From the NCBI GenBank assembly GCA_002305475.1, contig DBRB01000019.1, positions 56,022-120,021 on the forward strand: 64,000 nucleotides of DNA, written 5' to 3'. This DNA comes from a candidate division WWE3 bacterium UBA1379. GTDB lineage: Bacteria; Patescibacteriota; WWE3; UBA101185; UBA10185. The notes under the pieces are model-generated. The model saw nothing but the letters and a program-made list of their open reading frames with translations. It had not been told where the DNA came from and made no database searches. Positions within the stretch are counted from its first letter, which is position 1. The number at the start of each line of letters is the position of its first letter. Made by a program: the position numbers and the translations under genes. Positions 1 through 64,000 of this stretch are shown piece after piece.

Positions 1-500
1 TCCGATCTGGAAATTGAATTTCCACCGCTTAAAAGTCCCGATAATCTAATCTTGATTCCTTTTGCTCCTCTTTCAATTGCAGAATTAGCAGCTGATAAAG
101 CAACCTTCCTATATGGATGACGTCGCTTAAGCTGTCTGTATATGTAGTCCGCAACCAGCTGGGCTTCTATTTCCGGAACTTTTACTTCTTCCGCTGTCAG
201 CTTTATTTTGGATTTTGTAATCTTTTTTAGTTCTTTTTCTACTTCTTCAACACCGCTTCCACCTCTTCCGATAACAAGACCCGGTTTTGAAACTCTCACA
301 GTAATGTTTATCTCATTTACGGATCTTTCAATGATTACTTCTTTTAAACCTGCTGATTCATATTTTTCTTTCAGATATTCTCTGATCTTTCTGTCTTCCA
401 GCATCATATTCGCATATTGCTTAGGATCCGAATACCACTTGGATACCCAGTCTTTTGAAATGCCTATTCTAAATCCTGTTGGATGTATTTTCTGACCCAT
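1..500 (-). CDS. rpsC: 30S ribosomal protein S3, 5' portion (gene runs off the window start)
   Basis: Reverse-complement from ATG at 498-500 reads MGQKIHPTGFRIGISKDWVSKWYS...KPGLVIGRGGSGVEE (KH domain GRGG motif). Sits directly downstream of L22 in the conserved S10-operon order. The plus-strand ORF 208..495 is its antisense shadow. Confidence 0.9.
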   Translation of the reverse strand, partial: MGQKIHPTGFRIGISKDWVSKWYSDPKQYANMMLEDRKIREYLKEKYESAGLKEVIIERSVNEINITVRVSKPGLVIGRGGSGVEEVEKELKKITKSKIKLTAEEVKVPEIEAQLVADYIYRQLKRRHPYRKVALSAANSAIERGAKGIKIRLSGLLSGGNSISRS

Positions 501-502
501 AA

Positions 503-910
503 TTAATCCTTCTTTGAAGAAGCTTTTGAAACTTTCTTCTTATCCGCCTTTTTAACCGGCTGTTCTGCCTGTTTCGGCGATAAACCAACTATAATATGAC
601 TTCTTCTTTTCAATAACGGGCTGAATCTACCTCTTCCTACAAACATACCTCTTTTTAATACTATTCCTCCGCTTACCTGTAGATCGGATACCACCAAATC
701 ATCTGATTTTAAATTCAGATTGTGCCTGGCGTTTGCCTCGGCGGAATTTAAGGTCTTTAAGACCAGATCTGATGCTTTAGTCGGATCCAATGTCAGAATC
801 AGCTTGGCTTCTGTGACACTCTTACCCCGCACTAAATCCATAACCGGAGCTACCTTCTTCGGTGAGATTAATGCATTGCTTAATTTTGCATATACTGTCG
901 CTTTATTCAT
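503..910 (-). CDS. rplV: 50S ribosomal protein L22 with K-rich C-terminal tail
   Basis: 135-aa ORF. Operon position between S19 and S3. Typical L22 core (…LVLKTL…NARHN…VSDL…VSGG…LKR…PRAKGRA-like) plus a basic tail. Confidence 0.9.
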   Translation of the reverse strand: MNKATVYAKLSNALISPKKVAPVMDLVRGKSVTEAKLILTLDPTKASDLVLKTLNSAEANARHNLNLKSDDLVVSDLQVSGGIVLKRGMFVGRGRFSPLLKRRSHIIVGLSPKQAEQPVKKADKKKVSKASSKKD

Positions 911-918
911 ACAACTCC

Positions 919-1191
919 TTAGGCGGTTCCTTTCTTGGAAGAATGACCCCTAAACTTTCTGGTGTGTGAGAATTCACCGAGTTTATGACCTACCATAGCT
1001 TCAGTTACATACACCGGTAAAAACTGCTTTCCATTATGCACTTCAAAAGTCATACCAACCATCTGAGGAACAATAGTGGACCTTCTTGACCATGTCTTAA
1101 TGGGCTTCTTCTGACCGGAAGCTACCATCTTTTCCACCTTTTCCATTAACTTCTCATCTATATAAATTCCTTTTTTCAGTGATCTTGACAT
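919..1191 (-). CDS. rpsS: 30S ribosomal protein S19
   Basis: 90 aa. MSRSLKKG…[15 protein letters not shown]…HNGKQF…GHKLGEF matches S19 signature blocks. Lies between L2 and L22. Confidence 0.95.
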
Positions 1192-1211
1192 ATACTTTTT
1201 TTAAAAGTCAT

Positions 1212-2042
1212 TTAGACTTTTCTACCCTTTCTGGACTTAACTATAGTCCTTGAAGTGTATTTTCTTCTTCTGGTTTTCTTACCTCTGGTTTGCCATCCCC
1301 ACGGAGATTTTGGAGCAGGCATACCGATACCGTTGTCTTTATAAGAACCGGCATGGGGATGATCTGAAGGATTAGCCATAGCTACACCCCTCACATGAGG
1401 TCTTCGACCCATATACTTCTGTTTGCCTGCTTTTCCTAATTGGGTGTTTCTCAAGTCCGCATTGCTTAAAACCCCTACCGTAGCATAACAAATTCCCAGT
1501 ACTTTTTTAACCTCTCCGCTCGGAAGTTTGATATTAACGTATTTTCCCTCTTTTGCCAAGATCTGAGCGCTGTTTCCGGCCCCTCTTACTATCTGACCAC
1601 CTCTTCCCGGATTTATTTCAATATTATGGACATTAGCTCCTAAAGGAATTCTTTCTAGTGGAAGATTATTGCCCACCGCTACCTCTGCATCAGGTCCTGA
1701 TACAACTTTCATTCCTTTCTGCAGTCCTTCCGGAGCCAGAATATATCTTTTTTCTCCGTCGGTATAACTTAAAAGTGCAATGCTAGGTCCTCTGTTTGGG
1801 TCATACTGAATAGAAGAAACAGTAGCTTCAATACCGTGCTTACCTCTCTTAAAATCAACGATTCTATAGTGTTTTGCTGCACCTCTTCTTCGGTGTCTTG
1901 AAGAGATTTTTCCATTGTTTCTTCCCACATGCCCTTTAAGAGCAATAGTTAATGATTTTTCGGGCGTAACATCATCAACCTCTCTGACGAGTGTTTTTCT
2001 GGTTCTTATTCCTGCACTTGTAGGTTTATATTTTTTAATCAT
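1212..2042 (-). CDS. rplB: 50S ribosomal protein L2
   Basis: 276 aa. G-rich L2 core and C-terminal …GGGEGK/HPHGGG-like region (…SDHPHAGS…). Operon position. Confidence 0.95.
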   Translation of the reverse strand: MIKKYKPTSAGIRTRKTLVREVDDVTPEKSLTIALKGHVGRNNGKISSRHRRRGAAKHYRIVDFKRGKHGIEATVSSIQYDPNRGPSIALLSYTDGEKRYILAPEGLQKGMKVVSGPDAEVAVGNNLPLERIPLGANVHNIEINPGRGGQIVRGAGNSAQILAKEGKYVNIKLPSGEVKKVLGICYATVGVLSNADLRNTQLGKAGKQKYMGRRPHVRGVAMANPSDHPHAGSYKDNGIGMPAPKSPWGWQTRGKKTRRRKYTSRTIVKSRKGRKV

Positions 2043-2059
2043 ATGTTTATTCCCTCTGA

Positions 2060-2344
2060 TTACTTTTCGGCAAACAAATCTATAGTTTGTCCTTCTTTTA
2101 ATTTCACGATAGCTTTTTTCCAGTTTCCGCTGTTTCCAAATCGTGAGGTTTTAGCAATTCTTCTCTTTTTTCCGCGTACAATCATAGTATGCACATCCAT
2201 AACATCAACACCATAAGTTCGTTCAACTTCATTTACAACTGCTCCCTTTGAAGCCTGCATATTGACCATAAAGGCGTACTCACCCGGGTTTCTCAGGCTT
2301 TTTTCCGTTACTATCGGTTTTTTAATTACATTATTAATTCTCAT
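2060..2344 (-). CDS. rplW: 50S ribosomal protein L23
   Basis: 94 aa. Sits between L4 and L2. …VIKKPIVTEKS…YAFMVNMQASK… is typical L23. Confidence 0.9.
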   Translation of the reverse strand: MRINNVIKKPIVTEKSLRNPGEYAFMVNMQASKGAVVNEVERTYGVDVMDVHTMIVRGKKRRIAKTSRFGNSGNWKKAIVKLKEGQTIDLFAEK

Positions 2345-2961
2345 TAATATTTTTCCTGTACGGTTTTCACCGCATCTTTTACAAATAAAACATTTCTGGC
2401 TTCTAAAATATCATAGGCATTTAAGGTTCCGGCTTCGGTAGTCTTTATACCTTTTATATTCCTAGCACTTTTTACAGCATTCGGATTGGAACCGTTGATC
2501 ACAATCAATGTTTTTCCGTTCAGTTTGAGATTTTCGAGTATATTTAAAATTTCTTTGGTTTTGGGCATTTCCATATCAATACTATCCAAAACGGTCATTC
2601 TGTTTTCCTTAGCCAAAATGGATAAGGCTGATTTCATTGCCATCTGCTTGATTTTTTTCGGCAGCGTTAATGTCCAATCTTTAGGTTGTGGGCCGTGAGC
2701 AACACCTCCATGCCTCCACAATGGATTTCTGCTGGATCCAACTCTTGCCCGTCCGGTTCCTTTTTGTCTCCAGGGCTTAGTTCCACCCCCGGATACTTCA
2801 CCTCTTGATTTTGTAGAGGACGTACCCTGACGCTGATTAGCCCGGTAGACTCTGATATACTGTTTAATCACTTCAAGGTTCGGTTCAATACCGAATACCT
2901 CTTTTTTTAGAGTAATTTCTTCTACCTTATTTCCTTTTTTATCTAATACTTGTACTTTCAT
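2344..2961 (-). CDS. rplD: 50S ribosomal protein L4
   Basis: 205 aa. …GGGTKPWRQKGTGRAR…G…R.P.WR.GGVAHGP… is the L4 signature loop. Its 4-bp overlap with rplW is typical. Confidence 0.95.
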   Translation of the reverse strand: MKVQVLDKKGNKVEEITLKKEVFGIEPNLEVIKQYIRVYRANQRQGTSSTKSRGEVSGGGTKPWRQKGTGRARVGSSRNPLWRHGGVAHGPQPKDWTLTLPKKIKQMAMKSALSILAKENRMTVLDSIDMEMPKTKEILNILENLKLNGKTLIVINGSNPNAVKSARNIKGIKTTEAGTLNAYDILEARNVLFVKDAVKTVQEKY

Positions 2962-2964
2962 ATT

Positions 2965-3399
2965 TTATTCAAGAACTTTAATAGTTACTTTAGAATTTCT
3001 GGCACCGGGAACCGGTCCTAAAACCATAACCTGTTTGTTTTCACTATCTATCTTCACAATCTTTGAGCCTTTTACCGTAACTTTCTCATTACCCATTCTT
3101 CCGGCCATTTTTTTACCTTTTAATACTCTGCCGGGAGTCTGAGAACCGATGGATCCAGCTGATCTTTGTTTATTGGATTGCCCTCTGGTTGCTTCACCGA
3201 CACCGGCAAAATTCCAGCGCTTCATAACACCGGCAAATCCTTTACCTTTTGAAGTTCCTGTAATTAATATTTTCTTGTTTTCTAATTCAGGAGAAAGGTT
3301 TTCAGAGGAGGACTGCAAAATGGTAACCGGAACAACAATTCCATTGTCCATAAAAATCTGAGTCATATTCATTTTTATTCCAGTTATTGTATTTTCCAT
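2965..3399 (-). CDS. rplC: 50S ribosomal protein L3 (reduced, ~135-144 aa). Start ambiguous among 3426/3399/3372/3366.
   Basis: …GIKMNMTQIF…TSKGKGFAGVMKRWNF…QTPGRV…GKKMAGRMG… are conserved L3 blocks. An internal ~60-aa segment present in E. coli L3 is absent. Confidence 0.85.
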   Translation of the reverse strand: MENTITGIKMNMTQIFMDNGIVVPVTILQSSSENLSPELENKKILITGTSKGKGFAGVMKRWNFAGVGEATRGQSNKQRSAGSIGSQTPGRVLKGKKMAGRMGNEKVTVKGSKIVKIDSENKQVMVLGPVPGARNSKVTIKVLE

Positions 3400-3530
3400 A
3401 CTTTTTCCACAAATAACCCGGCGCACCGGAGTATATCAAAATTCTATTGGTTAATCCCAACTTTAATAATTCTATTAATACTCTCAAAATACTTGTACCT
3501 CCTTTTTAAAAACTTCAGGTGAAGTCATTC

Positions 3531-3857
3531 TTATGCCATCTTGATTGTTATCCCAACCCCGGCAGGAAGACTTAAATGGGATAAGCTGTCAATGGTTGAT
3601 GGTGTCGGATTCATAATATCCAGTACTCTTTTATGTGTTCTTAATTCAAACTGTTCTCTTGATCTCTTATCAATATGCGGTCCTCTGATTACTGTAAATC
3701 TTTCGATTTTTGTCGGCAAAGGAATCGGGCCGATAACCTTGGCACCTGTTCGAATAGCTGTATCTACAATCTTGGAACAGCTTAAATCCATAATTCTGCT
3801 GTCATAGCTGTTTAATTTTATTCTGATCTTTGATTCTTGTTTTTTTCCTGTTGCCAT
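3531..3857 (-). CDS. rpsJ: 30S ribosomal protein S10
   Basis: 108 aa. …IRIKLNSYD…RTGA…GPIPLPT…[12 protein letters not shown]…REQFE.RTHKRV.DI… is a canonical S10. Confidence 0.95.
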
Positions 3858-3909
3858 ATGTCATGAAAGGAGTCCCGTTTCCGGGACTCCCCCCTTAAAA
3901 TCAATCTAA

Positions 3910-5088
3910 TTAAGCAATCACCTTGGTAACAACACCTGCACCGACAGTGTGACCACCTTCTCTGATAGCAAATCGAAGACCTTCTTCCATAGCTACCGGA
4001 GTAATCAGTTTAACCTTAAATGAAGTGTTATCACCGGGCATAACCATTTCCACACCTTCCTTAAGTGTAATCTCACCGGTCACGTCAGTAGTTCTTAAAT
4101 AGAACTGTGGTCTGTATCCACTGAAGAATGGTTTCTGACGTCCGCCTTCTTCCTTGGAAAGGATGATGACTTCAGCTTCGAATTCTGTATGAGGTTTGAC
4201 AGATCCCGGTTTGGCTAAAACCTGACCTCTTTCAATCTGATCTCTTTCAACACCTCTTAATAGGATACCTACATTGTCACCGGCCTGACCTTCATTCATC
4301 TGCTTCTTGAACATTTCAACACCTGTGACTACGGATTTTCTGGTTTCTTTAATACCGACGATTTCTACTTCTTCGTTGATGCTAATCTTACCTCTTTCTA
4401 CTCTTCCGGTTGCCACAGTTCCTCTACCCATGATAGAGAAAACATCTTCCACCGGCATCAAGAATGGTTTATCCAGTTCTCGGACTGGATCCGGAATATA
4501 GGAATCTACAGCATCCATTAAGTCTTCGATAGCTTTTACAGATTCAGGATCTCCTTCTAAAGCTTTAGCAGCTGATCCTTTAATAACAGGAGCATTTTCT
4601 CCGTCAAATCCGTACTTTGTTAAAAGTTCGCGGACTTCTAGTTCAACGAGGTCTAAAATTTCTTTATCGGCAACCATGTCAGTCTTGTTCATAAAGACAA
4701 CCATTGCCGGTACGTTAACCTGTTTAGCTAAAAGAATGTGTTCTCTGGTTTGAGGCATAGGTCCGTCAGGAGAGGACACAACAAGAATTGCTCCATCCAT
4801 CTGAGCAGCACCGGTAATCATGTTCTTGATATAGTCAGCATGTCCCGGAGCGTCAATGTGAGCGTAGTGTCTTTTATCTGTTTCGTACTCGACGTGAGTG
4901 ATATTAATGGTAATACCTCTTTCACGTTCTTCAGGAGCCTTATCGATAGAATCGTAAGCTCTGAATTCCGCTTTGCCTTTTCCAGCGAGAACTTTAGTAA
5001 TAGCAGCCGTTAATGTCGTCTTACCATGATCAACGTGACCTATGGTTCCGATATTAACGTGTGGTTTTGTTCTTTCAAATGTAGCCAT
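3910..5088 (-). CDS. tuf: Elongation factor Tu
   Basis: 392 aa. [30 protein letters not shown] motifs present. Lies downstream of fusA as in the str operon. Confidence 0.97.
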
Positions 5089-5624
5089 ATTATTCCTTTC
5101 AGGCTATCGCGGATTTTCAAATAACTTATATTCCGCGAACTAAAAAACTTAATACTCTGTTTTTAAATTTACTTATAACATAGAACATTTTCAGCTTTAT
5201 GCAATAGGCTTTCGAATTCTAACACATCTTTTACGTTTTATGAACCCCTTTTTTGCTTAAGGACACTGATTTTTATCCTTTTTAAGATTCTACGTTTTTT
5301 AGTGTTGTTAATTTGATAGTCTATTCAACCATAAATTACTACGCTGGACAGTAAACCAGATTTGAAGTAGAAAATCAAGTATTTCATAGAGTAGGTAAGG
5401 TTATGAAACAAAGTTTGATTTACCAATTTTCTAGTACCCTATAGTAATGAGATGTTTTCTTCTATCAACAACTCTAATCTCATTAATTGGGGGGTTTAAC
5501 TACTCTTTAAAACACGATAAATTAAGAAATACTAGTACACTGAATGATTTAACAATCAAGGATAACTTACAAATAATAAAAATTTAGAATTTAATTCCAT
5601 CAATGTTTCTGATAGATTTATATT

Positions 5625-7124
5625 ATGAGTTTGTCATTTACATCACTTTCATCACAAGAAGAATATTCAGAAGAAACAATGGATGAGTTAGTCAGAAAAT
5701 TTGAATTGGCAGAAGATGGACCAATCAACTTTACTAAAAATTTACATAAAATGTTTTCTGCACCCGAGGGATTAACTGAAAAAAAACAAGATCGAGTACA
5801 GCAATATGCCGAAGAAATATTAGGAGGTATTAATAGTGTCGTGAATAATAATAGAAAGGAATTGCAGGATTTTTTAAAAGAAAATGTTGCAACAGAAAGG
5901 CTTAACTCAAAAACCTTGCCGGAATTTGTTAAACAAACAGAGGATGCCATAGATTCATTGCGGTTTTTAGATAGTATTTTTGAAAATTCCCACAATGAAA
6001 CTTTATATGTAAATGCTATGAACTATGTAGACGGAGGATTAATTATTTCCTTGCATAAAGAAGATTGGAGTGATTGGCAGATTGGATCGAAAAGAATAAA
6101 TAGAGTTGAAATAAGTATAAAAACTTCTTCCGAACAAAAATCACAGGATTATACAATGCTTCAGCTGGGATTCAATCTATATAATATAAATGAAGAAGTT
6201 ACATCATTAAGAGCGGATATTCATCCGATTAGAAGACAGCAAATACAACCCGAAATAGTTAGTGATCAGCAAAATTACCAGGTACAATTAGATATAGAAC
6301 ATGATACTAATGAATCGTTTGTTCATAATAAACATATAGAACTCAAATCCATAAACCAGGGACAGATAATCAGCAATTTTAGAATGATTCAGCAGGTATT
6401 CCTGATTAACTTTGTAGAAAATTACCTTAATAAATCATCAACAAAACTCATAATGAACAGAGAAATAAGAGAACTAATAGAAAAAGAGTATAGTAAGGAA
6501 AAAAATCTACTAGGGTTAAACTCAAAATCAGGTGATTACCAAGCTAAACCGCCTAACCAACATCTTGTGGAAAGATTAGCAGATGATGAAAATATAATAA
6601 ATACAAACTTTCAAGTAGGCGAATATATTGCAAAATTACTAAAAAAACGTCTACCCAGTAAATTTGATGATAACCAATCACGTGAAGAAAAACAAATGGC
6701 ACAAGAAACTTTCGATAACTTAAAACCTAATGACGTGGTTACTATATGGTTTTTGAACCTGAGAAATGAACCAATAACTAAAAACAATAAACATAAGATT
6801 GAAAAAGAATACGGCGTAAATTCAGATAAAGGACAAACCTTACAAGAATCTAAAGATTTGTATGACTATACCTTAGGAATGAATATTTCACTTGAAGATA
6901 TGATAAAACAAATACATCAGCAGGCGACAGAACAAACTGAATATAATACGCTTCTAGAATTAATATCAGAAATTGAAAATGATGATATAAAAGAGGAAGA
7001 TAAATCAGAATATATCCGTCAAATAATTGCCTTATATTATGCAAAAATATATTTTGACGATGCAATTAAGAGCATAGAGGAAGAAAGTAATAAAGCAACT
7101 GTGTATATTCCTAAAAAGCGTTAA
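5625..7124 (+). CDS. Hypothetical acidic, coiled-coil-rich protein (499 aa) with no recognizable domain
   Basis: Uninterrupted 1.5-kb ORF in ~30% GC DNA, unlikely by chance given AT-rich stop codons. Lies opposite-strand between tuf and fusA. No catalytic motifs recognised by eye. Confidence 0.6.
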   Translation: MSLSFTSLSSQEEYSEETMDELVRKFELAEDGPINFTKNLHKMFSAPEGLTEKKQDRVQQYAEEILGGINSVVNNNRKELQDFLKENVATERLNSKTLPEFVKQTEDAIDSLRFLDSIFENSHNETLYVNAMNYVDGGLIISLHKEDWSDWQIGSKRINRVEISIKTSSEQKSQDYTMLQLGFNLYNINEEVTSLRADIHPIRRQQIQPEIVSDQQNYQVQLDIEHDTNESFVHNKHIELKSINQGQIISNFRMIQQVFLINFVENYLNKSSTKLIMNREIRELIEKEYSKEKNLLGLNSKSGDYQAKPPNQHLVERLADDENIINTNFQVGEYIAKLLKKRLPSKFDDNQSREEKQMAQETFDNLKPNDVVTIWFLNLRNEPITKNNKHKIEKEYGVNSDKGQTLQESKDLYDYTLGMNISLEDMIKQIHQQATEQTEYNTLLELISEIENDDIKEEDKSEYIRQIIALYYAKIYFDDAIKSIEEESNKATVYIPKKR

Positions 7125-7244
7125 ATTATTTTAATACAGATTCTTCTAACCTATAGTTGACATAAGTCGCTGTATAACCTATAATATAACTATCTTCTCC
7201 CTACTGAGGTAATATGTTTACAAAAAACAGAAACCTCCAATTGA

Positions 7245-7645
7245 ATAGTGCCAAAAAGGCCTTTGGCTTTGTTGGCACATGGCAGGGAGAGCAGCCACGA
7301 AACGCCAGTACGCGTGTATGGGGTACACGTCAGTATAGGCGCTTTGAGCGCTGCTAACCCTGGGATGCAGTAGTATCTCCTGCATCGCCCACTTATGGGA
7401 GAGATACAATGATTATGCCTTATATGAAGGCATAATGCCTGGCTGAGAACATTTGCCTTAGAGCATGTTCCAGTCTAGGTATAGACAATGGCTGATAGCT
7501 ATTGGAAGGGATGATCCTAGATCTTACAAATACCGCGAGGTAAGCCAGGATTTGAACAACCAAGAAAACCTACTAATGATTCCCATATATCATAACTTGC
7601 GAGGGAATCACTGTAGTAGACTGCTTAAAGCCAGAAAATTACACG
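7245..7645. ncRNA. Candidate structured non-coding RNA of unknown class; strand not determined (plus strand slightly favoured)
   Basis: A ~400-nt island visibly far GC-richer (estimated >50% by eye, not computed) than the ~35% GC neighbourhood. Many perfect local stems: GTGCCAA…TTGGCAC (7246-7280) enclosing palindrome AAGGCCTT; CGTGTA-TGGGG-TACACG (~7311-7329); GGCGC-TTTGA-GCGC (~7338-7352); GATGCAG-N9-CTGCATC (~7364-7386); ATTATGCC-N9-GGCATAAT (~7413-7438). Followed by a 9-bp perfect hairpin AAAGGCCGG…CCGGCCTTT (7671-7709). No conserved motifs of RNase P, tmRNA, SRP, 6S or tRNA found. Confidence 0.35.
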
Positions 7646-7737
7646 GATACCTTTTTTGTATTCGTGTCTAAAGGCCGGAACAGGATTTTACATCCCTACC
7701 GGCCTTTATCATTTGATAAACGATTTTAGATTAAGGG

Positions 7738-7770
7738 ATAAAAAATCCCGGAACTAAGTCCGGGATTTCG
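7738..7770 (-). terminator. Rho-independent terminator downstream of fusA
   Basis: Minus strand reads CGAAATCCCGGACTTAGTTCCGGGATTTTTT: a 7-bp GC stem (ATCCCGG/CCGGGAT) followed by a U-run, 23 nt after the fusA stop. Confidence 0.75.
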
Positions 7771-7792
7771 TGTTATTCGATTTGATAATTCT

Positions 7793-9868
7793 TTACTTTC
7801 CGCTTTTGACCAATTCAGCAACGTTTGCCGGAACTTCAGCATAGTGGCTCGGTTCCATGGTAAAAGAAGCCCTTCCCTGAGACATACCCCTAAGTTCAGT
7901 TGCATATCCAAACATTTCAGCTAAAGGAACCTTAGCGCTGATTGCTCTGGCATTACCCCTTGTTTCCGTACCCTCAATCTGGCCTCTCTTTGAGGAAAGA
8001 TTTCCGATAACATCACCCATAAATTCTTCAGGTGTTACAACCTCAACTTTCATGATAGGTTCTAAAAGATACGGACGGGCTTTATTCTGTGCATTCTTGA
8101 ATGCTTCAGCAGCAGCCATCTTAAATGCCATTTCGGAAGAGTCAACATCATGGTATGAACCGTCTATTAGAGTAAATTTCACATCCACTACCGGATATCC
8201 TGCTACCACACCGGTTTCTGCAGCATCACGCAAACCTTTTTCTACAGGAGCGATGTATTCTCTTGGAATAGAACCTCCAACAATCTTGTTTTCAAATTCG
8301 ATGCCAGCCCCTCTTTCCAATGGTTCCATTGTAATAACCACATGACCATACTGTCCGCGTCCACCGGATTGTCTGATGTGTTTTCCTTCCACTTCCACTT
8401 TGTCCTTAATGCTTTCTCGGTAAGCAACTTGTGGTTTACCTGTGTTTACTTCAACATTAAATTCTCTTCTCATACGATCAACGATAATATCCAAATGCAA
8501 TTCACCCATACCATAAAGAACCGTTTCTCCAGTTTCTGCATCCGATTTAACCTTTAAAGTAGGATCTTCTTCCAAAAGTTTTTTGAGAGATTCCCCGAGT
8601 TTATCTCGGTCTGCCTTAGTCTTAGGTTCAACAACTAAACCGATAACCGGTTCGGCAAAACTGATTGCTTCCAGAGTGACGAATTTTCCTTCTTCACACA
8701 ACGTATCTCCTGTAGTTGCTTCAACACCGATGACAGCACCTATTTCCCCCGCTTTCAGTTCCTTCACTTCTTCTCTATGATTTGCATGCATTAACAAAAG
8801 TCGACCAATTCGTTCTTTTTTGTCTTTGGTTGAGTTATAGACATAGGAACCTGCACTAATCATTCCTGAATATACTCGGACATAGGTTAATCTTCCAACA
8901 TATGGATCTGTCTGAACCTTAAATGCCAAAGTAACCATCTGTTCAGATGAATCAGGATTCACTTCAACAGGATTTCCGTCCTTGTCATAACCAAGGATAT
9001 GTCCGACGTCTTTAGGAGATGGGAGAAAATCTATCACACCGTCCAGCATTTTCTGCACCCCGACATTTGCCAATGATGCTCCGGCATAAACGGGAAATAG
9101 CTCATGGGCGATGGTAAGTTTTCTGATACCTGCTTTCAGATCTTCAACAGTAATTTCTTCACCACCTAGATACTTTTCGATTAAAGCGTCATCACCTTCT
9201 GCTACCTTTTCCACCAGAATTTTTCTGTATTCCTCCGTTTTTTCCTGCATATCTTGAGGTATCTGAATCTCTACTACATCAGCACCCAGTTTCCCTTCGA
9301 ATCTGTATGCTTTTCTTTCAATCAGATCGATAACGGAATTAAACTCACCTTCCAAGCCGATCGGAAGCTGAACAGCAACAGCATTTTTAGTCAGACGCTC
9401 ATGAATAGATTTTAAGGACATGTAGAAATCCCCCCCGACTTTATCCAGTTTATTTGCAAAAAAGAGAAGGGGAACATGATATTTTTCCGCCTGTCTGAAA
9501 ACAGTCTCTGACTGAGGTTCAACACCCTGTGAAGAGTCCAGTAAAATTACTCCTCCATCTAATACACGAAGTGATCTTTCAACTTCAGCAGTGAAGTCAA
9601 CGTGTCCAGGAGTATCAATAATATTAATTCGATGATCTTTCCAGAAACAGGTAGTAGCAGCGGATGTAATGGTAATACCCCGCTCTCGTTCCTGTGCCAT
9701 CCAGTCCATCTGGGCCGCACCTTCATGAGTCTCACCTATTTTATGAGACCTTCCGGTGTAATAAAGCACCCGTTCGGTAGTCGTGGTTTTTCCCGCATCA
9801 ATATGTGCGATAATACCAATATTTCTGATCCTCTCCAGAGGATATGTTTTGTTCATTGTGTCTGCCAT
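7793..9868 (-). CDS. fusA: Elongation factor G
   Basis: 691 aa. [25 protein letters not shown]-domain motifs. Placed between rpsG and tuf. Confidence 0.97.
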
Positions 9869-10086
9869 ATGTATAATTCCTTTTTAGTTTGTAACTTCTT
9901 GTTTCAATTAATCAAATAAGACCTAGCAAATATACAATATTTTCCGAAAAATTGCTATATTTCGCAACAATCCTATACTAGTAGTATTCTATTCTTGTAT
10001 TAAATTGTATTTAAGGCTAGTGGTTTACTTTTTTGTAACTTGTGTATAAAGGCTCCCTTTCGGGAGCCTTCTTGTTTTCTCAACCT

Positions 10087-10272
10087 TTATGCTTCTACAG
10101 TTTCCTCAGCAGGCTTTGCCTGTCTAGATAGCTTCAGGATATAGGAAAATCCTGCAAGCAAGATCACAGCTCCGACAAATACGAAATACATATTACCGGT
10201 TTTCTGCGACAACATCAGGAAAAATGTACCTCCAAAGGAAGTGAAATAAATAAGGATTCTTTGTAGAGACAT
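10087..10272 (-). CDS. Small predicted membrane protein (61 aa, two hydrophobic helices)
   Basis: ORF between rpsG and fusA. Two ~20-aa hydrophobic stretches (ILIYFTSFGGTFFLML; YFVFVGAVILLAGFSYIL). Followed by a perfect hairpin AAGGCTCCC-TTTC-GGGAGCCTT at 10050-10072. Coding status unverified. Confidence 0.35.
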   Translation of the reverse strand: MSLQRILIYFTSFGGTFFLMLSQKTGNMYFVFVGAVILLAGFSYILKLSRQAKPAEETVEA

Positions 10273-10439
10273 ATATTAGATTTTTTCATCTTCCACAGTA
10301 TAAAAAAGGGGAAAATGATACTCCTTAAAAATAGATGCGACCAAGCATCAATTTACAACAACCCGCAGCTGATGCGGAGGATAATAGCGGTTAGCATGTT
10401 CATACATGCAAATGGGTGAACGTATAGTTCACGGATAAA

Positions 10440-10907
10440 TTAGAAACGACCGAAATGGGCGAATGCTCGGTTGGCTTCAGCCATCTTGTGGGTGTCATCT
10501 CTTTTCTTAATCGCATTCCCGACACCTTCTTTTGCATTCTTCAGTTCTTCGTAGAGTTTTTCTTCCATGGCTTTACCTCGCCTATTTCGTGCTGCACCTA
10601 TAATCCATCTGATAGCCAATGCTTCGGATCTGTCATGCTTGACAGGAGTAGGAACCTGATATGTGGCTCCGCCAACTCTTCTGGAACGCACTTCCTGTTG
10701 AGGCATTACATTCTTTACTGCTTCTTCAAACATCTGCAAAGCAGTCTTTTTGTCTTCCGCCAGTCTGCTGATAGCTCTATAAACAATATTTCGTGCCAAG
10801 TTTTTTTCCCCATCCAACATTACCACATTTATCATGCGGCTGACTGTTTTGGATTTGAAAACCGGATCCACTTCAACTTGTCTTTTTTGTACTTTTTTAC
10901 CTCGCAT
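10440..10907 (-). CDS. rpsG: 30S ribosomal protein S7
   Basis: 155 aa. …DPVFKSK.V…INV.M.DGKK…A.RIVY.A… N-terminal and …RW… C-terminal S7 blocks. Follows rpsL. Confidence 0.95.
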   Translation of the reverse strand: MRGKKVQKRQVEVDPVFKSKTVSRMINVVMLDGEKNLARNIVYRAISRLAEDKKTALQMFEEAVKNVMPQQEVRSRRVGGATYQVPTPVKHDRSEALAIRWIIGAARNRRGKAMEEKLYEELKNAKEGVGNAIKKRDDTHKMAEANRAFAHFGRF

Positions 10908-10912
10908 ATGTT

Positions 10913-11326
10913 TTAAGCTTTAGGCTTCTTGGCTCCGTAAACCGATCTGGAAGTTTTTCTGTTCTGTACTCCCTGCAGATCAAAGGAACCTCGAACAATT
11001 GTATACTTGATGCCGGGCAGATCCTTGACTCTACCCCCGCGGACTAGAACCACGGAGTGTTCCTGCAGATTATGTCCTTCACCGGGAATATAGGCTGTAA
11101 CCTCCCTTTTGTTGGATAAACGCACACGCACAACTTTTCGCAAAGCTGAGTTAGGCTTTTTCGGAGTCTGAGTTTTTACCTGTAGACAGACACCCTTTTT
11201 AAAAGGAGAGTCATGCTTAATTGCTACACGCTTTCTGGTATTGTATACCTCCGTCAAAGCTTTAGCCTTAGTCTTTTTATTTTTTGCTTTTCTACTTTTT
11301 CTTAATAATTGGTTAATTGTCGGCAT
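10913..11326 (-). CDS. rpsL: 30S ribosomal protein S12
   Basis: 137 aa. [10 protein letters not shown]…[26 protein letters not shown]…[33 protein letters not shown] is a near-canonical S12. Confidence 0.97.
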
Positions 11327-11349
11327 TTAATAATCTTTACAAACTTCTT

Positions 11350-14300
11350 TTAATCCAATTTTGCTTCAGGACCGGTCGGAATTAAACGTCCAATAATTAC
11401 GTTTTCTTTCAGTCCAATTAGCTTATCGACTTTACCAGAGGCGGCTGCATCGGTCAAGACATTGCTTGTCTGAATAAATGAAGCAGCTGATAAGAAGCTG
11501 TCGGTATTCAATGAAGCTTTTGTGATACCCAGCAGCTGAACCTTAGCACTGGCAGGAGTACCGCCCGCGGCTAATACTCTTTCATTTTCTTCTTCAAAGC
11601 TAGCTTTTGTTACAACCTCGCCTACCAAAAAGTCGGTATCACCGGACTCTTCAATTCTGACATTGTTAAACATCTGTCTGACGATGACCTCAATGTGTTT
11701 ATCATTCAAAGACACACCCTGTGAAGAGTATACTTTCTGAATTTCGTTAATGATATAGCGTTTGGTTTCTTCTACTCCGACTGTTCTGAGAAGATCGGTT
11801 AGATCAAGGTGTCCGGATGTCAGTTTTTCACCCTTGGCTACCAGTTGTCCATCTTGAACTACAATTTCAGCAACCGGATCCACCATGTATTCAGCTGTCT
11901 GAATTTCATCAGAAGGATCGGTGGCAATCACCACGATTTTTCTTTCATCACCAGATGTAGAAATCTTTACGGTACCGGTAATTTCACTCATGATAGACAG
12001 GAATTTCGGAGCTCTTGCTTCAACAATTTCCTCAACTCTGGGCAACCCTTGGGTAATATCTTTTCCTGCAATTCCTCCCGTATGGAATGTTCTTAATGTC
12101 AGCTGTGTACCCGGTTCACCGATGGATTGAGCGGCTGCCACACCAACTGCCGTTCCAATTTCAACATCTTTTCTGGTAACAAGATCCAAACCGTAACACT
12201 TTGAACAAATACCTCTTCGGGTTTCACATCCCATCGGAGATCTGAGAATAATTTTGTCCACTTCAGCCTGTTGAATAGTTTTTATATTATCTGGTGTCAA
12301 TAATGTACCGGCTTTTAAGATTACCTTGCCATTAGCTTTCACATCCTGAGCAAGATATCTTCCGGAAACTCTTTCTGCAAATTTCTGCAAAAGTGTTTCT
12401 TCATCCAGTTTAATTTCTCGACCTCTATTTGTACCGCAGTCATACTCTCTTACTAATACGTCCTGGGCAACATCCACCAGTCTTCTGGTCAAATAACCTG
12501 CATCTGCAGTCTTTAGACCCTTATCAACCAAACCTTTTCTTGCACCACGTCCTGATACGAAATATTCCAAACCCGATAATCCGGTCTTGTAGTTGCCTAG
12601 AATCGGCAGCTGCACCAGATGTCCGGTAGGATCTGAAACCAGACCCTTGACTCCTGCAATCTGTTTAACCTGATCTCTGGATGCTCTGGTTGAACCGGAT
12701 TTAACAAGCACTTTCACAGGGTTGTCTTCCGGAAGGCTGCTCCAGACAGCATTATCAATTTCTGCAGTAACCTGATTCCACGCATCTTCAGTTAATCTCT
12801 GTGCTTCAGCTCTGGTTATTAAACCTCGCTTAAAGTTCTTATCGATTTCTGCAACCGCCTGGTATCCTTTTGCGATGATTTCATCTCTGGATTGAGGAAT
12901 CTTGATATCATCCAAAGAGACGGACTGACCGGATACGGTTCCGTATTTCAGACCCAGATCTTTTAGATCGTCAATCAATTTGGTAATTACTTCATTTGAT
13001 TCTCTTTCAAAAGCCTGAGCAAGCAATGCCTTAATACCGCTTTTAGTCATTTCTTTATTTATGAACCCAAAAGACTGTGGAATTATTTCATTGAATAAGA
13101 CTCTTCCCGGTGTAGTTTCCACTAATTCCCCTTTGATGTTTACCTTAACACGCTGTCTTAAGGAGATCCTGTCACCTTTATGCATGCTGAGGTAATAAAG
13201 AAGTTCATCTTGATCAGCAAACACGGTTTCATGTAGCGGCAGATTCTCATCCACAGATGTCATGTAATAAGTACCGAAAAGCATAATTTTAGTAGGTACT
13301 GACATCGGTGACCCATCAGAAGGATTAAGCAGATTATTTGTAGAAATAATCTTATTTCGTGCTTCATTCTTTGCCGCTTCGGATAACGGAAGATGAACAG
13401 CCATCTGGTCTCCGTCAAAGTCAGCATTAAATCCTGAACAGACACAAAGGTGCAGTCTGATGGCATTGCCTTCAATTAGTTTGGGATAGAATGCCTGAAT
13501 ACCTAATCTCCAAAGTGTAGGAGCTCTGTTTAAGAGAACCGGATGATCTTTGACCACTTCTTCAAGAATATCCCATACTTCTGCAGAACGGGCTTCAATA
13601 AAGAACTTTGCGCTTTTCACATTAGGAGCATATCCTCTGCTTAATATTTCTCTTAAGACAAATGGCTTGAATAATTCCAGAGCCATTTCTTTTGGAAGAC
13701 CACATTCATTCAGCTTTAAGTTAGGACCATTGATAATCACACCTCGTCCTGAGTAGTCGACTCTTTTACCAAGAAGGTTCAATCTGAAAATACCCTGCTT
13801 TCCTTTAAGCATATCGGAAAGGGATCTTAATTCTTTCTTACCTCTTGCCAGTCTGGTCTTTTGTCTTTGCTTGGAGGAATCAAATAGGGCATCCAGAGAT
13901 TCCTGAAGCATTCTTTTTTCGTTTCTAATAATTATTTCCGGGGCACCCAGATCTAAAAGCCTCTTAAGTCGATTATTTCTGTTAATAAGTCTTCTGTATA
14001 GTTCATTCAAATCGGATGAAGCAAATCTTCCGCCTTCCAGCTGAACCAGAGGTCTAAGATCAGGCGGGATAACCGGTACTACTGACAAGATCATTCTTGA
14101 CGGTTCTATTCCGGCTCTTCTGAACTGTTCAACTACTTTTAATCTCTTTGCCAGTTTGGATGCTTTCTGACCGCGGGCATTTTCCAGTTCTTCCCTAAGC
14201 TGGGAAGCCAATTCATTCAGATCCATCTTAGAAAGGATACCTTCTAATGCTTCGGCTCCGATCTCCATCTTAGTGAAGATCTTCAGATAGTCGCTTAAAT

Positions 14301-15030
14301 TAACGTATTCGTTATCGGATAAAACAGAGTACAACTCTACGCTTTCAATTTTCTTTTGGATCAGTTTAAAATGCTTCTCATAATCTTTCAGTTTCTTATC
14401 AAAGGACGCTCTAAGTGTCTGAATTCTCTGGCGCAGTTTGATGGACTCTTCCTGAGCCTTAAAGTCATCTTTCTTTTTAGATAATTCCTCCAACATTTTT
14501 TCAAAGTCTTTAGACTGTCTTTCATATTCTTTTTCCACTTCTGCTTTTGCTTCTGCCAGATCCTCTTCTACTTTTGAAATTGCCTGAGCTTTTTTAGTTC
14601 CATCAAACTGAGTGACGATAAAGGAAGAGAAATAAATCACGGATTCTATATTTCTTGGAGAAATATCCAGCAGTAATGCCATTTTTGAAGGAATACCGCG
14701 GAAGAACCAGACATGAGCAGCCGGACTGGCCAATTCTATATGACCCATTCTTTCTCTTCTGACTCTTGAGTGGGTAACTTCTACACCGCATTTATCGCAG
14801 ATGACGCCTTTATATCGGATACCTTTATACTTGCCGCAGTAACATTCATAATTTTTTACCGGACCGAAAATCTGCTCGTCGAATAAACCATATTTTTCCG
14901 CTTTGAATGTACGGTAATTAATGGTTTCCGGTTTTGTCACTTCCCCGAATGACCAGGATCTGATCTCTTCCGGAGAAGCCAAGTATATTCTTATTGAATC
15001 AAAATCTTTTAAATCACTTAAATATTTCAT
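11350..15030 (-). CDS. rpoC: DNA-directed RNA polymerase subunit beta'
   Basis: 1226 aa. Zn-finger CxxC…CxxC near the N-terminus. NADFDGDQMAVH catalytic loop. Trigger-loop and bridge-helix regions present. Confidence 0.97.
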   Translation of the reverse strand: MKYLSDLKDFDSIRIYLASPEEIRSWSFGEVTKPETINYRTFKAEKYGLFDEQIFGPVKNYECYCGKYKGIRYKGVICDKCGVEVTHSRVRRERMGHIELASPAAHVWFFRGIPSKMALLLDISPRNIESVIYFSSFIVTQFDGTKKAQAISKVEEDLAEAKAEVEKEYERQSKDFEKMLEELSKKKDDFKAQEESIKLRQRIQTLRASFDKKLKDYEKHFKLIQKKIESVELYSVLSDNEYVNLSDYLKIFTKMEIGAEALEGILSKMDLNELASQLREELENARGQKASKLAKRLKVVEQFRRAGIEPSRMILSVVPVIPPDLRPLVQLEGGRFASSDLNELYRRLINRNNRLKRLLDLGAPEIIIRNEKRMLQESLDALFDSSKQRQKTRLARGKKELRSLSDMLKGKQGIFRLNLLGKRVDYSGRGVIINGPNLKLNECGLPKEMALELFKPFVLREILSRGYAPNVKSAKFFIEARSAEVWDILEEVVKDHPVLLNRAPTLWRLGIQAFYPKLIEGNAIRLHLCVCSGFNADFDGDQMAVHLPLSEAAKNEARNKIISTNNLLNPSDGSPMSVPTKIMLFGTYYMTSVDENLPLHETVFADQDELLYYLSMHKGDRISLRQRVKVNIKGELVETTPGRVLFNEIIPQSFGFINKEMTKSGIKALLAQAFERESNEVITKLIDDLKDLGLKYGTVSGQSVSLDDIKIPQSRDEIIAKGYQAVAEIDKNFKRGLITRAEAQRLTEDAWNQVTAEIDNAVWSSLPEDNPVKVLVKSGSTRASRDQVKQIAGVKGLVSDPTGHLVQLPILGNYKTGLSGLEYFVSGRGARKGLVDKGLKTADAGYLTRRLVDVAQDVLVREYDCGTNRGREIKLDEETLLQKFAERVSGRYLAQDVKANGKVILKAGTLLTPDNIKTIQQAEVDKIILRSPMGCETRRGICSKCYGLDLVTRKDVEIGTAVGVAAAQSIGEPGTQLTLRTFHTGGIAGKDITQGLPRVEEIVEARAPKFLSIMSEITGTVKISTSGDERKIVVIATDPSDEIQTAEYMVDPVAEIVVQDGQLVAKGEKLTSGHLDLTDLLRTVGVEETKRYIINEIQKVYSSQGVSLNDKHIEVIVRQMFNNVRIEESGDTDFLVGEVVTKASFEEENERVLAAGGTPASAKVQLLGITKASLNTDSFLSAASFIQTSNVLTDAAASGKVDKLIGLKENVIIGRLIPTGPEAKLD

Positions 15031-15033
15031 ATT

Positions 15034-18000
15034 TTATTCCTCCGCTTCCTCCTGTAAATCCTCTACGTCTGATAATTCCGATTGAACTTCATCTGTATCA
15101 ACGGCTTTTTCCGTTACTTCCGCATATTCGGACTCTGTCTGTTCGGATTCTGTTTCATCTCCGCTTCCGCCTAATGCTTCCAAACCCAAACCTAATCCGT
15201 TCATCTGTCGAACCAACAGTTTGAAGGTTTCAGGAATTGTTGATTCAGGAATTTCTTTACCCTGTATCATGGCACTATATGCCTGGGTTCTTCCAACCAG
15301 GTCATCTGATTTAATGGTCAGCATTTCTTTAAGTACATGTGCTGCACCATATGCTTCCAATGCCCACACTTCCATTTCCCCGAATCTCTGACCGCCAAAC
15401 TGTGCCTTACCACCCAACGGCTGCTGAGTAATCAATGAGTAAGGACCGGTTGATCTTGCATGCATCTTTTCCTCTGACATATGAATAAGCTTTAATAGAT
15501 AGGTATCACCGACCACAATTTCGTTTTCAAATGGTTCGCCTGTTCTACCGTCAATCAGACATAATTTACCGGAAACTGGAAGTCCAGCCTTCTGGAGTTC
15601 TGTTGCGATTTCATCTTCGTCTATAGTTTCCAAAGAAGGAATCACATATCTTTTATTCAGTATCTTAGCTGCTGTTCCTAACGGCGCTTCCAGAATCTGA
15701 CCAACATTCATACGTTTTAAAACTGCCTCGGATGAGAAAATGACATCCACGGATGAACCATCCGGTAGTCTTGGCATATCGATAGCAGGAACGATTGCTG
15801 AAATGACACCTTTGTTACCGTGTCTTCCTGCAAGTTTGTCCCCAATCATGATTTTTCTTTGCTGAGCTACATAAACGGTAATTTCTTCCAACACACCTGC
15901 CGGTAACTCTTCATTTTCTTTACGGGAAACTCTCTTCACACCGATTACCACACCGTGTTCACCGTGAGGCATAGTCAAAGAATTATCGCGTACATCCTTG
16001 GCTTTTTCCCCAAAGATTGCTCTAAGAAGTCTTTCTTCTGCCGATAAGTCAAGCTCACCCTTAGGAGCGATTTTTCCAACCAAAATATCGCCGGATTTTA
16101 CTTTTGAACCGATGGCAACAATTCCATTTTCATCCAGATTTCTTAAGGCTTCTTCTGAAACATTAGGAATATCTCTGGTGATTTCTTCCGGACCTAGTTT
16201 TGTTTCCAAAACTGATACAGTGTAATCCGACACATGAATGGATGTCAGAATGTCTTCTTTTACTAAACGATCTGAAATGACAATTCCGTCTTCAAATTCG
16301 AATCCTTCCCAGATCATGTAGGCAACCTTAACGTTAGTTCCGATTGACAGTTCACCATCATCCACACCGGGTCCTTCAATTAAGATATCGCCTTTTTTCA
16401 CTTTCTGATCGGGATTTACTTTTACATACTGGTTGTAACAGGTATCCAGATTTGATTTCTGGAATTTAGAGGGGTGGTATTCTGCTTTTTTACCGTTGGC
16501 ATATTTAACAACCACACGGTTTCCTTCAGCTACCAATACTTCTCCGTCAGCTTCTGCCTTAGTTACAGCATAAGCATTTTCAGCTACAACATCTTCAATA
16601 CCGGTACCAACCAAAGGGGCTTCTGGTATTACCAAAGGTACTGCCTGAGACATCTGCTGGGTACCCATTAATGCTCTAGAAACGTCATCATTCTGTAAGA
16701 AAGGAATCAAACCTGCTGAGATAGATACAATCTGGCGGGGAACAACTTCAATATATTCTGCCAAGGATGCATCTCCCAAACTGAAGTTTCCTCCTCTACG
16801 AAGAGGGATTTGTTTATCTAAAATATAGCCTTTTTCATCCACATTTACGGAAGCATCGGTGATGTATTTGTTATCTTCATCATAAGCTGCAAGATATACA
16901 ACTTCATTTGTAACCCGTATTCTTCCGTCTGTTTCTTTCTCTAATTTATAGTAAGGAGTTTCCAAAAACCCAAACTTATTTACTCTGGCATACATTGCCA
17001 TGTAGTTAATTAAACCGATGTTCGGACCTTCAGGAGTTCTAACCGGACAAATTCTACCAAAAGAAGAATAGTGAACATCTCTGACTGCCATACTAGCTCT
17101 TTCCTTGGTTAACCCTCCCGGACCCATGACTGATAATCTTCTTAAGTGATCAAGAGATGTTAAAGGATTCTGCTGATCCTGCATTTGTGATAATGCACCG
17201 CTGGCGAAAAAGCTGTGAATATTGGCTGCCACGGCACGTGGTGAAATGAGAACAGACGGTTCTGGAAGTTCATCTCTGGGCTGCAGGCTCATTTTTTCCT
17301 TGATATTTTTCTCCATTCTCAAAAAACCGATTCTAATCTGATTCTGCAGCAGTTCTCCCACACCTTTGACTCTTCTGTTACCTAAATGATCAATGTCACT
17401 AATATCACCTAGACCGTTATTAAGCTCAATAATTCTGGAAATTATTTTTATTAAATCCTCAAGCTGTAATAGTCTGTGCTCGGGATCGTTAGGAATATTT
17501 AAACCTAAAACCTGATTCGCTTTGAATCTTCCGACTTCACCAAGGCTATATCTTCTCTTGTTGAAAAACATGGATTCAACCAAAGCTCTTGCATTCTCTA
17601 ATACGAGAGGTTCACCCGGTCTCATTTTTCTGTATATTTCGATACATGCTTCGTCGTATGTGGTTGAGGGATCCTTTGATAATGTAGATTCCGTATAGTT
17701 TATTTCAGGATTTGTTTCTACCTCTTTAAAAGCATTTCGGATATCATCGTCTGATTCTAATCCGAATACTCTTAACAGAGTTGTGATGGTAATTTTTCTT
17801 TTTCTGTCAATTTTGACGCTGATCACACCACTTCTGGCAGTTTCAATTTCCAGCCAGACACCGTTTTTAGGAAGTACTTTTGCACCGGCTAAAAACTGCC
17901 CGGTGATAGGGGAATTTGCGCCTGTAAATAAAACACCTTCAGATCGGATGAGCTGATTAATCACAACTCTTTCCACACCGTTTATAACAAAGGTGCCGTG

Positions 18001-18330
18001 CTCAGTCATTAATGGAATATCACCCATGTAAATAACCTGTTTCTTATTCTTTTTTGCAATCGGATCTTCAATTTTTGCGGTTAAATACCAAGGGGCATCG
18101 TAGGTCCTTCCTGTATGAAGAGCCTGTTCTACCGAGATGTTTTCTTTCTGAATCTCCGGATTTGACAAGGTGAGAACCCATCCGCGACCGGAGTAGTCTT
18201 CTATTATCCCGAGTTCTTCCAAAATTTCATTAATTCCCTGATTTTTCAGCCAATCGAATGACTCTTTTTGGACAGAAGAGAGGTTTGGCAGGGGTAGAAT
18301 ATTTTTTCTTTTTGAAAAGGTATGGCGCAT
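15034..18330 (-). CDS. rpoB: DNA-directed RNA polymerase subunit beta (short form, 1098 aa) with an acidic C-terminal tail
   Basis: Rif-cluster region (…GALSQ…DQ.NPL…RRLSV.GPGGL…) present. GEMEVWALEAYGAA C-terminal motif. Immediately upstream of rpoC. Confidence 0.97.
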   Translation of the reverse strand: MRHTFSKRKNILPLPNLSSVQKESFDWLKNQGINEILEELGIIEDYSGRGWVLTLSNPEIQKENISVEQALHTGRTYDAPWYLTAKIEDPIAKKNKKQVIYMGDIPLMTEHGTFVINGVERVVINQLIRSEGVLFTGANSPITGQFLAGAKVLPKNGVWLEIETARSGVISVKIDRKRKITITTLLRVFGLESDDDIRNAFKEVETNPEINYTESTLSKDPSTTYDEACIEIYRKMRPGEPLVLENARALVESMFFNKRRYSLGEVGRFKANQVLGLNIPNDPEHRLLQLEDLIKIISRIIELNNGLGDISDIDHLGNRRVKGVGELLQNQIRIGFLRMEKNIKEKMSLQPRDELPEPSVLISPRAVAANIHSFFASGALSQMQDQQNPLTSLDHLRRLSVMGPGGLTKERASMAVRDVHYSSFGRICPVRTPEGPNIGLINYMAMYARVNKFGFLETPYYKLEKETDGRIRVTNEVVYLAAYDEDNKYITDASVNVDEKGYILDKQIPLRRGGNFSLGDASLAEYIEVVPRQIVSISAGLIPFLQNDDVSRALMGTQQMSQAVPLVIPEAPLVGTGIEDVVAENAYAVTKAEADGEVLVAEGNRVVVKYANGKKAEYHPSKFQKSNLDTCYNQYVKVNPDQKVKKGDILIEGPGVDDGELSIGTNVKVAYMIWEGFEFEDGIVISDRLVKEDILTSIHVSDYTVSVLETKLGPEEITRDIPNVSEEALRNLDENGIVAIGSKVKSGDILVGKIAPKGELDLSAEERLLRAIFGEKAKDVRDNSLTMPHGEHGVVIGVKRVSRKENEELPAGVLEEITVYVAQQRKIMIGDKLAGRHGNKGVISAIVPAIDMPRLPDGSSVDVIFSSEAVLKRMNVGQILEAPLGTAAKILNKRYVIPSLETIDEDEIATELQKAGLPVSGKLCLIDGRTGEPFENEIVVGDTYLLKLIHMSEEKMHARSTGPYSLITQQPLGGKAQFGGQRFGEMEVWALEAYGAAHVLKEMLTIKSDDLVGRTQAYSAMIQGKEIPESTIPETFKLLVRQMNGLGLGLEALGGSGDETESEQTESEYAEVTEKAVDTDEVQSELSDVEDLQEEAEE

Positions 18331-18579
18331 TAGTTTAATTTATTGCTACGACAAGTTGCCGTAAAAGCAGATCCCTTATATTAATTTTATTACTATTAAA
18401 TACAAAAAAGCACGGGGAAACCGTACCTATGTGAGGTGTGATCAACACCCAGGTGTAATAACTCACCTGATTTGCGACAGTGCGTACCTTATCATAGCGT
18501 ATTAACATTGTCAACATCAACACCCGACGTAGTGTCTTATAATTTCAATTTATGAGAACGCGCTGTTTAGCAAGGCATT

Positions 18580-19131
18580 TTACCATAAAAACCCCATTTT
18601 GTTAACAGGCCAGAATCTGAGAATCGCTTTTCCGACAATCCGATCCTTGTTTACAGGCCCGAAATACCTTGAATCGGCAGAATTGCCACGGTTATCCCCT
18701 AAAACAAAGTACTCATCCTCCTCAATTTTCTGAAACCTTCCTTCGCGAAGTGAAGTACCTCCATTTGTACAGGTCCCACTTCCCAGATAGGGCTCTTCCA
18801 GTTTTGAAGTTTTGCCATCCACTGAAATATAGACTTCACAGTCCATAATTTTAATCATTTCTCCGGGAAGACCGACTACTCTTTTTATATAGTCAATACT
18901 ATCACTGTCCGGCGGATGCAATACTACGACATCCCCTCGTTCAAAGTCATCAAAGTGTTTCGTCACTTTTTCTACAAGTACCCGTTCTCCCGTGTGAAAA
19001 TTCGGCTCCATGCTTTGACCCCATACCTGCTCGGGTAACGCTACCCACATATACAAAACCAATATCACAATCAAGGAACTAATAAATGTCTCCAGAAGCT
19101 CCAATATCAAATTTTTTATCTCATTCTGCAC
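18580..19131 (-). CDS. lepB: Signal peptidase I (S26 family, P-type)
   Basis: 183 aa. N-terminal TM. SMEP (Ser box), YIKRVVGLPGE (Lys box) and GDNRGNSADSRYFG (box E) present. Confidence 0.85.
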   Translation of the reverse strand: MQNEIKNLILELLETFISSLIVILVLYMWVALPEQVWGQSMEPNFHTGERVLVEKVTKHFDDFERGDVVVLHPPDSDSIDYIKRVVGLPGEMIKIMDCEVYISVDGKTSKLEEPYLGSGTCTNGGTSLREGRFQKIEEDEYFVLGDNRGNSADSRYFGPVNKDRIVGKAILRFWPVNKMGFLW

Positions 19132-19176
19132 AGGAAAATGATAACATTATTTAATTAAAATTGTGTACACCTATAT

Positions 19177-20760
19177 ATGGCAAAACTAACAAAGTCTGAA
19201 AAAAAGCAGCTAAAAAAAGCAAGAACCATCAACAAGCTGCAAAATCCGACTGCGCCGACTGAAGTTGTTTCCTACAACCTTACTCATGTATTTGAATTTC
19301 TCAAAGCCAATGTATTATTCTGCGGTGTTCTGGCTTTGATCGTATTTGCCGTATATTTCCGGATGCTTTTTGCCAGCTTTGTTTCTGCCGACGATCTTGC
19401 CGGTTATGTTAATAATCCTGAGATAAGGCAAATAACTATTAATAATAAGTCACCTAATATTAACTACTTATATTATTCAATAATGTATTTTCTGTTTCAG
19501 ACCAATGCAGCCGCCCTGCATTTTGGATCTATCTTTCTTCATATAGTGATCACAATATTGGTACTGGTTTTTACTTATCTGTTGTTCGGGAAAAAAATCT
19601 CCTTATATTCCACACTGCTGTTTGCCGTTCATCCGGTAAATTCCGAAACAGTATCCTGGATCAGCGGCCATGGATATTTATTTGTCACGCTTATGCACCT
19701 GCCGATTCTTATTTTATATCTGTTATTTAGACGCAGTCAGAAAGTAATTTATCTTATTCTTTCACTAGCGGTTTTTACATTTGCAGTATTCATCAACAAA
19801 CACCCCTGGTCAACGGTTATAGTAGGTGTTGTCTGTCTGATTGAATTTTTTATTTTGGAAGAAAAAATCCGTTTGAAATCCATCCAACGAGTCTCACCCT
19901 TTATTTTAATATCTATCCCCGCATCTGTTTTTATTTTCTACGAAGCAGCTAAACAACGTCTGACTGTACTTAAAACTGTGTATGATTTTAATCATACCGA
20001 AGCTACCCCTCTTCTTCAAAGAATCCCATATACAGTATACAAAACAGTTTATCTGCTCATATTCCCCAGAAAACTCAGTATCTTTCATGAAGGAGAAAAC
20101 ATCAGCATATACTTTTATCTTTATATGATCATTCTGACGATTACTTCAGTTGCTTTGATTTTCTTCCTTCTGAAATTCAAAACAAGAAAAGGAGCAGGTC
20201 TGATTATGATGATCTTTGCATCCATCCTGCCAGTATTTAGTCCTATTCAGGTAGGTTTTTTTATTGCAGAAAGATATTTGTATTTTGCATCGATCTTTTT
20301 TTGTTTACTGATAGTAATTACTATTGAAAAAATTGAAGCTGCATACAATAAGAAAAATATCCTAACTTGGATGATTCTGATCCTTTTTACCGTGTATTCA
20401 GTCAGAACATTTATCAGAACGGGGGACTGGCAGAACTCAAAAGCGCTATGGGAAGCCACCTCTAAGGTAGCCGTAAACAGTCCCAGAGTATATAACAATC
20501 TCGGAGATGCTTATGCTAATGAACAAAACTATCCAGCTTCTATTGCATCTTTCCAAAAAGCAATTGAGTTGAATCCCACCTATGTAGATGCAACACATAA
20601 CCTGGCAAATACTTATCTGCAGGCGGGACAGTATGACTTAGCTTCAGAGCTGTTTAAAAAAGCTTTGGAATTAAATCCAGAATATGAGGGGGCAGAAAGG
20701 GCTAAGACTGTTTTAGAAGCTTTGCAAAATAGAAACCTGAATACAGATGGTCAGGAATAA
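19177..20760 (+). CDS. Polytopic membrane protein with C-terminal TPR repeats (putative glycosyltransferase/PMT-like)
   Basis: 527 aa. ~10 hydrophobic helices followed by ~3 TPR-like repeats (NLGDAYANEQNYPASIASFQKAIELNP…). Function inferred from architecture only. Confidence 0.45.
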   Translation: MAKLTKSEKKQLKKARTINKLQNPTAPTEVVSYNLTHVFEFLKANVLFCGVLALIVFAVYFRMLFASFVSADDLAGYVNNPEIRQITINNKSPNINYLYYSIMYFLFQTNAAALHFGSIFLHIVITILVLVFTYLLFGKKISLYSTLLFAVHPVNSETVSWISGHGYLFVTLMHLPILILYLLFRRSQKVIYLILSLAVFTFAVFINKHPWSTVIVGVVCLIEFFILEEKIRLKSIQRVSPFILISIPASVFIFYEAAKQRLTVLKTVYDFNHTEATPLLQRIPYTVYKTVYLLIFPRKLSIFHEGENISIYFYLYMIILTITSVALIFFLLKFKTRKGAGLIMMIFASILPVFSPIQVGFFIAERYLYFASIFFCLLIVITIEKIEAAYNKKNILTWMILILFTVYSVRTFIRTGDWQNSKALWEATSKVAVNSPRVYNNLGDAYANEQNYPASIASFQKAIELNPTYVDATHNLANTYLQAGQYDLASELFKKALELNPEYEGAERAKTVLEALQNRNLNTDGQE

Positions 20761-21607
20761 CTCTTTTTTGTTCAATTAGTGAAATATAGGGAAAATTTTT
20801 TAAAACCCAGCCCACTACTTCTTCATTTTCTTCTACACTGAATGTGCATGTGGAATAGACAGCACTTCCGCCCGGTCTAAGCATTTTTAATCCTGCGGAT
20901 AGAAGTCTTTTCTGCAGCTTCGCCAATCTTATTGCGTTTTTCTTATTCCACATTTTCAGACTGTTTGGATTACAAAAACAGATTAACCCTTCATTTGTAC
21001 AGGGTGCATCTATTAATACTTTATCAAAATATTCTAAAAGCTGCGGATGATTTCTGTCAATAAACGAACCGTCCTCCATCAGCAGTTGAACGTTTTTCAC
21101 ACCTAGATTCTCAAGATTTTTCTGTAGAGCAAAAAAACGTGAACGGTTGTTTTCCACGGCAGTAATCTTTGACTGATTGTTTGAAATTTCTGCAATCTGA
21201 GAAGTCTTGCTTCCTGGTGCAGCACACAGATCCAATATCTTTTCACCGGGTTTTGGATCCAATTCAAATACAGGCAACATGCTGGACAAACGCTGGATAT
21301 ATATTTCCCCATTTTTAAATTCCGGTGTATCTGATAAACGCTTTTCTGAATTTTTAATGTAATAAGAATTATTCAAAAGAGCGGGTAAAATTTCAAAGCC
21401 TGCTTCATTAAGTTTGTTTAGTACTTTTTCAGGTTCGGCTTTAAGTGTATTTACTCTAAAAACCGTAGGCTTCTCAACCTCTATACTTTTAATAACCTCA
21501 TCTACTTCCTCTTTATATATGGTTTTCAGCTTTTCAATAAACTTTTCCTTTTTTATCTGAAGTTCATTTTCCGAATTACCGGAAGATTGTTTTTTTGACA
21601 TGGGCAT
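20702..21607 (-). CDS. rRNA cytosine-C5 methyltransferase, RsmB/RsmF (NOL1/NOP2/Sun) family
   Basis: 301 aa. SAM motif ILDLCAAPGSKT. Catalytic DAPCTNEG (DAPCSG-like) and …YSTCT… cysteine motif. Confidence 0.75.
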   Translation of the reverse strand: MPMSKKQSSGNSENELQIKKEKFIEKLKTIYKEEVDEVIKSIEVEKPTVFRVNTLKAEPEKVLNKLNEAGFEILPALLNNSYYIKNSEKRLSDTPEFKNGEIYIQRLSSMLPVFELDPKPGEKILDLCAAPGSKTSQIAEISNNQSKITAVENNRSRFFALQKNLENLGVKNVQLLMEDGSFIDRNHPQLLEYFDKVLIDAPCTNEGLICFCNPNSLKMWNKKNAIRLAKLQKRLLSAGLKMLRPGGSAVYSTCTFSVEENEEVVGWVLKNFPYISLIEQKRVIPDHLYSGFYFAKLLKQS

Positions 21608-21707
21608 ATTATACGAGGTGATTACTAATGTGTAATTTTAACGGACGTGTATTTGCAGATTAATCGAATCTACCTATATAATACAAATATCAAAAGGAAG
21701 TATTCAT

Positions 21708-22124
21708 ATGAGAATCGGAATTATCGGTAGTATGCAACATACAGAAAAAATGATTGAGCTAAAAGGTATTCTAATAGAAATGGGTCATGATGCTTTTCTA
21801 ACCAAATTGGCAGATCCTTTTATCGGTAAAACAGACGAAGAAATTGAGAAAATAAAAATTTACCAAAAACAACATATGGATGCAATAAGAGAATTTTGGA
21901 AGCAAATGCAAGGGGCGGATGCTGTACTAGTTGCTAACTACACTAAAAATGGAATTCAGAATTATATAGGAGGTAATACTTTGATGGAAATCGGTTTTGC
22001 TCATGTTCTACAGCAGAAAATATTTTTATTAAACCCAATTCCGGATATTCCATATTACAGATCTGAAATCGAAGCCGTAAACCCTGTTATTCTATATGAA
22101 GATTTAACTAAAATAAGTGTATAA
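21708..22124 (+). CDS. Nucleoside 2-deoxyribosyltransferase-like (Rossmann-like) small protein
   Basis: 138 aa. MRIGIIGSM N-terminal strand and …GGNTLMEIGFAHVLQQKIFLL… resembling the NDT catalytic-Glu region. Weak, by-eye similarity only. Confidence 0.35.
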   Translation: MRIGIIGSMQHTEKMIELKGILIEMGHDAFLTKLADPFIGKTDEEIEKIKIYQKQHMDAIREFWKQMQGADAVLVANYTKNGIQNYIGGNTLMEIGFAHVLQQKIFLLNPIPDIPYYRSEIEAVNPVILYEDLTKISV

Positions 22125-22134
22125 AAGAGTTTGT

Positions 22135-24723
22135 CTATTGCCTACCGTGGCAGTTCTTATACTTTTTACCACTACCGCACGGACACGGATCATTACGCCC
22201 AACTTTCTCTTTACTAGAAACCACACTCTCTACTTTTATTTCCCTACCGGCAGGATCCAACACTTTTACCGGATTGGTTGAAGCCGCCTGCATTTCCTCC
22301 GCTACACCTGTTTCAATTTCTCCATGCTGATAACTAGCATCAGCAGGTATTTGAAGTTTTCTCTTATCCAGTGTCTGTTCGAGCTCAGAAGCATCAACTT
22401 TCTGGATATTCTGAAGCTGGTCTAATCTTTCCCCGATTTCTCCATAGATTTTTGCAATTAGAATTTCAAAGTTTTCATGACCTTCTCTCTTATATTCCAC
22501 CATCGGGTCACGCTGGGCATAACCCCTTAACCCGATACCCTCTCTTAAGTGATCCATATCCACCAGATGCTGCATCCATAAAACATCAACCACTCTTAAA
22601 CTGACATGGGAGACAATATTCAGCCATAAGTCTTTACCCAGTCTTTCGGATAACTCATTCCATCTGTCATTCCCAAAATCGGAATTCTGATTCAGTTTCT
22701 GCAAAAACCAGTTTTCGTGTGTTAAGTCCCCTTCTCCCAGTTCCAGAATTCTTCTTCTTAGTTTATAAACAACATCTCTATGAACATTTATCACGTCATC
22801 CATTTCCACAACTTGTTTTCGTCTGTCAAAGTTAAACCCCTCAACTTTTCTCTGAGCATTCTCAATTGCCCGGCTTACTATTCCCGCTTCCAGTGGCGTA
22901 TTCTCATCCATACCAAAACGGTTCATGATGTTTTCCACCTGAGCTCCACCGAATATTCTCATCAACTCATCCTGAAGTGAGATATAGAATCTGGAAGAAC
23001 CGGGATCTCCTTGTCTTCCTGAACGTCCACGCAATTGATTGTCTATTCGTCTGGATTCATGTCTTTCAGTTCCGATCACATGCAAACCTCCAGCTTCCCT
23101 TACTTCTTCCTGCTCTTTTGGATCAGCAGGATCTCCTCCTAAAATAATATCCACCCCTCTACCTGCCATATTGGTGGATACAGTCACTGAACCTTTTCGA
23201 CCAGCCTGAGCAATAATCAATGCTTCCTTTTCATGATTTTTTGCATTTAATATTTCATGGGGAACATTTCTTCTTTTTAGGAGCTCATGTAACAGTTGGG
23301 ATTTTTCTACTGATGTTGTACCCACCAAAACCGGCTGTCCCACTTCATGCCTTTCCACAATTTCATCCGCTACCGCTCTGAATTTTGCAGCTTCTGTTTT
23401 ATACACCAGATCATTCAAATCTTTTCGAGAAGTGGGTTTATGTGTGGGTATTGCCACCACATCTAATTTATAAATCTTGTAAAACTCTTCCGCTTCCGTC
23501 ATTGCCGTACCGGTCATGCCAGCAAGTTTGGAATACATTCTGAAGTAATTCTGATAAGAGATTTCCGCCAGGGTTTTTGATTCCTGCTGAATCTCCACCC
23601 CTTCTTTTGCTTCTATTGCCTGATGGAGGCCATGTGAATATCTGTTAGACGGTAATAACCGACCGGTGAATTGATCTATAATTACCACCTTTCCGTCCTT
23701 AACTACATAATCCTTGTCTTTTTCATATAACGCCTGAGCAATCAGAGCCTGCTCAATCAAATGCACCATTTCAAAATCCTGTTCATAAAGATTTCCCACA
23801 CCAAGCATTTTTTCTACTCTTCTCACACCAAGATCAGTAAGTGTGGCATTACGGAATTTTTCATCCACATCATAATCCGTTCCTTTTAATAATGTGCGGA
23901 CAATGTTATATGCCTGATGATATCTGTCAGAAGCTTTAGCATCTGAGGTGGAAATAATCAGCGGAGTTCTAGCTACATCAATTAAGATAGAATCAACTTC
24001 ATCAACAATAGCAAAATTATGAACACCCCATTCCCCTCTCGGATTAGTCTGAACCATATCTTTGAGTCGGTGAGTCATATTATCGCGAAGATAATCAAAA
24101 CCAAATTCATGATTTGTACCGTATACAATATCGCACTGATAAGACTGTTGTCTTGGCACTTCCCTCAAATGAATTGCGTATTCATCCTGAAATTCCTGAC
24201 CTTCATATAATGGATCATAGAGAAAAGATCTTTCCTGCATAATTACCCCAACATGCAGACCTAGGTAATCATATAAAGGACCCATCCATCCCGCACCATG
24301 TCTGGACAGATAATCATTAGGAGTAACCAGGTGAACACCATTTCCGGTGAGTGCATTTAGATATAATGGAAGAGTAGCAGTTAAAGTTTTTCCTTCACCG
24401 GTTTTCTGTTCAGCAATTTTACCCTGATGCAATACAATACCCGCCATCAGCTGAACATCAAAATGTCTCATATGCAGAACTCGTTTACTAGCTTCTCTAA
24501 CCAGAGCAAAAGCTTCAGGCAAGATTTTATCCAGATACTTTTTCTGCTCCTCATCATTAAGTTCTTTCAGGTCGCTTTGCCATTTATTAGTTTTCTCCTT
24601 GATATCTTCCTCAGATAATTCAGATATCAAAGATTCAAAAGAATTTATCTTTTCCACAATCGGGCTAAGCCTACTTATTTGTTTTTCGTTTGAGTCAAAA
24701 AGGTTTTTGAACAAATTAACCAT
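22135..24723 (-). CDS. secA: Preprotein translocase ATPase SecA (start taken at internal ATG 24721-24723; the ORF extends to 24840)
   Basis: DEAD-like Walker A (…MKTGEGKTL…). SecA preprotein cross-linking and helical scaffold regions. C-terminal zinc-binding CPCGSGKKYKNCHG. The N-terminus MVNLFKNLFDSNEKQ matches the typical SecA start. Confidence 0.95.
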   Translation of the reverse strand: MVNLFKNLFDSNEKQISRLSPIVEKINSFESLISELSEEDIKEKTNKWQSDLKELNDEEQKKYLDKILPEAFALVREASKRVLHMRHFDVQLMAGIVLHQGKIAEQKTGEGKTLTATLPLYLNALTGNGVHLVTPNDYLSRHGAGWMGPLYDYLGLHVGVIMQERSFLYDPLYEGQEFQDEYAIHLREVPRQQSYQCDIVYGTNHEFGFDYLRDNMTHRLKDMVQTNPRGEWGVHNFAIVDEVDSILIDVARTPLIISTSDAKASDRYHQAYNIVRTLLKGTDYDVDEKFRNATLTDLGVRRVEKMLGVGNLYEQDFEMVHLIEQALIAQALYEKDKDYVVKDGKVVIIDQFTGRLLPSNRYSHGLHQAIEAKEGVEIQQESKTLAEISYQNYFRMYSKLAGMTGTAMTEAEEFYKIYKLDVVAIPTHKPTSRKDLNDLVYKTEAAKFRAVADEIVERHEVGQPVLVGTTSVEKSQLLHELLKRRNVPHEILNAKNHEKEALIIAQAGRKGSVTVSTNMAGRGVDIILGGDPADPKEQEEVREAGGLHVIGTERHESRRIDNQLRGRSGRQGDPGSSRFYISLQDELMRIFGGAQVENIMNRFGMDENTPLEAGIVSRAIENAQRKVEGFNFDRRKQVVEMDDVINVHRDVVYKLRRRILELGEGDLTHENWFLQKLNQNSDFGNDRWNELSERLGKDLWLNIVSHVSLRVVDVLWMQHLVDMDHLREGIGLRGYAQRDPMVEYKREGHENFEILIAKIYGEIGERLDQLQNIQKVDASELEQTLDKRKLQIPADASYQHGEIETGVAEEMQAASTNPVKVLDPAGREIKVESVVSSKEKVGRNDPCPCGSGKKYKNCHGRQ

Positions 24724-25032
24724 AACGTTTTGCATTATATCACTAATAAGTTTAGGGTTTAACCTAGTTCCACCTGTTTTTTGCTGATAAATCCTAACTA
24801 ATAAATGCAACAGGCATTGAATTATTAGATTAAATAACATGTTTTAGGAATAAACCTGGGTTAATCCTTGGAAATCCAGATGTTAAAACATATTATTTTA
24901 AGTTTGATGTAATCCATAAAAATCGAACACAAAAACTATTTATACGACAGCATTTATTGCATGCAATAAATGCTGTTAAATAAACCTTGTATTAGTAAGT
25001 AATAAAGGGATAGGACTAGGATAAACCCGAAT

Positions 25033-25842
25033 TTAGAGCAAAATAATAAGTAATACGGCTAAAGCCACACGATAAAAGATAAAAGGATATAAGCTTCTGC
25101 TTTTTAAGATAGACATTAGTATTCTGAAAGCAACAATTCCGCTTAGAAAACTGGATAGAAATCCGATTAATATCATACCCAGGTTACCGATAGTAAAATC
25201 ACTGACATTACCTATTAACTGATAAATTCCTGCTCCCAATATGATCGGTACAGACATCAAAAAAGAAAATCTGGCTGCGGTTTCCCTGTTCATCCCCGTA
25301 ATCATACCTCCCGAGATAGTAGAACCGGATCTGGAAAATCCTGGGAACAAAGCCAGGCACTGAAAAAATCCGATAATGATACCTTTACCCAGTGACAGGT
25401 ATTCCGCTTTCTTAACTCTTTTATACTGGATTTCGGCGATAACCATAAGCATACTGCCCAAAAGCAGAAACTCAATTACACTTACCGTATCCCTGAATAC
25501 TGTTTCAAAGATATCCTCAAACAGAAAACCGATAACCGCTGCGGGTATCGTACCCAATAATAATGAGATAGCGGTCAACCCATCATGATCATAGTTTTTT
25601 AAGTTAAGCTGGTTTTTTGATAAACATGATATTAATGAGAGTGTGAGTTTTTTCAGATCTTTAAAGAAATAAACAATCACTGCCAGAGCTGTTCCTAAAT
25701 GAAGGGTCGTATCAAAAAACAACGGCTGCTGCTCCCAGTTAAATATCTGAGGAAAAATTATTAAATGTCCTGAAGAAGATATGGGTAAAAATTCTGTAAG
25801 TCCCTGGACTATTCCCAGGGCCAGTGCCTGAAAAACGTTCAC
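25033..25842 (-). CDS. uppP: Undecaprenyl-diphosphatase
   Basis: 269 aa. 8 TM. GLTEFLPISSSGHL and …SRSGSTISG… signature motifs of BacA/UppP. Confidence 0.9.
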   Translation of the reverse strand: MNVFQALALGIVQGLTEFLPISSSGHLIIFPQIFNWEQQPLFFDTTLHLGTALAVIVYFFKDLKKLTLSLISCLSKNQLNLKNYDHDGLTAISLLLGTIPAAVIGFLFEDIFETVFRDTVSVIEFLLLGSMLMVIAEIQYKRVKKAEYLSLGKGIIIGFFQCLALFPGFSRSGSTISGGMITGMNRETAARFSFLMSVPIILGAGIYQLIGNVSDFTIGNLGMILIGFLSSFLSGIVAFRILMSILKSRSLYPFIFYRVALAVLLIILL

Positions 25843-26535
25843 TTAGCTCACCCTCCCATAAATCAAAATGTTGTCCGAATTTGTTCTTCCCGCTATTGTC
25901 AAAGTGTCAACATTATCAAAAAATTGCTGAACGTTCTCAATAAATTCATTCACATCATCCTGATGTTTGGACAGATATAGTCTGTTGAATACAGCCAATC
26001 CACCCGGCATAAGCATTTTTTTCAGTGAAGCAAAAAAATTCCCGGAGTTACCAAGATCCGGATATGTTTCTCCACAGAACACATCCACAATTACGGTCTG
26101 AAAGGAGTGAAGTTTCAAATCATATTTTTCCGGTTCAACAATCACTCTACAGGCATCCTCACATATAATTCTATGATTAGGAATTTCATCAATCTTGAAA
26201 AATCCCTTGGCGATATCAATCATCACCTTGTCGATTTCCACACTGACAATTCTGATGCCGGGAAAAGCACGGGAGATTAGATGCTGCATAGTTCCTCCTG
26301 CCAGACCAAGGATTAAGATACTGTTTAATTCCGGCATCTGTTCTTTTAATAGTTCTACCATTCTCCCAAACACAATCTTTTTTGCAGTATTGGAATCCCA
26401 GCTGACGGACTGTACTACACCATTGGCTACAAGTTTTAAGGTCTGGCCTACCTGCCAAACCTCAACATTTCCGTTATATTGTGAATTTGCCTGAAATATT
26501 ACTTTGGGTATCTTGAGGTTATCAAAAATACTCAT
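25843..26535 (-). CDS. Spermidine-synthase-like SAM-dependent aminopropyl/methyl-transferase (short form)
   Basis: 230 aa. ILILGLAGG (GGGDGG-like), VEIDKVMIDIAK (VEID.VI), VIVDVF…LKKMLMPGGLAV blocks resemble the SpeE fold. Lacks the N-terminal tetramerisation domain. Confidence 0.55.
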   Translation of the reverse strand: MSIFDNLKIPKVIFQANSQYNGNVEVWQVGQTLKLVANGVVQSVSWDSNTAKKIVFGRMVELLKEQMPELNSILILGLAGGTMQHLISRAFPGIRIVSVEIDKVMIDIAKGFFKIDEIPNHRIICEDACRVIVEPEKYDLKLHSFQTVIVDVFCGETYPDLGNSGNFFASLKKMLMPGGLAVFNRLYLSKHQDDVNEFIENVQQFFDNVDTLTIAGRTNSDNILIYGRVS

Positions 26536-26544
26536 GCTAATATC

Positions 26545-27819
26545 CTAACCCTTGCGTGCAATTTTTTCCATTCCAATATATTTCTGCAGTACCTCCGGCA
26601 CCATAATCGAGCCATCCTCCTGCTGATAATTCTCCATTACAGCAGCCATTAAACGGGGTGTAGCCGCCACCGTATTGTTTAATGTATGGACATATTTTAT
26701 TTTCCCGTTTTTCGTTTTATATCTGATGTTTAATCTTCTGGACTGGAAATCCAAAAAGTATGAATCGGAATGTGTTTCCCGATATTTATTCTGAGACGGG
26801 AACCAAGTTTCAACATCGTATTTCTTTCTCTGTCCGGCACCCATGTCTCCGCTACACATTAAAAGAACCTGGTAGGGAAGTTTCATACCCTGAAGAATTG
26901 ACTCCACATATCCGAGCATATTTTCATGCCACTGTCTGGATATTTCCTCATCAGCAGGAACTAGTACTACCTGTTCCACTTTATTAAACTGGTGAATTCG
27001 GAAAATTCCCCTTGTATCTTTACCGTGACTGCCAACTTCTCTTCTAAAACAAGGACTGATTCCCACCATCTTTATCGGAAGATCTTTCTCATCCAGCACC
27101 TCACCGGCATAATACGATGTTACCGGGACTTCAGCGGTTCCGATTAATGCCATTCCATCCTGTGTTCGGTAATGATCTTCCTCTCCCCAAGGGAAATATC
27201 CTGTGCCTGTAAAAAATTCAGGTTTAACCATCCAGGGAACAGTTACAGGTTCAAAACCCTGCTGCATCATAAAATCAAGAGCGTATCTTAGTATTGCCTG
27301 TTCCAGAAGGACTGCTTCATTCTTCAAAAAATATCCTCTGAAACCTCCGATTTTTGCTCCTCGTTCGGTATCGATTAAATTAAGGGATATTCCCAACTCA
27401 AGGTGATCCTTTGGCGTGAATGTGAAATTGTGCGGCTCCCCAACCGTACGAACTATCTTGTTACCTTCTTCATTTTCTCCATACGGAACATCCGAAGCGG
27501 GAGGGTTTGGTACCCATAGCATCGTTTCATCAATCTGGACTTTAAGATTCTTTAATTCCTCTTCCAACCTATTTAATTCGTTTTTTACTTCTGTTGCTTC
27601 CTGAATCAGCTTCTCCCTTGCATTATCATCTACTTTTGATATGTTTTCAGATAGCTGATTTCTTAAAGCGCGATGGGTTTCCACTTGTCTTAGAGTATCT
27701 ACATAGGATTTATCTAATTCCAGTAATTTATCAATATCTACTGTGGAGGACAGTTGTTTATCGGCAATAGCTTTTTTAACTAAATCCGGGTTTTCTCTTA
27801 TATATTTAATGTCCAGCAT
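26545..27819 (-). CDS. serS: Seryl-tRNA synthetase
   Basis: 424 aa. N-terminal coiled-coil arm. Class II motifs (…FRRE…, …GSGLAVGRTL-like…, YDVETWFP…). Confidence 0.93.
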   Translation of the reverse strand: MLDIKYIRENPDLVKKAIADKQLSSTVDIDKLLELDKSYVDTLRQVETHRALRNQLSENISKVDDNAREKLIQEATEVKNELNRLEEELKNLKVQIDETMLWVPNPPASDVPYGENEEGNKIVRTVGEPHNFTFTPKDHLELGISLNLIDTERGAKIGGFRGYFLKNEAVLLEQAILRYALDFMMQQGFEPVTVPWMVKPEFFTGTGYFPWGEEDHYRTQDGMALIGTAEVPVTSYYAGEVLDEKDLPIKMVGISPCFRREVGSHGKDTRGIFRIHQFNKVEQVVLVPADEEISRQWHENMLGYVESILQGMKLPYQVLLMCSGDMGAGQRKKYDVETWFPSQNKYRETHSDSYFLDFQSRRLNIRYKTKNGKIKYVHTLNNTVAATPRLMAAVMENYQQEDGSIMVPEVLQKYIGMEKIARKG

Positions 27820-27964
27820 AAAGGTATTTTAGTAGATTTTATGCTCTTTGCAATGTTTTTTGCCAATCTGAAACACAATTATGTCAATTATAATATTGAT
27901 CGGATATAAAAATAGCCGATTATATATAGCAATTCCCAAAACATCCTGATATAATCACCTGTGC

Positions 27965-28186
27965 ATGAATTCAACAAAGACAGTAATAATTAAAGACGGT
28001 TTGGTAAAGGAAGCCATGATGGGTGGTTTATTCAAAGTGGAATTTCCTGATGAGACTATTGCAATAGCTTCATTATCTGGTAAAATGCGTAAGTTCAAAA
28101 TAAGAATTCTCCCTGGAGACAGGGTTAAAGTGGAGTTTTCTCCACACGATCTTACACGCGGTAGAATTTCCTATCGATTAAGATAA
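27965..28186 (+). CDS. infA: Translation initiation factor IF-1
   Basis: 73 aa. S1-like OB fold. …GGLFKVEF.D…I.A..SGKMRK..IRILPGDRVKVE.SPHDLTRGRI.YR matches IF-1. Confidence 0.93.
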   Translation: MNSTKTVIIKDGLVKEAMMGGLFKVEFPDETIAIASLSGKMRKFKIRILPGDRVKVEFSPHDLTRGRISYRLR

Positions 28187-28287
28187 GTATTATTCTTAAT
28201 GAGCGGGAGGTGCAATAGCACCTTTTAATTTGGAATAGAAAAGTTAAGGTTTAGTAAGAATTTTTCTCTATAAGAGAAAGACATAAT

Positions 28288-28404
28288 ATGAAAGTACGAT
28301 CATCGATAAAACCAATTTGCAGAGAGTGTAAAATTATCAAGCGCGGGGGCGTTCTGAGAGTTATTTGTAAAAGAAACCCCAAACATAAACAAAGACAAGG
28401 ATAA
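28288..28404 (+). CDS. rpmJ: 50S ribosomal protein L36 (38 aa; absent from the ORF track because it is shorter than 60 aa)
   Basis: Translated by hand as [39 protein letters not shown]-x2-C…C-x-N/H zinc ribbon. Sits between infA and rpsM as in the spc/alpha operon. Confidence 0.9.
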
Positions 28405-28407
28405 AAT

Positions 28408-28794
28408 ATGGCACGTTTTGCAGGAACAGAAATACCGAATGATAAAAGAATAGAAGCAGGACTGACTTATATATATGGTATAGGTCCGACTCTTTCAAAG
28501 AAGATTCTGACTACTGCAGGTATTGACTTGAATACAAGAGTCCGGGATTTAACAGAAGCTGATTTTGCAAAAATTAGAACAAGTATTGCAGAATTTAACA
28601 TTCCTGTAGAGGGTGAGCTGAAAAGAATCGTTTCTCAGAATATACGAAGATTAATAGAAACAGGATCATACAGAGGTACAAGACATAAAGCGGGTCTTCC
28701 TGCGAGAGGTCAGAGAACCAGAAGCAATGCTCGAACCAGAAAAGGCAAGAAGAAGACCGTAGGAGGAATGAAGAAAAAATTAACTAAGAAATAA
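28408..28794 (+). CDS. rpsM: 30S ribosomal protein S13
   Basis: 128 aa. MARFAGTEIPNDKR…YIYGIG…. Confidence 0.95.
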   Translation: MARFAGTEIPNDKRIEAGLTYIYGIGPTLSKKILTTAGIDLNTRVRDLTEADFAKIRTSIAEFNIPVEGELKRIVSQNIRRLIETGSYRGTRHKAGLPARGQRTRSNARTRKGKKKTVGGMKKKLTKK

Positions 28795-28818
28795 TGATTA
28801 GAAATTAAAAGGAATACT

Positions 28819-29205
28819 ATGGCTACAAGAACTAGCAAAAAAACAAAAGAAAAGACAATACCAACAAGCGGAAGAGTATATATTACTGCAGGATTTAACA
28901 ATACAATTATTACCATAACTGATCCAGAAGGTAATACTCTTTTTACAGGCAGCGCGGGAAGTGCAGGTTTTAAGGGTTCAAGAAAAGCAACTCCTTATGC
29001 CGCAACCAAATCCGCAGAAGCAATTGCCGTAAAGGCTCATCAGAAGGGACTGAAAGAAGTTGCTGTGTTCGTAAAAGGTCCGGGTATGGGAAGAATTTCT
29101 TCCATTAAAGCTTTAAAAACTGCCGGACTGAATGTTGTATCAATTTCCGATGTCACACCCATTCCTCATAACGGGTGCAGACCTAAGAAAAGAAGAAGAG
29201 TATAA
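28819..29205 (+). CDS. rpsK: 30S ribosomal protein S11
   Basis: 128 aa. …[22 protein letters not shown]…[16 protein letters not shown]… is a canonical S11. Confidence 0.95.
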
Positions 29206-29208
29206 GAT

Positions 29209-29811
29209 ATGGCCAGATACAAGGACGCAAAATGCAGATTATGCCGACGAGAAGGAACAAAATTGTTTCTTAAAGGTGCCAAATGTGAAAGTGAAAAGTG
29301 TACATTGGTAAAAAGACCGCAGGCCCCAGGACAGCACGGCACATCACGAAAGAGATTATCTGAATATGGAGTTCAGTTAAGAGAAAAACAAAAAGTAAAA
29401 AGACTTTACGGTGTTTTGGAAAAACAGTTTAAGAAATATGTTGATTCATCATTAAAGTCTTCAGGAGTATCAGGTGAAATTCTGCTTCAGGAACTGGAAA
29501 AAAGACTTGATAATCTGGTGTACAGAAGCGGATTTGCTACATCCAGAGCACAAGCAAGACAGCTTATTAGATCAGGTGCATTTACGGTTAACGGTAAAAA
29601 AATTACCATTCCTTCGATGCAGTTGAACGAGGGAGATATTATAAAACCGGTCAGTTTTGATAAAATTCATCTCAGAGAAGGATTTGTAATGCCGGGATGG
29701 CTTGAAGCTAATGTTAAAGAAAAACAGGTTAAGTTTGCCAAACTTCCAACCATGGAAGATTTATCTGAAATAGTTAAGGTTCAGTTAGTTATTGAGTTCT
29801 ACTCAAGATAA
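29209..29811 (+). CDS. rpsD: 30S ribosomal protein S4
   Basis: 200 aa. MARYKDAKCRLCRREG zinc-ribbon-like N-terminus. …QLREKQK.KR.YGV.EKQF… S4 domain. Confidence 0.95.
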   Translation: MARYKDAKCRLCRREGTKLFLKGAKCESEKCTLVKRPQAPGQHGTSRKRLSEYGVQLREKQKVKRLYGVLEKQFKKYVDSSLKSSGVSGEILLQELEKRLDNLVYRSGFATSRAQARQLIRSGAFTVNGKKITIPSMQLNEGDIIKPVSFDKIHLREGFVMPGWLEANVKEKQVKFAKLPTMEDLSEIVKVQLVIEFYSR

Positions 29812-29829
29812 AAAGGAGCAATTTTTAAT

Positions 29830-30774
29830 ATGTTAGTCAACCCAAATGATTTAAAAATATCAGTCCTTTCAGAAGAAGGGAACAAGGGGGTATTTGCACT
29901 GGATCCTCTGCCTGCAGGTTTCGGTCATACTGTTGGTAATTCTTTAAAAAGAACTTTACTGACATCCCTTGAAGGTTCTGCCGTCACTCAGATAAAAATT
30001 TCCGGTGCTGATCATCAGTTCACTACGCTTAACGGTGTTAAGGAAGATGTAGTGGAAATAACTTTAAATCTGAAGAAGATCAGATTTATCAACCATTCTT
30101 CCAACCCGGTAGCTGCCACCATTAATAAAAAAGGTCCCGGTGCGGTAACAGCAGGTGATATTGAAGCATCATCCGAACTGGAAATAATTAATAAAGATCT
30201 GGTAATTGCCAATTTAAACGATAAGAATTCTACATTTAAAGCCGAACTAGTTGTAGAAAGCGGTGCCGGATACTCTCCGATGGAAGATAGACAGACTTCC
30301 AAAATCGGCGTAATCGTACTGGATGCTCTCTTTTCTCCGGTAGTGAATGCTCATTATGAAGTAGAACCTACCCGTTTTGGTAAAGTTACCGGTCTGGATA
30401 AAGTAACCTTGACTGTGGAAACAGACGGGAGCATCACCGCAAAAAGTGCCTTCATCAAAGCAGCACACATCCTGAAAGAATATTATGCTAAACTCAGTGA
30501 CTGGTCAGGTGAAACTATCGTAGAACCTGTAGAACAGACTCCTGCTTATATCGAAGCAGGAATCAAGAGTAATCGGGTAAAAGGTCATGAAGCAACTGCT
30601 GTTGAAGAGCTTCCGTTGCCTACCAGAACAATTAATGCCCTAAAGAAACAGGGTATTGAAACACTTGGTGATATTGTGAGCAAGAGTGATGACGAGCTGG
30701 CTGATATAAAAAACCTGGGTGAAAAGTCAGTTGATGAAATTAAAAAATTATTAAAGAAAGAAGGTTATAGATAA
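29830..30774 (+). CDS. rpoA: DNA-directed RNA polymerase subunit alpha
   Basis: 314 aa. N-terminal dimerisation domain (…PL..GFGHTVGNSLRR-like…). C-terminal alphaCTD helix-hairpin-helix (…LPLPTRTINALKKQGIETLGDIV…). Confidence 0.95.
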   Translation: MLVNPNDLKISVLSEEGNKGVFALDPLPAGFGHTVGNSLKRTLLTSLEGSAVTQIKISGADHQFTTLNGVKEDVVEITLNLKKIRFINHSSNPVAATINKKGPGAVTAGDIEASSELEIINKDLVIANLNDKNSTFKAELVVESGAGYSPMEDRQTSKIGVIVLDALFSPVVNAHYEVEPTRFGKVTGLDKVTLTVETDGSITAKSAFIKAAHILKEYYAKLSDWSGETIVEPVEQTPAYIEAGIKSNRVKGHEATAVEELPLPTRTINALKKQGIETLGDIVSKSDDELADIKNLGEKSVDEIKKLLKKEGYR

Positions 30775-30787
30775 CCTTTAGCAAGTC

Positions 30788-31309
30788 ATGATACATAGAG
30801 TCAAAGAAAAAAAATTAGGACGTGATGCATCACACAGAAAGGCTTTAATCAAAAACCTTTCCACTTCCTTAGTGGTGAATAAAAAAGTTGAAACCACTCT
30901 GGCTAAGGCTAAATACGTCCGACCCTATGTAGAAAGACTAATCACAAGAGCCAAAAAGGGTAATGATTTTAATACGGTAAAATTCATCAAAGGTAAACTG
31001 ACTACCAACGATGCGGTCAAAATATTGCTAGGAGAAGTAGCTCCTTTGTTTGAAAAAAGACAGGGGGGATATACAAGAATTGTTCAATTACCAGAAAGAA
31101 AAGGTGATAATGCCAAGATGGCACGACTTGAGCTGGTAATAGAAAAACCTAAAAAGACCAAAAAAGAAGAGGAAACTGAAGCAAAAACTAAAAAAAGCAC
31201 AGCAAAAAAGACCGTGAAAAAAGAAATTGAAGCTGCTCAAACAGCTGAAGAAACTATCGAAACAGAAGAAATTAAAGAAGATGTAATAGAAGAAGAGAAA
31301 GCTGAGTAA
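30788..31309 (+). CDS. rplQ: 50S ribosomal protein L17 with a K/E-rich C-terminal extension
   Basis: 173 aa. MIHRVKEKKLGRDASHRKALIKNL…TTLAKAK..RPYVE.LIT L17 core. ~55-aa low-complexity tail. Confidence 0.9.
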   Translation: MIHRVKEKKLGRDASHRKALIKNLSTSLVVNKKVETTLAKAKYVRPYVERLITRAKKGNDFNTVKFIKGKLTTNDAVKILLGEVAPLFEKRQGGYTRIVQLPERKGDNAKMARLELVIEKPKKTKKEEETEAKTKKSTAKKTVKKEIEAAQTAEETIETEEIKEDVIEEEKAE

Positions 31310-31311
31310 TT

Positions 31312-31731
31312 ATGCAAAAAACATACGCACCAAATCCGAATAAAATTGAAAAGAGCTGGCATTTTATTGACGCACAAGGTCAGGTATTGGGAAGGCTGGC
31401 AACCGATATTGCTTCCAAACTTATGGGTAAAAACAAAGCTATTTTTGCACCCAATGAAGATCTGGGAGATAAGGTTGTAGTCACTAATGCATCAAAAATT
31501 GCAGTAACCGGAAACAAAATGAAAAACAAAGTTTACTATCATCACACCGGATATCCCTCAGGTTTAAGATCCGAGACTATGGAAAAATTAATGGCAAGAA
31601 AACCGGAAGAAGTTTTAAGAAAAGCGGTGTTGGGCATGCTTCCAAAAAATAAATTAAGAAAAGTCAGAATGGCCAACTTATATATTTACAAAGATTCTGA
31701 GCACCCTCATCAGGCTCAGGAAAAGAAATAA
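31312..31731 (+). CDS. rplM: 50S ribosomal protein L13
   Basis: 139 aa. MQKTY…WHFIDA.GQVLGRLAT.IA..L.GK…GD.VVV.NA.KI..TG.K is a canonical L13. Confidence 0.95.
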   Translation: MQKTYAPNPNKIEKSWHFIDAQGQVLGRLATDIASKLMGKNKAIFAPNEDLGDKVVVTNASKIAVTGNKMKNKVYYHHTGYPSGLRSETMEKLMARKPEEVLRKAVLGMLPKNKLRKVRMANLYIYKDSEHPHQAQEKK

Positions 31732-31749
31732 TCATTTGGAAGAAATCTT

Positions 31750-32175
31750 ATGGCTAAAGAAACTGTAAATAAAAAGAAGAATAATTTAATCACCGGAACA
31801 GGTAGAAGAAAAACTGCGGTTGCCAGAGTATTTTTAAACACTGAAAAAGGCGACTTTACCATAAACGGAACGGATGTATCAAAGTATTTCCCTACAGAAA
31901 CTGAAAAAGTTGCCTGGATGAAACCGTTTCATACCGTAGGTGTATCACATCCTACCTCACAATTCAGCGGATCGGTCCTCGTTACGGGTTCCGGCAAGTC
32001 GGCACAGCTTCAGGCGGTAGTACATGGTATCTCCAGAGCACTGGCGGAAATAAGCGATGACTATGCAAAAGCACTAAGAAGAGCAGGTCTTTTAACTAGA
32101 GATCCAAGAATGGTAGAAAGAAAGAAATACTTTCTCAGAAAAGCAAGAAAATCTCCTCAGTATTCCAAGCGTTAA
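31750..32175 (+). CDS. rpsI: 30S ribosomal protein S9
   Basis: 141 aa. …TGRRKTAVARV…GG…QA.A..HGISRAL… and C-terminal …RDPRMVERKK.GLRKARK..QYSKR. Confidence 0.95.
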   Translation: MAKETVNKKKNNLITGTGRRKTAVARVFLNTEKGDFTINGTDVSKYFPTETEKVAWMKPFHTVGVSHPTSQFSGSVLVTGSGKSAQLQAVVHGISRALAEISDDYAKALRRAGLLTRDPRMVERKKYFLRKARKSPQYSKR

Positions 32176-32178
32176 TAT

Positions 32179-32511
32179 TCAGGAGACATATCTGTCGACT
32201 GTATTAAAAAAATCATTCAGTGCCTGCTGAAGTATTGCAATTTTATTTTTTACTTCAGTCTTTTTCCGGTGGTTTTCCACCAGTAGACTGACATCGTATA
32301 CTTCAGAAATCTTTTCCATTATTATTATAGAAGGAATAATTCGTCCTGTTTCATAGGCGGAGATGGTTTTACCGCTTAAACCGATTTTCTTTCCGAATTT
32401 ATTCTGTGACATATTCCTATTATTTCTTACTTCCCTGATTTTATTTCCGATTGTTTCTCCTGGTTTTATCTGCATAAAGTTGCTTTCTAACTTAAATAGA
32501 TAATAAGGCAT
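32179..32511 (-). CDS. XRE-family helix-turn-helix transcriptional regulator
   Basis: 110 aa. IGNKIREVRNNRNMSQNKFGKKIGLSGKTISAYETGRIIPS is a classic HTH_3 signature. Divergent from radC. Confidence 0.8.
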   Translation of the reverse strand: MPYYLFKLESNFMQIKPGETIGNKIREVRNNRNMSQNKFGKKIGLSGKTISAYETGRIIPSIIIMEKISEVYDVSLLVENHRKKTEVKNKIAILQQALNDFFNTVDRYVS

Positions 32512-32545
32512 TGTAATATATATTGCAATAACCTATATTAGATAC

Positions 32546-33244
32546 ATGGCCGGTCTACAAATTCGGGATATACACCCGGAAAGCAAACCAAGAGAAAGGC
32601 TTTTACACTCTGGACCGGCCAGTCTGTCCGATATTGAGCTTTTAGCAATCATCCTGGGATCAGGAGGAAAGAATGTTTCTGTTCTAGAGTTGGCTTCTAT
32701 CATCCTAAAAAAATTTGACGGTTTTAAAGGGTTAATTAATGCTGATATTCAAGAGTTGAAAAATTTTAAGAATGTCGATTTGGCTAAAGCATCAGCCATT
32801 AAAGCGTGCTGTGAAATCGGTCTTAGAATCAACAGAAATAAAGATGAGACAAAGAGATTGATACAGAAACCTGCGGATATACATGAAATACTCCTGCCGT
32901 ATCTTTATCAAAAAGCCCAGGAACATCTGTATCTTATTTCTCTGGATTCAAGAAACAGAGTAATATCAAAAGATTTAGTTACCGTAGGCACCGTAAATGA
33001 AACCCTTTTTCATCCCAGGGAAATTTTCAGGCTGGCACTGCAGAAAAATGCCTCCTCTATTGCTCTTGCACACAACCATCCCTCAGGCGATTCGACACCT
33101 AGTACGGAAGACATCAGAGTTACACACAGAACGGCAAAAGCGGGGGCTCAGCTGGGAATTGCTCTTTTGGATCATGTCATTATTACTGACCACAGTTTTA
33201 CTAGTATCAAGTCCATGAATCTGCTCAATCCAGACAATTGTTAA
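32546..33244 (+). CDS. radC: RadC-family JAB/MPN domain protein (UPF0758)
   Basis: 232 aa. N-terminal HhH-like LSDIELLAIILGSG. C-terminal JAMM motif HNHPSGDSTPSTED. Confidence 0.88.
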   Translation: MAGLQIRDIHPESKPRERLLHSGPASLSDIELLAIILGSGGKNVSVLELASIILKKFDGFKGLINADIQELKNFKNVDLAKASAIKACCEIGLRINRNKDETKRLIQKPADIHEILLPYLYQKAQEHLYLISLDSRNRVISKDLVTVGTVNETLFHPREIFRLALQKNASSIALAHNHPSGDSTPSTEDIRVTHRTAKAGAQLGIALLDHVIITDHSFTSIKSMNLLNPDNC

Positions 33245-33276
33245 ATTTCAAAAATAAAAGGAGGTGAAAACAATTT

Positions 33277-33864
33277 ATGAAAAAAATCATTGCAGGGTAT
33301 GTAATTCTGATTTGTCTGCTGATTGCATCCCTGAGCGTAACCTATGCGGCATTCAGCGATAAAGGTAAATATACCGGATCAACATTTAATGTGGCGACTA
33401 CGGATCTTAAACTTCTGAATGATATTACACTGGGTACGGACAGCGGGAATCTTGTTGACGAAAAACCGGGACCGACTTTTAACAATGTGACATCGGATTG
33501 GTGGGCGGACTATCCGATTAAGATTTATAACAATGCATCTACGGCTCTTGATCTAATCTCTTATGCCAACTATACAACAGCGAATGATCCGAGAAATCTC
33601 AGAGAATCAATTTACTGTGAAATTTTCGAATGGAATGACAATAATGCCAATGGTATTGCAGAAACCGAAGAAATCGGTAATTCAGTGGGATCCAACACCA
33701 TACTGAGGTGGAAAAATGACGGACAGCCGATCGGCATAATAAATATGGGGGAAGTTAAAGGATATATCTTAAGATTCTGGACAACCAGCACCTTTTCATC
33801 AACCAATCAAGGTGAAAGAGCAGTTTTTGATTTTGAGTTTCATGCAATCGGAAAATCCAGTTAA
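33277..33864 (+). CDS. Secreted protein with a SipW-cognate-class (TasA/camelysin-type) signal peptide
   Basis: 195 aa. N-terminus MKKIIAGYVILICLLIASLSVTYAAFSD…TFNVATTDLKL fits the AAFxD…F…GTLDL pattern of the TasA/CalY family. No other domain recognised. Confidence 0.5.
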   Translation: MKKIIAGYVILICLLIASLSVTYAAFSDKGKYTGSTFNVATTDLKLLNDITLGTDSGNLVDEKPGPTFNNVTSDWWADYPIKIYNNASTALDLISYANYTTANDPRNLRESIYCEIFEWNDNNANGIAETEEIGNSVGSNTILRWKNDGQPIGIINMGEVKGYILRFWTTSTFSSTNQGERAVFDFEFHAIGKSS

Positions 33865-33977
33865 TATTTATAACAATGAAAAGCATCCTGTCTGTTTGGG
33901 CGGCAGGCAGGGTGTTTTTCCCGCTTCCATAGTTTTTTTATTTAGCTTCCGTTATAAAAATCTGATATGCTTTAAAC

Positions 33978-36617
33978 ATGACAAGACTGCCCGAAAAAAT
34001 TCTTTTTTTCCTTAACTGGTGGGCTGTTCACGCTCCTAAAAGATTATATGCAATCGGTAAAAGAGCGGTAGTCTTAATCAACAACAACATTTCTTTTACT
34101 TTAAACCTCAGATTACTTTTTACCCCTATCTTCGGAGATTATACAAAGACTGGACGAATTATTGGATTTATCTTCAGATTAACTTCAGTATCTGCCAGTC
34201 TGATTTTCCTTCTTATATTATGGATAGTATCCCTTCTGCTTCCCATAATCTGGTGGATTCTGCCGTTTTTTGGAGCCTTTTACTTTAAACTCTGGATAAT
34301 ACCTCTGATAATTTTTGCGTTTTTGATCTTTTTCGTGGCAAAGGAAAACACACCAGCTAAAAAAGTGAAAGAAGTTTCAGAAAACAATCCCGAGAAAACC
34401 TTCAGGCCTACCGCATATCACTATCTTATGCGTCTAAGATCCGAAGCCGCATCGTGTATACCTGCACTTCTAAAAGAACCGCAGATCAAGTATCTGTTGG
34501 AAAAAGCGGAGCTGATGAATGAGGTAGTATGTAAGACAAACGGAAATTCGCAATTCTGTCAAATTACCAAGGATTTCCCCCAGGCATTAAGTAGTGTTAA
34601 ATCCATAAATACAGAAAACCTGGCTAAAACCGCATACAATTACGCAAAATCCAACCAAAGCAGATATATTGAATTGGAACATATCTTTTTGGCAGTACTG
34701 GACAATATCCCAGAAATTGAAAATATTCTATCAACAGTCAATTCTAAATTGGAATACGTTGAAAGAACATCCGAGTGGCTGGTATCGGAAAGAGAAGCGG
34801 CAGCAAAAAGATATTTCTGGCAGGAGGATTACCAGCTTCCGCTAATGGGGGGAATCGGAAAAACCATGACCGGAAGAGTAACTCCGATTCTGGATTCATA
34901 TTCCGAAGACTTTACCAAACAGGTAAAAAACGGACGTCTGAAAAAAATCATCGGCAGAGAGGAAGAAATAAAAAAAGTTGCTGAAATCCTCAGTAGTTCT
35001 GCAAGAAATGTGCTGCTTATCGGCGAACCGGGAAGCGGAAAAACCTCCATTGTCAGAGGTCTGTCTCATAAGATTGTAGGCGGAGTTCAGTACCCTGCCT
35101 TAAAATTTAAACGCCTGGTCAGTATGGATACCGGATCATTAATTGCGGGAACAAAGTCCGCCGGAGATATATCAGATCGTATAAATAGGATTTTTGATGA
35201 AGTAAAAAAATCGGGGGATATCATCGTTTTTATAGATGAAATACATTCACTGGTCACTGCATCTACCGATTCTGGATCAGAAGCTTCCAACATATTCTCT
35301 CTTCTGGAAAAACAACTGCAAAGCAATATCCAGTTTATCGGAGCTACAAACGTAGAAAATTACCGCAAATATATTGAACCAAACGGTGCATTCTCCAGAC
35401 TTTTTGAAAGAGTAGATATCCCCGAATCCCCCCCGCAGGATACACTGGAAATATTAAAATTTGTGACAAAACATACAGAAAATGAAAATCATATTTCCGT
35501 CACCTACCCCGCTCTGTTAAAAATCATAGAACTTTCGGAGAAACTGATTCATGAAAGAGTACTACCAGATAAAGCCATAGATATTCTAAACAGGACAGCT
35601 TCCGCGGTTACACACGCACATAAATATCTTACATCCGAGGATGTCGCCCGGGAAATATCACATGTCACTCATATCCCTGTAACAACTATTACCTTAAATG
35701 AATCGGAAAAACTTCTACGCATCGAAGATGAGTTAAGGGAGCATGTCATCGGGCAGGATGAAGCCATTATTCAGATCGGGGCGGCACTAAAACGAGCCAG
35801 GGCAGGAATTAGAAATGAGAAAAAACCTATTGCCAGCTTTCTTTTTGTGGGTACCACCGGAGTAGGAAAAACGGAAACGGCCAAAGCTTTAGCAAGAGTA
35901 TATTTTGACGATGAAAAAGCGATGATCAGACTGGATATGTCCGAATATCAGCAGGATGACAGTATTAACCGCCTAATCGGAACTCCTAACGGCCAAAGCA
36001 AAGGAATATTAACCGAAGCGGTAAGAACCAAACCATTTGCCTTAATTCTTCTGGATGAAATTGAAAAAGCCAACCCGAATATCCTTTTAACCTTCTTACA
36101 AGTTTTGGATGACGGGCGTTTGACGGATTCCTCAGGCAGGGTCATTGATTTCACTAACACTATCATTATTGCCACTAGTAATGTCGGTACTCGTGGTATC
36201 CAGGAAATATCCGCTAGGGGAGGTGCATTTGATGAAATGTCTGCTTCCGCGATGAAAGAAATCCAAAACCGGTTTGCTCCTGAATTTCTAAACCGTTTCA
36301 ATGGAATTATTGTCTACAAACCGCTGGATAAAGACTCTGTAACCCAGATTGCAAATCTGATGCTGAATAAGGTAAAAAAAATGGCGGTGGAAAAAAGAAT
36401 CAATGTCTCTTTTAAAATGGAACTGGTTACTGAACTGGTCAAACAGGGATACAATCCGGAATGGGGAGCTAGACCCCTGGCGAGAGTGATTGAAAATACG
36501 GTGGAAACTTATCTGGCTATGAAGCTTTTGGCAAATGAAATAAAAATGGGAGACACAATCGAGCTGGGTCTGGAAGCAATTAACGGTAAATCACCAAATC
36601 AAACCGGACAGATGTAA
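33978..36617 (+). CDS. Membrane-anchored two-ring Clp/Hsp100-family AAA+ ATPase (ClpC/ClpB-like)
   Basis: 879 aa. Residues ~1-130 hold 3-4 hydrophobic helices. Clp_N-like repeat (…LEHIFLAVLD…). D1 Walker A GEPGSGKTS. D2 Walker A GTTGVGKTETAKALA and Walker B/sensor LILLDEIEKANPNILLTFLQVLDDGRLTDSSGRVIDFTNTIIIATSN. Short middle linker. No obvious IGF/IGL ClpP-docking tripeptide. Confidence 0.8.
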   Translation: MTRLPEKILFFLNWWAVHAPKRLYAIGKRAVVLINNNISFTLNLRLLFTPIFGDYTKTGRIIGFIFRLTSVSASLIFLLILWIVSLLLPIIWWILPFFGAFYFKLWIIPLIIFAFLIFFVAKENTPAKKVKEVSENNPEKTFRPTAYHYLMRLRSEAASCIPALLKEPQIKYLLEKAELMNEVVCKTNGNSQFCQITKDFPQALSSVKSINTENLAKTAYNYAKSNQSRYIELEHIFLAVLDNIPEIENILSTVNSKLEYVERTSEWLVSEREAAAKRYFWQEDYQLPLMGGIGKTMTGRVTPILDSYSEDFTKQVKNGRLKKIIGREEEIKKVAEILSSSARNVLLIGEPGSGKTSIVRGLSHKIVGGVQYPALKFKRLVSMDTGSLIAGTKSAGDISDRINRIFDEVKKSGDIIVFIDEIHSLVTASTDSGSEASNIFSLLEKQLQSNIQFIGATNVENYRKYIEPNGAFSRLFERVDIPESPPQDTLEILKFVTKHTENENHISVTYPALLKIIELSEKLIHERVLPDKAIDILNRTASAVTHAHKYLTSEDVAREISHVTHIPVTTITLNESEKLLRIEDELREHVIGQDEAIIQIGAALKRARAGIRNEKKPIASFLFVGTTGVGKTETAKALARVYFDDEKAMIRLDMSEYQQDDSINRLIGTPNGQSKGILTEAVRTKPFALILLDEIEKANPNILLTFLQVLDDGRLTDSSGRVIDFTNTIIIATSNVGTRGIQEISARGGAFDEMSASAMKEIQNRFAPEFLNRFNGIIVYKPLDKDSVTQIANLMLNKVKKMAVEKRINVSFKMELVTELVKQGYNPEWGARPLARVIENTVETYLAMKLLANEIKMGDTIELGLEAINGKSPNQTGQM

Positions 36618-36703
36618 AGATATTCTCAAATCAAAACTCAGGTTTTCTGTAAGAAAACAGATAAAATCCATGTATAATACCCCCTAGTAGGAGTTGATTT
36701 TTA

Positions 36704-37711
36704 ATGCACGAAGAACAGAAACAAAGATTGGAAAAACTGAAAAATTCTCTTTTTATTGATGAAAAAAGGATTAAAATCCAGGAATTACAGGAAAGAATGA
36801 ATGATGAAAGCACCTGGAAAAACTGGGAAGAAGGTCAAAAAGTAGCACAGGATCTGGCAGGTCTGCAAAAAGACGTGGAAGACTATGAAATGCTGGAACT
36901 GTTGGCGGAAGAAGGTAACCCCGAGGAATTCGATAAAGAATTAAAAAAAGTAGAGCAGAAAACTTTCCTGTCGGGAAAACATGACAAAGGAAACGCCTTG
37001 TTGTCCATTCATGCCGGTCAGGGAGGAACAGAAGCGATGGACTGGACTGCGATGCTATTGAGAATGTATCTGATGTATGCGGAAAAGAAAGGCTGGAAAA
37101 CCACAGAAATAAACAGCCAAGCCGGTGAAGAAGCAGGTCTGAAAACCGTAACGATAGAAGTTGAGGGTCCTTATGCGTACGGATTTTTGAAAAATGAATC
37201 GGGAGTTCACAGACTGGTCAGACAATCCCCTTTTAATGCCAATGATTTAAGACAGACTTCTTTTGCGTTGGTGGAAGTAATCCCGGTAGTGGATGAGTCC
37301 ATTGATATTGAGATCAAAGATGAGGATATTGAATTTGAAGCATTCAGAGCGGGAGGACACGGGGGTCAGAATGTTAATAAGGTTTCCACTGCAGTAAGAA
37401 TTAGACATAAACCAACCGGGATCGTGGTGGAAAATCAGACAGAGCGATACCAGCTGAAAAATCGTGAAAAAGCTATGCAGGTTCTGAAATCAAAACTATA
37501 TGCTTTGGAACTGCAGAAAATGGAAGAGGAAAAAAGAAAGCTGAAGGGTGACTACAAAGCACCGGGTTGGGGTAATCAGATCAGAAATTACGTTTTACAC
37601 CCTTATAAACTGGTCAAAGATCTAAGAACAGATCTGGAAAGTGTTCATCCGGAAGAAATATTAAACGGTAATCTGGATGAATTTGTGGATGCTGAAATAA
37701 GACTGCGGTAA
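36704..37711 (+). CDS. prfB: Peptide chain release factor 2 (no programmed frameshift)
   Basis: 335 aa. SPF tripeptide (…RQSPFNAN…) and GGQ motif (…[10 protein letters not shown]…). The ATG has an AGGAG RBS upstream. No CTT TGA C frameshift site found upstream. Confidence 0.88.
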
Positions 37712-37714
37712 ATA

Positions 37715-37876
37715 CTATCCTATCAGGCCAACAATGTCCTCTAAACCGATATTTAGTAGATGCATTGCCACAAGGACTGCAGTGGAAAATACCGCATAAG
37801 CAAAGATTTTTACAAGATCAATCTTGATTTGTTTAATGGGAAGTCTGTATTTATCTTCTTTTACTGCTTTAGACAT
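37715..37876 (-). CDS. Small single-TM protein (53 aa, hand-translated; absent from the ORF track)
   Basis: ATG at 37874-37876 (minus), TAG stop at 37715-37717. MSKAVKEDKYRLPIKQIKIDLVKIFAYAVFSTAVLVAMHLLNIGLEDIVGLIG. Basic N-terminus plus one C-terminal hydrophobic helix. Lies 45 bp downstream of the RodZ-like gene on the same strand. Confidence 0.3.
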   Translation of the reverse strand: MSKAVKEDKYRLPIKQIKIDLVKIFAYAVFSTAVLVAMHLLNIGLEDIVGLIG

Positions 37877-37921
37877 ATTTTCTATATTAACATAAACTAA
37901 CTAGCAGTTATCAGCAGAAAA

Positions 37922-38668
37922 TCAGTTTTCCTCAGTAGAAACTGATTCGGATGACTGAGTGCTTTCACCTATCACGACTGCTTTTGATAATTCCTGAAGC
38001 AGACGGAGTTCTTGGGCAGTTTTATCCGGTCTATAAATTACGGTTCTGATATCTTCCGTTTTCTTATTTAATTTATTTACCGCAAGAAAATTCAGATTGT
38101 TAATTCCTTCTTTCAATTTCACGGACACGGCAAAACTTCCGTTCGGGTTTAATGTAACTTTTTGGTTGTTAATAAATACCTCGGTATCCAGATCCGCCTG
38201 ACCGGTAATATCCAACATATCATTGTCCATCACCTGATTATTTACCGGATTAGATATTTCCAAGCGTGGGTTGCCGGTATAGGTACGATACTGGTAAAAA
38301 AGATATCCGAAAAAAACGATAATTAACAAGGATACTGATACGGCAAGCACTAATGTGGGAGTTAATACCATTTTTGCCGATTCCAGAGGTTTTAACTTAA
38401 CCATCTTTTTATCGGCATCCCTTTCAAACGACGGTTCATATTCCCTTCTCCAAAGTGCAGTCACTTCAGAAACAGGTAGCTCCAGAAAATCAGAATATAT
38501 TTTCAAAAAACCTTTAGCGTGAACCTTGCCTTCAAATATCGAATAATCATCGTCTTCCAACGCTTTCAGATACTTAGGATGGATTTTAATAAATTTGTGT
38601 ACATCCTGAAGTGACAGCTTTTTCTTTTCCCTTTCAGCACGCAGAGCGCTTCCTACAGATTTGGTCAT
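37922..38668 (-). CDS. RodZ-like cytoskeleton protein (HTH + single TM + extracytoplasmic domain)
   Basis: 248 aa. N-terminal XRE-like HTH (LSLQDVHKFIKIHPKYLKALEDDDYS). TM LTPTLVLAVSVSLLIIVFFGYLFY. C-terminal beta-rich domain. Confidence 0.55.
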   Translation of the reverse strand: MTKSVGSALRAEREKKKLSLQDVHKFIKIHPKYLKALEDDDYSIFEGKVHAKGFLKIYSDFLELPVSEVTALWRREYEPSFERDADKKMVKLKPLESAKMVLTPTLVLAVSVSLLIIVFFGYLFYQYRTYTGNPRLEISNPVNNQVMDNDMLDITGQADLDTEVFINNQKVTLNPNGSFAVSVKLKEGINNLNFLAVNKLNKKTEDIRTVIYRPDKTAQELRLLQELSKAVVIGESTQSSESVSTEEN

Positions 38669-38694
38669 ATATGATATTATCTAGATTTTATCGT

Positions 38695-40914
38695 TTAAAA
38701 ATCATCAAATGAAGGTGAATCCTCAGGATCCTCCAAAGAGGGCAGATCGTTGTTTTTAATCAAAACTTCTCTTGGTTTTGCACCGTTTGCTGGACTAATG
38801 ATACCCTTTTCTTCCAGTTCATCCAATATTCTGGCTGCTCTGGCATACCCAATGGATAAACGACGTTGTAAAAGAGAGGCGGAAGCTTTACCGCTGGAAG
38901 TGACGATCTCCACTGCTTCATTAAACAGCTCATCAACATTATCTCCTCCTGCGGCAATACTTTTTTCGCTTCTCTCCGCCTTATCAGTCATTTCAAATAT
39001 CTTCGACTCATATTCCGGAGGAACTCCCTGACTCTTAAGATAATTCACCAAATTGACAATTTCCTTATCGGTTACAAAAGCACCCTGCAATCGGGTTGGT
39101 TTAGGAGCATCAGGAGGAACATACAGCATATCCCCCTTACCTAAGAGCTTTTCCGCTCCGGGCTGATCTATGATAACCCTTGAGTCTATCTGGCTTGCCA
39201 CATTAAAGGCAACACGGCTAGGAATATTTGCTTTAATAAGTCCCGTAATAATATTAGTTGAAGGTCTTTGTACTGCCAGTACCAGATGAATACCTGTTGC
39301 CCGTGCCAACTGAGCGATACGAATAATGCTCTTTTCCACCGCTGCCGGGTCAACAATCATAATTTCCGCAAGTTCATCTACTACCACCACGATGTAAGGC
39401 AGAACCTGAAAACCTGACTTTTCATTGTATGATTCAATATTTCTGGCTTTAGCCGTCTCAAATAACTTATATCTGCGTTCCATTTCTACCACTGCCCACT
39501 TAAACGCCGAAGGAGCCTTATCAACATCTGTAATAACCGGAGTCAGTAAGTGAGGAATATCATTGTAATGAATGAGCTCGGTTCGCTTGGGATCCATGAA
39601 GATAAATTTCACTTCCTGAGGACTTGCCCTAAAAAGTATGGAGAATATTATGTTATGCAAAAATACTGATTTACCGGATCCCGTTGCTCCTGCCACTAAA
39701 AGGTGAGGCATTTTGGCTATATCATAAACATAAGTCTGCCCTCCCACATCCTTACCCAGTACAATTCCTAATTTTGACTTCTGAGCTTTCATAGGCTCTG
39801 AGGTCAACAAAGGCTTAAAATATACCGGTGCTCTTGTCGTATTAGGAACCTCAATACCGATCAAAGCTTTGCCCGGAATAGGTGCTTCAATACGCACGGA
39901 ACCGGTAGGGGATGCTAATGCCAGAGCAAGGTCATACTGCAACGCCGCAATTTTTGAGATCTTTGTACCTGTTGCCGCATCCAAAGAGTACTGAGTAACT
40001 GAAGGACCGTGTTTGACATCAGCTACTTCCACGTCAATACCGAATGATTTGAGTGTCTGTGTGATTATTTTTGAACGTTCGTTGGTGTTGCCCCGATCAA
40101 TTACTACTTCTGGTGGATCGGTCAAAAGATCCAAAGGAGGAAGCTCCCACACCCTATCGCTGTAAGGTAGATTGGGTATCAGGGATACTACCTGTGTAGG
40201 ATCAGTCTTACCCATGGGTATTGAGGTAGGAGCAGCAGCCTGCTGTGGTTCTGATAGTGAAGGTATGATTTCGATTTTCGGTTCTTTCTGCCCGACACCG
40301 TGATGCTCTATTTTATGTGATGTGCTGCTGTCCTGGTCATCCGATTCATCCGAAAACATGGCTGCACCGCTGGTGATGGTAATATCCGGATGCACTTCCT
40401 GTTTGGCATCCTTCCCTTTTCCTGTCAATCCCTTGATTTCCCCTACCGCATTTACAAAAAATGCGGTTATCTGATCAAGATTAAAATCAGAAACCAAAAT
40501 AAAAGATATTACCAGACCAGCAAGCAGGATTAAATATGCCCCATACATACTCACAGAAGACTCGAGGAATTCCCATAAACCATCACCGAAACTACCGCCT
40601 TTTGAAATACCCGATAAAAACACTAAAAAACCGATTAAACCTGACAGAACACGGGGATTCTTGTACTTCATCTTTAGTGTGCTGATTAATAAAAAACCAA
40701 CCAGAAGAGATATAACGGGAATAAAAATGGAAGCAAATCCAAAAGCACCGGTTAAAGTTTCATTTATTTCTGCATTAATAGAGTAATTTTTAGCAAAAAA
40801 AGAAATCAGAGACAATCCTGAAAACAGAATAAAAAAAACAGCACCGAAAGATTTTATTGTCTCGGTTTTAACGACATTTTTTAATTTAAATTTCTTTTTC
40901 CTTCCGCGAGGCAT
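38695..40914 (-). CDS. ftsK: DNA translocase FtsK/SpoIIIE
   Basis: 739 aa. N-terminal TM helices. Walker A LVAGATGSGKS. Walker B VVVVDELAEIM. C-terminal gamma winged-helix (…SASLLQRRLSIGYARAARILDELEEKGII…). Confidence 0.93.
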   Translation of the reverse strand: MPRGRKKKFKLKNVVKTETIKSFGAVFFILFSGLSLISFFAKNYSINAEINETLTGAFGFASIFIPVISLLVGFLLISTLKMKYKNPRVLSGLIGFLVFLSGISKGGSFGDGLWEFLESSVSMYGAYLILLAGLVISFILVSDFNLDQITAFFVNAVGEIKGLTGKGKDAKQEVHPDITITSGAAMFSDESDDQDSSTSHKIEHHGVGQKEPKIEIIPSLSEPQQAAAPTSIPMGKTDPTQVVSLIPNLPYSDRVWELPPLDLLTDPPEVVIDRGNTNERSKIITQTLKSFGIDVEVADVKHGPSVTQYSLDAATGTKISKIAALQYDLALALASPTGSVRIEAPIPGKALIGIEVPNTTRAPVYFKPLLTSEPMKAQKSKLGIVLGKDVGGQTYVYDIAKMPHLLVAGATGSGKSVFLHNIIFSILFRASPQEVKFIFMDPKRTELIHYNDIPHLLTPVITDVDKAPSAFKWAVVEMERRYKLFETAKARNIESYNEKSGFQVLPYIVVVVDELAEIMIVDPAAVEKSIIRIAQLARATGIHLVLAVQRPSTNIITGLIKANIPSRVAFNVASQIDSRVIIDQPGAEKLLGKGDMLYVPPDAPKPTRLQGAFVTDKEIVNLVNYLKSQGVPPEYESKIFEMTDKAERSEKSIAAGGDNVDELFNEAVEIVTSSGKASASLLQRRLSIGYARAARILDELEEKGIISPANGAKPREVLIKNNDLPSLEDPEDSPSFDDF

Positions 40915-40944
40915 TGAGGGTATATTATCAAAGTAATAGTGTAA

Positions 40945-42093
40945 TTACCACTCTGTAGATTTGTTTGCTAAATCGATATAAACTGACCTCACTCTTTCCG
41001 TAAGTGGACGTCTTTGTTCTGATGAATTAACCAATACTTCATCTTTTAAAGTTCCTTCTTTATAATCTGTGGCTATCGTTGTTTTAGCTATATGATTTAT
41101 TTCTTCAAAAGTAAAGGGTATTTTTTGAATAATCACTTTATATCCAGCTGATGTTAATATTTCACCAAGTTCAGCTAGACCTTCATTAGAAATATCTTTA
41201 GGGAATCTCAATACTACTAGAGCATCTGTTGATGAAAAAGGAATAAAATCCAGATTATTACGAACTAATTCGTCATCTAACCTATCGTTTAAAGCCCTAA
41301 CAAAATCAAGATGTCCTTCCAGATCAAGCCCTAACAGTTTGGTACCTCGTTGAGTATTATCTTTTGATTCTGGTCCAGTTACATTCTGCAGCCATCTGCT
41401 TCTGAAAATACGGGTCTTGTCACCTTCTTTGTCCGTTGCTTCCCCGTTCAAATTATTTCTTAAACTACGCAAATAATCACCAAACTCCTCAGGAGTATAA
41501 GAAAACATTTCTAATGTACCTATTGGAAAGAAAATATTTTCTTGTTCTCTTGTAATTAGAGCATCAGGATCTACGTAAGGCCTGCCATATGCTTGTTTAA
41601 AACTCTCATCAAACCATTCGAGTGACACGGGCTTAGTTGCCTGAAGAACAACATCACGAGACGATGCATCTTCCTTCTTATCTGTAATCGGTGGAAATAT
41701 GTTTGGATCTACAACATAAACACTTTCAAGATCCTCAATAGTAACTGTATTCGAAACAAAACACGTGGCACATTCATTTAGTTGCAATGCACCAGATAAC
41801 CTTTCACCAAAAAAGCCTCTAAGCTGTGGTTTAATTATTTCAGCTAGTTCTTCCTCTTTCAACATATTTTGAGAACCAGTGAAGGATCTCAAATGTCTCT
41901 CCAATGCTCCTCTTATTCTACCGTATCCACCAAACCGATTATTTCCTCGCCACTCCCAAGTCGGATTAAATGCTTTTTTGACTGCATTTCTCCTTGAAGA
42001 ATCTGACTCTGCAGCAGAAAGTTCACTTTTTAACCCAACTCTATCTATTTTATCATTGGATTCTTCTAAGAGAGGGTTTTCATCTCTACTCAT
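40945..42093 (-). CDS. Hypothetical soluble protein (382 aa) with no recognisable domain
   Basis: Long ORF tightly packed between rnj (upstream) and ftsK (downstream) on the same strand. No TM and no motifs recognised. Confidence 0.55.
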   Translation of the reverse strand: MSRDENPLLEESNDKIDRVGLKSELSAAESDSSRRNAVKKAFNPTWEWRGNNRFGGYGRIRGALERHLRSFTGSQNMLKEEELAEIIKPQLRGFFGERLSGALQLNECATCFVSNTVTIEDLESVYVVDPNIFPPITDKKEDASSRDVVLQATKPVSLEWFDESFKQAYGRPYVDPDALITREQENIFFPIGTLEMFSYTPEEFGDYLRSLRNNLNGEATDKEGDKTRIFRSRWLQNVTGPESKDNTQRGTKLLGLDLEGHLDFVRALNDRLDDELVRNNLDFIPFSSTDALVVLRFPKDISNEGLAELGEILTSAGYKVIIQKIPFTFEEINHIAKTTIATDYKEGTLKDEVLVNSSEQRRPLTERVRSVYIDLANKSTEW

Positions 42094-42108
42094 ATATATC
42101 CAGTATAC

Positions 42109-43989
42109 CTACACATCCATACCATGCACAATCACCATCGGATTACGCCCGGTCTCTTTGTATAGAAATCTTCCGACATCTTTTTCTATCTTGCCTTTTA
42201 CTGCACCCCAGTCGTGTTTGAAAACCACATCAGTAGTAATATCACCGTTTACTGCATTAATTTCTACCAAATCACTTCCCTGGTCTTTTTTTTGCTTATC
42301 TTTCTTTCGGTTTTTCTTGCCGCCATTATCCTGATTTATCTGATTCCCATTCATCTTGTCAATAATTCTTCCAATTACATCCTTGGATCTGTTCATCAGT
42401 TCTTTTGATTCACGGACATAAATAAATCCGCGGGTAATTACCTCAATCTTATCTCTCAGTATTACCCCACCTCTCATCGGAACAACCACCACAAAAACCC
42501 CATCCGTAGACAACTGCTCGCGATCTTTTATTACCATCGGGCCGATTCCGGCCACCGAAGAACCATCAATGAGAATCTGCTTTAAAGTCAGACGTTCACC
42601 TCTTTTCGCATGACCGTCCGAAAATTCCACACTTTCTCCCTCCAGAAGTTCAAAGACACTGTTTTTATCAAATCCCAGTTTGGATACCAGATCCCTATAA
42701 GCTCTAGCTTTTGTTACTGTTCCTCCTATCGGAATAAAGTATTTAGGCCGGACAATGGAAGCGATAGTAGTTAAATCACCTTTAGGACCATGACCGGAAA
42801 CATGAAGATTCTCCTGAATCTTACTGTAGATTACTTCAGCTCCTCTTAAGGTCAACTGATCCATCAGTCTTTCCACATCTTCTTCCACACCGGGTGGGTT
42901 AGGATCGGCAGAAAAGACCACTAAACTATCCTGTTCCAATACAATGTTTGAATGTTCCCCTCTTGCTACTCTGTCCAAGGCAGAGCCCTGCTGTCCATAA
43001 CATCCGGCTATAATATAGACCAGATCTTTTTGTAGATAACGCATAGCATCTTCATCAGTAATAAACGCATCGTCAGGAAAAGGGAGATATCCAAGACCTC
43101 TGGCAACCCGTACACTCTGATCTATGGATCTTCCGGATAATGCCACTTTACGCTCCATTTTTAATGCTGCATCCGTAATCTGATATATTCTGGAAATATT
43201 TGAAGATATGGTTGTTACCATAATCTGTCTGTCGCTTGCCTGCTCAAAAAGTTCATGGAAAGTTGAGGAAAGACTTGTTTCCGATTTTGAATACCCATCG
43301 GTTGTTGCTCCCAGACAGTCGGACAATAGACATAAAACACCTTTTTCTCCAAATTCGGCTATTTTTGCCAGATCAATCGGTTTATCCAGAACCGGCGTCC
43401 AGTCTATTTTATAATCCGCCATATGAAGCACCATCCCAACAGGAGTTTTAATTGCCAGTCCCATTGAAGAGGGAACAGAGTGATTGACTCTAAATCCCGA
43501 AACGGTAAATGATCCGACCGTTACTTCTTCACCCTCCGAAGTCAATAAATGAAAACTGATATTCTCTCCAATACCTGAAAACCTTTTTTCTTTCAGACGT
43601 TCACCGATAAACCCCTGTACTAGTTTGTTCCCATAAATGGGTACGTTTACCTGTTTTAGCAGGTAGGGGATTGCTCCTATATGATCTTCATGACCATGTG
43701 TAATAAACAAACCTTTAAAACGGTGGGCATTCTCCACCAGATAGGTCATATCCGGAATCACAACATCCACACCAAGCATTTCTGAATCGGGATATCCGAT
43801 ACCGCAATCTACCGCGATAATATCGTCACCATATTCATATATGGTCATGTTTTTTGTGACACTTTCCGTACCGGAAAGCGTAATTATCTTTAATTTTTTG
43901 TCTTGTTCAGGGTTGTTTAAATTATCAATAGAAAAACTTCCCTGATTGATATTTATATTTTTCATCTTATCTGTGTTAATAAATTTCAT
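42109..43989 (-). CDS. rnj: Ribonuclease J (metallo-beta-lactamase/beta-CASP) with N- and C-terminal extensions
   Basis: 626 aa. HGHEDH motif (FITHGHEDHIG). Beta-CASP region. K-rich insertion/extension near the C-terminus. Confidence 0.88.
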   Translation of the reverse strand: MKFINTDKMKNININQGSFSIDNLNNPEQDKKLKIITLSGTESVTKNMTIYEYGDDIIAVDCGIGYPDSEMLGVDVVIPDMTYLVENAHRFKGLFITHGHEDHIGAIPYLLKQVNVPIYGNKLVQGFIGERLKEKRFSGIGENISFHLLTSEGEEVTVGSFTVSGFRVNHSVPSSMGLAIKTPVGMVLHMADYKIDWTPVLDKPIDLAKIAEFGEKGVLCLLSDCLGATTDGYSKSETSLSSTFHELFEQASDRQIMVTTISSNISRIYQITDAALKMERKVALSGRSIDQSVRVARGLGYLPFPDDAFITDEDAMRYLQKDLVYIIAGCYGQQGSALDRVARGEHSNIVLEQDSLVVFSADPNPPGVEEDVERLMDQLTLRGAEVIYSKIQENLHVSGHGPKGDLTTIASIVRPKYFIPIGGTVTKARAYRDLVSKLGFDKNSVFELLEGESVEFSDGHAKRGERLTLKQILIDGSSVAGIGPMVIKDREQLSTDGVFVVVVPMRGGVILRDKIEVITRGFIYVRESKELMNRSKDVIGRIIDKMNGNQINQDNGGKKNRKKDKQKKDQGSDLVEINAVNGDITTDVVFKHDWGAVKGKIEKDVGRFLYKETGRNPMVIVHGMDV

Positions 43990-44006
43990 AACTTAATATT
44001 TTTGAT

Positions 44007-44648
44007 TTAAAAAAGACCGGTTTGTCCGTCGTCTTTTGGTAATTTATTCATACCTCCCGGCTGCCGGGACTCCGACAGTTTAACCTTTGCTTCCTTTAAC
44101 ATTACAGGAATTTTCAGAAAATCTTCTTGCATAGCCTTGAACATTTCCGGATTTCTGAGAGCGGCGGCAGGGTGGTAAATGGGGTAAACCATATAATCAC
44201 CTAACTTTAACATTCTACCATGATCTCTGGAAATTTTACCATCAGGATAAAAATAGTTCATGGCAAACCGTCCCAGAGTCACTATCAATGCAGGTTTTAT
44301 CAGCTTTAATTGCATAGCCAAATACAATTCACAGGCTGCAATTTCATCTGGTAGTGGGTCGCGGTTTTCCGGAGGACGATGTTTAATAATATTTCCGATC
44401 CAAACATCTTCACGTTTGTAGTCGATTTTTTTCAGCATTGTTTCAAGAAGATTTCCGGCCCTGCCCACAAATGGTCTTCCTGTTTTATCTTCCACAGCAC
44501 CCGGAGCTTCTCCAACAAAAGCCAGATCAGCATCAATATTTCCTTCTCCTGGCACGCCGTGTTTAGCAGTCTTATATAATCGGCATTTCCGACAGTTATG
44601 AACATTTTTTGCTATTTGCTCCATTAACTCTTTTTTATTCCCCGTCAT
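44007..44648 (-). CDS. Uracil-DNA glycosylase, family 4 (Fe-S type)
   Basis: 213 aa. N-terminal Cys cluster (CRKCRL…). GEAPGAVEDKTGRPFVGRAG motif A. IYHPAAALRN motif B. Confidence 0.88.
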   Translation of the reverse strand: MTGNKKELMEQIAKNVHNCRKCRLYKTAKHGVPGEGNIDADLAFVGEAPGAVEDKTGRPFVGRAGNLLETMLKKIDYKREDVWIGNIIKHRPPENRDPLPDEIAACELYLAMQLKLIKPALIVTLGRFAMNYFYPDGKISRDHGRMLKLGDYMVYPIYHPAAALRNPEMFKAMQEDFLKIPVMLKEAKVKLSESRQPGGMNKLPKDDGQTGLF

Positions 44649-45037
44649 ACAGATGCTTTCCTTTTATCAATAACCCACCTAAGCACGAAATAAAATATGG
44701 CATTGCATAATATCAATAAAATATAAATAAATAAATTTTCAGTATCTACACTCAATAATTCCATAACTAATAACCATGCTACTGAAGCAATAAAACTTGC
44801 AGGTACAACATATATAAAACCTGCGGGAAAAATAATAAGATCATCAATAAAAGCATTCTCAGATTAAACCTGATTATAAATAAAGCTGAGGAGTTATCAT
44901 CTGCTAAAAACTGAACACAAGGAGGATAGTACGATAAAAAATGTAGTGCGTAGGACAGTAAAACCAGCAGTAAATAACCATACAATAAGCGAAATCTCCA
45001 CATCTTTAAGTAGTTTTGTTTTAGCATATTACTGTCT

Positions 45038-46126
45038 CTACTTAGGTAGATAATACTTCAGATTCTCCTGCGTTAAATATACTCCCTGTGATTTTCCGCT
45101 CACAATTTCCAAAGCTACCTTTCTACAGATTGCTTCCAGCGTCCTTCCCAAACTTCTTATACCACTGTCATATCCAAAAGGTCTAACAATTCCCGGCCAT
45201 AGATTAGGATCAATCTGCAGCTCACCTTCCTTCAGTCCGGTCCGTTCATATATTTTAGGGAGTAAATAATCTCTGGCAATCACGATTTTTTCATCATCGG
45301 TATAGGAAGGCATTTTAATCACTTCCATACGATCCATCACCGGTGTAGAGATCGTTCCCGTATTGTTTGCCGAACAGATGAATAATACCTCGGATAGATT
45401 AACCGGAAAATCCACATAATGATCCCGGAATTCCGGGTTCTGGTTAGGATCAAGTATTTCCAAAAGTGTAGCCATAACATCAGCTCTCAAACCGGTTTCC
45501 CCGCTGGCTTTTTCAATTTCATCCAGAAGAATTAAGGGGTTACGCACTTTTGTTTTTATCAGTGCTTTGATAATCTGACCCGGTTCAGCTTCAGGATAAA
45601 CTTTGCTTCTTCCTCTTAATTCCAGGGTAGATCCGATAGCACCGATTGATATACGGACAAATTCCCTACCCAAGGCTTCCGCAACCGACATCGCCAGCGT
45701 AGTTTTACCAATACCCTGAAGTCCTACCAGAAGCAAGATTGGTGTTTTTGCCGTAATATCCCCCCCTCTTTCTTTGATCAACTTAAGAGTAGCCAGATAT
45801 TCAATAATACGATCCTTAACCCACTCCATCCCGAAATGGTTTTTATCCAGTATCTTTTTAGCTTCTTCTAAATCCAAAGTATCTTCAGTACGTGTTACCC
45901 AGGGAATGGAAGTGACAACATCGATATAACGGGCTAAAGTATCAAATTCCTCCGCATAATGCCCGATTTGCGCCATACGGTTTAAACGCTCAAGCATCTG
46001 ATTTAGACGCTCTCTTAAAAGATCAGGCATCCCTTCAGTCTGTTCTACTTTGTCGGATAAACTTTTCAGTTCTTTAAATAAAAAGTCATCTTGTTTTTGA
46101 ATATCAATAGTTTTTGTATCTGTCAT
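45038..46126 (-). CDS. Lon-like AAA+ ATPase module lacking the LAN N-domain and the S16 protease domain
   Basis: 362 aa. Walker A GLQGIGKTTLAMSVAEALGREFVRISIG (compare Lon [24 protein letters not shown]). Walker B NPLILLDEIEKAS. Sensor-2 region SLGRTLEAICRKVA (compare Lon RNLEREI.K.CRK). The ORF ends right after the AAA+ alpha-helical lid, so no Ser-Lys protease domain follows. Confidence 0.7.
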   Translation of the reverse strand: MTDTKTIDIQKQDDFLFKELKSLSDKVEQTEGMPDLLRERLNQMLERLNRMAQIGHYAEEFDTLARYIDVVTSIPWVTRTEDTLDLEEAKKILDKNHFGMEWVKDRIIEYLATLKLIKERGGDITAKTPILLLVGLQGIGKTTLAMSVAEALGREFVRISIGAIGSTLELRGRSKVYPEAEPGQIIKALIKTKVRNPLILLDEIEKASGETGLRADVMATLLEILDPNQNPEFRDHYVDFPVNLSEVLFICSANNTGTISTPVMDRMEVIKMPSYTDDEKIVIARDYLLPKIYERTGLKEGELQIDPNLWPGIVRPFGYDSGIRSLGRTLEAICRKVALEIVSGKSQGVYLTQENLKYYLPK

Positions 46127-46148
46127 ATTTCAAAAGAATTCTGCAAAT

Positions 46149-47099
46149 CTATTGGATAACCAGCTCATTGTATCCCGTACTTAGGATAATTTCGAGATCC
46201 TGTTTAGCTCTGTCTGATCCATATTTCTCAACTATATTAGAAAGATCCTTTTTTATATCATCATTAAAAAACATTATCAGTAAATGCCCTTCCCGAGGTA
46301 GTACCGCTTTAGCTGTTGCATACTTTTGGTTTAAACCAAGATTCGTTTCCTTCTTTTGACCTGCTGATTCTGACTGCTCAATTAATGCATCGTTTGTTGC
46401 CATTAATAATTTATCTTCTATCACCTTATGCTTAAAACTTCCCTCAAATCCTTCCAGCAATTCAATAATTTTCTTATCCACACCATCGGTTTCTTTTAGC
46501 AAAGTTACAGCACCCCATTCCAGATTCCCTTCATTCCTTAAAGCATAGATAACAAACGGGTCATCCAATAATAGATTAAAGAGTTTAAGATAAACTGCTT
46601 CTTCTGTTGTATTCAGGTAAGTATTGGAAAAGTCTTTATAGCTGTGACCCTCAATATAAAGCTCGGCATCTTTAGGCACAAAGTCTAAAAGACTATGCGT
46701 ATTAAAAATTTTGGAAGGCCATGTGTAACCAAACTGCAGAGTATTGGGAACAGCAGCTACATTGTTTTCCATAATAATCCGATTGATTCTCACGGACTGG
46801 CTGTTACTGCGGTAAATGAGAACAATATTGATCAGAACAGATATTCCCGCCACAATAAGAATCAGGCTTCTTTTCAGATCCTGGTTGTCCAGAATAAACC
46901 CCAGATGCTTTTGAATCTGCTGACTGATCATACCTGAAAAAAAGGACTTACCGGATGACTGAGGAATATATCGTGTGATCTGTGTAATCACAGGTTGTCT
47001 TACCAGATTGGCATCAAGAGGATTGGCACAGCTAGCACAAAAGTAGTATTCATTATTACCTAAAATTGATTTGCACTTGGGGCAGACTCTTACAGACAT
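46149..47099 (-). CDS. Zinc-ribbon / single-TM / extracytoplasmic-domain protein of unknown function
   Basis: 316 aa. N-terminal CPKC…CASC zinc ribbon. One TM (SLILIVAGISVLINIVLIY). ~220-aa C-terminal domain. Lies 23 bp upstream of the Lon-like gene (likely operon). Confidence 0.55.
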   Translation of the reverse strand: MSVRVCPKCKSILGNNEYYFCASCANPLDANLVRQPVITQITRYIPQSSGKSFFSGMISQQIQKHLGFILDNQDLKRSLILIVAGISVLINIVLIYRSNSQSVRINRIIMENNVAAVPNTLQFGYTWPSKIFNTHSLLDFVPKDAELYIEGHSYKDFSNTYLNTTEEAVYLKLFNLLLDDPFVIYALRNEGNLEWGAVTLLKETDGVDKKIIELLEGFEGSFKHKVIEDKLLMATNDALIEQSESAGQKKETNLGLNQKYATAKAVLPREGHLLIMFFNDDIKKDLSNIVEKYGSDRAKQDLEIILSTGYNELVIQ

Positions 47100-47180
47100 T
47101 AAAAATATGATATCACAATAATCCGTTAACTAAGTAATATTTTTACCGGCAAACTGCTAAATATTAAATTTTGTATTGGT

Positions 47181-47223
47181 AAAAAACGGGGAAAAGAAAC
47201 ACCCCCTCATAATGAGAGGGTGT
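47181..47223 (-). terminator. Rho-independent terminator downstream of pnp
   Basis: Minus strand: stem CCCTC/GAGGG (with extra flanking pairs) around loop ATAATGA, followed by TTCTTTTCCCCGTTTTTT, just after the pnp stop (47251). Confidence 0.6.
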
Positions 47224-47250
47224 CTTGTTATTCCTAATAATAAAAAGGGC

Positions 47251-49470
47251 TTAGTACCTTTTTCCCCGATCCCTAAAACCTCTGTTATTTCCCCTTCCAC
47301 CGCGGTTATTTCGTTCTCCTCTTGCGGGTCTTCCGCGATATCCTTCAGCATCAGCATTGCTATTGGAAGCACCGGGTTCCAGAGCTTTCTTGGATAAGCT
47401 AACCTTACCGTCTCGGGTAGTTTCAATCACTTTTACCGTAACGGCATCTCCAACTTTTAATACATCATGAACTGAAGATACGTATGAATTGGAAATTTCA
47501 CTGACATGTAAAAGACCCTGCTTTCCGGGAAGTATTTCCACAAAAGCTCCGAAATCCACTAATTCTTTTACAACACCTTCATAAACGTCTCCGACTTTAA
47601 CATCCTCGACCATTGCATTCACCAGATCAATAGCTTTTTTAGCGTCTTCTTCATTAATAGCTGAAGCGGTTACTGTGCCGTCTTCATCAATTGCCAACTC
47701 TGCTCCGGTTCTTTCCTGAAGCTCTTTAATGGTTCTTCCTCCAGAACCGATAATCAATCCGATCTTTTCCACGGCTATGGTTGTAGTAAATGACTTAGGA
47801 GCATACTGAGATACTTTATTCTTCGGTTCTTTGATGGTTTTTTCCATTTCATCAAGAACATGCATTCTTCCTTCTTTTGACTGTTCCATGATTTTCGGAA
47901 GCAATGCAAAAGGTATACCTTTGGCTTTGATATCTGCCTGAATGGCAGTGACACCATTTCTGGTTCCCGTCATCTTAAAGTCCATAAATCCGAAAGCATC
48001 CTCAAGATATGCCAGGTCAGTCATAATCAGCTGCTTGGACATATCATCATTCACAATCAGACCAACCCCCACACCTGCCACCATTTCTTTGATAGGTACA
48101 CCGGCATCCATTAATGCCAAAGTTGATCCGCAGGTTGCAGCCATGGAGCTGGAACCGCTGCTAGATAATGTCTCTGACATCAGAATGATAGTGTATGGAA
48201 ATTCTCTTTGGGTAGGAATTACCGGTCTTAGTGCTTTTTCAGCAAGCATACCGTGACCTATCTCCCTAGATCCGGGAGCTCCTACTCTTCCGGTTTCACC
48301 GACCGAATACGGAGGAAAGTTGTAGTAGTGAATGTATCTTTTGGTAGTTTCTCCGTACATGTTCTGAATAAACAATTCCAGTGAAGGAGAACCTAAAGTA
48401 GCTACTGTCATCACCTGAGTGACACCTCTGGAGAAGATAGCACTTCCGTGAGTTCTGGGAAGGACACCGATTTCAGTGGTGATAGGTCTGATATCCTTAA
48501 CACCGCGTCCGTCAGGTCTTTTTCCTTCATCCAAAATCATGTGCTGCAATGCATGTTTCTCCACTTCGGAAAAAGCTTTAGCCATATCTGCTTTCTTGTA
48601 TTTACCTTCATATTTGGTAATTATTTCCGTCAACAGATTTTCCTGAGCATCTTTAAGTTTTGTCTTGTCAAACCCCTGGCTTAACATTTCCAGAATCCTG
48701 GGTTTAGCAATTTCTTCCACATCCTTCATTAACTGCAGATCCAGCGTTTTTGAAACATATGCCTGTTTTTTCCCCTCAGGGTTTACTGCCTTGGCAAATT
48801 CATCAATGAAAGATACCAAAGAAGCGCTTTCCCTTCTGGCAAATTCCATGGCACCAAGAATCTTTTCCTCGGGGACAATCTTTGCTTCTGCTTCTACGGC
48901 TAAAAATCTTTGGTCTTCATCCACGAAGGAAATCATCATCTCCAGTTCACTTTTTTCATCCAGATCTTTAAGTGTAGGGTTCAGTTTGTAATCTCCGTCA
49001 AAAAATCCGACTCTTGCTGAAACCATGGGACCTTCCCATGGAATATCAGATGCATGTAAACAAGCTGAGGTTGCAATCATACTTAAAAATTCAGGATCGG
49101 ATGACTCATCTAAAGACAATACGGTAGCAATCACCTGCACTTCATCCCCAAAATCAGAAGGAAAGAGAGGTCTGATTGCATGATCAATCAATCTGCGGGT
49201 AACTACTGCTTCATCAGTAGGCTTACCATCTCTTTTCACAAAACGTGAAGTTTTTATTGACCCACTGGCATAAAGTTTTTCTTCATAAACAACTGTCAGA
49301 GGGAAAAAGTCTGTATCTGCAGCTGCGGGAGCGGTTACTGCTGTTACAAGAACAACTGTATCACCATAAGTAGCCTTAACAGCCATGTTGGCTTGCATAG
49401 CAAGCTTGCCTGTTTCCAAAATCAGAGGTTTACCTCCAAAATTGATTTCTTTTTTAATATATTTATTCAT
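47251..49470 (-). CDS. pnp: Polynucleotide phosphorylase with an Arg/Gly-rich C-terminal tail
   Basis: 739 aa. Two RNase PH domains, KH (…GSGGRTIKEL…) and S1 domains. Tail GYRGRPARGERNNRGGRGNNRGFRDRGKRY. Confidence 0.95.
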   Translation of the reverse strand: MNKYIKKEINFGGKPLILETGKLAMQANMAVKATYGDTVVLVTAVTAPAAADTDFFPLTVVYEEKLYASGSIKTSRFVKRDGKPTDEAVVTRRLIDHAIRPLFPSDFGDEVQVIATVLSLDESSDPEFLSMIATSACLHASDIPWEGPMVSARVGFFDGDYKLNPTLKDLDEKSELEMMISFVDEDQRFLAVEAEAKIVPEEKILGAMEFARRESASLVSFIDEFAKAVNPEGKKQAYVSKTLDLQLMKDVEEIAKPRILEMLSQGFDKTKLKDAQENLLTEIITKYEGKYKKADMAKAFSEVEKHALQHMILDEGKRPDGRGVKDIRPITTEIGVLPRTHGSAIFSRGVTQVMTVATLGSPSLELFIQNMYGETTKRYIHYYNFPPYSVGETGRVGAPGSREIGHGMLAEKALRPVIPTQREFPYTIILMSETLSSSGSSSMAATCGSTLALMDAGVPIKEMVAGVGVGLIVNDDMSKQLIMTDLAYLEDAFGFMDFKMTGTRNGVTAIQADIKAKGIPFALLPKIMEQSKEGRMHVLDEMEKTIKEPKNKVSQYAPKSFTTTIAVEKIGLIIGSGGRTIKELQERTGAELAIDEDGTVTASAINEEDAKKAIDLVNAMVEDVKVGDVYEGVVKELVDFGAFVEILPGKQGLLHVSEISNSYVSSVHDVLKVGDAVTVKVIETTRDGKVSLSKKALEPGASNSNADAEGYRGRPARGERNNRGGRGNNRGFRDRGKRY

Positions 49471-49646
49471 TTTTTCCTTTCACGGTAAATCTTGCCTGGG
49501 TACAGGGTTTTATTCTGCCGGCAGACCTGAATGTAAATAAGGGGATTAAGAGATGCAATACTGAGCACGTTATGTTTCCTGCACAATATTTCACACCTTA
49601 ATCCCAAGATTCACCTTAAATTAACTTTACAACAATACTAAAATAA

Positions 49647-49916
49647 TTACTTAGACAGCTCCAGTTTTTCAACCAAAGCAGTATATCTGTCTTCATCTTT
49701 TGATTTAAGATAGGACAGAAGTCTTCTTCTTTTATTAACCATCTGCAAAAGACCTCTTCTTGAGTGATTGTCTTTCTTATGATTTTTCAGATGATCGGTT
49801 AATCGTGCGATCTGTTCGGACAACAATGCTACCTGGACTTCTGGAGAGCCTGTATCACCTTCGTGAACCCTGCTGGTTCTTATTATTTGTGCTTTTTTAT
49901 CCTTAACTAATGCCAT
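49647..49916 (-). CDS. rpsO: 30S ribosomal protein S15
   Basis: 89 aa. …[39 protein letters not shown] is a canonical S15. Lies upstream of pnp as in E. coli. Confidence 0.95.
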
Positions 49917-49985
49917 AATTTTATTCTCCGGACGGAAAAATTAGTGGAGCAGGTTCATTCAAACGTAGCTATATTAGCAAAAAAC

Positions 49986-50660
49986 CTATTTGTGATCAAC
50001 CCTTTTCTCCCTATAAGTCATTCCGGTCAGAAGGGCTTTAGCTGCTTTAGTAGTGGGAACCAATCCCCATTCATATGCATTCTTATATATCACAAGACTC
50101 AAACTCTCGGATGAGGGGTCTATCAAAGCCGCATCTCCATATTTTGTATTTTGCTCGGTATTATCAATATTTATTATCTTGGCAGATCTTATTTCCTGCT
50201 CCAGTTCTCTATAAGTGCTACCCAGATCCTCGGCATCCAGTACACCTATCGTAATAATAAGATCAAAATTAAATCCGCTAACTGTTGCTCTTACTCTATT
50301 ATCAATGTCAAAATCCCTAGAAATAGGACCGACTTTTAAAATCAGAACGTCATTTTCCGTTGAATAATGCACTTTAGCTGCCGGGGTTCCTGCATAATCT
50401 ATCAAAACAAGCAACTCTCTTTCGGTAATATTGGAAACCACATCTTCCTTTGCTATCAGGTCTTCACAGATATCAGGACATTTTCCGGGGTAGATGAACG
50501 ATACTTTCTTCTCTTTGGCGGTCAGCATATGATAAAGACCAACGCCTGCAGAAAAAGCATCCGGTCCGGCAACTTTTGAGGGAATAATGGCAATATGTTT
50601 TGCCCCATCAATCAAGCCGGTGATTTTTTTATCAATGTTAGTATCAAGCAATTCAACCAT
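49986..50660 (-). CDS. DHH-family phosphoesterase-like protein with a degenerate DHH motif (NrnA-like N-domain only)
   Basis: 224 aa. HIAIIPSKVAGPDAFSAGVGLYHML resembles DHH motif I/II. The expected DHH triad position reads NIDNT. No DHHA1 domain. Confidence 0.4.
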   Translation of the reverse strand: MVELLDTNIDKKITGLIDGAKHIAIIPSKVAGPDAFSAGVGLYHMLTAKEKKVSFIYPGKCPDICEDLIAKEDVVSNITERELLVLIDYAGTPAAKVHYSTENDVLILKVGPISRDFDIDNRVRATVSGFNFDLIITIGVLDAEDLGSTYRELEQEIRSAKIINIDNTEQNTKYGDAALIDPSSESLSLVIYKNAYEWGLVPTTKAAKALLTGMTYREKRVDHK

Positions 50661-50839
50661 ATTAATTTTTATCGGGCGTTTATTTTTAGCAGAATATTCC
50701 TATGTAACTATAGGATAAGTAAATACCTTTCTTCATTTCTTCAAGACAGGTGATTATATCAAATCAAAACTATAGGGTCAATGCTTTAATTTGGCGCTTA
50801 TCCCATGACGTCACGTAGATAGTCTGTTATAGTGTTTAT

Positions 50840-51730
50840 ATGCAGGATAGATTTACCTATAAAGAATTCTTGAAAAAGTATAAAGATGATGACATCTGTC
50901 TTGAGGAAATCAAAAATCTGCGCTTCCCTGGTGGCATTACCTGCTCTTCCTGCAAAAAGATCACCAACCACTACCGTATAAAAAGCAAAAAAGTCTATTC
51001 ATGCGAATTTTGTGGAACTCAGGTGAGTCCTTTAGCAGGAACAATCTTCCATAAATCCTCCACGTCATTACAAGACTGGTTTATGGCAATCTACCTTATG
51101 ACTCAAACGAGAAGCGGCACCTCTGCTAAGCAACTACAGCTCATGCTTGGTGTTACCTATAAAACAGCGTGGAGAATGTACAAACAAATTAGAACCCTCA
51201 TGGCTGAAAATTCCGTCACTCCTCTTAATGGAGATGTTGAAATAGATGAAACATACATAGGCGGAGAGGGAATGAATCGGAGATTTAAACCACATTTTAA
51301 CGAAATCCCCAAAGAAGCTGTTATGGGCATGCTCCAAAGGGGTGGAAAAACATATCTTAAACATATTAAAGGAACTGGCAAATGGTATTTGATCGAACAA
51401 ATCAAAACTCATGTTGACCCAGTTGCAAGGCTTATCACCGATGAACTCGCTGCTTACAGAAATCTACCCAAACATGGTTACACGCTTCACGATGTTGTAA
51501 ACCACTCAGAAACGTATGTGGCTGGAGGTATACACACCAACAATATCGAAAACGTGTGGTCTATTATCAAGCGAGGAATATACGGAGTCTACCGAAATGT
51601 TTCGAAAAAATACCTGCAAGCCTATATTGACGAATACGCCTTTAGGTTTAACTACCGCAATCAAGATGAAAATATGTTCTACACACTTCTCAGACAAGTG
51701 GTTAACGTGAGGTTGGTTTCAGTTTTTTAA
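50840..51730 (+). CDS. IS1595-family (ISXO2-like) DDE transposase with N-terminal zinc ribbon
   Basis: 296 aa. CSSCKK…CEFCG zinc ribbon. DDE-domain region. C-terminal …KYLQAYIDEYAFRFNYRNQ matches the IS1595-family …YL(D/Q)E(F/Y).FR(F/Y)N.R signature. ~80-85% identical to ORF 61462..62355. Confidence 0.8.
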   Translation: MQDRFTYKEFLKKYKDDDICLEEIKNLRFPGGITCSSCKKITNHYRIKSKKVYSCEFCGTQVSPLAGTIFHKSSTSLQDWFMAIYLMTQTRSGTSAKQLQLMLGVTYKTAWRMYKQIRTLMAENSVTPLNGDVEIDETYIGGEGMNRRFKPHFNEIPKEAVMGMLQRGGKTYLKHIKGTGKWYLIEQIKTHVDPVARLITDELAAYRNLPKHGYTLHDVVNHSETYVAGGIHTNNIENVWSIIKRGIYGVYRNVSKKYLQAYIDEYAFRFNYRNQDENMFYTLLRQVVNVRLVSVF

Positions 51731-51851
51731 CACCAACCGATTTTTTTAATATGTCTTCAAAAGGTTTTATCTCCTCTTTGAGGTTGTTTTCTTTCTTTAG
51801 GTTTTCCATTTCTTGAGTAAAAGCCTTTTTCTTCTGGTTAATAGATTTCAT
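51704..51851 (-). CDS. Small conserved antisense ORF at the IS1595 3' end (~49 aa), copy A
   Basis: Hand-translated MKSINQKKKAFTQEMENLKKENNLKEEIKPFEDILKKSVGVKKLKPTSR. Overlaps the transposase 3' end convergently. A paralogous ORF is present in IS copy B with conserved residues (QEME.LK, KKLKP.SR). Confidence 0.35.
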
Positions 51852-51854
51852 ATT

Positions 51855-54800
51855 TTATTTATTCTTCTTTTTTAATTTTACAACTATAACCACCAGAATA
51901 ACTATAACAAAAGTTAAGATTCCGATAATTCCATATGATAATGGTGAGATTGAAAGTGGTTTTTCTTGGACGGTAACATTAAGAGCAAACTCCTTAACAT
52001 CTCCCTCTAGATTTATTGATTGTTCACCTACAAATCTGCCGTAGGCAATAATGACTCGGTGGTCACCTGGTTCTACATTATAAAATTCTGCGATACCATC
52101 GCCATCTGTGGTAGTTTCTTGGACTTTTGAGTGCATTGTAACTTTGGCTCCGACTACTGCATCGCCTTTAGTATCAGATACTTTTACTTTGACTTTATAT
52201 CCTTCAGCCTTATCAATAATTTCCGTAGACTTTTCCTGATCCTCTTGACTGTTATTACAATTTATTTTGAGTTCCCAACCACTATTGAGATTATTTGATG
52301 ACCCAAGTGAAGGGTACTTGCCTTTGTTTTGTTCAATTATCTCCTTGTATTTATTGCCGTCTCCCAGTTTCTCCTGAGCTATCGACCACAAACTATCACC
52401 TGATTTGACTGTATATGTTTGACAAGAATTAGCTTGAGTTGACTTCTCTTCTGCAATTGATGTTAATTCAGAATTTGTTATCTCTAAATTGTTTGCAGAA
52501 ACATAACCCCAGGTTTTGGCTGAGATTTCTTGGGACCAATTACCAGCGGCACAGCCATTACCGGCCCTAATCCTAAAGTAGTATCTTGTATTAGGTGAAA
52601 GAGACTTAACCAAATATTCTCTTGTGCCTTTATCTCCAATTGTTGTTGCTCCCCAAATATATTTCCCTGGTTCGGTGCCAAACTCCAGGGCATAGTGTTC
52701 GACTGGGTCACTAGCAGAACCAAATTGCAATAAAATAGAATCGGTGCCTCTGGCAGTTGCTCCCCAGAGTAGCGGTGTACTTCCTGGCGCAGTTTTATCA
52801 CAACTAGGGGCGGAAGCAGAAGAATTACTGCTTGAGGAAGAATCTGAACTGTTGGCATTGATCGTAACTGTGTTTATCGTATCTGTACCACTAGAGGAAT
52901 AGGCGGACGAATTTTCTGCCAGGTCAGCCGATTTGACTCGAAAATACCAGGTTCCATCAGCAAGAGCAGTAGAATGGGTATATGAATTTGTTGTTGAAGT
53001 GTCTGTATTTGAATCACAACCTGTAAAACCAGAGTTAGAACACCACTGAACTGAATAGGGGGAAGTAGACAAACCGGAACCGGTATCAGTTGATGCTGTC
53101 CAAGACCAGGTTGGGGTATTGTCAGTGGTTAATGAGGCAGTCGATGGAGTTCCGGGAGTGGTAGGTGCAGTTGTATCTAAGGTAAACGCTCCGGTATTGT
53201 AGGATGAACCCTGATTTGTTAACGAGTCTCTATACTGCACATATACTGTCCTTGATCCTTCAGTAGTTCCACAGCCGTAAGCTGCAGCTCCCGGCTTGAT
53301 ATCAAAATCAGTTTTGGGAGTAGCATACGCTTCCCAGGCAGTCCAGGTGGCATTGTCGCAAGAAAAGCGCATCTGCGCTCCGGTTACACCCACCCCCGCA
53401 TCGGCAATGGTTAATGCAAGGGAGGGAGTATTATCGTTGGTTGGATCAGTTGCCTGAATGATTGTCCCTGTCGGTCCGGTCGTATCAAAATTTGTAGAAT
53501 CACTGACAATACCTGATTCATTTCCCAGTGCATCCTTCAGTTTTGCGCTGATTGTCTTTGCTCCGTTTATTATGCTGCAGCCTGTTGCTCCTGTAGTGAT
53601 GTCAAAAGAGGAAATGGTATCAGAGTATGCCATCCAGGCAGACCAGTTAGTGCCGCCGTTACAGGAGAAAGCAGCATGCGTCGGTGTACCTGTCTGGGTT
53701 ATCGCAATTGAAGGAGTAGAATCATTGGTGTATCCTCCAGTGTCTGTAATAGCAATAGAGGTTAAGGCAGGTCCTGTGACGTTCCAGGTTACAGAATTAT
53801 CTGAAGTTGTTGATGCATTATTAGGATTGCCGGCTGCGTCATGGGCTTTATCTGCAGCAACACTTACCGTAACTGTTCCTGATCCGGTCATTCCCGATAC
53901 TGCCACATTGTACGTCGTTCCTGATCCCGTAACTGTCGCTGTGGTTGCCCCGGCTGTCCCTCCTAAAGTAACATCACCGGTGGTAAAGTCAGAAACAGAC
54001 TCTGAAAATTCAACAGTAAAATTAATCGGTGAGACATTGGTTGGATCTGACTGTCCCACAGCCTGGTTGATGGTTACATCAGGATTAGTAGTATCAACCG
54101 TCAGTGTCCCTTCTGATTCTTCACTTTCATTACCTGCCAAATCTATGGCTTTGACAAAGAAGTTGTAAATGCCTTCTGCCAGGTTGGTAACCACATTAGT
54201 TAATGCTGTTGTCCCTGAGGTAATTGCTGACCCTGTTGTCCTCCAGGCATACTGCAATACACCTGACACTGCATCGGTCGCCGCCGACCAGGTCCAAGTT
54301 TGCGAAGTCTGGTTGGTTGGAGAGGCAGGTGTAGGTAAAGGAGTGCCAGGTGTACTTGGCGCTCCGGTATCCACTTTGACAGTATTAGCTCCAGTGTAAG
54401 TTGCTTGTTGAGATAGATTATCTGAAACAAGGTGGCGATATTGATAGCAGTTTCCTGAACTAACATCAGTATCTATTAAATTTGGGTAGCTGCCGCTAGG
54501 AGAGATAGCTGAAAAGCTACCGTAAATAGTACATATTCCTAAAATTAAGGGCGCAGATCTTCTCTGAATAATTCTTGATGAGGTATTTACTCCGGAGCCT
54601 GTGCCGTCTGAACCGTCTGCAACAGTTAAAGAAACGGAAGCTATCGTATAGTAACCATCAGTGTAGGTCATTGATCCTCCTGTCGGAGCAGTCGTGTCAT
54701 AAACTGTTGAATCAGAAGCAGTAGATGACTCATTACCTGCTAAGTCCTTCAGCTTTGCAGTTATCGCTTTTGATCCATCGGAAGACGTACAGCCTGTTGC

Positions 54801-57800
54801 ACCATTAGTGACATCAAAAGAAGAGATAGTATCTGAGTATGCAATCCAGGAAGACCAGTTAGTGCCTCCGTTACAGGAGAATGCTACGTGAGTTGGTGAG
54901 CCTGAAGAATTTATGTTAATGGTCGGAGTTGAATCGTTCGTATAGCCCGAAGAATCAGAAATGGTAACTGAAGTTAACGTCGGTGCGGTTTCATCATTTA
55001 GCAGAATTATTGCATCCTCAGACTCTAAAGTAATCGAGCCTACTTCACTGCCGTCATTATATCTGGTTGTTGTTTCTAATCTCACAGCATCGGCAACTAC
55101 AGTACCTGTAGTTCCGGCTCCTGAAAAGACAACACTAGAAGTATCAGTAGTTGTGAAATTGTATGTTCCCAATTCATGCCAGCCTACTGAACCGGTTGTC
55201 TCGTTTAATGTAGTCGTATCTGTACTCCCTGCATGATTTATCGTTACGGAGACATTAGCCCGGTTACTTCCGCTTGGAGCAACCCAAGCATATACAACGT
55301 AATTCCCGTCATACTCAATCACCGGGTTATATGTGACAGTAGCTGCCGGATTACTGCCGGTAATAGTTTTAAAAGTACTGCCGAATTGGTTTGGATAGGA
55401 GGTGCTGGTAGATGCAGTATTGGTCCAACCGCCTGATACCACTGTGGTTGAGTCATCATCATCTACCCGGGTGTAATACAAGGGTGCCTGATTACCGTTA
55501 AGTTTTACATAATTTGTACCGAAAATGGATGTTAAATCAATTGTTTTTTCTTCCGGAGTAATATTTACCAACACTCTACCGTTATCGAATGGTCTAGTCC
55601 ATACTCCGATCGTCCCCTCTTGAAACTTAATGTCATCAAAATAAATATCTCCTTCGCTTGTACCAAGATCAATTGTTAACCTCCCTTGATTACTGTTATT
55701 TACCGTTCCTTTCATTATTAGATAAAAATGCTGCCATTCTGTAGTCAAATTAGCTCTTCCATACTTTAAATCAGAATCAAAAGCGGTATCATACTCCCAA
55801 GGATTGACTTGGCGTTGGACTCGCGTGCCACTTAATGTTCTTGCTGGATTAGCTTTTGCCCAGAAAGATAAAGTGTAATATTTATCCACTTCTATGGTTA
55901 AGTTGTTTTGGTAAAAAACAATATAATGCGATCCATCTCCAGCCGGATTCCCCGCAGGAATAGAGATATGCGCTCCCGGTCCGCCGCTAATTCCACCAGT
56001 AGCATCAATGCTTAATGGATTTACAGAGACTCCAGCTCCTGCGGCTTCCAGTGACCAATTGCTTGTTCCGCTGCTGAAATCTCCATTAGCAATATCATCC
56101 GTGCTGCTTAATGTTGGTATCGCTAATGCAGCATCTGCGGTTGGCTGACCTAAATAACCGGTGGTTGTGTAGTCTCCTTGTGTACCATACTCGTCATACC
56201 AATAATTATGTCCATATGAGTAAGGCGACAAATCATACGAAAAGACTCCGTTACCCATTAAAGCTGTAACCAGTCCAAACCTCAGTCTTTTGTAGTCACT
56301 ACCCGCCTCATTGATCATTGCGGTGGGCATATTAGTTACACCTGGCCCGTATTTGCTAGCTATAGCTGCTAAGGAGTTAGTGTTTAAATCCACGATCACA
56401 GGTGTTTGCTCGCCATTACTGATCCAATTTTTATAGTAATTAACGGTATCAATCCAAGGTGAAGGATAATAATCATCTATGTAATTTCTTACGTCATTTT
56501 CTAAAAATCTCCCATTTTCCCACGTACCATAGCTAATAGGTGAACCATTTCCAATGATAATTGCATTAGGGATGGCAGCTCTGATTTGAGCTAAAGCACT
56601 TTCCACTCCGGCTTGATAGGCTGCATTTAGAGTTGCTGTGTTATCTGCTACTCCATCGAGATCCGAATCAATATCTGGTCCGATGGTATTAGTTATAGTT
56701 GTGCCTACCATATCCCAAAACCACCCATCAAAAGCCAAATTGGTCTCCTCCCAATTGTCTACAGCCTGATTAACTAATTGCGTCACACAATAAGCATTAG
56801 TCAGGTTATACATAGGATTCCCGTATGTTCCATTAGTCAGTATTGTCCCTGAGGTATTTCTAAACATACATGGGTAACCAGGATCACCGGGTGAAGCGTT
56901 TAACCATGTACTGTAAACATTATGTGCAAGATAGGAACCGGCCTGGCCATACGTTAAATCCTGGGTCATCAATACTTTTGCCTTGGAATTAATTGCCCTA
57001 ATCGCATTTGCTCTAGATTGGGCGGTGGCATTACTTGACCAGGATATCCACGTATTGTAGCCTGCGAAATAATCATTTTGATACGACCCTCCGTAAGACC
57101 CCCATTGGTTATACAGCCTAGGATATCCAGCATCAAAGGTCCCCATCTTTCTTAACTGGGTGGTAACTTCCATGCTGTCGGCCGATCTTCCGGTAGCTGG
57201 AGTGTCATCGCATCGAACATAAAAGGTTCGAGTGGTAATAGTATTCCAATTACTAATTGAGGTACTGTGCGCAGTTGTTCCCTGACCAGTTGTAAAATTA
57301 TTGGTCATACTGGCATATGGAGTATCAGGCGATTCGCTATAACGGCAATTTGCATTAGCCCAGGTAGTTAAACTAAGGGTTGCAGAAGATGTATCTGAAC
57401 TTAATAAACGGTATGACGGTGACAATGAACTCAGTGCGGGGGTGTAATAATATGGTCCCAGATCAAGAGTGTCATTAGCAACATCTGCACTGTTATAACT
57501 CTTAACATGAAGATAATAGGGAATCGAAGAATCCGTACCTGTAGTCAAAGTTAAAGTACCGCTGGTCCATTGAGTTTCTGATTCATTCCATACATGGGTA
57601 GCTGAATTGTCCCATGCCCACCTGAGGTACTGGATCGCACCAGCACCGAAACCTGCGCCATTTGTTACCACATAAGTATTGGGCAAAGTATGTTCTATGG
57701 TTATATTTGACAAAGTTGGAGCCGTGGATAGGGTTGTATATGTAGCATTAGACGAGGGGGAAGAATTTCCATAGGAATTATAGGCGACAACTCTGCGAGT

Positions 57801-60605
57801 ATAGGAAGTATTTGCTGTTAAACTTGATTCTTCACAGTTAACCTCGTTACCCGTTCCGCTGGATGGGGAAGACACGGTGCAAACTGTATTATTTGATAAG
57901 TCCTTTACATAAAAACCATCTTCATTTGAAGCATTATCAATCCAGGACCATGTAATACTGTCGGAGTCAGCAGAATCTCCGGAAAAACTTGTTGGTGGTT
58001 GAGGAGTTGATGATTGAAAATCCAAAGAAAAGCTGGAAAGGTTTGGAGTATTCACTCCATCAGAACTTGCCAGCGTAACGTAATACTGTAAGTACCTATG
58101 ACCGTCAGTAACGCAGTTATTGGAGGAAATGTCGCTACCAGACGATATCGGATCACATCCCGAAAAAGCGGGAGCATCTGACATATCTGAATTATTCGAA
58201 GTACGTACCCTGACCGAGGTCGTAGTGTTGGCTGGCGTACCGGCAGTGTATGTTAAATTGTTCCAAGTCGTGGCCTGTTCAGTATCGAATATGGACGAAG
58301 TCAAAGTGCCACTAGATGCATAAGCTTTATATAAACTAATATCGTCAACATAAACAGTTTTCCCGCCTTTAATTTTTAAACCATAATCACGAGTAGCATT
58401 AGCACCGGTTAGTGTGCCCGTTAACAGATACCAACCGTCTCTTATAAGAGCGTAGGACGTGGTGACAGTACCGCCACTATAATAAAGCTCGGCATCGGAA
58501 TCAGTCACAGCCGAACCTGTTGTATATACACTGGCATTAAGTGTATATGTGCTTGTATCTCCCACATTTACTGATTGGCCAAAAACACCATTACCTTCTG
58601 CTGCGATAACTTTAGCAGACCCGGCACCATTAAGTTTGGTTGTGGCGTCCTGGCTTATTGTCGGTTCTTCCTGTGGGGCTGCATGTACCGGCCAGTTAAT
58701 AAAACCATCAAGAGTATTTTCTGAGTAAGTTGAGAAAAGACCATGATTAGTGTTATTGATGATACTGGAGTCGGAAACAGTAGCTGAACCTATAAAACTG
58801 TCGTTATAGTAAACATTGTATGTTGTGCCGTTTTTAATAACTCTCAACTTCCTTTCAGCCACATACCCTGAAGCATAATTAATGAGTGTCGTATAATGAC
58901 CATCCACCACTTTTTCCAGTTTAGTTCTGGATACGCCATCGTTGTAAACAATAACAAAATTCTGAGGGTTTGAGGTGCTATCAAGATTTAATACAATACC
59001 TGCTTGAGTGTAAGCAGTAACTGTAGGGAGTATTTCAATATTCACATCAGGTGTCGTGTACGAACTGGTTGCAAACAGGGAAGTCAAACTCATTTGTTTT
59101 AATGAAACATCATCATAATAATAGGTATGACCATTCGTTGCGGAAAACAGACCTACTTGGTAGGTAGTTTGTTCGTTTCCAGCAGTATTTATCGTATGTC
59201 CGGTACCTAATAGATTAGTAAAAGTTCCTGCGGATGTACTACGATCTACAATCTTTGTCCAAGGATTATTCTGCATTACCAATTGTGAAGACAAACCGTT
59301 CGTTCCATTAGACTGTACCCAAGAGTTATACAAATACCAATTTCCTAAACCAAGTGTTATGTTCTTTCGGATATTGCTCGCACTGGTAGTAGAAACACAT
59401 TTACTGGAATGAGTCGGACTATTATAAACAGCCGCATCCGATGTATAAGTACAATTACTAGTGCTCCAGCCTGTAGGGGGAGACCCTGTTTCCATATCGC
59501 CGTTAGTAATAAGTTCTGAGCCCAAAGTAGGTGAGTTTTTAGCTTTATTACCGGAAACAGTCCAGGTCGCCGTATCAAATGTCCATGTTTTTTGGGTAAC
59601 AGTTTGAGAATCAGGACCCGTGGTTTCAGTATTACCTAAAGCGCCATCTGTCCGGTTAAATGTATCATAGGCCAAAAGATTAACGGGTGTATCTTTTAAT
59701 GTGTATACTCTGATGTTATCCACTGTAAAAACTGCAGTCGTAGATTGTGCTTGAATCCATGGTCTCTCGTTGCTGTTACCCGTATTCGAAACCCACAACA
59801 AGGTCCAGTTTGTGTATGATCCCCCTTTGATATACCAAGCTAACCCGTTTGCTCTCATCATTGACGCTATCTGGTATGTTGTTCCAGCAGTATATGCACC
59901 GACATTTGAAACCGAAACGCCATTGATGTATATACCCAATATTCCACTGCTTAATAAATTCAAAGATTCAGTCATTACACCACTGGTTCCGGTACTCCAG
60001 CCAATAGATGCCCCACCATTGGTATCTGCTGGGGTAATATTAGCAATTAATGTCAAGCCGGAAGTTCGTGGTTGCGAAGCATAATAAACGCCGTCGTTTA
60101 CCGCGGCTCCGGTTGCAAAACTGAGAACGCCACCCGCAGTGATAGTAATCTTACTGTTGGTGTCAATAACAGTTCTTGTTCCTGGACCCGGTTCAGCTGG
60201 GGTGCCGTTAACACTCCCAGCATCCCTTTGAGTCGTATACTGATCGTATAATGCATAGCTTCCTGTACTCCACCCGGATATATCCGAGTCAAAAGTTGTA
60301 TTAGTTAGCTTTTCTACACCACCGAGTTTTATTTGGTTGGGTGTTGAGAAGACTACATTTGAAGATGTATTAAACTTGGTGACGTCAGAATAAGTAGTTT
60401 GGCCACTCCCGCCTACCCAGTTAGTCTGTGACCAGGGTGAGGATGCTGCGTAAACCGGAGTTACAAAAAGTAAAAAATTCTGAATAATTATATAAAAAGT
60501 GAGAAGAACAGTTGTTAGAAGATGGCGAAACCGTTTACTTAATCTTAATTTTGATAGAGAAACGGTAGCATTTTTCGATAATAATGATCTAATATCGAAG
60601 CCCAT
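51855..60605 (-). CDS. Giant cell-surface protein (2916 aa): N-terminal signal/TM, Thr/Ser-rich Ig/FN3-like repeats, possible glycoside-hydrolase-like TIM-barrel region, LysM, CarbopepD_reg-like domain, C-terminal TM anchor
   Basis: N-terminal hydrophobic LLTTVLLTFYIIIQNFLLFVTPVYA. Two ~100-aa near-identical internal repeats (…SDSSGYTNDSTPTININSSG…FSCNGGTNWS… and …TDTGGYTNDSTPSIAITQTG…FSCNGGTNWS…). FN3-like PTTPGTP…TWSW segments. LysM-like YTVKSGDSLWSIAQEKLGDGNKYKEIIEQN. GYKVKVKVSD…GAKVTM…TTDGDGIAEF (CarboxypepD_reg-like). C-terminal IIGILTFVIVILVVIVVKLKKKNK. Confidence 0.85.
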   Translation of the reverse strand: MGFDIRSLLSKNATVSLSKLRLSKRFRHLLTTVLLTFYIIIQNFLLFVTPVYAASSPWSQTNWVGGSGQTTYSDVTKFNTSSNVVFSTPNQIKLGGVEKLTNTTFDSDISGWSTGSYALYDQYTTQRDAGSVNGTPAEPGPGTRTVIDTNSKITITAGGVLSFATGAAVNDGVYYASQPRTSGLTLIANITPADTNGGASIGWSTGTSGVMTESLNLLSSGILGIYINGVSVSNVGAYTAGTTYQIASMMRANGLAWYIKGGSYTNWTLLWVSNTGNSNERPWIQAQSTTAVFTVDNIRVYTLKDTPVNLLAYDTFNRTDGALGNTETTGPDSQTVTQKTWTFDTATWTVSGNKAKNSPTLGSELITNGDMETGSPPTGWSTSNCTYTSDAAVYNSPTHSSKCVSTTSASNIRKNITLGLGNWYLYNSWVQSNGTNGLSSQLVMQNNPWTKIVDRSTSAGTFTNLLGTGHTINTAGNEQTTYQVGLFSATNGHTYYYDDVSLKQMSLTSLFATSSYTTPDVNIEILPTVTAYTQAGIVLNLDSTSNPQNFVIVYNDGVSRTKLEKVVDGHYTTLINYASGYVAERKLRVIKNGTTYNVYYNDSFIGSATVSDSSIINNTNHGLFSTYSENTLDGFINWPVHAAPQEEPTISQDATTKLNGAGSAKVIAAEGNGVFGQSVNVGDTSTYTLNASVYTTGSAVTDSDAELYYSGGTVTTSYALIRDGWYLLTGTLTGANATRDYGLKIKGGKTVYVDDISLYKAYASSGTLTSSIFDTEQATTWNNLTYTAGTPANTTTSVRVRTSNNSDMSDAPAFSGCDPISSGSDISSNNCVTDGHRYLQYYVTLASSDGVNTPNLSSFSLDFQSSTPQPPTSFSGDSADSDSITWSWIDNASNEDGFYVKDLSNNTVCTVSSPSSGTGNEVNCEESSLTANTSYTRRVVAYNSYGNSSPSSNATYTTLSTAPTLSNITIEHTLPNTYVVTNGAGFGAGAIQYLRWAWDNSATHVWNESETQWTSGTLTLTTGTDSSIPYYLHVKSYNSADVANDTLDLGPYYYTPALSSLSPSYRLLSSDTSSATLSLTTWANANCRYSESPDTPYASMTNNFTTGQGTTAHSTSISNWNTITTRTFYVRCDDTPATGRSADSMEVTTQLRKMGTFDAGYPRLYNQWGSYGGSYQNDYFAGYNTWISWSSNATAQSRANAIRAINSKAKVLMTQDLTYGQAGSYLAHNVYSTWLNASPGDPGYPCMFRNTSGTILTNGTYGNPMYNLTNAYCVTQLVNQAVDNWEETNLAFDGWFWDMVGTTITNTIGPDIDSDLDGVADNTATLNAAYQAGVESALAQIRAAIPNAIIIGNGSPISYGTWENGRFLENDVRNYIDDYYPSPWIDTVNYYKNWISNGEQTPVIVDLNTNSLAAIASKYGPGVTNMPTAMINEAGSDYKRLRFGLVTALMGNGVFSYDLSPYSYGHNYWYDEYGTQGDYTTTGYLGQPTADAALAIPTLSSTDDIANGDFSSGTSNWSLEAAGAGVSVNPLSIDATGGISGGPGAHISIPAGNPAGDGSHYIVFYQNNLTIEVDKYYTLSFWAKANPARTLSGTRVQRQVNPWEYDTAFDSDLKYGRANLTTEWQHFYLIMKGTVNNSNQGRLTIDLGTSEGDIYFDDIKFQEGTIGVWTRPFDNGRVLVNITPEEKTIDLTSIFGTNYVKLNGNQAPLYYTRVDDDDSTTVVSGGWTNTASTSTSYPNQFGSTFKTITGSNPAATVTYNPVIEYDGNYVVYAWVAPSGSNRANVSVTINHAGSTDTTTLNETTGSVGWHELGTYNFTTTDTSSVVFSGAGTTGTVVADAVRLETTTRYNDGSEVGSITLESEDAIILLNDETAPTLTSVTISDSSGYTNDSTPTININSSGSPTHVAFSCNGGTNWSSWIAYSDTISSFDVTNGATGCTSSDGSKAITAKLKDLAGNESSTASDSTVYDTTAPTGGSMTYTDGYYTIASVSLTVADGSDGTGSGVNTSSRIIQRRSAPLILGICTIYGSFSAISPSGSYPNLIDTDVSSGNCYQYRHLVSDNLSQQATYTGANTVKVDTGAPSTPGTPLPTPASPTNQTSQTWTWSAATDAVSGVLQYAWRTTGSAITSGTTALTNVVTNLAEGIYNFFVKAIDLAGNESEESEGTLTVDTTNPDVTINQAVGQSDPTNVSPINFTVEFSESVSDFTTGDVTLGGTAGATTATVTGSGTTYNVAVSGMTGSGTVTVSVAADKAHDAAGNPNNASTTSDNSVTWNVTGPALTSIAITDTGGYTNDSTPSIAITQTGTPTHAAFSCNGGTNWSAWMAYSDTISSFDITTGATGCSIINGAKTISAKLKDALGNESGIVSDSTNFDTTGPTGTIIQATDPTNDNTPSLALTIADAGVGVTGAQMRFSCDNATWTAWEAYATPKTDFDIKPGAAAYGCGTTEGSRTVYVQYRDSLTNQGSSYNTGAFTLDTTAPTTPGTPSTASLTTDNTPTWSWTASTDTGSGLSTSPYSVQWCSNSGFTGCDSNTDTSTTNSYTHSTALADGTWYFRVKSADLAENSSAYSSSGTDTINTVTINANSSDSSSSSNSSASAPSCDKTAPGSTPLLWGATARGTDSILLQFGSASDPVEHYALEFGTEPGKYIWGATTIGDKGTREYLVKSLSPNTRYYFRIRAGNGCAAGNWSQEISAKTWGYVSANNLEITNSELTSIAEEKSTQANSCQTYTVKSGDSLWSIAQEKLGDGNKYKEIIEQNKGKYPSLGSSNNLNSGWELKINCNNSQEDQEKSTEIIDKAEGYKVKVKVSDTKGDAVVGAKVTMHSKVQETTTDGDGIAEFYNVEPGDHRVIIAYGRFVGEQSINLEGDVKEFALNVTVQEKPLSISPLSYGIIGILTFVIVILVVIVVKLKKKNK

Positions 60606-60701
60606 AAGCGTAATCTTTCAGTAAAGATCTTACTCGGGCTTCGTGAGCCTCAAAACTCACAGGTAATTATCTTGTGAATTTGTAATTAAATACTAGTACA
60701 T

Positions 60702-61145
60702 TTAAGAAGAAAATTCAACTTCTTCACCTAGAAAAAAGGCGATTTCTTTGTTATTGTCCAAAAATGGCTCTATGTGAAGGCGTACATTATATGATTTACC
60801 GGATTTCGTTTTGTTTTGCAAATCTACGGTAACTGACTTTTTCATTATTAGCTTACTCCACATATTTTTGTAAAACGAATCAGGCATTTGTTTCCCCCAT
60901 ATAGATGGCTTTTTGCCAATCACTTCAGAAAGTGCATAACCTGTTACTTCTTCCATTTTTTTGTTGATGGAGAGAATAGTGCCGTTTTTGTCGGTAATAA
61001 TTATTTGGCGCTCAGCTTCCAAGTCAAAAGATGTGATTGAACCGCACCTATGGCATTTGATAGAAATTGCAGAAGAATATGTTTCTGAAGCTAATAATTT
61101 TTCGCATTTGCGACATCGATATTCCTTTTGTGATTTTGGATTCAT
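60702..61145 (-). CDS. Zinc-ribbon + PAS domain small protein
   Basis: 147 aa. CRKCEKL…CHRCGS zinc ribbon. PAS-like core IIITDKNGTILSINKKMEEVTGYALSEVIGKKPSIWG…VRLHIEPFLD. Confidence 0.6.
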   Translation of the reverse strand: MNPKSQKEYRCRKCEKLLASETYSSAISIKCHRCGSITSFDLEAERQIIITDKNGTILSINKKMEEVTGYALSEVIGKKPSIWGKQMPDSFYKNMWSKLIMKKSVTVDLQNKTKSGKSYNVRLHIEPFLDNNKEIAFFLGEEVEFSS

Positions 61146-61284
61146 TACTAGTAATTATAGTCTTTTATATCTGATTTTATTCATTTTCTTACGATTGTGG
61201 TATTTAGGAGATGTACTGATTGTGACTTTGGATAGTCTAATATTTTGCATATACGATAATTTGTAATGGTGGTATAGTATCCCC

Positions 61285-61420
61285 CCCTATATATAAGGAA
61301 TAAGAGGGGAAAGTAAAAATGAGAAATGCCTTAATATCGGTCTAAATCGAAATGTTTCATTACCTACCGGTAGGCTAATTTTACGTTACGTTAGGGGATA
61401 GGTACCTTTAATTTGGCAAT
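61285..61420. repeat. ~140-bp dispersed repeat, copy 1, with palindrome CCTACCGGTAGG and a tiny RBS-preceded ORF
   Basis: ~85-90% identical by eye to 63745..63880 (TAAGGAATAAGAGGGGAAA…ATATCGGTCTAA…TTACCTACCGGTAGGCTAATTTTACGTTACGT…GGGATAGGT.CCTTTAATTT). Confidence 0.8.
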
Positions 61421-61461
61421 TATCCCTTGACATCACGTAACTAATCTGTTATTGTATATAC

Positions 61462-62355
61462 ATGCAAGACAGATTTACCTACAAAGAATTCCTGAAAAAA
61501 TATAAAAATGATGATATCTGTCTTGAAGAAATAAAAAATCTTCGTTTTCCCGAGGGTATTAACTGTTCTTCCTGCAAAAAGATCACTAATCACTACCGGA
61601 TTAAAAGTAAAAAGGTCTACTCTTGTGAATTTTGTGGTACTCAGGTGAGTCCTCTGGCTGGGACGATTTTCCATAAATCTTCAACCTCTTTACAAGACTG
61701 GTTTATGGCGATCTACCTCATGACCCAAACAAGAAGTGGTACATCATCAGCTAAGCAGCTACAACGCATGCTCGGTGTTACCTATAAGACAGCATGGAGA
61801 ATGTACAAGCAAATTCGCACCATCATGGCTGAGAATTCAGTTACTCCACTAGATGGAGAGGTTGAAATAGATGAAACTTATATTGGTGGAAAAGGGATGA
61901 ACAGGAGGTTTAAGCCACATTTCAACGAAATTCCAAAAGAAGCAATAATGGGGATGCTGCAACGAGGTGGTAAAACGTATCTCAAACACATCAAAGGAAC
62001 TGGAAAATGGTATTTGATTGAGCAAATCAAAACCCACGTTGATCCAATTGCAAGACTAATCACTGATGAACTGGCGGCATATAGAAATCTACCTCAACAT
62101 GGCTATATGCTTCATGATGTAGTAAATCACTCAGAAACTTATGTTGTAGGTGATATTCACACCAACAATATTGAGAATGTCTGGTCGATTATCAAAAGAG
62201 GCATTTATGGAGTTTATCGGAATGTTTCCAAGAAATATCTACAAGCCTATATCGATGAATACGTATTTAGGTTCAACTGCCGCAATCAAGATGAAAATAT
62301 GTTTTACACACTACTGAGACAAGTAGTTAACGTGAGGATGGTTTCGGTTTCTTAG
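61462..62355 (+). CDS. IS1595-family (ISXO2-like) DDE transposase, paralog B
   Basis: 297 aa. Collinear with and ~80-85% identical to 50840..51730. Same zinc ribbon and …YIDEYVFRFNCRNQ C-terminus. Confidence 0.8.
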   Translation: MQDRFTYKEFLKKYKNDDICLEEIKNLRFPEGINCSSCKKITNHYRIKSKKVYSCEFCGTQVSPLAGTIFHKSSTSLQDWFMAIYLMTQTRSGTSSAKQLQRMLGVTYKTAWRMYKQIRTIMAENSVTPLDGEVEIDETYIGGKGMNRRFKPHFNEIPKEAIMGMLQRGGKTYLKHIKGTGKWYLIEQIKTHVDPIARLITDELAAYRNLPQHGYMLHDVVNHSETYVVGDIHTNNIENVWSIIKRGIYGVYRNVSKKYLQAYIDEYVFRFNCRNQDENMFYTLLRQVVNVRMVSVS

Positions 62356-62476
62356 TGATCACAGCTTTTTTCAAAACCTCTCCAAACGATTTTTCTTCTT
62401 CTATTAGTTTATCTTCTGTTTTTAATCTTTCCATTTCTTGAGCAAAGGATTTCCTTTTTTGATTTTGAGTTTTCAT
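62328..62476 (-). CDS. Small conserved antisense ORF at the IS1595 3' end, copy B
   Basis: Hand-translated MKTQNQKRKSFAQEMERLKTEDKLIEEEKSFGEVLKKAVITKKPKPSSR. Paralog of 51704..51851. Confidence 0.35.
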
Positions 62477-62480
62477 AATA

Positions 62481-63647
62481 TTATTTTCCGATAGCAATTA
62501 ATTCATATTCTTTTTCCAAGTCGTCAATTTGTATATCCAACCTTGCGGGAACCTGTTTAAGAAAAGTTGAAACACGCGTATTTGAGTTCATCGTCATGAA
62601 ATCGGATTGGCCACTTAAATCGGCCGCAGTTGCTAATGATGTACCCATTATTTTTGGCCAAGCATCATCACCAACATTCGATAATCGACGTCTTAATGCA
62701 TCCCAATATCTTGCCCCTGAGTAGTATGTTGTGTCTCTATGAGTTGCAACATCGTATGGAAGTGGATTATCCAAGAGATCTCTAAAGGAGGGGGATTTTC
62801 TTAGTTGCCTACCATCCTCGCCTAGAGCACCTGCAATACCTTCATATATTGGGTTATCGGATCCTAATTTCAGAAGTTCAATCAACGTTGTATCAGTAAT
62901 ACCATGGCTGCCTTCATGTTGTGCGGTAAGCAATAATTTATCAGTCATGCTTTGAGTTTCGCCTGCTCGAACTGCTCTAGCTGCATAAGAAAAATAATCA
63001 TGACCTCTTGGTTTATCGTGACGATGTAGTCGTGATCCCAAAATTACTCCTCGCTCATTAATTTTTGCCCATGCAGGAATTCTATCTAAAAGTGCTCCGA
63101 TAAAATTGAAGTCTTCCCAAACTTTCGGACTATCAAAGTGTGAAGGCAGTGCAACTACAAGAAACCCATCATTTTCATTGATTAAATCTGAATGTCTTTG
63201 GACAACATCCCCAACTATTTTTGCCTGAGTTTCAGATAAATATTTCTTTGCGTCTCGAAAATAGGAATTGTGTTTTCTTCTGTATGCTTGCATCCTTCCG
63301 ATGTACTTATCCATTGCGGCTAAGCAGGTATCTGCATTCCATGTAATCCCATTATCGACACCTTCAAATGTTGCAAACTCATCTTGCATTCTTAAGAAAT
63401 CTTTATGGGGAACGAAAACTCCACCTGATACGGTCTGAGGTTGCCACTCTGTACCACGAAGCTTACCCGCTCTAAACAAAGCCCCAATATGACCATGTAT
63501 TACGGAAAACAATGGGTTATCTGAGGCATCACCATGATGTAAGTCACGTAAAGCAACTTTTACTTCTAAATAATATGGCTCGAATTTAGGAGTTCTATCT
63601 AAAATACTTGATAATTTTTGTTGTTCCAAACTATCTAACATAATCAT
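62481..63647 (-). CDS. Hypothetical protein (388 aa) with an HExxH-like motif (HEGSH); possible metallopeptidase-like, GC-shifted cargo gene
   Basis: Long ORF abutting the IS copy B right end. Composition visibly GC-richer than neighbours. Only recognisable feature is …TAQHEGSHGITD…. Confidence 0.5.
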   Translation of the reverse strand: MIMLDSLEQQKLSSILDRTPKFEPYYLEVKVALRDLHHGDASDNPLFSVIHGHIGALFRAGKLRGTEWQPQTVSGGVFVPHKDFLRMQDEFATFEGVDNGITWNADTCLAAMDKYIGRMQAYRRKHNSYFRDAKKYLSETQAKIVGDVVQRHSDLINENDGFLVVALPSHFDSPKVWEDFNFIGALLDRIPAWAKINERGVILGSRLHRHDKPRGHDYFSYAARAVRAGETQSMTDKLLLTAQHEGSHGITDTTLIELLKLGSDNPIYEGIAGALGEDGRQLRKSPSFRDLLDNPLPYDVATHRDTTYYSGARYWDALRRRLSNVGDDAWPKIMGTSLATAADLSGQSDFMTMNSNTRVSTFLKQVPARLDIQIDDLEKEYELIAIGK

Positions 63648-63744
63648 CTGAATTATATCAGTTTAAGGATTCGTAAGTAGGATGAAGACTAATTTATATA
63701 AGCGAATACTGAATACTTTATTGAATCTCTTTTCACCTCTCCCT

Positions 63745-63880
63745 TATTTATAAGGAATAAGAGGGGAAAATGAAAATAACAATTGCCGTTATATCGGTCT
63801 AATTCGAAAATTCTTATTACCTACCGGTAGGCTAATTTTACGTTACGTCAAGGGATAGGTGCCTTTAATTTCGAATTGAA
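63745..63880. repeat. ~140-bp dispersed repeat, copy 2
   Basis: See 61285..61420. Sits ~100 bp upstream (on the minus strand) of the 388-aa gene. Contains the same CCTACCGGTAGG palindrome and a mini-ORF ending …ISV*. Confidence 0.8.
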
Positions 63881-64000
63881 AAAGTAAGAAATTTGCATAA
63901 AATAGTGAAAACAAAACCGATTAACGAACTTCTATCCACTGCCCTTCGGCAATTCCTTCAAAGATAGGTTTGAGTAATACTCCGCATTCATTATCCTTAC

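Follow-up and report, generated by a model that had tools for sequence, protein, structure and literature searches.

A LonA-derived AAA+ ATPase without a protease domain, encoded beside a zinc-ribbon protein in candidate division WWE3 bacteria

The window analysed here is a 64-kb stretch of DNA (64,000 nucleotides) from the candidate division WWE3 bacterium UBA1379. Two adjacent genes on its reverse strand encode a protein of 316 aa with a zinc ribbon (ZnR) and a transmembrane segment, and a Lon-type ATPase of 362 aa (hereafter short Lon); both reading frames are those given in a preliminary description of the locus (Table 1). The close spacing reported there was also found, although the gap is 22 nt rather than 23. 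A hairpin with a U-tract, resembling an intrinsic terminator, directly follows the upstream pnp gene, and the pair would therefore head its own transcription unit. A search against Rfam returned only a chance-level match to RsmY (19 bits versus 57), which lies over this pnp terminator. On the other side of the pair, as had been noted before, only an 82-aa ORF is found before the UDG gene, with 389 bp between short Lon and UDG.

Table 1. Positions of the genes and features in the 64-kb window
Feature	Residues	Position	Strand	Remarks
AT-rich spacer, 389 bp		44649..45037	(-)	between short Lon and UDG; unique to this genome; too short for S16
82-aa hydrophobic ORF		44779-45027	(-)	only ORF in the 389-bp spacer
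Short Lon, 362 aa		45038..46126	(-)	LonA-derived AAA+ ATPase: three-helix bundle, NB domain and lid; no N-domain, no S16 protease
Sensor-2	R324	45155..45157	(-)	120/120; within GIRSLGR
Arginine finger	R266	45329..45331	(-)	120/120
Sensor-1	N254	45365..45367	(-)	120/120
Walker B	D202-E203	45518..45523	(-)	61 residues beyond K141, as EcLon K362-D423
Remodelled pore-loop 1	173-184	45575..45610	(-)	RSKVYPEAEPGQ; LonA: HRRTY[VI]G[AS][ML]PG
Walker A	135-142	45701..45724	(-)	G-L-Q-G-I-G-K-T; LonA counterpart GPPGVGKT
Three-helix bundle	18-73	45908..46075	(-)	equivalent to LonA HI(CC) helices alpha8-alpha10
Partner gene, 316 aa		46149..47099	(-)	zinc ribbon, single transmembrane helix and ~220-aa C-terminal domain, probably extracytoplasmic
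Fast-evolving alpha/beta domain	97-316	46152..46811	(-)	no recognisable family or fold
Predicted transmembrane helix	78-96	46812..46868	(-)	single helix of the partner
C4 zinc ribbon	1-32	47004..47099	(-)	C6, C9, C21, C24
Intrinsic-terminator-like hairpin and U-tract		47181..47225	(-)	directly after pnp; 13-bp stem, dG -22.6 kcal/mol, z -4.05

The assignment of the 362-aa product to the Lon AAA+ module, proposed earlier from motifs, was borne out by profile and structure searches. The TIGR00763 'lon' model was matched over positions 255-570 of 795 (E 8e-103), and Pfam assigned AAA and Lon_lid, with neither Lon_C nor PF02190. Because this match is partial, the product stays below the curated TIGR00763 cut-off (345.4 bits versus 608); with 264 versus 891 for NF008053, the 'endopeptidase La' equivalog cut-offs are both missed. 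LonA chains in the PDB matched residues ~19-360 at E-values of 1e-70 to 1e-83 (3m6a, E 7e-83; 6n2i, E 2e-75). Identity to LonA is 37-45%, and 52 positions are conserved across all three groups compared (LonA included). The AF2 model (pLDDT 87.6) superposes on LonA with TM-scores of 0.77-0.83 and wholly covers the EcLon(235-584) fragment 6N2I (TMt 0.86), and LonA made up all of the top 50 Foldseek matches of this model.

Short Lon starts at the equivalent of EcLon ~235-250, its C-terminus is the end of the lid, and no hydrophobic or transmembrane segment was found in the ATPase. In the AF2 model, helices at residues 18-29, 35-54 and 58-73 form the N-terminal bundle, and the alignments of 3m6a and 6n2i begin at residue ~19. 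According to the definition of the HI(CC) domain (helices alpha8-alpha10) in PMC6722904, only the last three helices of that domain are present, and a complete HI(CC) domain with the long coiled coil is not found in short Lon. The substrate-recognition and protease domains are both absent, as the preliminary description held; the protein is, however, not the bare AAA+ module that it implied, because the last three HI(CC) helices are kept. These results show that the 362-aa protein is a LonA descendant from which the N-terminal substrate-binding domain, the greater part of HI(CC) and the whole S16 protease have disappeared. Its departure from the canonical Lon pattern, also remarked on before, consists of the missing S16 and LON N-domains, the incomplete HI(CC) domain and remodelled pore loops. 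In the comparison with LonA, LonB and LonC that had been suggested, the AAA+ module proved to be of the LonA type, with the distinguishing features of neither LonB/LonBA nor LonC.

By using eight S16 domains and six LonA N-terminal regions as tblastn queries, no match to S16 or to the LON N-domain was found in 536 kb of sequence, comprising the 64-kb window and ~470 kb of related flanks (29 WWE3-type loci, up to 10-kb flanks each), while the positive control was recovered at E-values of 1e-31 to 1e-51. The S16 catalytic motif was absent from any real ORF of the window in a six-frame regex search, and Lon_C was absent from the Pfam tables of L032-L037, the loci of other short-Lon clades. The earlier observation that the product ends where S16 would begin, with no protease ORF next to it, agrees with the end at the lid and with these searches. 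In relatives, UDG or NUDIX begins 2-20 nt past the Lon stop. A NUDIX gene occupies the place of the 389-bp spacer in 12 relatives, and the spacer was considered as a remnant of it; this was rejected as tblastn and HMM searches gave no signal.

Walker A residues G135, L136, Q137, G138, G140, K141 and T142, the Walker B D/E pair, N254, R266 and R324 are invariant in short Lon (120/120 members, counted among the clusters described below, which come from independent assemblies). The distance from Walker A to Walker B equals the K362-D423 spacing of EcLon, which, like the definitions of the Lon types, is taken from PMC9569914, and the offsets of N254, R266 and R324 are 113/12/58 versus 111/11/58 in EcLon. 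The string LEAICRKVA, previously read as sensor-2, is instead the helix after the real sensor-2 arginine. With all residues for ATP binding and hydrolysis kept, short Lon is probably catalytically intact, judging from their invariance.

The pore loops differ from those of LonA. The TY[VI]G of pore-loop 1 is replaced by x[FYL]P[ED], with V-Y-P-E in the window copy; the WWE3-type family has F76/Y23/L18 at the aromatic position and then P106, whereas LonA has Y in 58/58 and then V/I/L in 58/58. In other short-Lon clades, the aromatic position is not conserved and holds Q/E/N/F/H/S. The pore-loop 2 aromatic of LonA is a Leu in short Lon, accompanied by a 2-residue insertion. The last lid residues (N355, L356, Y359, L360 and P361) are conserved as in LonA.

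At least 120 database clusters share the short architecture (352-392 aa, 69-80% identity), and all of them stop 0-1 residue past position 362. Over the WWE3 loci, the median identity is 71% for short Lon, compared with 74% for S15, 68% for RF, 62% for PNPase, 56% for FtsK and 52% for RNase J, which shows that, as far as identity values can measure it, short Lon and ribosomal protein S15 are under equally strong purifying selection. In an NJ tree, LonA is separated in 60/60 bootstraps from a single clade that unites the short forms of Dojkabacteria, WWE3 and CPR contigs without a label. These short forms have in common the signature residues L136, S174, E181, M218, W310, P316, G318 and D320, a ~350-370-aa core ending at the lid, a Walker A of the form G-[LVI]-[QAV]-G-x-G-K-T, and the pattern 'S-K..A-E-P-G'. 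On these sequence comparisons, short Lon is shown to be a monophyletic, CPR-restricted clade descended from LonA. The tandem-AAA Lons were also considered as a source, with short Lon as a detached D1 ring, and set aside: both modules are equally distant (35-40% identity), and therefore no special relationship exists. A defence ATPase (such as a BrxL-type Lon-like protein) was likewise rejected, with only generic AAA matches in PADLOC (best E 2e-6, 25 bits) and a housekeeping-gene context. No dedicated NCBIfam or Pfam model was found, and a protease-less Lon in CPR is not described in the literature searched. The preliminary description had raised the possibility of a known short Lon-like family; a conserved short family does exist, albeit one without an established function, a model or a description in that literature. 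The combination of short Lon with a zinc ribbon is not described in the Lon literature searched either.

The partner has the composition reported earlier, a zinc ribbon, one predicted transmembrane helix and a probable outside domain. Its CxxC pairs are at residues 6 and 21, and the positive-inside rule gives an N-in topology family-wide (K+R 131 versus 84). The N-terminus has the predicted features of a C4 zinc ribbon, namely two CxxC pairs ~11-12 residues apart together with profile matches: among 20 members, DZR was matched by 16, Zn_Ribbon_TF by 14 (best 1.4e-5) and Zn_Ribbon_1 by nine, while the window copy has a marginal match (DZR_2, E 0.095). The ribbon (C6, P7, C9, F20, C21, C24 and L28) is the sole invariant part of the partner. 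Zinc-ribbon families in general have the consensus CPxC...FCxxCGxxL seen here, which therefore need not mark a specific interface. Partner identity across the WWE3 loci is 21-30% (median 23%) versus 71% for the ATPase. The AF2 model is moderate (pLDDT 59, with 70-88 over ~140-250 only). For the C-terminal domain, Foldseek against the PDB gave nothing at E<0.05 (best TP0453, E 0.06), and profile searches against PDB sequences and Pfam gave no match. A relationship of this domain to the DUF4012 protein whose gene precedes Lon in L037 was rejected (hhalign probability 1.4%).

Of 25 informative WWE3 loci, 24 have a ZnR ORF immediately upstream of Lon, and in most of them the spacing between the two is -26 to +19 nt. 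In L009 and L023, it is an intact ZnR-only ORF of 45-47 aa which overlaps the Lon start by 8 nt. In L025, it encodes ZnR and the transmembrane segment only and still overlaps the Lon start; here pnp is gone, and the ZnR ORF is still with Lon. The conserved partner is therefore the zinc ribbon and not the transmembrane/outside domain, which is missing in three lineages. The short-Lon clades at 40-50% identity (L032-L037) have no ZnR gene, so the ATPase has no general need of it. The pairing with a zinc-ribbon protein stood up in WWE3 and does not extend to the distant clades. A Rosetta-stone fusion of ZnR/transmembrane segment and short Lon was looked for in other clades and rejected, the N-terminal extensions being Q/P-rich, low-complexity and without Cys pairs or transmembrane segments.

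The WWE3 loci share the gene order rpsO-pnp-[short Lon]-RNase J(-FtsK-HTH_25) with L034 and L035, whose clades are only 46-49% identical. L037 retains rpsO-pnp...Lon...FtsK-RodZ-like. An FtsA/PilM-like gene is located just downstream in L036 and L037, and an M23 peptidase gene 4 nt downstream in L032; the contexts of L032, L033 and L036 differ.

The unfoldase/adaptor pair suggested in the preliminary description is compatible with these data, and the near-universal ZnR adjacency in WWE3 strengthens it. In the explanation to which we give about an even chance, short Lon would be an autonomous Lon-derived AAA+ remodeller, and a zinc ribbon encoded in trans would serve it as an adaptor or as a tether to the membrane. 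Short Lon would form a Lon-like ring and, by hydrolysing ATP, would remodel or unfold its clients instead of degrading them, as ClpX does without ClpP, or ClpB. The specificity of the central channel may have changed with pore-loop 1 (Tyr-Ile/Val-Gly to [F/Y/L]-Pro-[E/D]) and pore-loop 2 (aromatic to Leu). In WWE3, the zinc-ribbon protein, presumably co-transcribed with short Lon and often overlapping it in translation, might take over in trans the function of the lost N-domain. The C4 ribbon on its cytoplasmic side could dock on the ATPase as an adaptor or regulator, by analogy with the fused zinc-binding domain of ClpX, and the transmembrane helix, where present, could hold the ATPase at the membrane, much as LonB, LonBA and FtsH are anchored there. 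The outside domain, which evolves fast, would be an accessory that several lineages have discarded.

Several observations were counted against parts of this explanation. LonA relies on its protease and N-domains to form hexamers, and AAA+ fragments on their own, 6N2I among them, are monomeric in crystals. The variable pore-loop-1 aromatic of other short clades is unusual for a polypeptide translocase. As for the ribbon as an adaptor, its consensus is generic, and distant short-Lon clades do without it.

Among the other explanations, short Lon might be one part of a split protease, with S16 encoded elsewhere in the genome and held non-covalently under the short-Lon ring, as in a two-component Lon resembling HslUV or ClpXP. 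The end of the protein exactly at the boundary where the P domain would begin, together with the LonA-like conservation of the last lid residues, would suit such an arrangement. However, split genes usually remain adjacent, and S16 was found neither in the 64-kb window nor in the 29 WWE3-type loci (flanks of up to 10 kb) nor in five loci of other short-Lon clades, the next gene of the relatives (UDG or NUDIX) following within 2-20 nt; we consider a split Lon unlikely. Far less credible, to the point of being negligible, is a pseudogene, a decayed Lon or a sequencing or assembly frameshift that hides a contiguous protease domain, for which nothing speaks beyond the unusual architecture. A hidden protease was sought by reading the 389 bp past the stop, by six-frame S16 regex and by tblastn with eight Lon_C domains, all negative, with no S16 similarity in any downstream frame, and at least 120 clusters, drawn from independent assemblies, have an identical architecture. 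The decayed Lon entertained in the preliminary description is rejected because the family is large and as conserved as S15, its catalytic residues are invariant and its C-terminus is fixed.

Two further readings concern the neighbours. Short Lon may be a non-threading ATPase in a housekeeping process of the adjacent genes, either RNA decay (PNPase, RNase J) or division and envelope (FtsK, RodZ-like HTH_25, FtsA/PilM-like, M23 peptidase), with the ribbon as a nucleic-acid- or partner-binding module. This would accord with the gene orders of WWE3, L034, L035 and L037 and the downstream genes of L036, L037 and L032 described above, with the variation of the pore-loop aromatic across clades, and with the known nucleic-acid binding of LonA (the title of PDB 6n2i is 'DNA-binding ATP-dependent protease La'). 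It is nonetheless doubtful, as the core genes of streamlined CPR genomes can stay syntenic through common descent with no functional link, the contexts of L032, L033 and L036 differ, and the terminator-like hairpin parts pnp from the pair in the window. The ZnR/transmembrane protein could also be an unrelated neighbour or a substrate, such as an anti-sigma-like membrane signal transducer, placed beside Lon by operon packing only. Many anti-sigma factors indeed resemble the partner in having a cytoplasmic Zn module, one transmembrane segment and an outside domain, and the partner's low identity compared with the ATPase, its C-terminal domain without a recognisable fold and its absence from other short-Lon clades point the same way. 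This reading is improbable in view of the three lineages in which an intact ZnR-only or ZnR-plus-transmembrane ORF overlaps the Lon start, the ZnR ORF that stays with Lon in L025 though pnp is gone, and its presence in 24/25 loci.

The remodeller explanation can be extended to a bolder proposal, which is rather speculative and should be regarded as doubtful. The Lon motor would have been converted once, early in the CPR radiation, to a stand-alone non-degrading housekeeping machine, which in WWE3 would receive clients via a trans-encoded ribbon resembling the ClpX ZBD, membrane-anchored in most lineages, and would act on the PNPase/RNase J or FtsK/RodZ/FtsA-like machinery that is syntenic across class-level divergence. 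If true, a protease would have given rise to a new functional class among the AAA+ proteins.

Lon is the textbook AAA+ protease with motor and peptidase fused, and the short-Lon clade, being monophyletic, conserved like S15, catalytically intact by its residues and protease-less, runs against this rule. Ultra-small CPR genomes keep few dispensable genes, yet they carry short Lon, suggesting that the Lon motor has an essential job independent of proteolysis. This would therefore provide a natural system that separates Lon chaperone or remodelling activity from degradation, and it bears on protein quality control in CPR bacteria with minimal proteostasis networks. The zinc-ribbon mini-proteins of some lineages (45-47 aa) are a small, testable candidate adaptor.

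Compared with known systems, short Lon is closest to LonA (MEROPS S16 subfamily A; E. coli Lon, B. subtilis LonA and human LONP1), and in extent it corresponds to the laboratory construct EcLon(235-584), PDB 6N2I. With LonA it shares the fold of bundle, NB domain and lid (TM-score 0.77-0.86) and a spacing of Walker A/B, sensor-1, Arg finger and sensor-2 that is equal or within 1-2 residues. It differs in having GLQG instead of GPPG in Walker A and in lacking the PUA-like N-domain, the long coiled coil and the S16 Ser-Lys protease of LonA. All Lons have been defined as single chains with both ATPase and protease (PMC9569914). LonC of Meiothermus taiwanensis is likewise a Lon member that gave up one of two coupled activities: according to PMC3391209 and PMC13069640, its protease is kept, and its AAA-like module is degenerate and ATPase-inactive. 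Short Lon is the mirror image, with intact ATPase motifs and the protease gone.

In LonB, a transmembrane insertion of >100 residues separates Walker A from Walker B; LonBA has 82 residues from the Walker A Lys to the Walker B Asp and an N-terminal transmembrane helix, and both retain the protease (PMC9569914). Like short Lon, these proteins (archaeal LonB; B. subtilis LonBA) have no counterpart of the LonA N-terminal region; they function at the membrane, to which WWE3 short Lon may be tethered via its ZnR/transmembrane partner. In contrast to them, short Lon has LonA-like spacing (61), an ATPase without a transmembrane segment, and no protease.

The AAA+ unfoldase ClpX forms a single ring and is able to remodel proteins even in the absence of its peptidase, and its C4 zinc-binding N-domain serves in adaptor and substrate recognition. 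ClpX carries this zinc domain (the ZBD, mentioned in PMC6722904) as a fused part of its chain, has GYVG as its pore loop and docks ClpP through IGF loops, whereas the ribbon of short Lon is a separate, often membrane-anchored polypeptide and the AAA+ module is of the Lon clade, without a known peptidase partner. With generic proteins that combine a zinc ribbon (DZR, Zn_Ribbon_1), a transmembrane segment and an extracytoplasmic part, the partner shares the N-terminal CxxC-x11-CxxC, a basic linker and one transmembrane helix. It differs from them in a C-terminal domain that matches no family and in its tight, lineage-specific coupling to a Lon-type ATPase gene.

The short Lon (the 362-aa protease-less Lon-type ATPase) is the AAA+ module of LonA and nothing more. 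Its match to the NCBIfam 'lon' model TIGR00763 spans positions 255-570 of the 795 in the model (E 8e-103, 345 bits) and stays under the 608-bit cut-off, since the protein lacks two thirds of the model; its only Pfam domains are AAA and Lon_lid. LonA chains in PDB align to residues ~19-360 (B. subtilis 3m6a, E 7e-83; E. coli fragment 6n2i, E 2e-75). By using an AF2 model with 38 family members as input (pLDDT 87.6, pTM 0.81), LonA structures exclusively were found among the top 50 Foldseek matches, with query-normalised TM scores of 0.77-0.83; a target-normalised TM of 0.86 against 6N2I means that this whole fragment is covered. The fragment consists of HI(CC) helices alpha8-alpha10 and the NB and H domains (PMC6722904), and the natural short Lon is therefore the counterpart of the laboratory construct EcLon(235-584).

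A word-indexed search detected at least 120 clusters of 352-392 aa with 69-80% identity and only AAA + Lon_lid; those that carry a name appear as 'AAA family ATPase' or 'Lon protease' and come from WWE3, 'Saccharimonadales', 'Nomurabacteria' and 'Patescibacteria group'. The C-terminus lies 0-1 residue past the last residue of the window protein in all 120 clusters compared. Walker A K141/T142, Walker B D202/E203, sensor-1 N254, Arg finger R266 and sensor-2 R324 are likewise present in 120/120 members, and the spacings (K to D, 61; sensor-2 to Arg finger, 58) equal those of E. coli Lon, the motifs and spacing being as defined in PMC9569914. Across 26 WWE3-type loci, the short Lons share a median 71% identity with the window copy, compared with 74% for S15, 68% for release factor, 62% for both PNPase and UDG, 56% for FtsK and 52% for RNase J. 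With so many clusters alike in length and C-terminus and invariant in catalytic residues, the 'decayed Lon' considered in the preliminary description was not borne out: the short Lon is a conserved family, very probably one of genuine, functional Lon ATPases that lack the protease.

Reading the ORFs reproduced exactly the positions proposed earlier for the two genes, which are separated by 22 nt. A DHH-like gene, rpsO and pnp lie upstream on the same strand, and the hairpin and U-tract after pnp imply that the pair is probably at the head of its own transcript; an Rfam RsmY match over this hairpin (19 bits vs 57) was dismissed as chance. Downstream on the same strand are the spacer, a family-4 UDG, RNase J, a 382-aa ORF, FtsK and HTH_25 (RodZ-like). 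The spacer was found in the window genome alone: in relatives the next gene begins 2-20 nt past Lon and, in 12 loci, encodes a NUDIX hydrolase of ~175 aa; an origin of the spacer as a leftover of the NUDIX gene was rejected.

Coordinates of features in the window and in related loci
Locus	Feature	Position	Strand	Remarks
Window	Zinc-ribbon partner ORF	46149-47099	-	316 aa
Window	Short Lon ORF	45038-46126	-	362 aa
Window	Terminator-like hairpin	47181-47225	-	directly 3' of pnp; 13 bp + U-tract; dG -22.6 kcal/mol; z -4.05
Window	AT-rich spacer, Lon to UDG	44649-45037		389 bp; 82-aa ORF with two predicted hydrophobic segments
Window	ORF between RNase J and FtsK	40945-42093	-	382 aa
Window	IS1595-family transposase gene	50840-51730	+	
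Window	Large ORF	51855-60605	-	2,916 aa
Window	IS1595-family transposase gene	61462-62355	+	
Window	Two-ring Clp/Hsp100 protein	33978-36617	+	879 aa
L009	Ribbon-only ORF	6145-6282		intact; 8-nt overlap with Lon start
L023	Ribbon-only ORF	~9841-9981		intact; 8-nt overlap with Lon start
L032	M23 peptidase	7529-8191		4 nt 3' of Lon
L036	FtsA/PilM-like actin-fold ATPase	10218-11462		just 3' of Lon
L037	FtsA/PilM-like actin-fold ATPase	9147-10373		just 3' of Lon

The window covers core genes of a small genome (~39% GC), assigned through its relatives to a WWE3-type member of the Patescibacteria/CPR, and also contains rpoB/rpoC-sized ORFs, EF-G, EF-Tu, SecA, SerRS and a ClpB/ClpC-like protein. The two-ring Clp/Hsp100 protein scored 577 against a ClpB cut-off of 1232 and 521 against a ClpA cut-off of 993; it may be a divergent CPR Hsp100 and bears on the proteostasis repertoire of the organism. 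The 382-aa ORF had no Pfam, NCBIfam or PADLOC match; its position is empty in close relatives (L002-L004) and holds an unrelated-looking 460-aa gene in L035, from another short-Lon clade. The two transposase genes flank the 2,916-aa ORF, and the raised GC of 50840-62355 (0.43-0.45 vs ~0.39) suggests a mobile or recently gained segment.

The earlier statement that no protease ORF follows the short Lon held, as only the spacer, without an S16 match, separates its stop codon from the UDG start. A pseudogene or frameshift has a practically negligible probability: an S16 domain requires ~600 bp, more than the 389 bp available, and the contiguous protease that a frameshift might hide was found neither by tblastn nor by a six-frame motif search of the window, in which no real ORF carried a Ser or Lys catalytic motif. 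A split protease, with the S16 domain encoded elsewhere in the genome, is improbable. When eight S16 domains and six LonA N-terminal regions were used as tblastn queries against the window and loci (536 kb), neither region was found besides the positive control, a full-length Leptospiraceae Lon in L030 (E 1e-31 to 1e-51), and no Lon_C was listed among the genes of five additional loci belonging to other short-Lon clades.

In the partner, CxxC motifs at residues 6 and 21 are followed by a single TM helix (78-96), and the remaining ~220 aa form its C-terminal part. One relative was recovered with the single sequence as query and 14 with a profile built from 20 locus-derived homologues; median identity is 23%, and only C6, P7, C9, F20, C21, C24 and L28 are invariant. 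Pfam zinc-ribbon models matched most members (DZR 16/20, Zn_Ribbon_TF 14/20), and the K+R count beside the TM helix (131 on the N side vs 84 on the C side) supports a cytoplasmic ribbon. Its AF2 model is moderate (pLDDT 59; 70-88 over ~140-250), with no significant PDB neighbour. Based on an HMM search of all loci, a ribbon ORF lies immediately 5' of Lon in 24 of 25 informative WWE3-type loci: full-length and intact in 19, split into two ORFs in two (L011, L022), ribbon + TM only (99 aa) in L025, and ribbon only (45-47 aa, likely missed by gene callers) in L009 and L023. The reduced ORFs are intact with all four Cys kept, several full-length copies likewise overlap the Lon start, and in L025 the ribbon ORF is still next to Lon in the absence of pnp. 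Thus, the cytoplasmic zinc ribbon is the piece selected for co-production with Lon, the TM helix and outside domain being dispensable in some lineages; that the protein is a mere neighbour or a substrate appears hardly likely.

An exhaustive representative search revealed other lid-terminated Lon-AAA proteins (40-56% identity, 343-703 aa), two of them labelled Dojkabacteria, with low-complexity N-terminal extensions and no further domain. Fifteen WWE3 and 14 other short sequences split from 40 canonical LonA representatives in 60/60 bootstraps of an NJ-only analysis (309 columns; top-scoring LonA representatives; no LonB/LonC outgroup), and share residues absent from LonA (L136, T143, S174, E181, M218, W310, P316, G318, D320). 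The simplest reading of these sequences would be that the N- and P-domains were lost once, long ago. Separately, P0135 (Candidatus Dependentiae, MFC1854773.1), P0137-P0151 and other database proteins of ~890-1,400 aa contain two or three complete Lon-type modules, each AAA + Lon_lid, followed by a single Lon_C protease domain in the two scanned against Pfam (P0135, P0139); we know of no description of such 'multi-ring' Lons.

Gene order beyond WWE3 is partly shared: nusA-infB-x-rpsO-pnp-Lon-RNase J in L034 (short Lon 49%), x-Lon-RNase J-x-FtsK-HTH_25 in L035 (~46%), and rpsO-pnp-...-DUF4012-Lon-FtsA/PilM-like-...-FtsK-RodZ-like in L037 (40%), where the DUF4012 single-pass membrane protein is 5 nt 5' of Lon. 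In L036 (50%), Lon lies between L25 and FtsA-like/GroES/GroEL/ClpB-like genes, and L033 (Dojkabacteria) has an unrelated context. An HMM search found no ribbon homologue in L032-L037, and the rpsO-pnp…ftsK backbone therefore predates the pairing; it may represent inherited synteny or a functional hint. The FtsA/PilM-like, M23 and DUF4012 neighbours hint at a possible envelope or division connection.

Pore-loop 1 of LonA reads H-R-R-T-Y-[VI]-G-[AS]-[ML]-P-G (Tyr in 58/58), that of the WWE3 short Lon [RK]-S-K-x-[F76/Y23/L18]-P-[ED]-A-E-P-G, and other short clades have Q/E/N/F/H/S at the Tyr position; the pore-loop 2 aromatic of LonA (F/Y/W) is Leu in 119/120 WWE3 members, beside a 2-residue insertion. 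These loops lack the canonical aromatic-hydrophobic grip of a polypeptide translocase, and their strong conservation within WWE3 indicates that they are functional. They are the main internal evidence for a substrate or mode of action unlike that of Lon. A non-threading ATPase linked to RNA decay or division has a small though appreciable chance.

The short Lon belongs to the AAA+ ATPases of the Lon clade; its active site is intact, it is strongly constrained, it has no protease and, in WWE3, a zinc ribbon is encoded beside it. This observation is solid and directly testable. It would assemble as a Lon-like ring whose clients are remodelled or unfolded, not degraded; the ribbon, acting in trans, could replace the adaptor/recognition function gone with the N-domain and, in most lineages, might also tether the motor to the membrane. 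This full package of ring remodeller, trans adaptor and membrane anchor has roughly even chances of being correct.

Short-Lon sequences can already be found in public databases, where they carry generic names; no dedicated model was matched among NCBIfam models, and no description of a protease-less Lon of CPR was found in the literature searched. According to a 2022 survey, ATPase and protease domains are both present in all Lons (PMC9569914). The short Lon fails the definition of a Lon protease, as S16 and the N-domain are absent, the pore loop is non-canonical and the equivalog score is sub-threshold, and it is not LonB, LonBA or LonC. It is descended from LonA and would work like it. Membrane anchoring via the ribbon would be comparable to that of LonB, LonBA and FtsH. 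ClpX has its own zinc-binding domain fused, for which the proposed counterpart in the short Lon is a separate zinc ribbon.

Follow-up and report, generated by a model that had tools for sequence, protein, structure and literature searches.

Two genes for IS1595-family transposases, both on the plus strand, lie on either side of a 9.5-kb block that encodes a giant surface protein and a zinc-ribbon/PAS protein (ZnR-PAS) in a 64,000-nucleotide stretch of DNA from a CPR bacterium. What kind of mobile structure do these genes belong to? An earlier note on this stretch, which we refer to as the window, proposed that two insertion sequences (ISs) bracket the block in the manner of a composite transposon. 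Our analysis points with good confidence to a different arrangement: two separate IS1595 unit transposons with passenger genes (transporter ISs), designated A and B, that stand in tandem in the spacer between infB and DHH-rpsO-pnp and that were placed there by TTGAC-linked insertion.

Transposase genes

Both transposase ORFs are intact, and they are collinear and located on the plus strand, as the earlier note had observed; they encode proteins of 296 amino acids (transposase A; 50840..51730) and 297 amino acids (transposase B; 61462..62355), and both encode IS1595-family transposases. In Pfam searches, the full profile of DDE_Tnp_IS1595 (PF12762) is covered by copy A (E 2.2e-35) and copy B (E 5.2e-35), and Zn_ribbon_IS1595 (PF12760) matches residues 15–61 of both copies (E 4e-9). 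Transposase A also matches NCBIfam NF033547 with 189.6 bits, the cut-off of this model being 75 bits. The zinc ribbon of transposase A contains CxxC pairs at residues 35 and 55; a zinc-ribbon N-terminal domain is present in every IS1595 subgroup except IS1016 (PMC8101967). D136, D201, E237, and K244 are candidate catalytic residues of transposase A, and the motifs that contain them (IDETY, ITDEL, and NIENVWSIIK) parallel the motif quoted for ISApl4 (PMC12561309).

The two transposases are 94% identical in protein sequence (278/296). The previously estimated identity of 80–85% suits the DNA rather than the protein: the copies share 84% identity over ~1.07 kb, far beyond chance, and their longest identical run is 24 nt. 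Comparison of the two genes yields a pS of 0.695, a dN of 0.028, and a dN/dS of ~0.014. With synonymous sites saturated, this divergence shows that the two copies separated long ago. It had been taken as a sign of old insertions, but it dates the separation of the copies only; both transposase ORFs are intact and the three 8-mers described below are identical.

Element boundaries and target duplications

The 64-kb window contains exactly four copies of a 25-nt terminal inverted repeat (GGCnnnTATCCCnTGACnTnACGTA), compared with 0.02 occurrences expected by chance. The repeats follow one another in the order left-right-left-right with cargo inside each pair, and the pairs define element A (50793–61406; 10,614 bp) and element B (61415–63863; 2,449 bp). 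The left repeats of A (GGCGCTTATCCCATGACGTCACGTA; 50793..50817) and B (61415..61439) are on the plus strand, and the right repeats of A (GGTACCTATCCCCTAACGTAACGTA; 61382..61406) and B (GGCACCTATCCCTTGACGTAACGTA; 63839..63863) are on the minus strand. The sequence TTTAATTT adjoins every outer repeat tip. Its three copies, which are all identical, are found at 50785..50792 next to the left repeat of A, at 61407..61414, where the copy is common to A and B, and at 63864..63871; by comparison, TTTAATTT appears 13 times on the plus strand of the window, or at 2e-4 per position. With its outer duplications, the whole structure spans 50785–63871, and the span of 50786–62476 given by the earlier note cuts the second element in half. 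That note had anticipated 8-bp target duplications, and TTTAATTT indeed flanks both elements. The left-end sequence that it described as common to the two copies (CTTTAATTTGGC) is shared, but it consists of the 8-bp duplication followed by the left repeat, which starts at GGC.

No right-hand repeat directly follows either transposase gene, the best match in the next 900 nt being 13/25, which equals background. The only right ends are those beyond the cargo (61382–61406 and 63839–63863). The left and right repeats of A agree at 19 of 25 positions, and the left repeat of A agrees with the right repeat of B at 21 of 25. Most degenerate of the four is the right repeat of A, which deviates from the consensus with GGT in place of GGC at its tip and with CTAAC as its TTGAC block; given this degeneracy, element A may be crippled. 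In B, a promoter-like site (TTGACA-17-TATTGT; 61427–61455) faces the transposase gene with its -35 box inside the left repeat.

A and B are built on the same plan: left repeat with the putative transposase promoter, plus-strand transposase gene, antisense 49-aa ORF, variable minus-strand cargo, right-end module, and right repeat. With a DDE_Tnp_IS1595 domain, an N-terminal zinc ribbon, 8-bp target duplications, and terminal inverted repeats, both elements belong to the IS1595 family. Their ends (GGCAATTATCCC) resemble the consensus ends of the ISNwi1 / ISSod11 subgroup (ggnnatTAT / nnnGcnTATC).

Cargo genes and the right-end module

The genes for the 2916-aa protein and ZnR-PAS lie on the minus strand between the transposase ORFs, as had been described. 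They are enclosed by the repeat pair of A alone, whereas B is a complete element with its own cargo, an arrangement at odds with bracketing by two ISs. The giant protein (51855..60605) contains GHL15, Golvesin_C, Big_13, fn3, and LysM domains, and its C-terminal hydrophobic stretch can be read as a membrane anchor. A homologue search revealed no close full-length homologue of this protein; the best matches share ~40% identity over 16–30% of its length. One partial homologue, P0003 on contig L050, is an ordinary chromosomal gene without an IS. ZnR-PAS, the other cargo protein of A, is 147 amino acids in length (60702..61145). The cargo of B (62481..63647, minus strand) encodes a 388-aa protein without a family match; the start chosen by the gene caller lies 6 nt later and gives 386 amino acids. 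This protein is also encoded in contigs L001 and L049; in L039 and L040, genes of matching size (389 amino acids) occupy the same cargo position. The 388-aa protein and most cargo proteins of sister elements had no match in PADLOC, Pfam, NCBIfam, and PDB sequence searches, the exceptions being PIG-L in L014 and PDC-S45 in L020.

The lysine-rich 49-aa ORF of A (51702..51851, minus strand) is antisense to the 3' end of the transposase gene and directly follows the cargo, in frame with the giant ORF and one codon beyond its stop. This ORF is conserved (pN 0.21 vs. pS 0.69), as is its counterpart in B (62327..62476, minus strand), for which the Logan contig has a gene call. The similarity that the earlier note had seen in the 3' flanks of the transposase genes is real and reflects this conserved ORF on the opposite strand. 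At the other end of the cargo, each element contains a subterminal module (61284..61381 in A and 63741..63838 in B). In A, this module includes a hairpin as well as the palindrome CCTACCGGTAGG. When the right repeats are included, the modules of A and B are 86% identical over 123 nt. An Rfam scan of 50500–64000 at E<=1 gave no match, which argues that the module does not correspond to a known RNA.

The host locus

The best promoter-like site in the region (TTGACC-N17-TATAAT; 50753..50781, minus strand) lies to the left of A, upstream of a DHH-family gene. This putative host promoter has 11/12 matches and an extended TG, and its -35 box is located 3 nt beyond the target duplication. The right-hand host flank is the 3' end of infB (63921..64000, minus strand), which encodes an IF-2 C-terminus (KDNECGVLLKPIFEGIAEGQWIEVR, then stop) that matches those of relatives L028 and L029. 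In these relatives, the gene order is nusA-infB-DHH-rpsO-pnp and the gap between infB and the DHH gene is 109–146 nt. Because infB adjoins DHH-rpsO-pnp there, the whole 13 kb can be recognized as an insertion and the locus as being in the inserted state; the nearest host relatives are distant (62–63% identity in a flanking protein), and the empty site is read from synteny rather than from a strain. Exact-protein look-ups of window proteins returned matches in sample SRR5321211 only, with no alternative alleles or strain-level empty site.

Two Logan contigs cover most of the structure. L027, an independent assembly, equals window positions 45508–61388 except for 2 SNPs, both within host genes. 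L032 equals positions 61362–63845 and crosses the junction formed by the right repeat of A, TTTAATTT, and the left repeat of B. At their right ends, the two elements have a 33-nt identical run in common. The right junction of B with infB is present in the window's own assembly only.

Related elements

Ten related elements of 1.95–2.9 kb on other contigs have the same repeats, perfect 8-bp duplications, and different cargo. L001 contains B itself: the alignment, at 87% identity, begins and ends precisely at the two repeat tips (61415–63863), the flanks are unrelated, and the duplication is AAAATTAG. The source of L001 is a MAG labelled Saccharibacteria. Sister elements with perfect 8-bp duplications are found in L004 (2929 bp), L012 (2257 bp), L013/L033 (1950 bp), L014 (2632 bp), L020 (2052 bp), and L043 (2197 bp), and L039 and L040 (2617 bp) encode one transposase protein at two different sites. 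B-type elements with cargo are present at TTTAATTT in the window, at AAAATTAG in L001, next to the left flank AAAATTAT in L048, and at the two sites of L039 and L040. B-type and sister elements are mobile. Homologous transposases number more than 4,000.

Element A is known from one complete copy and from L002, in which a truncated transposase of the clade is arranged tail to tail with a large surface protein; over 455 amino acids, the latter shares 45% identity with the giant protein. We infer that element A moved as a 10.6-kb unit. Among the viral contigs searched, neither the repeat nor the transposase had a match.

Target preference

TTGAC is located exactly 3 nt past the duplication in 9 of 17 independent sites, where it usually corresponds to the -35 box of a promoter. 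When flanks are counted, 9 independent flanks out of 25 have TTGAC at offset +3, compared with a background frequency of 0.001 (binomial p = 7e-19 for the first 24 flanks). Within 60-nt outward flanks, TTGAC is found at offset 3 only, save for one case at offset 35. L048, a site that was retrieved after the rule had been formulated, conforms to it (AAAATTAT-ccc-TTGACT-N17-TATAAT). The elements are thus statistically associated with TTGAC, and its presence at 9 of 17 sites indicates a preference rather than a requirement. A strict target sequence was rejected: ten duplications differ (AAAATTAG, GTATTTTA, ACAACTTA, TTAATTCC, CCAAATAG, TTCCGGAA, GCTGTTGG, CCTTTTGC, CGTTTTAA, and TTTAATTT), which places the targeting cue in the flank and not in the duplicated bases. 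Survivorship of insertions upstream of promoters could contribute to the pattern, but it would not set the spacing at exactly 3 nt. The transposase itself may read TTGAC. A limited search of the literature found no description of a TTGAC-linked target preference, and we consider the association at +3 to be new here.

These findings suggest a model based on the preference of the clade for insertions that leave 3 nt between the duplicated 8 bp and a TTGAC(A/C) hexamer. This hexamer is also present within the inverted repeat of the element itself, and at the target it is usually the -35 box of a host promoter. Duplication upon each insertion would re-form the arrangement 8 bp - N3 - TTGAC, and the site would remain a target. 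A second element would then be able to insert into exactly the same 8 bp, generating a head-to-tail stack. Re-formation of the target by duplication would explain the stacking of A and B; A, being the element that adjoins TTGACC, presumably arrived after B.

We extend this model only tentatively, and with confidence that falls somewhat short of even, to an IS1595 transporter clade that is widespread in CPR bacteria and targets the upstream border of sigma-70-type promoters. Its transposase would read TTGAC(A) in the target as well as in its own repeat, where the sequence would provide the transposase promoter with a -35 box; insertion would bring the repeat tip to a position 11 nt upstream of the host -35 box. 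The target would be re-formed to give head-to-tail stacks, and a standard slot would ferry cargo of 240 to 2916 amino acids between phyla without gene disruption in very compact genomes.

Alternative explanations

It is very unlikely that the locus represents a pseudo-compound (composite) transposon, in which two direct IS copies flank the 9.5-kb block and mobilize it through their outer ends or through recombination between copies. The transposase genes do lie in direct orientation on either side of the block, the outermost 8-mers (50785–92 and 63864–71) are identical, and a genuine IS1595-family pseudo-compound transposon is known, Tn7560 bounded by ISApl4 (PMC12561309). Transposons of that type consist of two complete ISs, each with both ends, that flank the cargo and are similar enough to allow recombination or a translocatable unit. 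Mapping of the ends largely refutes this reading. The transposase modules in the window have no right repeat of their own before the cargo and are therefore not two complete ISs; the inner junction of A right repeat, TTTAATTT, and B left repeat instead marks two complete elements, and B is found alone elsewhere as a 2.45-kb unit. The copies of Tn7560 are identical, whereas those of A and B, at 84% with no more than 24 identical bases in a row, would be poor substrates for the deletion by recombination envisaged in the earlier note. The third identical 8-mer in the middle of the structure is unexpected if a composite had moved in one piece, and one-piece insertion of A and B was rejected. We also consider it very unlikely that A is no unit at all but a short IS fragment, consisting of left repeat, transposase, and small ORF, plus a MITE-like orphan right end of 130 nt, which by coincidence flank a giant gene that is native to the locus or was acquired separately. 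A is known from a single complete copy, its right repeat is more degenerate than the other three, and homologues of the giant protein exist as ordinary chromosomal genes without an IS (L050). However, the 8 bp to the left of the left repeat of A equal the 8 bp to the right of its right repeat (chance ~2e-4), every complete sister element has the layout of A, the space between infB and the DHH gene contains no giant gene in relatives, and L002 provides a second pairing of transposase and giant protein.

An ancient tandem duplication, by unequal exchange between the 8-bp repeats with subsequent divergence in place and replacement of cargo, seems extremely improbable to us even though duplication-element-duplication-element-duplication is the exact product of such an exchange between flanking repeats. 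The synonymous sites of the transposase genes are saturated (pS 0.695), and over so long a time the three 8-mers, which comprise 24 unconstrained bases, would have lost their identity; this excludes their origin as relics of an old duplication in situ. Moreover, B is nearer to L001 (87% in DNA), from a MAG labelled as a different phylum, than to A, which indicates separate arrivals. We give hardly any credence to an assembly artefact that wrongly joined alternative alleles, with A in one strain and B in another. The 33-nt identical run at the right ends breaks k=31 assemblies, and L027 and L032 both stop there; but the independent contig L032 passes from an A-type right repeat (TTAGGGGATAGGTACC) through TTTAATTT into the left repeat of B, a junction sequence that neither single-element allele would contain.

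Two separate elements with passenger genes thus remain the preferred reading. The earlier note had set its own reading against independent target duplications and against IS-free relatives with the giant gene in the same place: each of the two copies indeed has a repeat pair of its own with 8-bp repeats on either side, whereas the relatives lack the giant gene at this locus. Its general idea of a giant gene on mobile DNA stands, with a single cargo-carrying element in place of an IS pair as the mechanism; overall, its observation is confirmed in part and its interpretation supported in part.

Comparison with known transposons

Transporter ISs are ISs with passenger genes, according to the work of Siguier, Gagnevin & Chandler (2009) as it is cited in PMC3129680, PMC4611040, and PMC11891212. 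Like them, the elements described here have one IS1595-type transposase, terminal inverted repeats, and an 8-bp duplication, and in A, B, and all sister elements, genes unrelated to transposition lie between the repeats of a single element. For B-type elements, element and cargo occur together at different sites with different duplications. The elements appear to be a variant of the known transporter ISs and not a composite transposon. They differ from the former in the fixed plan of the clade (antisense 49-aa ORF, cargo slot, and conserved right-end module of ~100 nt), the TTGAC-linked target preference, and the CPR hosts. Listed sizes in the IS1595 family reach ~8 kb (ISNha5 group), which element A exceeds with 10.6 kb and a 2916-aa protein.

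Tn7560 is a pseudo-compound transposon with two directly oriented copies of ISApl4, of the IS1016 subgroup of IS1595; these ISs are identical and complete (712 bp, both repeats each), and the cargo lies between them (PMC12561309). The window resembles Tn7560 in that cargo lies between directly oriented IS1595-family transposase genes and in having A/T-rich 8-bp duplications. In contrast to Tn7560, the cargo lies within the repeat pair of one element, and the transposase genes, which share 84% identity, are parts of two separate elements.

Stacking itself has parallels. Tn7-like elements stack at attTn7, and IS30 targets its own repeats. In these systems, adjacent sequence rather than the duplicated bases sets the position, which allows the same bases to be reused in tandem arrays, and the target resembles the element's own end. 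The elements described here differ from both in that no dedicated target-selector protein is evident and the preference is partial (9/17 sites); unlike the single chromosomal site of Tn7-like elements, the cue is a generic -35-like hexamer found at many promoters.

Giant surface proteins are thought to mediate attachment in CPR episymbionts. If A is mobile, such a protein can be carried between CPR bacteria by a simple element with one transposase, and the surface repertoire would be a horizontally exchangeable trait, the point made by the earlier note but reached by another mechanism. A fixed distance to -35 boxes would provide a DDE transposon with a simple route to harmless sites in gene-dense genomes, and it would also account for tandem arrays. 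For annotation, reading these loci as an IS plus neighbouring genes overlooks the real element boundaries in this clade.

Two complete transposons stand in tandem

The two transposase genes that the earlier note described are present at 50840..51730 (copy A) and 61462..62355 (copy B), both on the plus strand, and the repeat between the two regions is genuine (~1.07 kb aligned, 84% DNA identity). Homology of the copies begins at CTTTAATTTGGC. The reverse complement of this left end, TTACGTTACGTTAGGGGATAGGTACC, lies directly upstream of copy B and again at 63838-63863; these ends resemble those of the IS1595 subgroup ISNwi1/ISSod11. A search of the 64-kb window for the repeat motif, GGCNNNTATCCCNTGACNTNACGTA with at most 3 mismatches, returned exactly four matches versus 0.02 expected: the left (50793-50817, plus strand) and right (61382-61406, minus strand) repeats of A, and the left (61415-61439, plus strand) and right (63839-63863, minus strand) repeats of B. 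Their order along the window is left, right, left, right, and TTTAATTT abuts each outer repeat tip (50785-92, 61407-14, and 63864-71).

No right repeat was found within 900 nt after either transposase gene, where the top resemblance (13/25) is at background level. Hence, what is present is not a block bracketed by a pair of small ISs, but two complete elements: element A (50793-61406; 10,614 bp) and element B (61415-63863; 2,449 bp), each delimited by a left and right repeat. The composite-transposon reading of the earlier note is not borne out, since each repeat pair encloses its own transposase and cargo. The structure is that of two stacked passenger-carrying IS1595 transposons. End mapping, which had been proposed to define repeats and 8-bp duplications, yielded a complete repeat pair for each copy, with the middle copy of the 8-bp duplication common to A and B.

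Logan assemblies of run SRR5321211, which are independent of the window's assembly, reproduce element A in full, together with its left junction and its junction with B. Contig L027 equals window 45508-61388 except for two SNPs, both within host genes, and contig L032 equals 61362-63845, reading across the A-type right repeat, the 8-mer, and the B left repeat. Each contig breaks off within a 33-nt run common to the two right ends; the right junction of B with the host is seen in the window assembly only.

The pair interrupts a housekeeping cluster of the host

Left of A lies a DHH-family gene (49986..50660, minus strand), followed by rpsO and pnp. The nearest homologues of the DHH protein are only 62-63% identical, and the homologues listed include proteins from sources named candidate division WWE3, so there is no close strain for comparison. 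Two contigs from relatives (L028 and L029) have the order nusA-infB-DHH-rpsO-pnp with a gap of 109-146 nt between infB and DHH, and this spacer contains neither an IS nor the gene for the giant surface protein. At the right edge of the window, the final 80 nt encode KDNECGVLLKPIFEGIAEGQWIEVR*, which matches the IF-2 C-termini of the same relatives. Together, this C-terminus and the infB/DHH adjacency in relatives indicate that 13.07 kb (50793-63863) interrupts the infB/DHH spacer. The window pair (50785-63871) lies between infB and DHH-rpsO-pnp with its cargo genes codirectional with the host operon; other clade members also occupy core housekeeping clusters of CPR genomes, such as L033 (9954-11903) between fusA and tuf.

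Elements share a plan and differ in cargo

Both elements consist of a left repeat, transposase (plus strand), 49-aa ORF (minus strand), cargo (minus strand), right-end module, and right repeat. The cargo noted between the transposases is present on the minus strand and encodes 2916-aa and 147-aa (Zn-ribbon + PAS) proteins. The 2916-aa protein has GHL15, Golvesin_C, Big_13, fn3, and LysM domains, and its C-terminal hydrophobic stretch is read as a putative membrane anchor. Its gene holds a 200-nt direct repeat of 73% identity (53578-53777 and 54790-54989), which probably represents a repeated '...SCNGGTNWS.W.AYSDTISSFD...' domain in the translation.

The lysine-rich 49-aa ORF overlaps the transposase 3' end (51702-51851 and 62327-62476), is conserved across the close clade, and was also predicted by independent gene callers. 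Its nonsynonymous and synonymous divergence between A and B (pN 0.21, pS 0.69) argues that the ORF is genuinely coding. In A, the ORF shares its reading frame with the giant ORF and starts one codon past the latter's stop; in contig L020, a similar peptide may be the cargo protein's C-terminal tail (33% identity, a weak match).

Over 123 nt, the conserved right-end module (~100 nt) plus right repeat of A matches that of B at 86% identity. The module occupies 61284-61381 in A and 63741-63838 in B, and its 86% identity persists despite saturated synonymous sites in the transposases. It holds a hairpin (CTCCCTTATT/AATAAGAGGGG) and a perfect palindrome (CCTACCGGTAGG); nothing in Rfam matches it. 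The module of L012 (11058-11161) does not follow the cargo but separates it from the small ORF, so the plan appears to offer two cargo slots.

Transposases are under strong constraint

Both copies contain the Pfam domains Zn_ribbon_IS1595 and DDE_Tnp_IS1595, in agreement with the earlier family assignment, and copy A scores 189.6 bits (cut-off 75) against the NCBIfam IS1595 transposase model. The protein identity of 80-85% estimated by eye was too low; the measured value is 94% (278/296). Elements A and B have been long separated, because synonymous sites are saturated (pS 0.695); dN is 0.028 and dN/dS ~0.014, values that mark a constraint unusual in its strength among IS transposases. Comparison of the window transposases with those of L012 and L001 likewise gives 94-96% protein and just 79-84% DNA identity. 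At E<=1e-60, the family comprises 4,207 proteins, whose named sources are CPR lineages.

The B left repeat contains a promoter-like TTGACA-17-TATTGT (61427-61455) whose -10 box stops 6 nt short of the transposase ATG, a position that suggests a leaderless or near-leaderless mRNA. The counterpart in A is ATGACG-17-TATAGT (50805-50833).

Related elements occur elsewhere

A scan of representative genomes located L001, an 808-kb contig whose MAG carries the label Saccharibacteria. Its alignment with the window covers precisely 61415-63863 (87% over 2,449 nt) and goes no further, and its element has AAAATTAG at both flanks. The same terminal repeats delimit elements with perfect 8-bp duplications in L004 (2929 bp; GTATTTTA), L012 (2257 bp; ACAACTTA), L013/L033 (1950 bp; TTAATTCC), L014/L015 (2632 bp; CCAAATAG), L020 (2052 bp; TTCCGGAA), L039 (2617 bp; GCTGTTGG), L040 (2617 bp; CCTTTTGC), and L043 (2197 bp; CGTTTTAA). 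L039 and L040 encode an identical transposase protein at two different sites. The k=31 Logan contigs L041, L042, and L049 start exactly at the repeat tip, as expected of multi-copy elements. These occurrences speak for mobile units, and the 10.6-kb element A may itself still be mobile.

Cargo varies among the elements, and most of it matches no protein family; only a PIG-L deacetylase in L014 and PDC-S45 in L020 could be assigned. L020 is a more distant member (47% transposase identity), and its cargo (1129-2244, minus strand) matches this PADLOC candidate defence family with E 7e-14. In L002, a 5'-truncated clade transposase stands tail to tail with the gene of a large surface protein, which matches giant-protein residues 528-963 at 45% identity over 455 aa; this pairing is a hint that the association extends beyond the window. 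This region (10001-14250) lacks the first ~27 transposase codons and the left repeat, and the surface-protein gene (at least 1104 aa) runs off the contig end; L002 is labelled Gammaproteobacteria, a suspected binning error. Elsewhere, partial homologues of the giant protein are ordinary chromosomal genes, for example beside trigger factor in L050.

Insertions tend to lie beside -35-like hexamers

How did three identical 8-mers come to flank two elements? An old in-situ tandem duplication would not keep 24 unconstrained bases identical over saturated divergence; hence, it is more likely that A and B arrived separately and used the same 8 bp. B also has a closer match in L001 than in A.

The family's duplicated 8-mers have no common consensus; their flanks have one. 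Outward from the repeat tip, the order 8 bp, 3 nt, TTGAC occurs at L003, L004, L013, L014, L021, L039, L043, and the window. Among the first 24 unique flanks, 8 have TTGAC at this offset, where the background frequency is 0.001 (binomial p = 7e-19). L048, fetched after the rule was stated, fits: AAAATTAT-ccc-TTGACT-N17-TATAAT. Across all 60-nt outward flanks, TTGAC appears ten times at offset 3 (9 of 17 independent sites, L013 and L033 being the same site) and once at any other offset. A -10 box follows the hexamer by 16-17 nt at several sites (L013, L043, L048, and the window). The window hexamer is the -35 box of the region's best promoter-like site, TTGACC-N17-TATAAT (50781-50753, minus strand), upstream of the DHH gene. 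The same hexamer lies within the element's own repeat (CCCTTGACA), where in B it supplies the -35 box of the promoter-like site directed towards the transposase gene.

We infer that the transposase may recognise TTGAC at its own ends as well as at the target site. Insertion, by duplicating 8 bp, would restore '8 bp - N3 - TTGAC' beside the new element, and a second insertion could re-use the same 8 bp to give duplication-A-duplication-B-duplication. A -35-linked target preference would thus explain the tandem stacking, and on this model A arrived after B, since A adjoins TTGACC. Selection may favour harmless promoter-upstream sites and add to the TTGAC pattern, but selection alone would not set the spacing at exactly 3 nt.

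Comparison with known systems

As far as the literature searched extends, four features appear to be new: how large element A is and what cargo it carries; a modular chassis that combines an antisense micro-ORF with a conserved right-end module; the very strong transposase constraint; and the -35-linked target preference. Members of the IS1595 family have a Zn finger at the N-terminus, followed in the description by a DDE_Tnp_IS1595 domain and duplications of 8 bp (PMC8101967), and all of the defining features tested were found here. 'Transporter IS' with passenger genes were first noted in this family, according to the passages citing Siguier et al. 2009 in PMC3129680, PMC4611040, and PMC11891212. 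Tn7560 is a genuine IS1595-family pseudo-compound transposon, in which two identical complete ISApl4 copies surround cargo (PMC12561309); in contrast, the window structure falls outside the pseudo-compound definition.

What the first reader, a model, noticed from the sequence alone, without database searches (positions are those of the whole stretch)
61285..61420. 140-bp repeated element with a perfect 12-nt palindrome CCTACCGGTAGG and a tiny conserved ORF, placed upstream of two different minus-strand genes
Copies at 61285-61420 and 63745-63880 are roughly 85-90% identical by eye. On the minus strand each lies ~100-140 bp upstream of a gene, the ZnR-PAS gene and the 388-aa HExxH gene. Each contains the perfect palindrome CCTACCGGTAGG (a dimeric TF operator candidate), a TTACGTTACGT direct motif, and an RBS-like AAGAGGGGAAA followed by an 8-10-codon ORF ending …ISV* (MRNALISV / MKITIAVISV). 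It could be a shared promoter/operator module that puts both cargo genes under one regulator, or a leader-peptide attenuator. Alternatively it could be part of an extended IS left end, since copy 1 abuts IS copy B, with copy 2 a solo remnant.
Basis: seen in the sequence. Interest (0 to 1): 0.55.

Follow-up and report, generated by a model that had tools for sequence, protein, structure and literature searches.

The report
Right end of cargo-carrying IS1595 transposons
The repeated 131-base element is the right-hand end of two neighbouring gene-carrying jumping genes in a candidate-phyla-radiation bacterium, and its inner 95 bases are a highly conserved DNA module that elsewhere sits beside conjugation (DNA-transfer) genes, so it may be a transfer origin the transposons have picked up.

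Summary
Window 61284-61414 and 63741-63871 are 87% identical, both carry CCTACCGGTAGG, and there are only two copies in the window.

Each copy is the right end of an IS1595-family transposon with passenger genes:
- 95-nt core (61280-61374; 63737-63831)
- 6-nt linker
- 26-bp right inverted repeat (IRR) matching the left inverted repeat (IRL) upstream of each transposase gene
- 8-bp target duplication TTTAATTT

This gives two tandem units, TnA 50793-61406 and TnB 61415-63863.

Relatives in other genomes have the same IRL…IRR ends, other cargo, and perfect 8-bp duplications: CGTTTTAA, AAAATTAG, ACAACTTA, GAAAAGGT, TAAGAAAA. TnB aligns end to end with one of them.

The TTACGTTACGT motif is part of the IRR. 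The tiny ORF is not conserved (in-frame ATG in 4 of 33 cores).

The 95-nt core also occurs without any IS in 26 of 32 outside loci. There it sits between a coupling-protein (T4CP) gene and a MOBC (Replic_Relax) relaxase gene. It has no indels and is better conserved than the neighbouring gene.

My best reading is a borrowed oriT-like cis site (inferred, about 0.4). A promoter/operator role is the main rival. The closest precedents are MTnSag1 and tISCpe8.

The parts
50785..50792 (.). 8-bp target-site duplication TTTAATTT, left flank of TnA
   Evidence: Same 8-mer directly outside all three transposon ends. A/B homology starts here.
50793..50818 (+). IRL of TnA (GGCGCTTATCCCATGACGTCACGTAG)
   Evidence: 19/26 match to the reverse complement of 61381-61406, and 21/26 to IRL-B.
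50840..51730 (+). Transposase A (296 aa), IS1595 family
   Evidence: ORF list. About 94% aa identity to transposase B, which hits Zn_ribbon_IS1595 and DDE_Tnp_IS1595.
51702..51851 (-). Conserved 49-aa Lys/Glu-rich small ORF, convergent with the transposase gene and overlapping its 3' end
   Evidence: Intact 46-49-aa ORF in every related unit examined. A/B homology stops exactly at its ATG.
51855..60605 (-). Passenger gene of TnA: 2,916-aa surface-type protein
   Evidence: ORF. Precomputed Pfam hits: Golvesin_C; fn3 and LysM (weak); Big_13 (faint). Lies between IRL-A and IRR-A.
60702..61145 (-). Passenger gene of TnA: 147-aa Zn-ribbon + PAS protein
   Evidence: Pfam Zn_ribbon_Com and PAS_9/PAS.
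61280..61374 (+). 95-nt conserved core, copy 1. Left block ends in …TATATATAAGGAATAAGAGGG, then an AT-rich spacer of fixed length, then ATTACCTACCGGTAGG.
   Evidence: nhmmer E 2.6e-24. Aligns without indels with 33 unique cores from other loci.
61381..61406 (+). IRR of TnA (…TTACGTTACGTTAGGGGATAGGTACC). 61375-61380 is a 6-nt linker.
   Evidence: Inverted complement of IRL-A 19/26, and 23/26 to IRR-B.
61407..61414 (.). TTTAATTT shared between the right flank of TnA and the left flank of TnB
61415..61440 (+). IRL of TnB (GGCAATTATCCCTTGACATCACGTAA). Contains the -35 of a promoter-like site for the transposase gene.
   Evidence: 22/26 to the reverse complement of 63838-63863. TTGACA-17-TATTGT at 61427-61455.
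61462..62355 (+). Transposase B (297 aa), IS1595 family
   Evidence: Pfam DDE_Tnp_IS1595 E 5e-35 and Zn_ribbon_IS1595 E 4e-9.
62327..62476 (-). Conserved 49-aa small ORF of TnB
62481..63647 (-). Passenger gene of TnB: 388-aa protein with an HExxH motif and no Pfam family
   Evidence: Its 87%-identical homologue is the cargo of the L006 unit.
63737..63831 (+). 95-nt conserved core, copy 2
   Evidence: nhmmer E 2.8e-24.
63838..63863 (+). IRR of TnB (…TTACGTTACGTCAAGGGATAGGTGCC)
   Evidence: Its terminal 15 nt (CAAGGGATAGGTGCC) are identical to the L006 IRR.
63864..63871 (.). TTTAATTT, right flank of TnB

Best explanation
**What it is (shown).** Each copy of the 131-nt repeat is the right terminal module of an IS1595-family transposon that carries passenger genes (a 'tIS').

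The unit layout is: IRL, transposase gene (+), a conserved 46-49-aa small ORF (-), variable cargo, a 95-nt core, a 6-nt linker, then a 26-bp IRR. It is flanked by an 8-bp target duplication.

The window holds two such units head to tail:
- TnA, 50793-61406, with cargo of a 2,916-aa surface protein and a ZnR-PAS protein.
- TnB, 61415-63863, with cargo of a 388-aa HExxH protein.

Both sit in the same TTTAATTT target.

The 'RBS' AAGAGGGG belongs to an invariant block of the core.

**What the core does (inferred).** The core is not needed for transposition. It is missing from one TSD-validated relative, and in another it is separated from the IRR by a cargo gene.

The core is a separate, portable cis-acting DNA module. 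In most of its occurrences in Patescibacteria metagenomes it is the intergenic region between a type IV coupling-protein gene and a MOBC-type (Replic_Relax) relaxase gene.

I think the most likely mechanism is an oriT-like site. One invariant block would be bound and the palindrome end nicked by such a relaxase. A transposon carrying it could then be mobilised between cells in trans, as shown for the IS1595-family elements MTnSag1 and tISCpe8.

**Probabilities.**
- Structural identity as a transposon right end: about 0.9.
- oriT-like function of the core: about 0.4.
- Promoter/operator function, not mutually exclusive with oriT: about 0.3.
For: **Ends and duplication in the window.** IRL/IRR complementarity is 22/26 (B) and 19/26 (A). 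TTTAATTT sits at all three outer positions.

**Independent insertions elsewhere with perfect 8-bp duplications.**
- L003: CGTTTTAA, 304-aa cargo on the other strand.
- L006: AAAATTAG.
- L022: ACAACTTA, with cargo between core and IRR.
- L038: GAAAAGGT, and L043: TAAGAAAA.
- L046: a further unit with new cargo.

**The whole unit moves.** TnB aligns 1-2449 at 87% with the L006 unit, which has unrelated flanks.

**Family.** The transposase has the IS1595 Zn-ribbon and DDE domains.

**The core outside any IS.**
- 30 metagenome loci and 3 genome loci carry it.
- In 23 of them a 257-aa gene starts 57-60 nt away. That gene hits Replic_Relax at E 7e-13.
- A T4CP gene (TrwB_AAD_bind, TraG-D_C) often ends 4 nt from the palindrome.
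- Replic_Relax equals the MOBC relaxase class (PMC5357655).
- The MOBC prototype TraX binds direct repeats 70-120 bp from nic (PMC12857230).

**Conservation of the core.**
- 95 nt with no indel in 33 unique copies.
- Two invariant blocks about 72 nt apart.
- More conserved than the adjacent relaxase gene, 0.83 vs 0.68 nt identity.
- No RNA structure beyond the terminal hairpins.

**Precedent.** MTnSag1 and tISCpe8 are IS1595-family elements with 25-bp IRs, 8-bp DRs, a circular intermediate for MTnSag1, an oriT, and mobilisation by Tn916 (PMC5704250).
Against: **Against the oriT reading.**
- There is no experimental or sequence link to any known oriT. The core has no match in PLSDB plasmids or in phages.
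- No relaxase or T4CP gene lies in the 64-kb window. The rest of the genome could not be searched.
- The position next to the relaxase gene is equally what a promoter/operator would show. Weak 9/12 promoter-like sites exist in the relaxase-linked copies.
- Twenty-four of the 95 core positions were fixed by my own search pattern, which inflates apparent conservation.

**Against the structural reading.**
- Three identical TTTAATTT copies need a second insertion into exactly the same 8 bp.
- A 33-nt exact repeat (61358-61390 = 63815-63847) makes the tandem arrangement ambiguous at k=31.
- The Logan contig L001 has a 27-nt terminal overlap, so a free circle of TnB would give the same graph.
Confidence: 0.85

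Rival explanations
1. The core is a portable promoter/operator. It would drive the minus-strand genes that follow it: cargo plus the small ORF in the transposons, and the relaxase gene elsewhere. The palindrome would be the operator of a dimeric regulator. This is not exclusive with the oriT reading.
For: - The core faces a downstream minus-strand gene in both window units, L006, L022, L038 and L041, and in all relaxase-linked loci.
- In units with no cargo between them it lies 46-100 nt upstream of the small ORF.
- Promoter-like sites are present in the relaxase-linked copies. L005 has TTTAGA-17-TATACT inside the core. L018 has TTGATT-18-GATAAT with the palindrome as the spacer.
- The invariant CTAA would be the TTAG of a -35.
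Against: - No sigma-70-like site on the minus strand in either window copy.
- The aligned -10 is TCATTT or TTATTT in IS-linked copies and lacks the key A2.
- In L003 the cargo gene is convergent with the core.
- A promoter does not explain 95 nt of indel-free conservation, two invariant blocks at fixed spacing, or conservation above that of the neighbouring gene.
Confidence: 0.3
2. The core is a subterminal transposase-binding or transposition-enhancing sequence, so the whole 131 nt is simply the functional IS end.
For: It lies immediately inside the IRR in TnA, TnB, L003, L006, L021 and L046, always in the same orientation.
Against: - Nothing similar lies inside the IRL.
- L043 is a TSD-validated relative with no core.
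- In L022 a 316-aa gene separates the core from the IRR.
- 26 of 32 outside loci carry the core with no IS1595 transposase nearby.
Confidence: 0.07
3. The two copies are miniature non-autonomous elements (MITEs) or solo IS remnants that happen to lie near the IS copies.
For: Small size. A terminal sequence related to the IS IR. Faint IRL-like similarity at the left edge of copy 2 (CACCTCTCCCTT), seen by eye.
Against: - No 8-bp duplication flanks the 131 nt alone.
- Each IRR pairs with an IRL 2.4 or 10.6 kb away, with matching TTTAATTT.
- TnB is colinear end to end with L006.
- The left edge of the shared similarity is the core boundary found in non-IS loci.
Confidence: 0.03
4. The element is a leader-peptide attenuator or a structured non-coding RNA.
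For: An RBS-like AAGAGGGG followed by a short ORF in both window copies. Local hairpins at both ends of the core.
Against: - An in-frame ATG is present in only 4 of 33 unique cores and is absent from the IS-linked L006 and L022.
- No Rfam family matches at E up to 10.
- The alifold consensus gives only two short terminal hairpins, about -7 kcal/mol on either strand.
- No terminator-like site.
Confidence: 0.03
5. The tandem arrangement is an assembly resolution of a repeat. The chromosome would hold only TnA, and TnB would exist as a 2,457-bp circle with an IRR-TTTAATTT-IRL junction.
For: A 33-nt exact repeat lies inside the two copies. The Logan contig L001 (same sample) runs 61362-63845 and has a 27-nt terminal overlap. 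MTnSag1 is reported to form circles (PMC5704250).
Against: The IRR of the independent TnB-like unit in L006 (CAAGGGATAGGTGCC) is identical to the one joined to copy 2 in the window. It differs from the one joined to copy 1. A repeat-bounded unitig gives the same terminal overlap without any circle.
Confidence: 0.1

Closest known systems
MTnSag1 (tISSag10, Streptococcus agalactiae) and tISCpe8 (Clostridium perfringens): IS1595-family mobilisable transposons
   Same: IS1595-type DDE transposase, about 25-bp terminal inverted repeats, 8-bp target duplication, AT-rich targets, and passenger gene(s) inside a small unit of about 2 kb. They also carry an oriT but no relaxase, and are mobilised in trans (PMC5704250).
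   Different: - There the oriT lies inside the resistance gene and may have arisen by chance. Here the candidate is a discrete 95-nt module homologous to the region next to MOBC relaxase genes.
- The host is Patescibacteria, not Firmicutes.
- Cargo is not antibiotic resistance, and one unit is 10.6 kb.
- An extra conserved small ORF is present.
- Neither mobilisation nor circles are shown here.
IS1595-family elements with passenger genes (tIS; ISNha5-type group of Siguier et al. 2009). Group details are from my own memory of ISfinder.
   Same: A single DDE transposase with an N-terminal Zn ribbon, IRs, an 8-bp DR, and passenger genes between the transposase gene and the far IR. The end sequence GGCnnTTATCCC resembles the 'nnnGcnTATC' ends I recall for the ISSod11 group.
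   Different: Subgroup membership was not tested against ISfinder. The transposase is at most 41% identical to annotated IS1595-family transposases on plasmids.
oriT2 of pAD1 with the MOBC relaxase TraX
   Same: The relaxase is of the same Pfam family (Replic_Relax, PD-(D/E)XK, N-terminal wHTH). In pAD1 the binding site is made of direct repeats located 70-120 bp from nic (PMC12857230). The core has ATAAGG/ATAAGAGG repeats about 72 nt from the palindrome. It lies between T4CP and relaxase genes, which I recall from memory is also the position of oriT2 in pAD1 (Francia & Clewell 2002).
   Different: No sequence similarity was found. No nic site is mapped. The window copies have no relaxase gene beside them.
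Relaxase-less oriT carriers (pOriT plasmids, iOriT islands)
   Same: A mobile element that carries only a short oriT and depends on a relaxase and mating pore encoded elsewhere (PMC11389934).
   Different: Here the carrier would be a DDE transposon in a phylum where conjugation itself is unproven (PMC12102498).

Membership tests
IS1595-family transposable element with passenger genes (tIS) | DDE_Tnp_IS1595 transposase with an N-terminal zinc ribbon | tested here: met
   Pfam PF12762 E 5e-35 and PF12760 E 4e-9.
IS1595-family transposable element with passenger genes (tIS) | Terminal inverted repeats bounding the unit | tested here: met
   IRL/IRR 22/26 (TnB) and 19/26 (TnA). The same ends are found in L003, L006, L022, L038 and L043.
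IS1595-family transposable element with passenger genes (tIS) | 8-bp target-site duplication | tested here: met
   TTTAATTT in the window. CGTTTTAA, AAAATTAG, ACAACTTA, GAAAAGGT and TAAGAAAA in five other loci.
IS1595-family transposable element with passenger genes (tIS) | The same unit is found at unrelated sites, which is evidence of movement | tested here: met
   TnB aligns 1-2449 at 87% with the L006 unit, which has different flanks and a different TSD.
Mobilisable transposon of the MTnSag1 / tISCpe8 type | A functional oriT recognised by a relaxase supplied in trans | not testable with these tools
   Only indirect evidence: the core is homologous to the T4CP-relaxase intergenic region of MOBC loci.
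Mobilisable transposon of the MTnSag1 / tISCpe8 type | A circular intermediate with abutted ends | tested here: inconclusive
   An IRR-8 bp-IRL junction exists at 61381-61440, and contig L001 has a 27-nt terminal overlap. A tandem insertion explains both.
oriT of a MOBC (Replic_Relax) relaxase | Lies beside the cognate relaxase gene, typically with the T4CP gene | tested here: not met
   Not met for the two window copies: no relaxase or T4CP in the window. Met for 23-26 of 32 homologous cores elsewhere.
oriT of a MOBC (Replic_Relax) relaxase | Repeats for relaxase binding plus an inverted repeat near nic, and stronger conservation than the flanking DNA | tested here: met
   Invariant block with ATAAGG/ATAAGAGG/CCCTTAT repeats, a 12-18-nt palindrome, fixed spacing and no indels. 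Core 0.83 vs gene 0.68 nt identity. These features are descriptive, not proof of nicking.
oriT of a MOBC (Replic_Relax) relaxase | Site-specific nicking and transfer | not testable with these tools
   Needs biochemistry or mating assays.
MITE / solo IS end | A short unit with both IRs and its own target duplication, and no transposase between the ends | tested here: not met
   No duplication flanks the 131 nt alone. Each IRR pairs with a distant IRL across a transposase gene.
Leader-peptide attenuator | A conserved short ORF plus alternative terminator/antiterminator hairpins | tested here: not met
   In-frame ATG in 4 of 33 cores. No terminator-like site and no extended structure.
Sigma-70-type promoter module | -35 and -10 hexamers with 16-18-nt spacing, facing the downstream gene | tested here: inconclusive
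   None on the minus strand in the window copies. 9/12 sites in relaxase-linked L005 and L018. Promoter rules for this phylum are poorly known.
Known structured RNA (Rfam 15) | A match to a covariance model | tested here: not met
   Only chance-level hits at E above 7 in the window region. None at the core in four other loci.

The most novel reading that the evidence does not exclude
The 95-nt core would be the origin of transfer used by the MOBC relaxase / coupling-protein modules of Patescibacteria, a site not yet described for this phylum. A clade of IS1595-family transposons would have captured it. That would make them relaxase-less, conjugatively mobilisable cassettes that shuttle surface proteins, peptidases and sensor genes between CPR cells. 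The sharp break of similarity about 8 nt beyond the palindrome, where different genes are found in different loci, would then mark the nic site and relaxase-mediated recombination.
Probability: 0.35. Interest if true: 0.75.

Novelty: new variant of a known kind. Interest (0 to 1): 0.55.

Why it matters
For annotation, the result turns an apparent regulatory repeat into the boundary marker of two transposons. It shows that 13 kb of this window is mobile cargo, including a 2,916-aa surface protein, a PAS sensor and a putative metalloprotein. It also defines a family of passenger-carrying IS in candidate-phyla-radiation genomes.

More broadly, whether the widespread type IV secretion systems of Patescibacteria ever conjugate DNA is an open question. 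A 2025 survey found few relaxases, mostly MOBC, and described no oriT (PMC12102498).

A 95-nt, indel-free, highly conserved sequence next to those relaxase genes, also spread on transposons, gives a concrete DNA substrate. It can be tested for relaxase binding, nicking and transfer in the now genetically tractable Saccharibacteria.

Tried and rejected
- **Extended IS left end.** Rejected. IS copy A has no such sequence on its left, and A/B homology starts at TTTAATTT.
- **MITE.** Rejected. No own duplication, and it pairs with a distant IRL.
- **Tiny ORF / leader peptide.** Rejected. In-frame ATG in 4 of 33 cores.
- **Known RNA family.** No Rfam hit. The consensus fold shows only terminal hairpins on either strand.
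- **Plasmid or phage origin of the core.** No blastn match in PLSDB or INPHARED.
- **Exact look-up of the 388-aa protein.** Not on record.
- **Empty site via the DHH gene.** The look-up returned only the same sample's contig, so no empty site was obtained.
- **Cognate relaxase or T4CP in the window.** None.
- **L038 test.** The IS-borne module of L038 does not resemble the upstream region of the Replic_Relax gene on the same contig.
- **Papers on pAD1 TraX and MTnSag1.** PMC3746933 and PMC1913403 are not held, so their details come from reviews.

Full report
**1. The observation.**

The repeat is real. Window 61284-61414 and 63741-63871 are 131 nt long and 87% identical. Blastn with relaxed settings and a profile search find no third copy in the window.

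CCTACCGGTAGG is exact in both copies, with 0.01 matches expected by chance. The TTACGTTACGT motif, the AAGAGGGGAAA stretch and the two mini-ORFs are present as described.

On the minus strand the copies lie 138 nt and 93 nt upstream of the 147-aa Zn-ribbon/PAS gene and the 388-aa gene.

**2. What the repeat is.**

The last 26 nt of each copy are the inverted complement of the 26 nt about 20 nt upstream of each IS1595-type transposase start codon. The match is 22/26 for unit B and 19/26 for unit A.

Directly outside each of these ends is the same 8-mer, TTTAATTT, at 50785-50792, 61407-61414 and 63864-63871.

The two transposase regions are homologous from exactly that 8-mer. The homology runs through the transposase gene and a 49-aa convergent small ORF, and stops at the small ORF's ATG.

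The window therefore contains two head-to-tail units:
- TnA, 50793-61406: IRL, transposase gene, small ORF, the 2,916-aa gene, the ZnR-PAS gene, repeat copy 1.
- TnB, 61415-63863: IRL, transposase gene, small ORF, the 388-aa gene, repeat copy 2.

The transposase carries Zn_ribbon_IS1595 and DDE_Tnp_IS1595. Its relatives are mostly from Microgenomates-type CPR bacteria.

**3. Independent confirmation from other genomes.**

| Locus | Source | Target duplication | Cargo and layout |
|---|---|---|---|
| L003 | NCBI GCA_052034705.1 | CGTTTTAA | 304-aa TAT-signal protein on the opposite strand, then the 131-nt module |
| L006 | 808-kb MAG contig | AAAATTAG | 87%-identical homologue of the 388-aa gene; colinear with TnB over positions 1-2449 at 87%, with unrelated flanks |
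| L022 | metagenome | ACAACTTA | 316-aa cargo gene inserted between the palindrome and the IRR |
| L038 | transposase 74% identical | GAAAAGGT | 407-aa cargo |
| L043 | transposase 66% identical | TAAGAAAA | 232-aa cargo, no core |
| L046 | another sample | not checkable (contig ends) | new 379-aa cargo, then core and IRR |

So the element is the right end of a family of passenger-carrying IS1595 elements. Cargo is exchanged freely among them. The 46-49-aa small ORF is a conserved second gene.

**4. The module has two parts.**

The 131 nt break down as a 95-nt core, a 6-nt linker, a 26-bp IRR and the 8-bp duplication.

Scans with patterns taken from the core found 3 genome loci and 30 metagenome loci. 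Only L006, L021 and L022 are IS-linked.

In 23 loci, a 257-aa minus-strand gene starts 57-60 nt from the left edge of the core. Three more truncated loci have the same leader. That gene is Replic_Relax at E 7e-13.

On the other side, often 4 nt from the palindrome, an approximately 870-aa gene ends. It has TrwB_AAD_bind and TraG-D_C domains, so it is a type IV coupling protein.

Replic_Relax corresponds to the MOBC relaxase class (PMC5357655). MOBC is the commonest relaxase class reported in Patescibacteria, frequently next to t4cp, and no oriT has been described there (PMC12102498).

**5. Properties of the core.**

- All 33 unique copies are exactly 95 nt, with no indel.
- There are two invariant blocks: CCCTTATATATAAGGAATAAGAGGG, with ATAAGG/ATAAGAGG direct and CCCTTAT inverted repeats, and ATTACCTACCGGTAGG.
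- The blocks are separated by about 50 nt of AT-rich, variable sequence of fixed length.
- Similarity ends within about 8 nt beyond the palindrome. Different genes are found there in different loci.
- For relaxase-linked pairs whose genes are 68% identical at the nucleotide level, the cores are 83% identical. Removing the 24 positions my pattern fixed still leaves about 77%.
- Consensus folding shows only short terminal hairpins on either strand.
- No Rfam family matches, and there is no match in plasmid or phage collections.
- A further hairpin between the core and the relaxase gene (GGAATGATTGTATCATTCC) shows two independent compensatory variants. It is not part of the IS-linked module.

**6. 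Mechanism.**

Shown: the 131-nt repeat is a transposon right end.

Also shown: the core is dispensable for transposition. It is absent from L043, separated from the IRR in L022, and absent from the IRL side. It is homologous to the T4CP-relaxase intergenic region of MOBC loci.

Inferred: the core is a cis-acting DNA site for the relaxosome, meaning an oriT or part of one.

The reasoning rests on four points:
- Its position.
- Its repeat-plus-palindrome architecture. The roughly 72-nt spacing recalls the 70-120 bp between the TraX binding repeats and nic in pAD1 (PMC12857230).
- The indel-free conservation.
- The precedent of MTnSag1 and tISCpe8. These are IS1595-family elements that carry an oriT and no relaxase and are mobilised by Tn916. 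A circular intermediate has been shown for MTnSag1 (PMC5704250).

MOBC relaxase TraX is also reported to catalyse oriT-specific recombination (PMC5714925). That would fit the gene exchange seen right beside the palindrome. This last step is speculation.

**7. The main rival.**

The main rival is a promoter/operator.
- For: the orientation toward a downstream gene is consistent in most contexts. Weak 9/12 promoter-like sites occur in relaxase-linked copies.
- Against: there is no such site in the window copies, the -10 is degraded in IS-linked copies, and the cargo in L003 is convergent.

The two roles are not exclusive, because oriT regions commonly overlap relaxase promoters.

**8. Caveats.**

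Three identical TTTAATTT copies imply that the second transposon inserted into exactly the duplicated 8 bp of the first. That would mean end- or hot-spot targeting. Alternatively, a circle was integrated.

The two copies share a 33-nt exact stretch. A short-read contig of the same sample runs from one copy to the other with a 27-nt terminal overlap. At small k, a free TnB circle plus a single chromosomal TnA would give the same graph.

The IRR of the independent L006 unit matches the join as assembled in the window, which favours the tandem. No empty site could be retrieved.

**9. Verdict.**

The fallback, IS sequence, is right in kind but wrong in geometry.

The element is a new variant of a known kind: an IS1595-family tIS whose right end carries a conserved module shared with MOBC mobilisation loci of Patescibacteria. 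Interest is moderate. It would be high if the oriT function were shown.

Noticed in passing
window 51702-51851 and 62327-62476 (minus strand); also L003 9808-9957, L038 6902-7042, L041 6896-7036: A 46-49-aa Lys/Glu-rich ORF (MKTxNQKxxSFxxEMxKLKKExxLKEEK…) lies convergent with the transposase gene and overlaps its 3' end. It is intact in every related unit, down to 64% transposase identity. It has no Pfam family. It may be a second IS gene, such as a regulator or accessory protein.
   Followed up: partly
window 61381-61440: The IRR of TnA and the IRL of TnB are abutted with exactly 8 bp (TTTAATTT) between them. This is the geometry of an IS circle or tandem-dimer junction. It implies either a second insertion into the same 8-bp target or integration of a circle.
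   Followed up: partly
L001 (Logan contig of SRR5321211 = window 61362-63845): The contig starts and ends inside the two repeat copies and has a 27-nt identical terminal overlap. That is compatible with a 2,457-bp circular form of TnB, or simply with a repeat-bounded unitig.
   Followed up: partly
window 61427-61455: A promoter-like site, TTGACA-17-TATTGT, has its -35 inside IRL-B and its -10 ending 6 nt before the transposase ATG. This suggests a leaderless or near-leaderless transposase mRNA. Unit A has ATGACG-17-TATAGT at the same place.
   Followed up: no
L018 3524-3580, L032, L024 (relaxase-linked loci): The hairpin GGAATGATTGTATCATTCC lies between the core and the relaxase start. It shows compensatory double changes: GGAGTGAT/ATCACTCC in L032 and GAAGTGAT/ATCACTTC in L024. 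It is absent from IS-linked copies.
   Followed up: partly
L008, L011, L016, L017, L019, L026, L028, L029, L036, L037: In these relaxase-linked loci, unrelated genes sit between the T4CP gene and the core. Examples are a 192-aa membrane protein, a Fic-like protein, EamA-like proteins and an AbiEii-like protein. The break in similarity falls within about 8 nt beyond the palindrome, as if this were a recombination or insertion hot spot.
   Followed up: partly
L027 8934-9127 (minus strand): Two cores lie in tandem, the second diverged (nhmmer E 2e-7), with no relaxase gene adjacent. L009, L015 and L020 also carry 'orphan' cores.
   Followed up: no
L038 (OBEQ011210077.1) 1268-12927: A related tIS (TSD GAAAAGGT) sits in a region that also holds a Replic_Relax-like gene, an IS1/IS240-like transposase, a MazE-Fic pair and a T4CP gene. 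This looks like a mobile-element-rich island. Its internal module does not resemble the relaxase upstream region.
   Followed up: partly
L041 7037-7283: A more distant IS relative has, in the same position, a diverged core homologue (76% over 76 nt to L022). The CCTACCGGTAGG palindrome is replaced there by a different one, TTATGTA-N6-TACATAA. No IRR was found within 7 mismatches.
   Followed up: no
window 53578-53777 and 54790-54989: A 200-nt direct repeat at 73% identity inside the 2,916-aa gene. It is probably a duplication of an internal protein domain.
   Followed up: no
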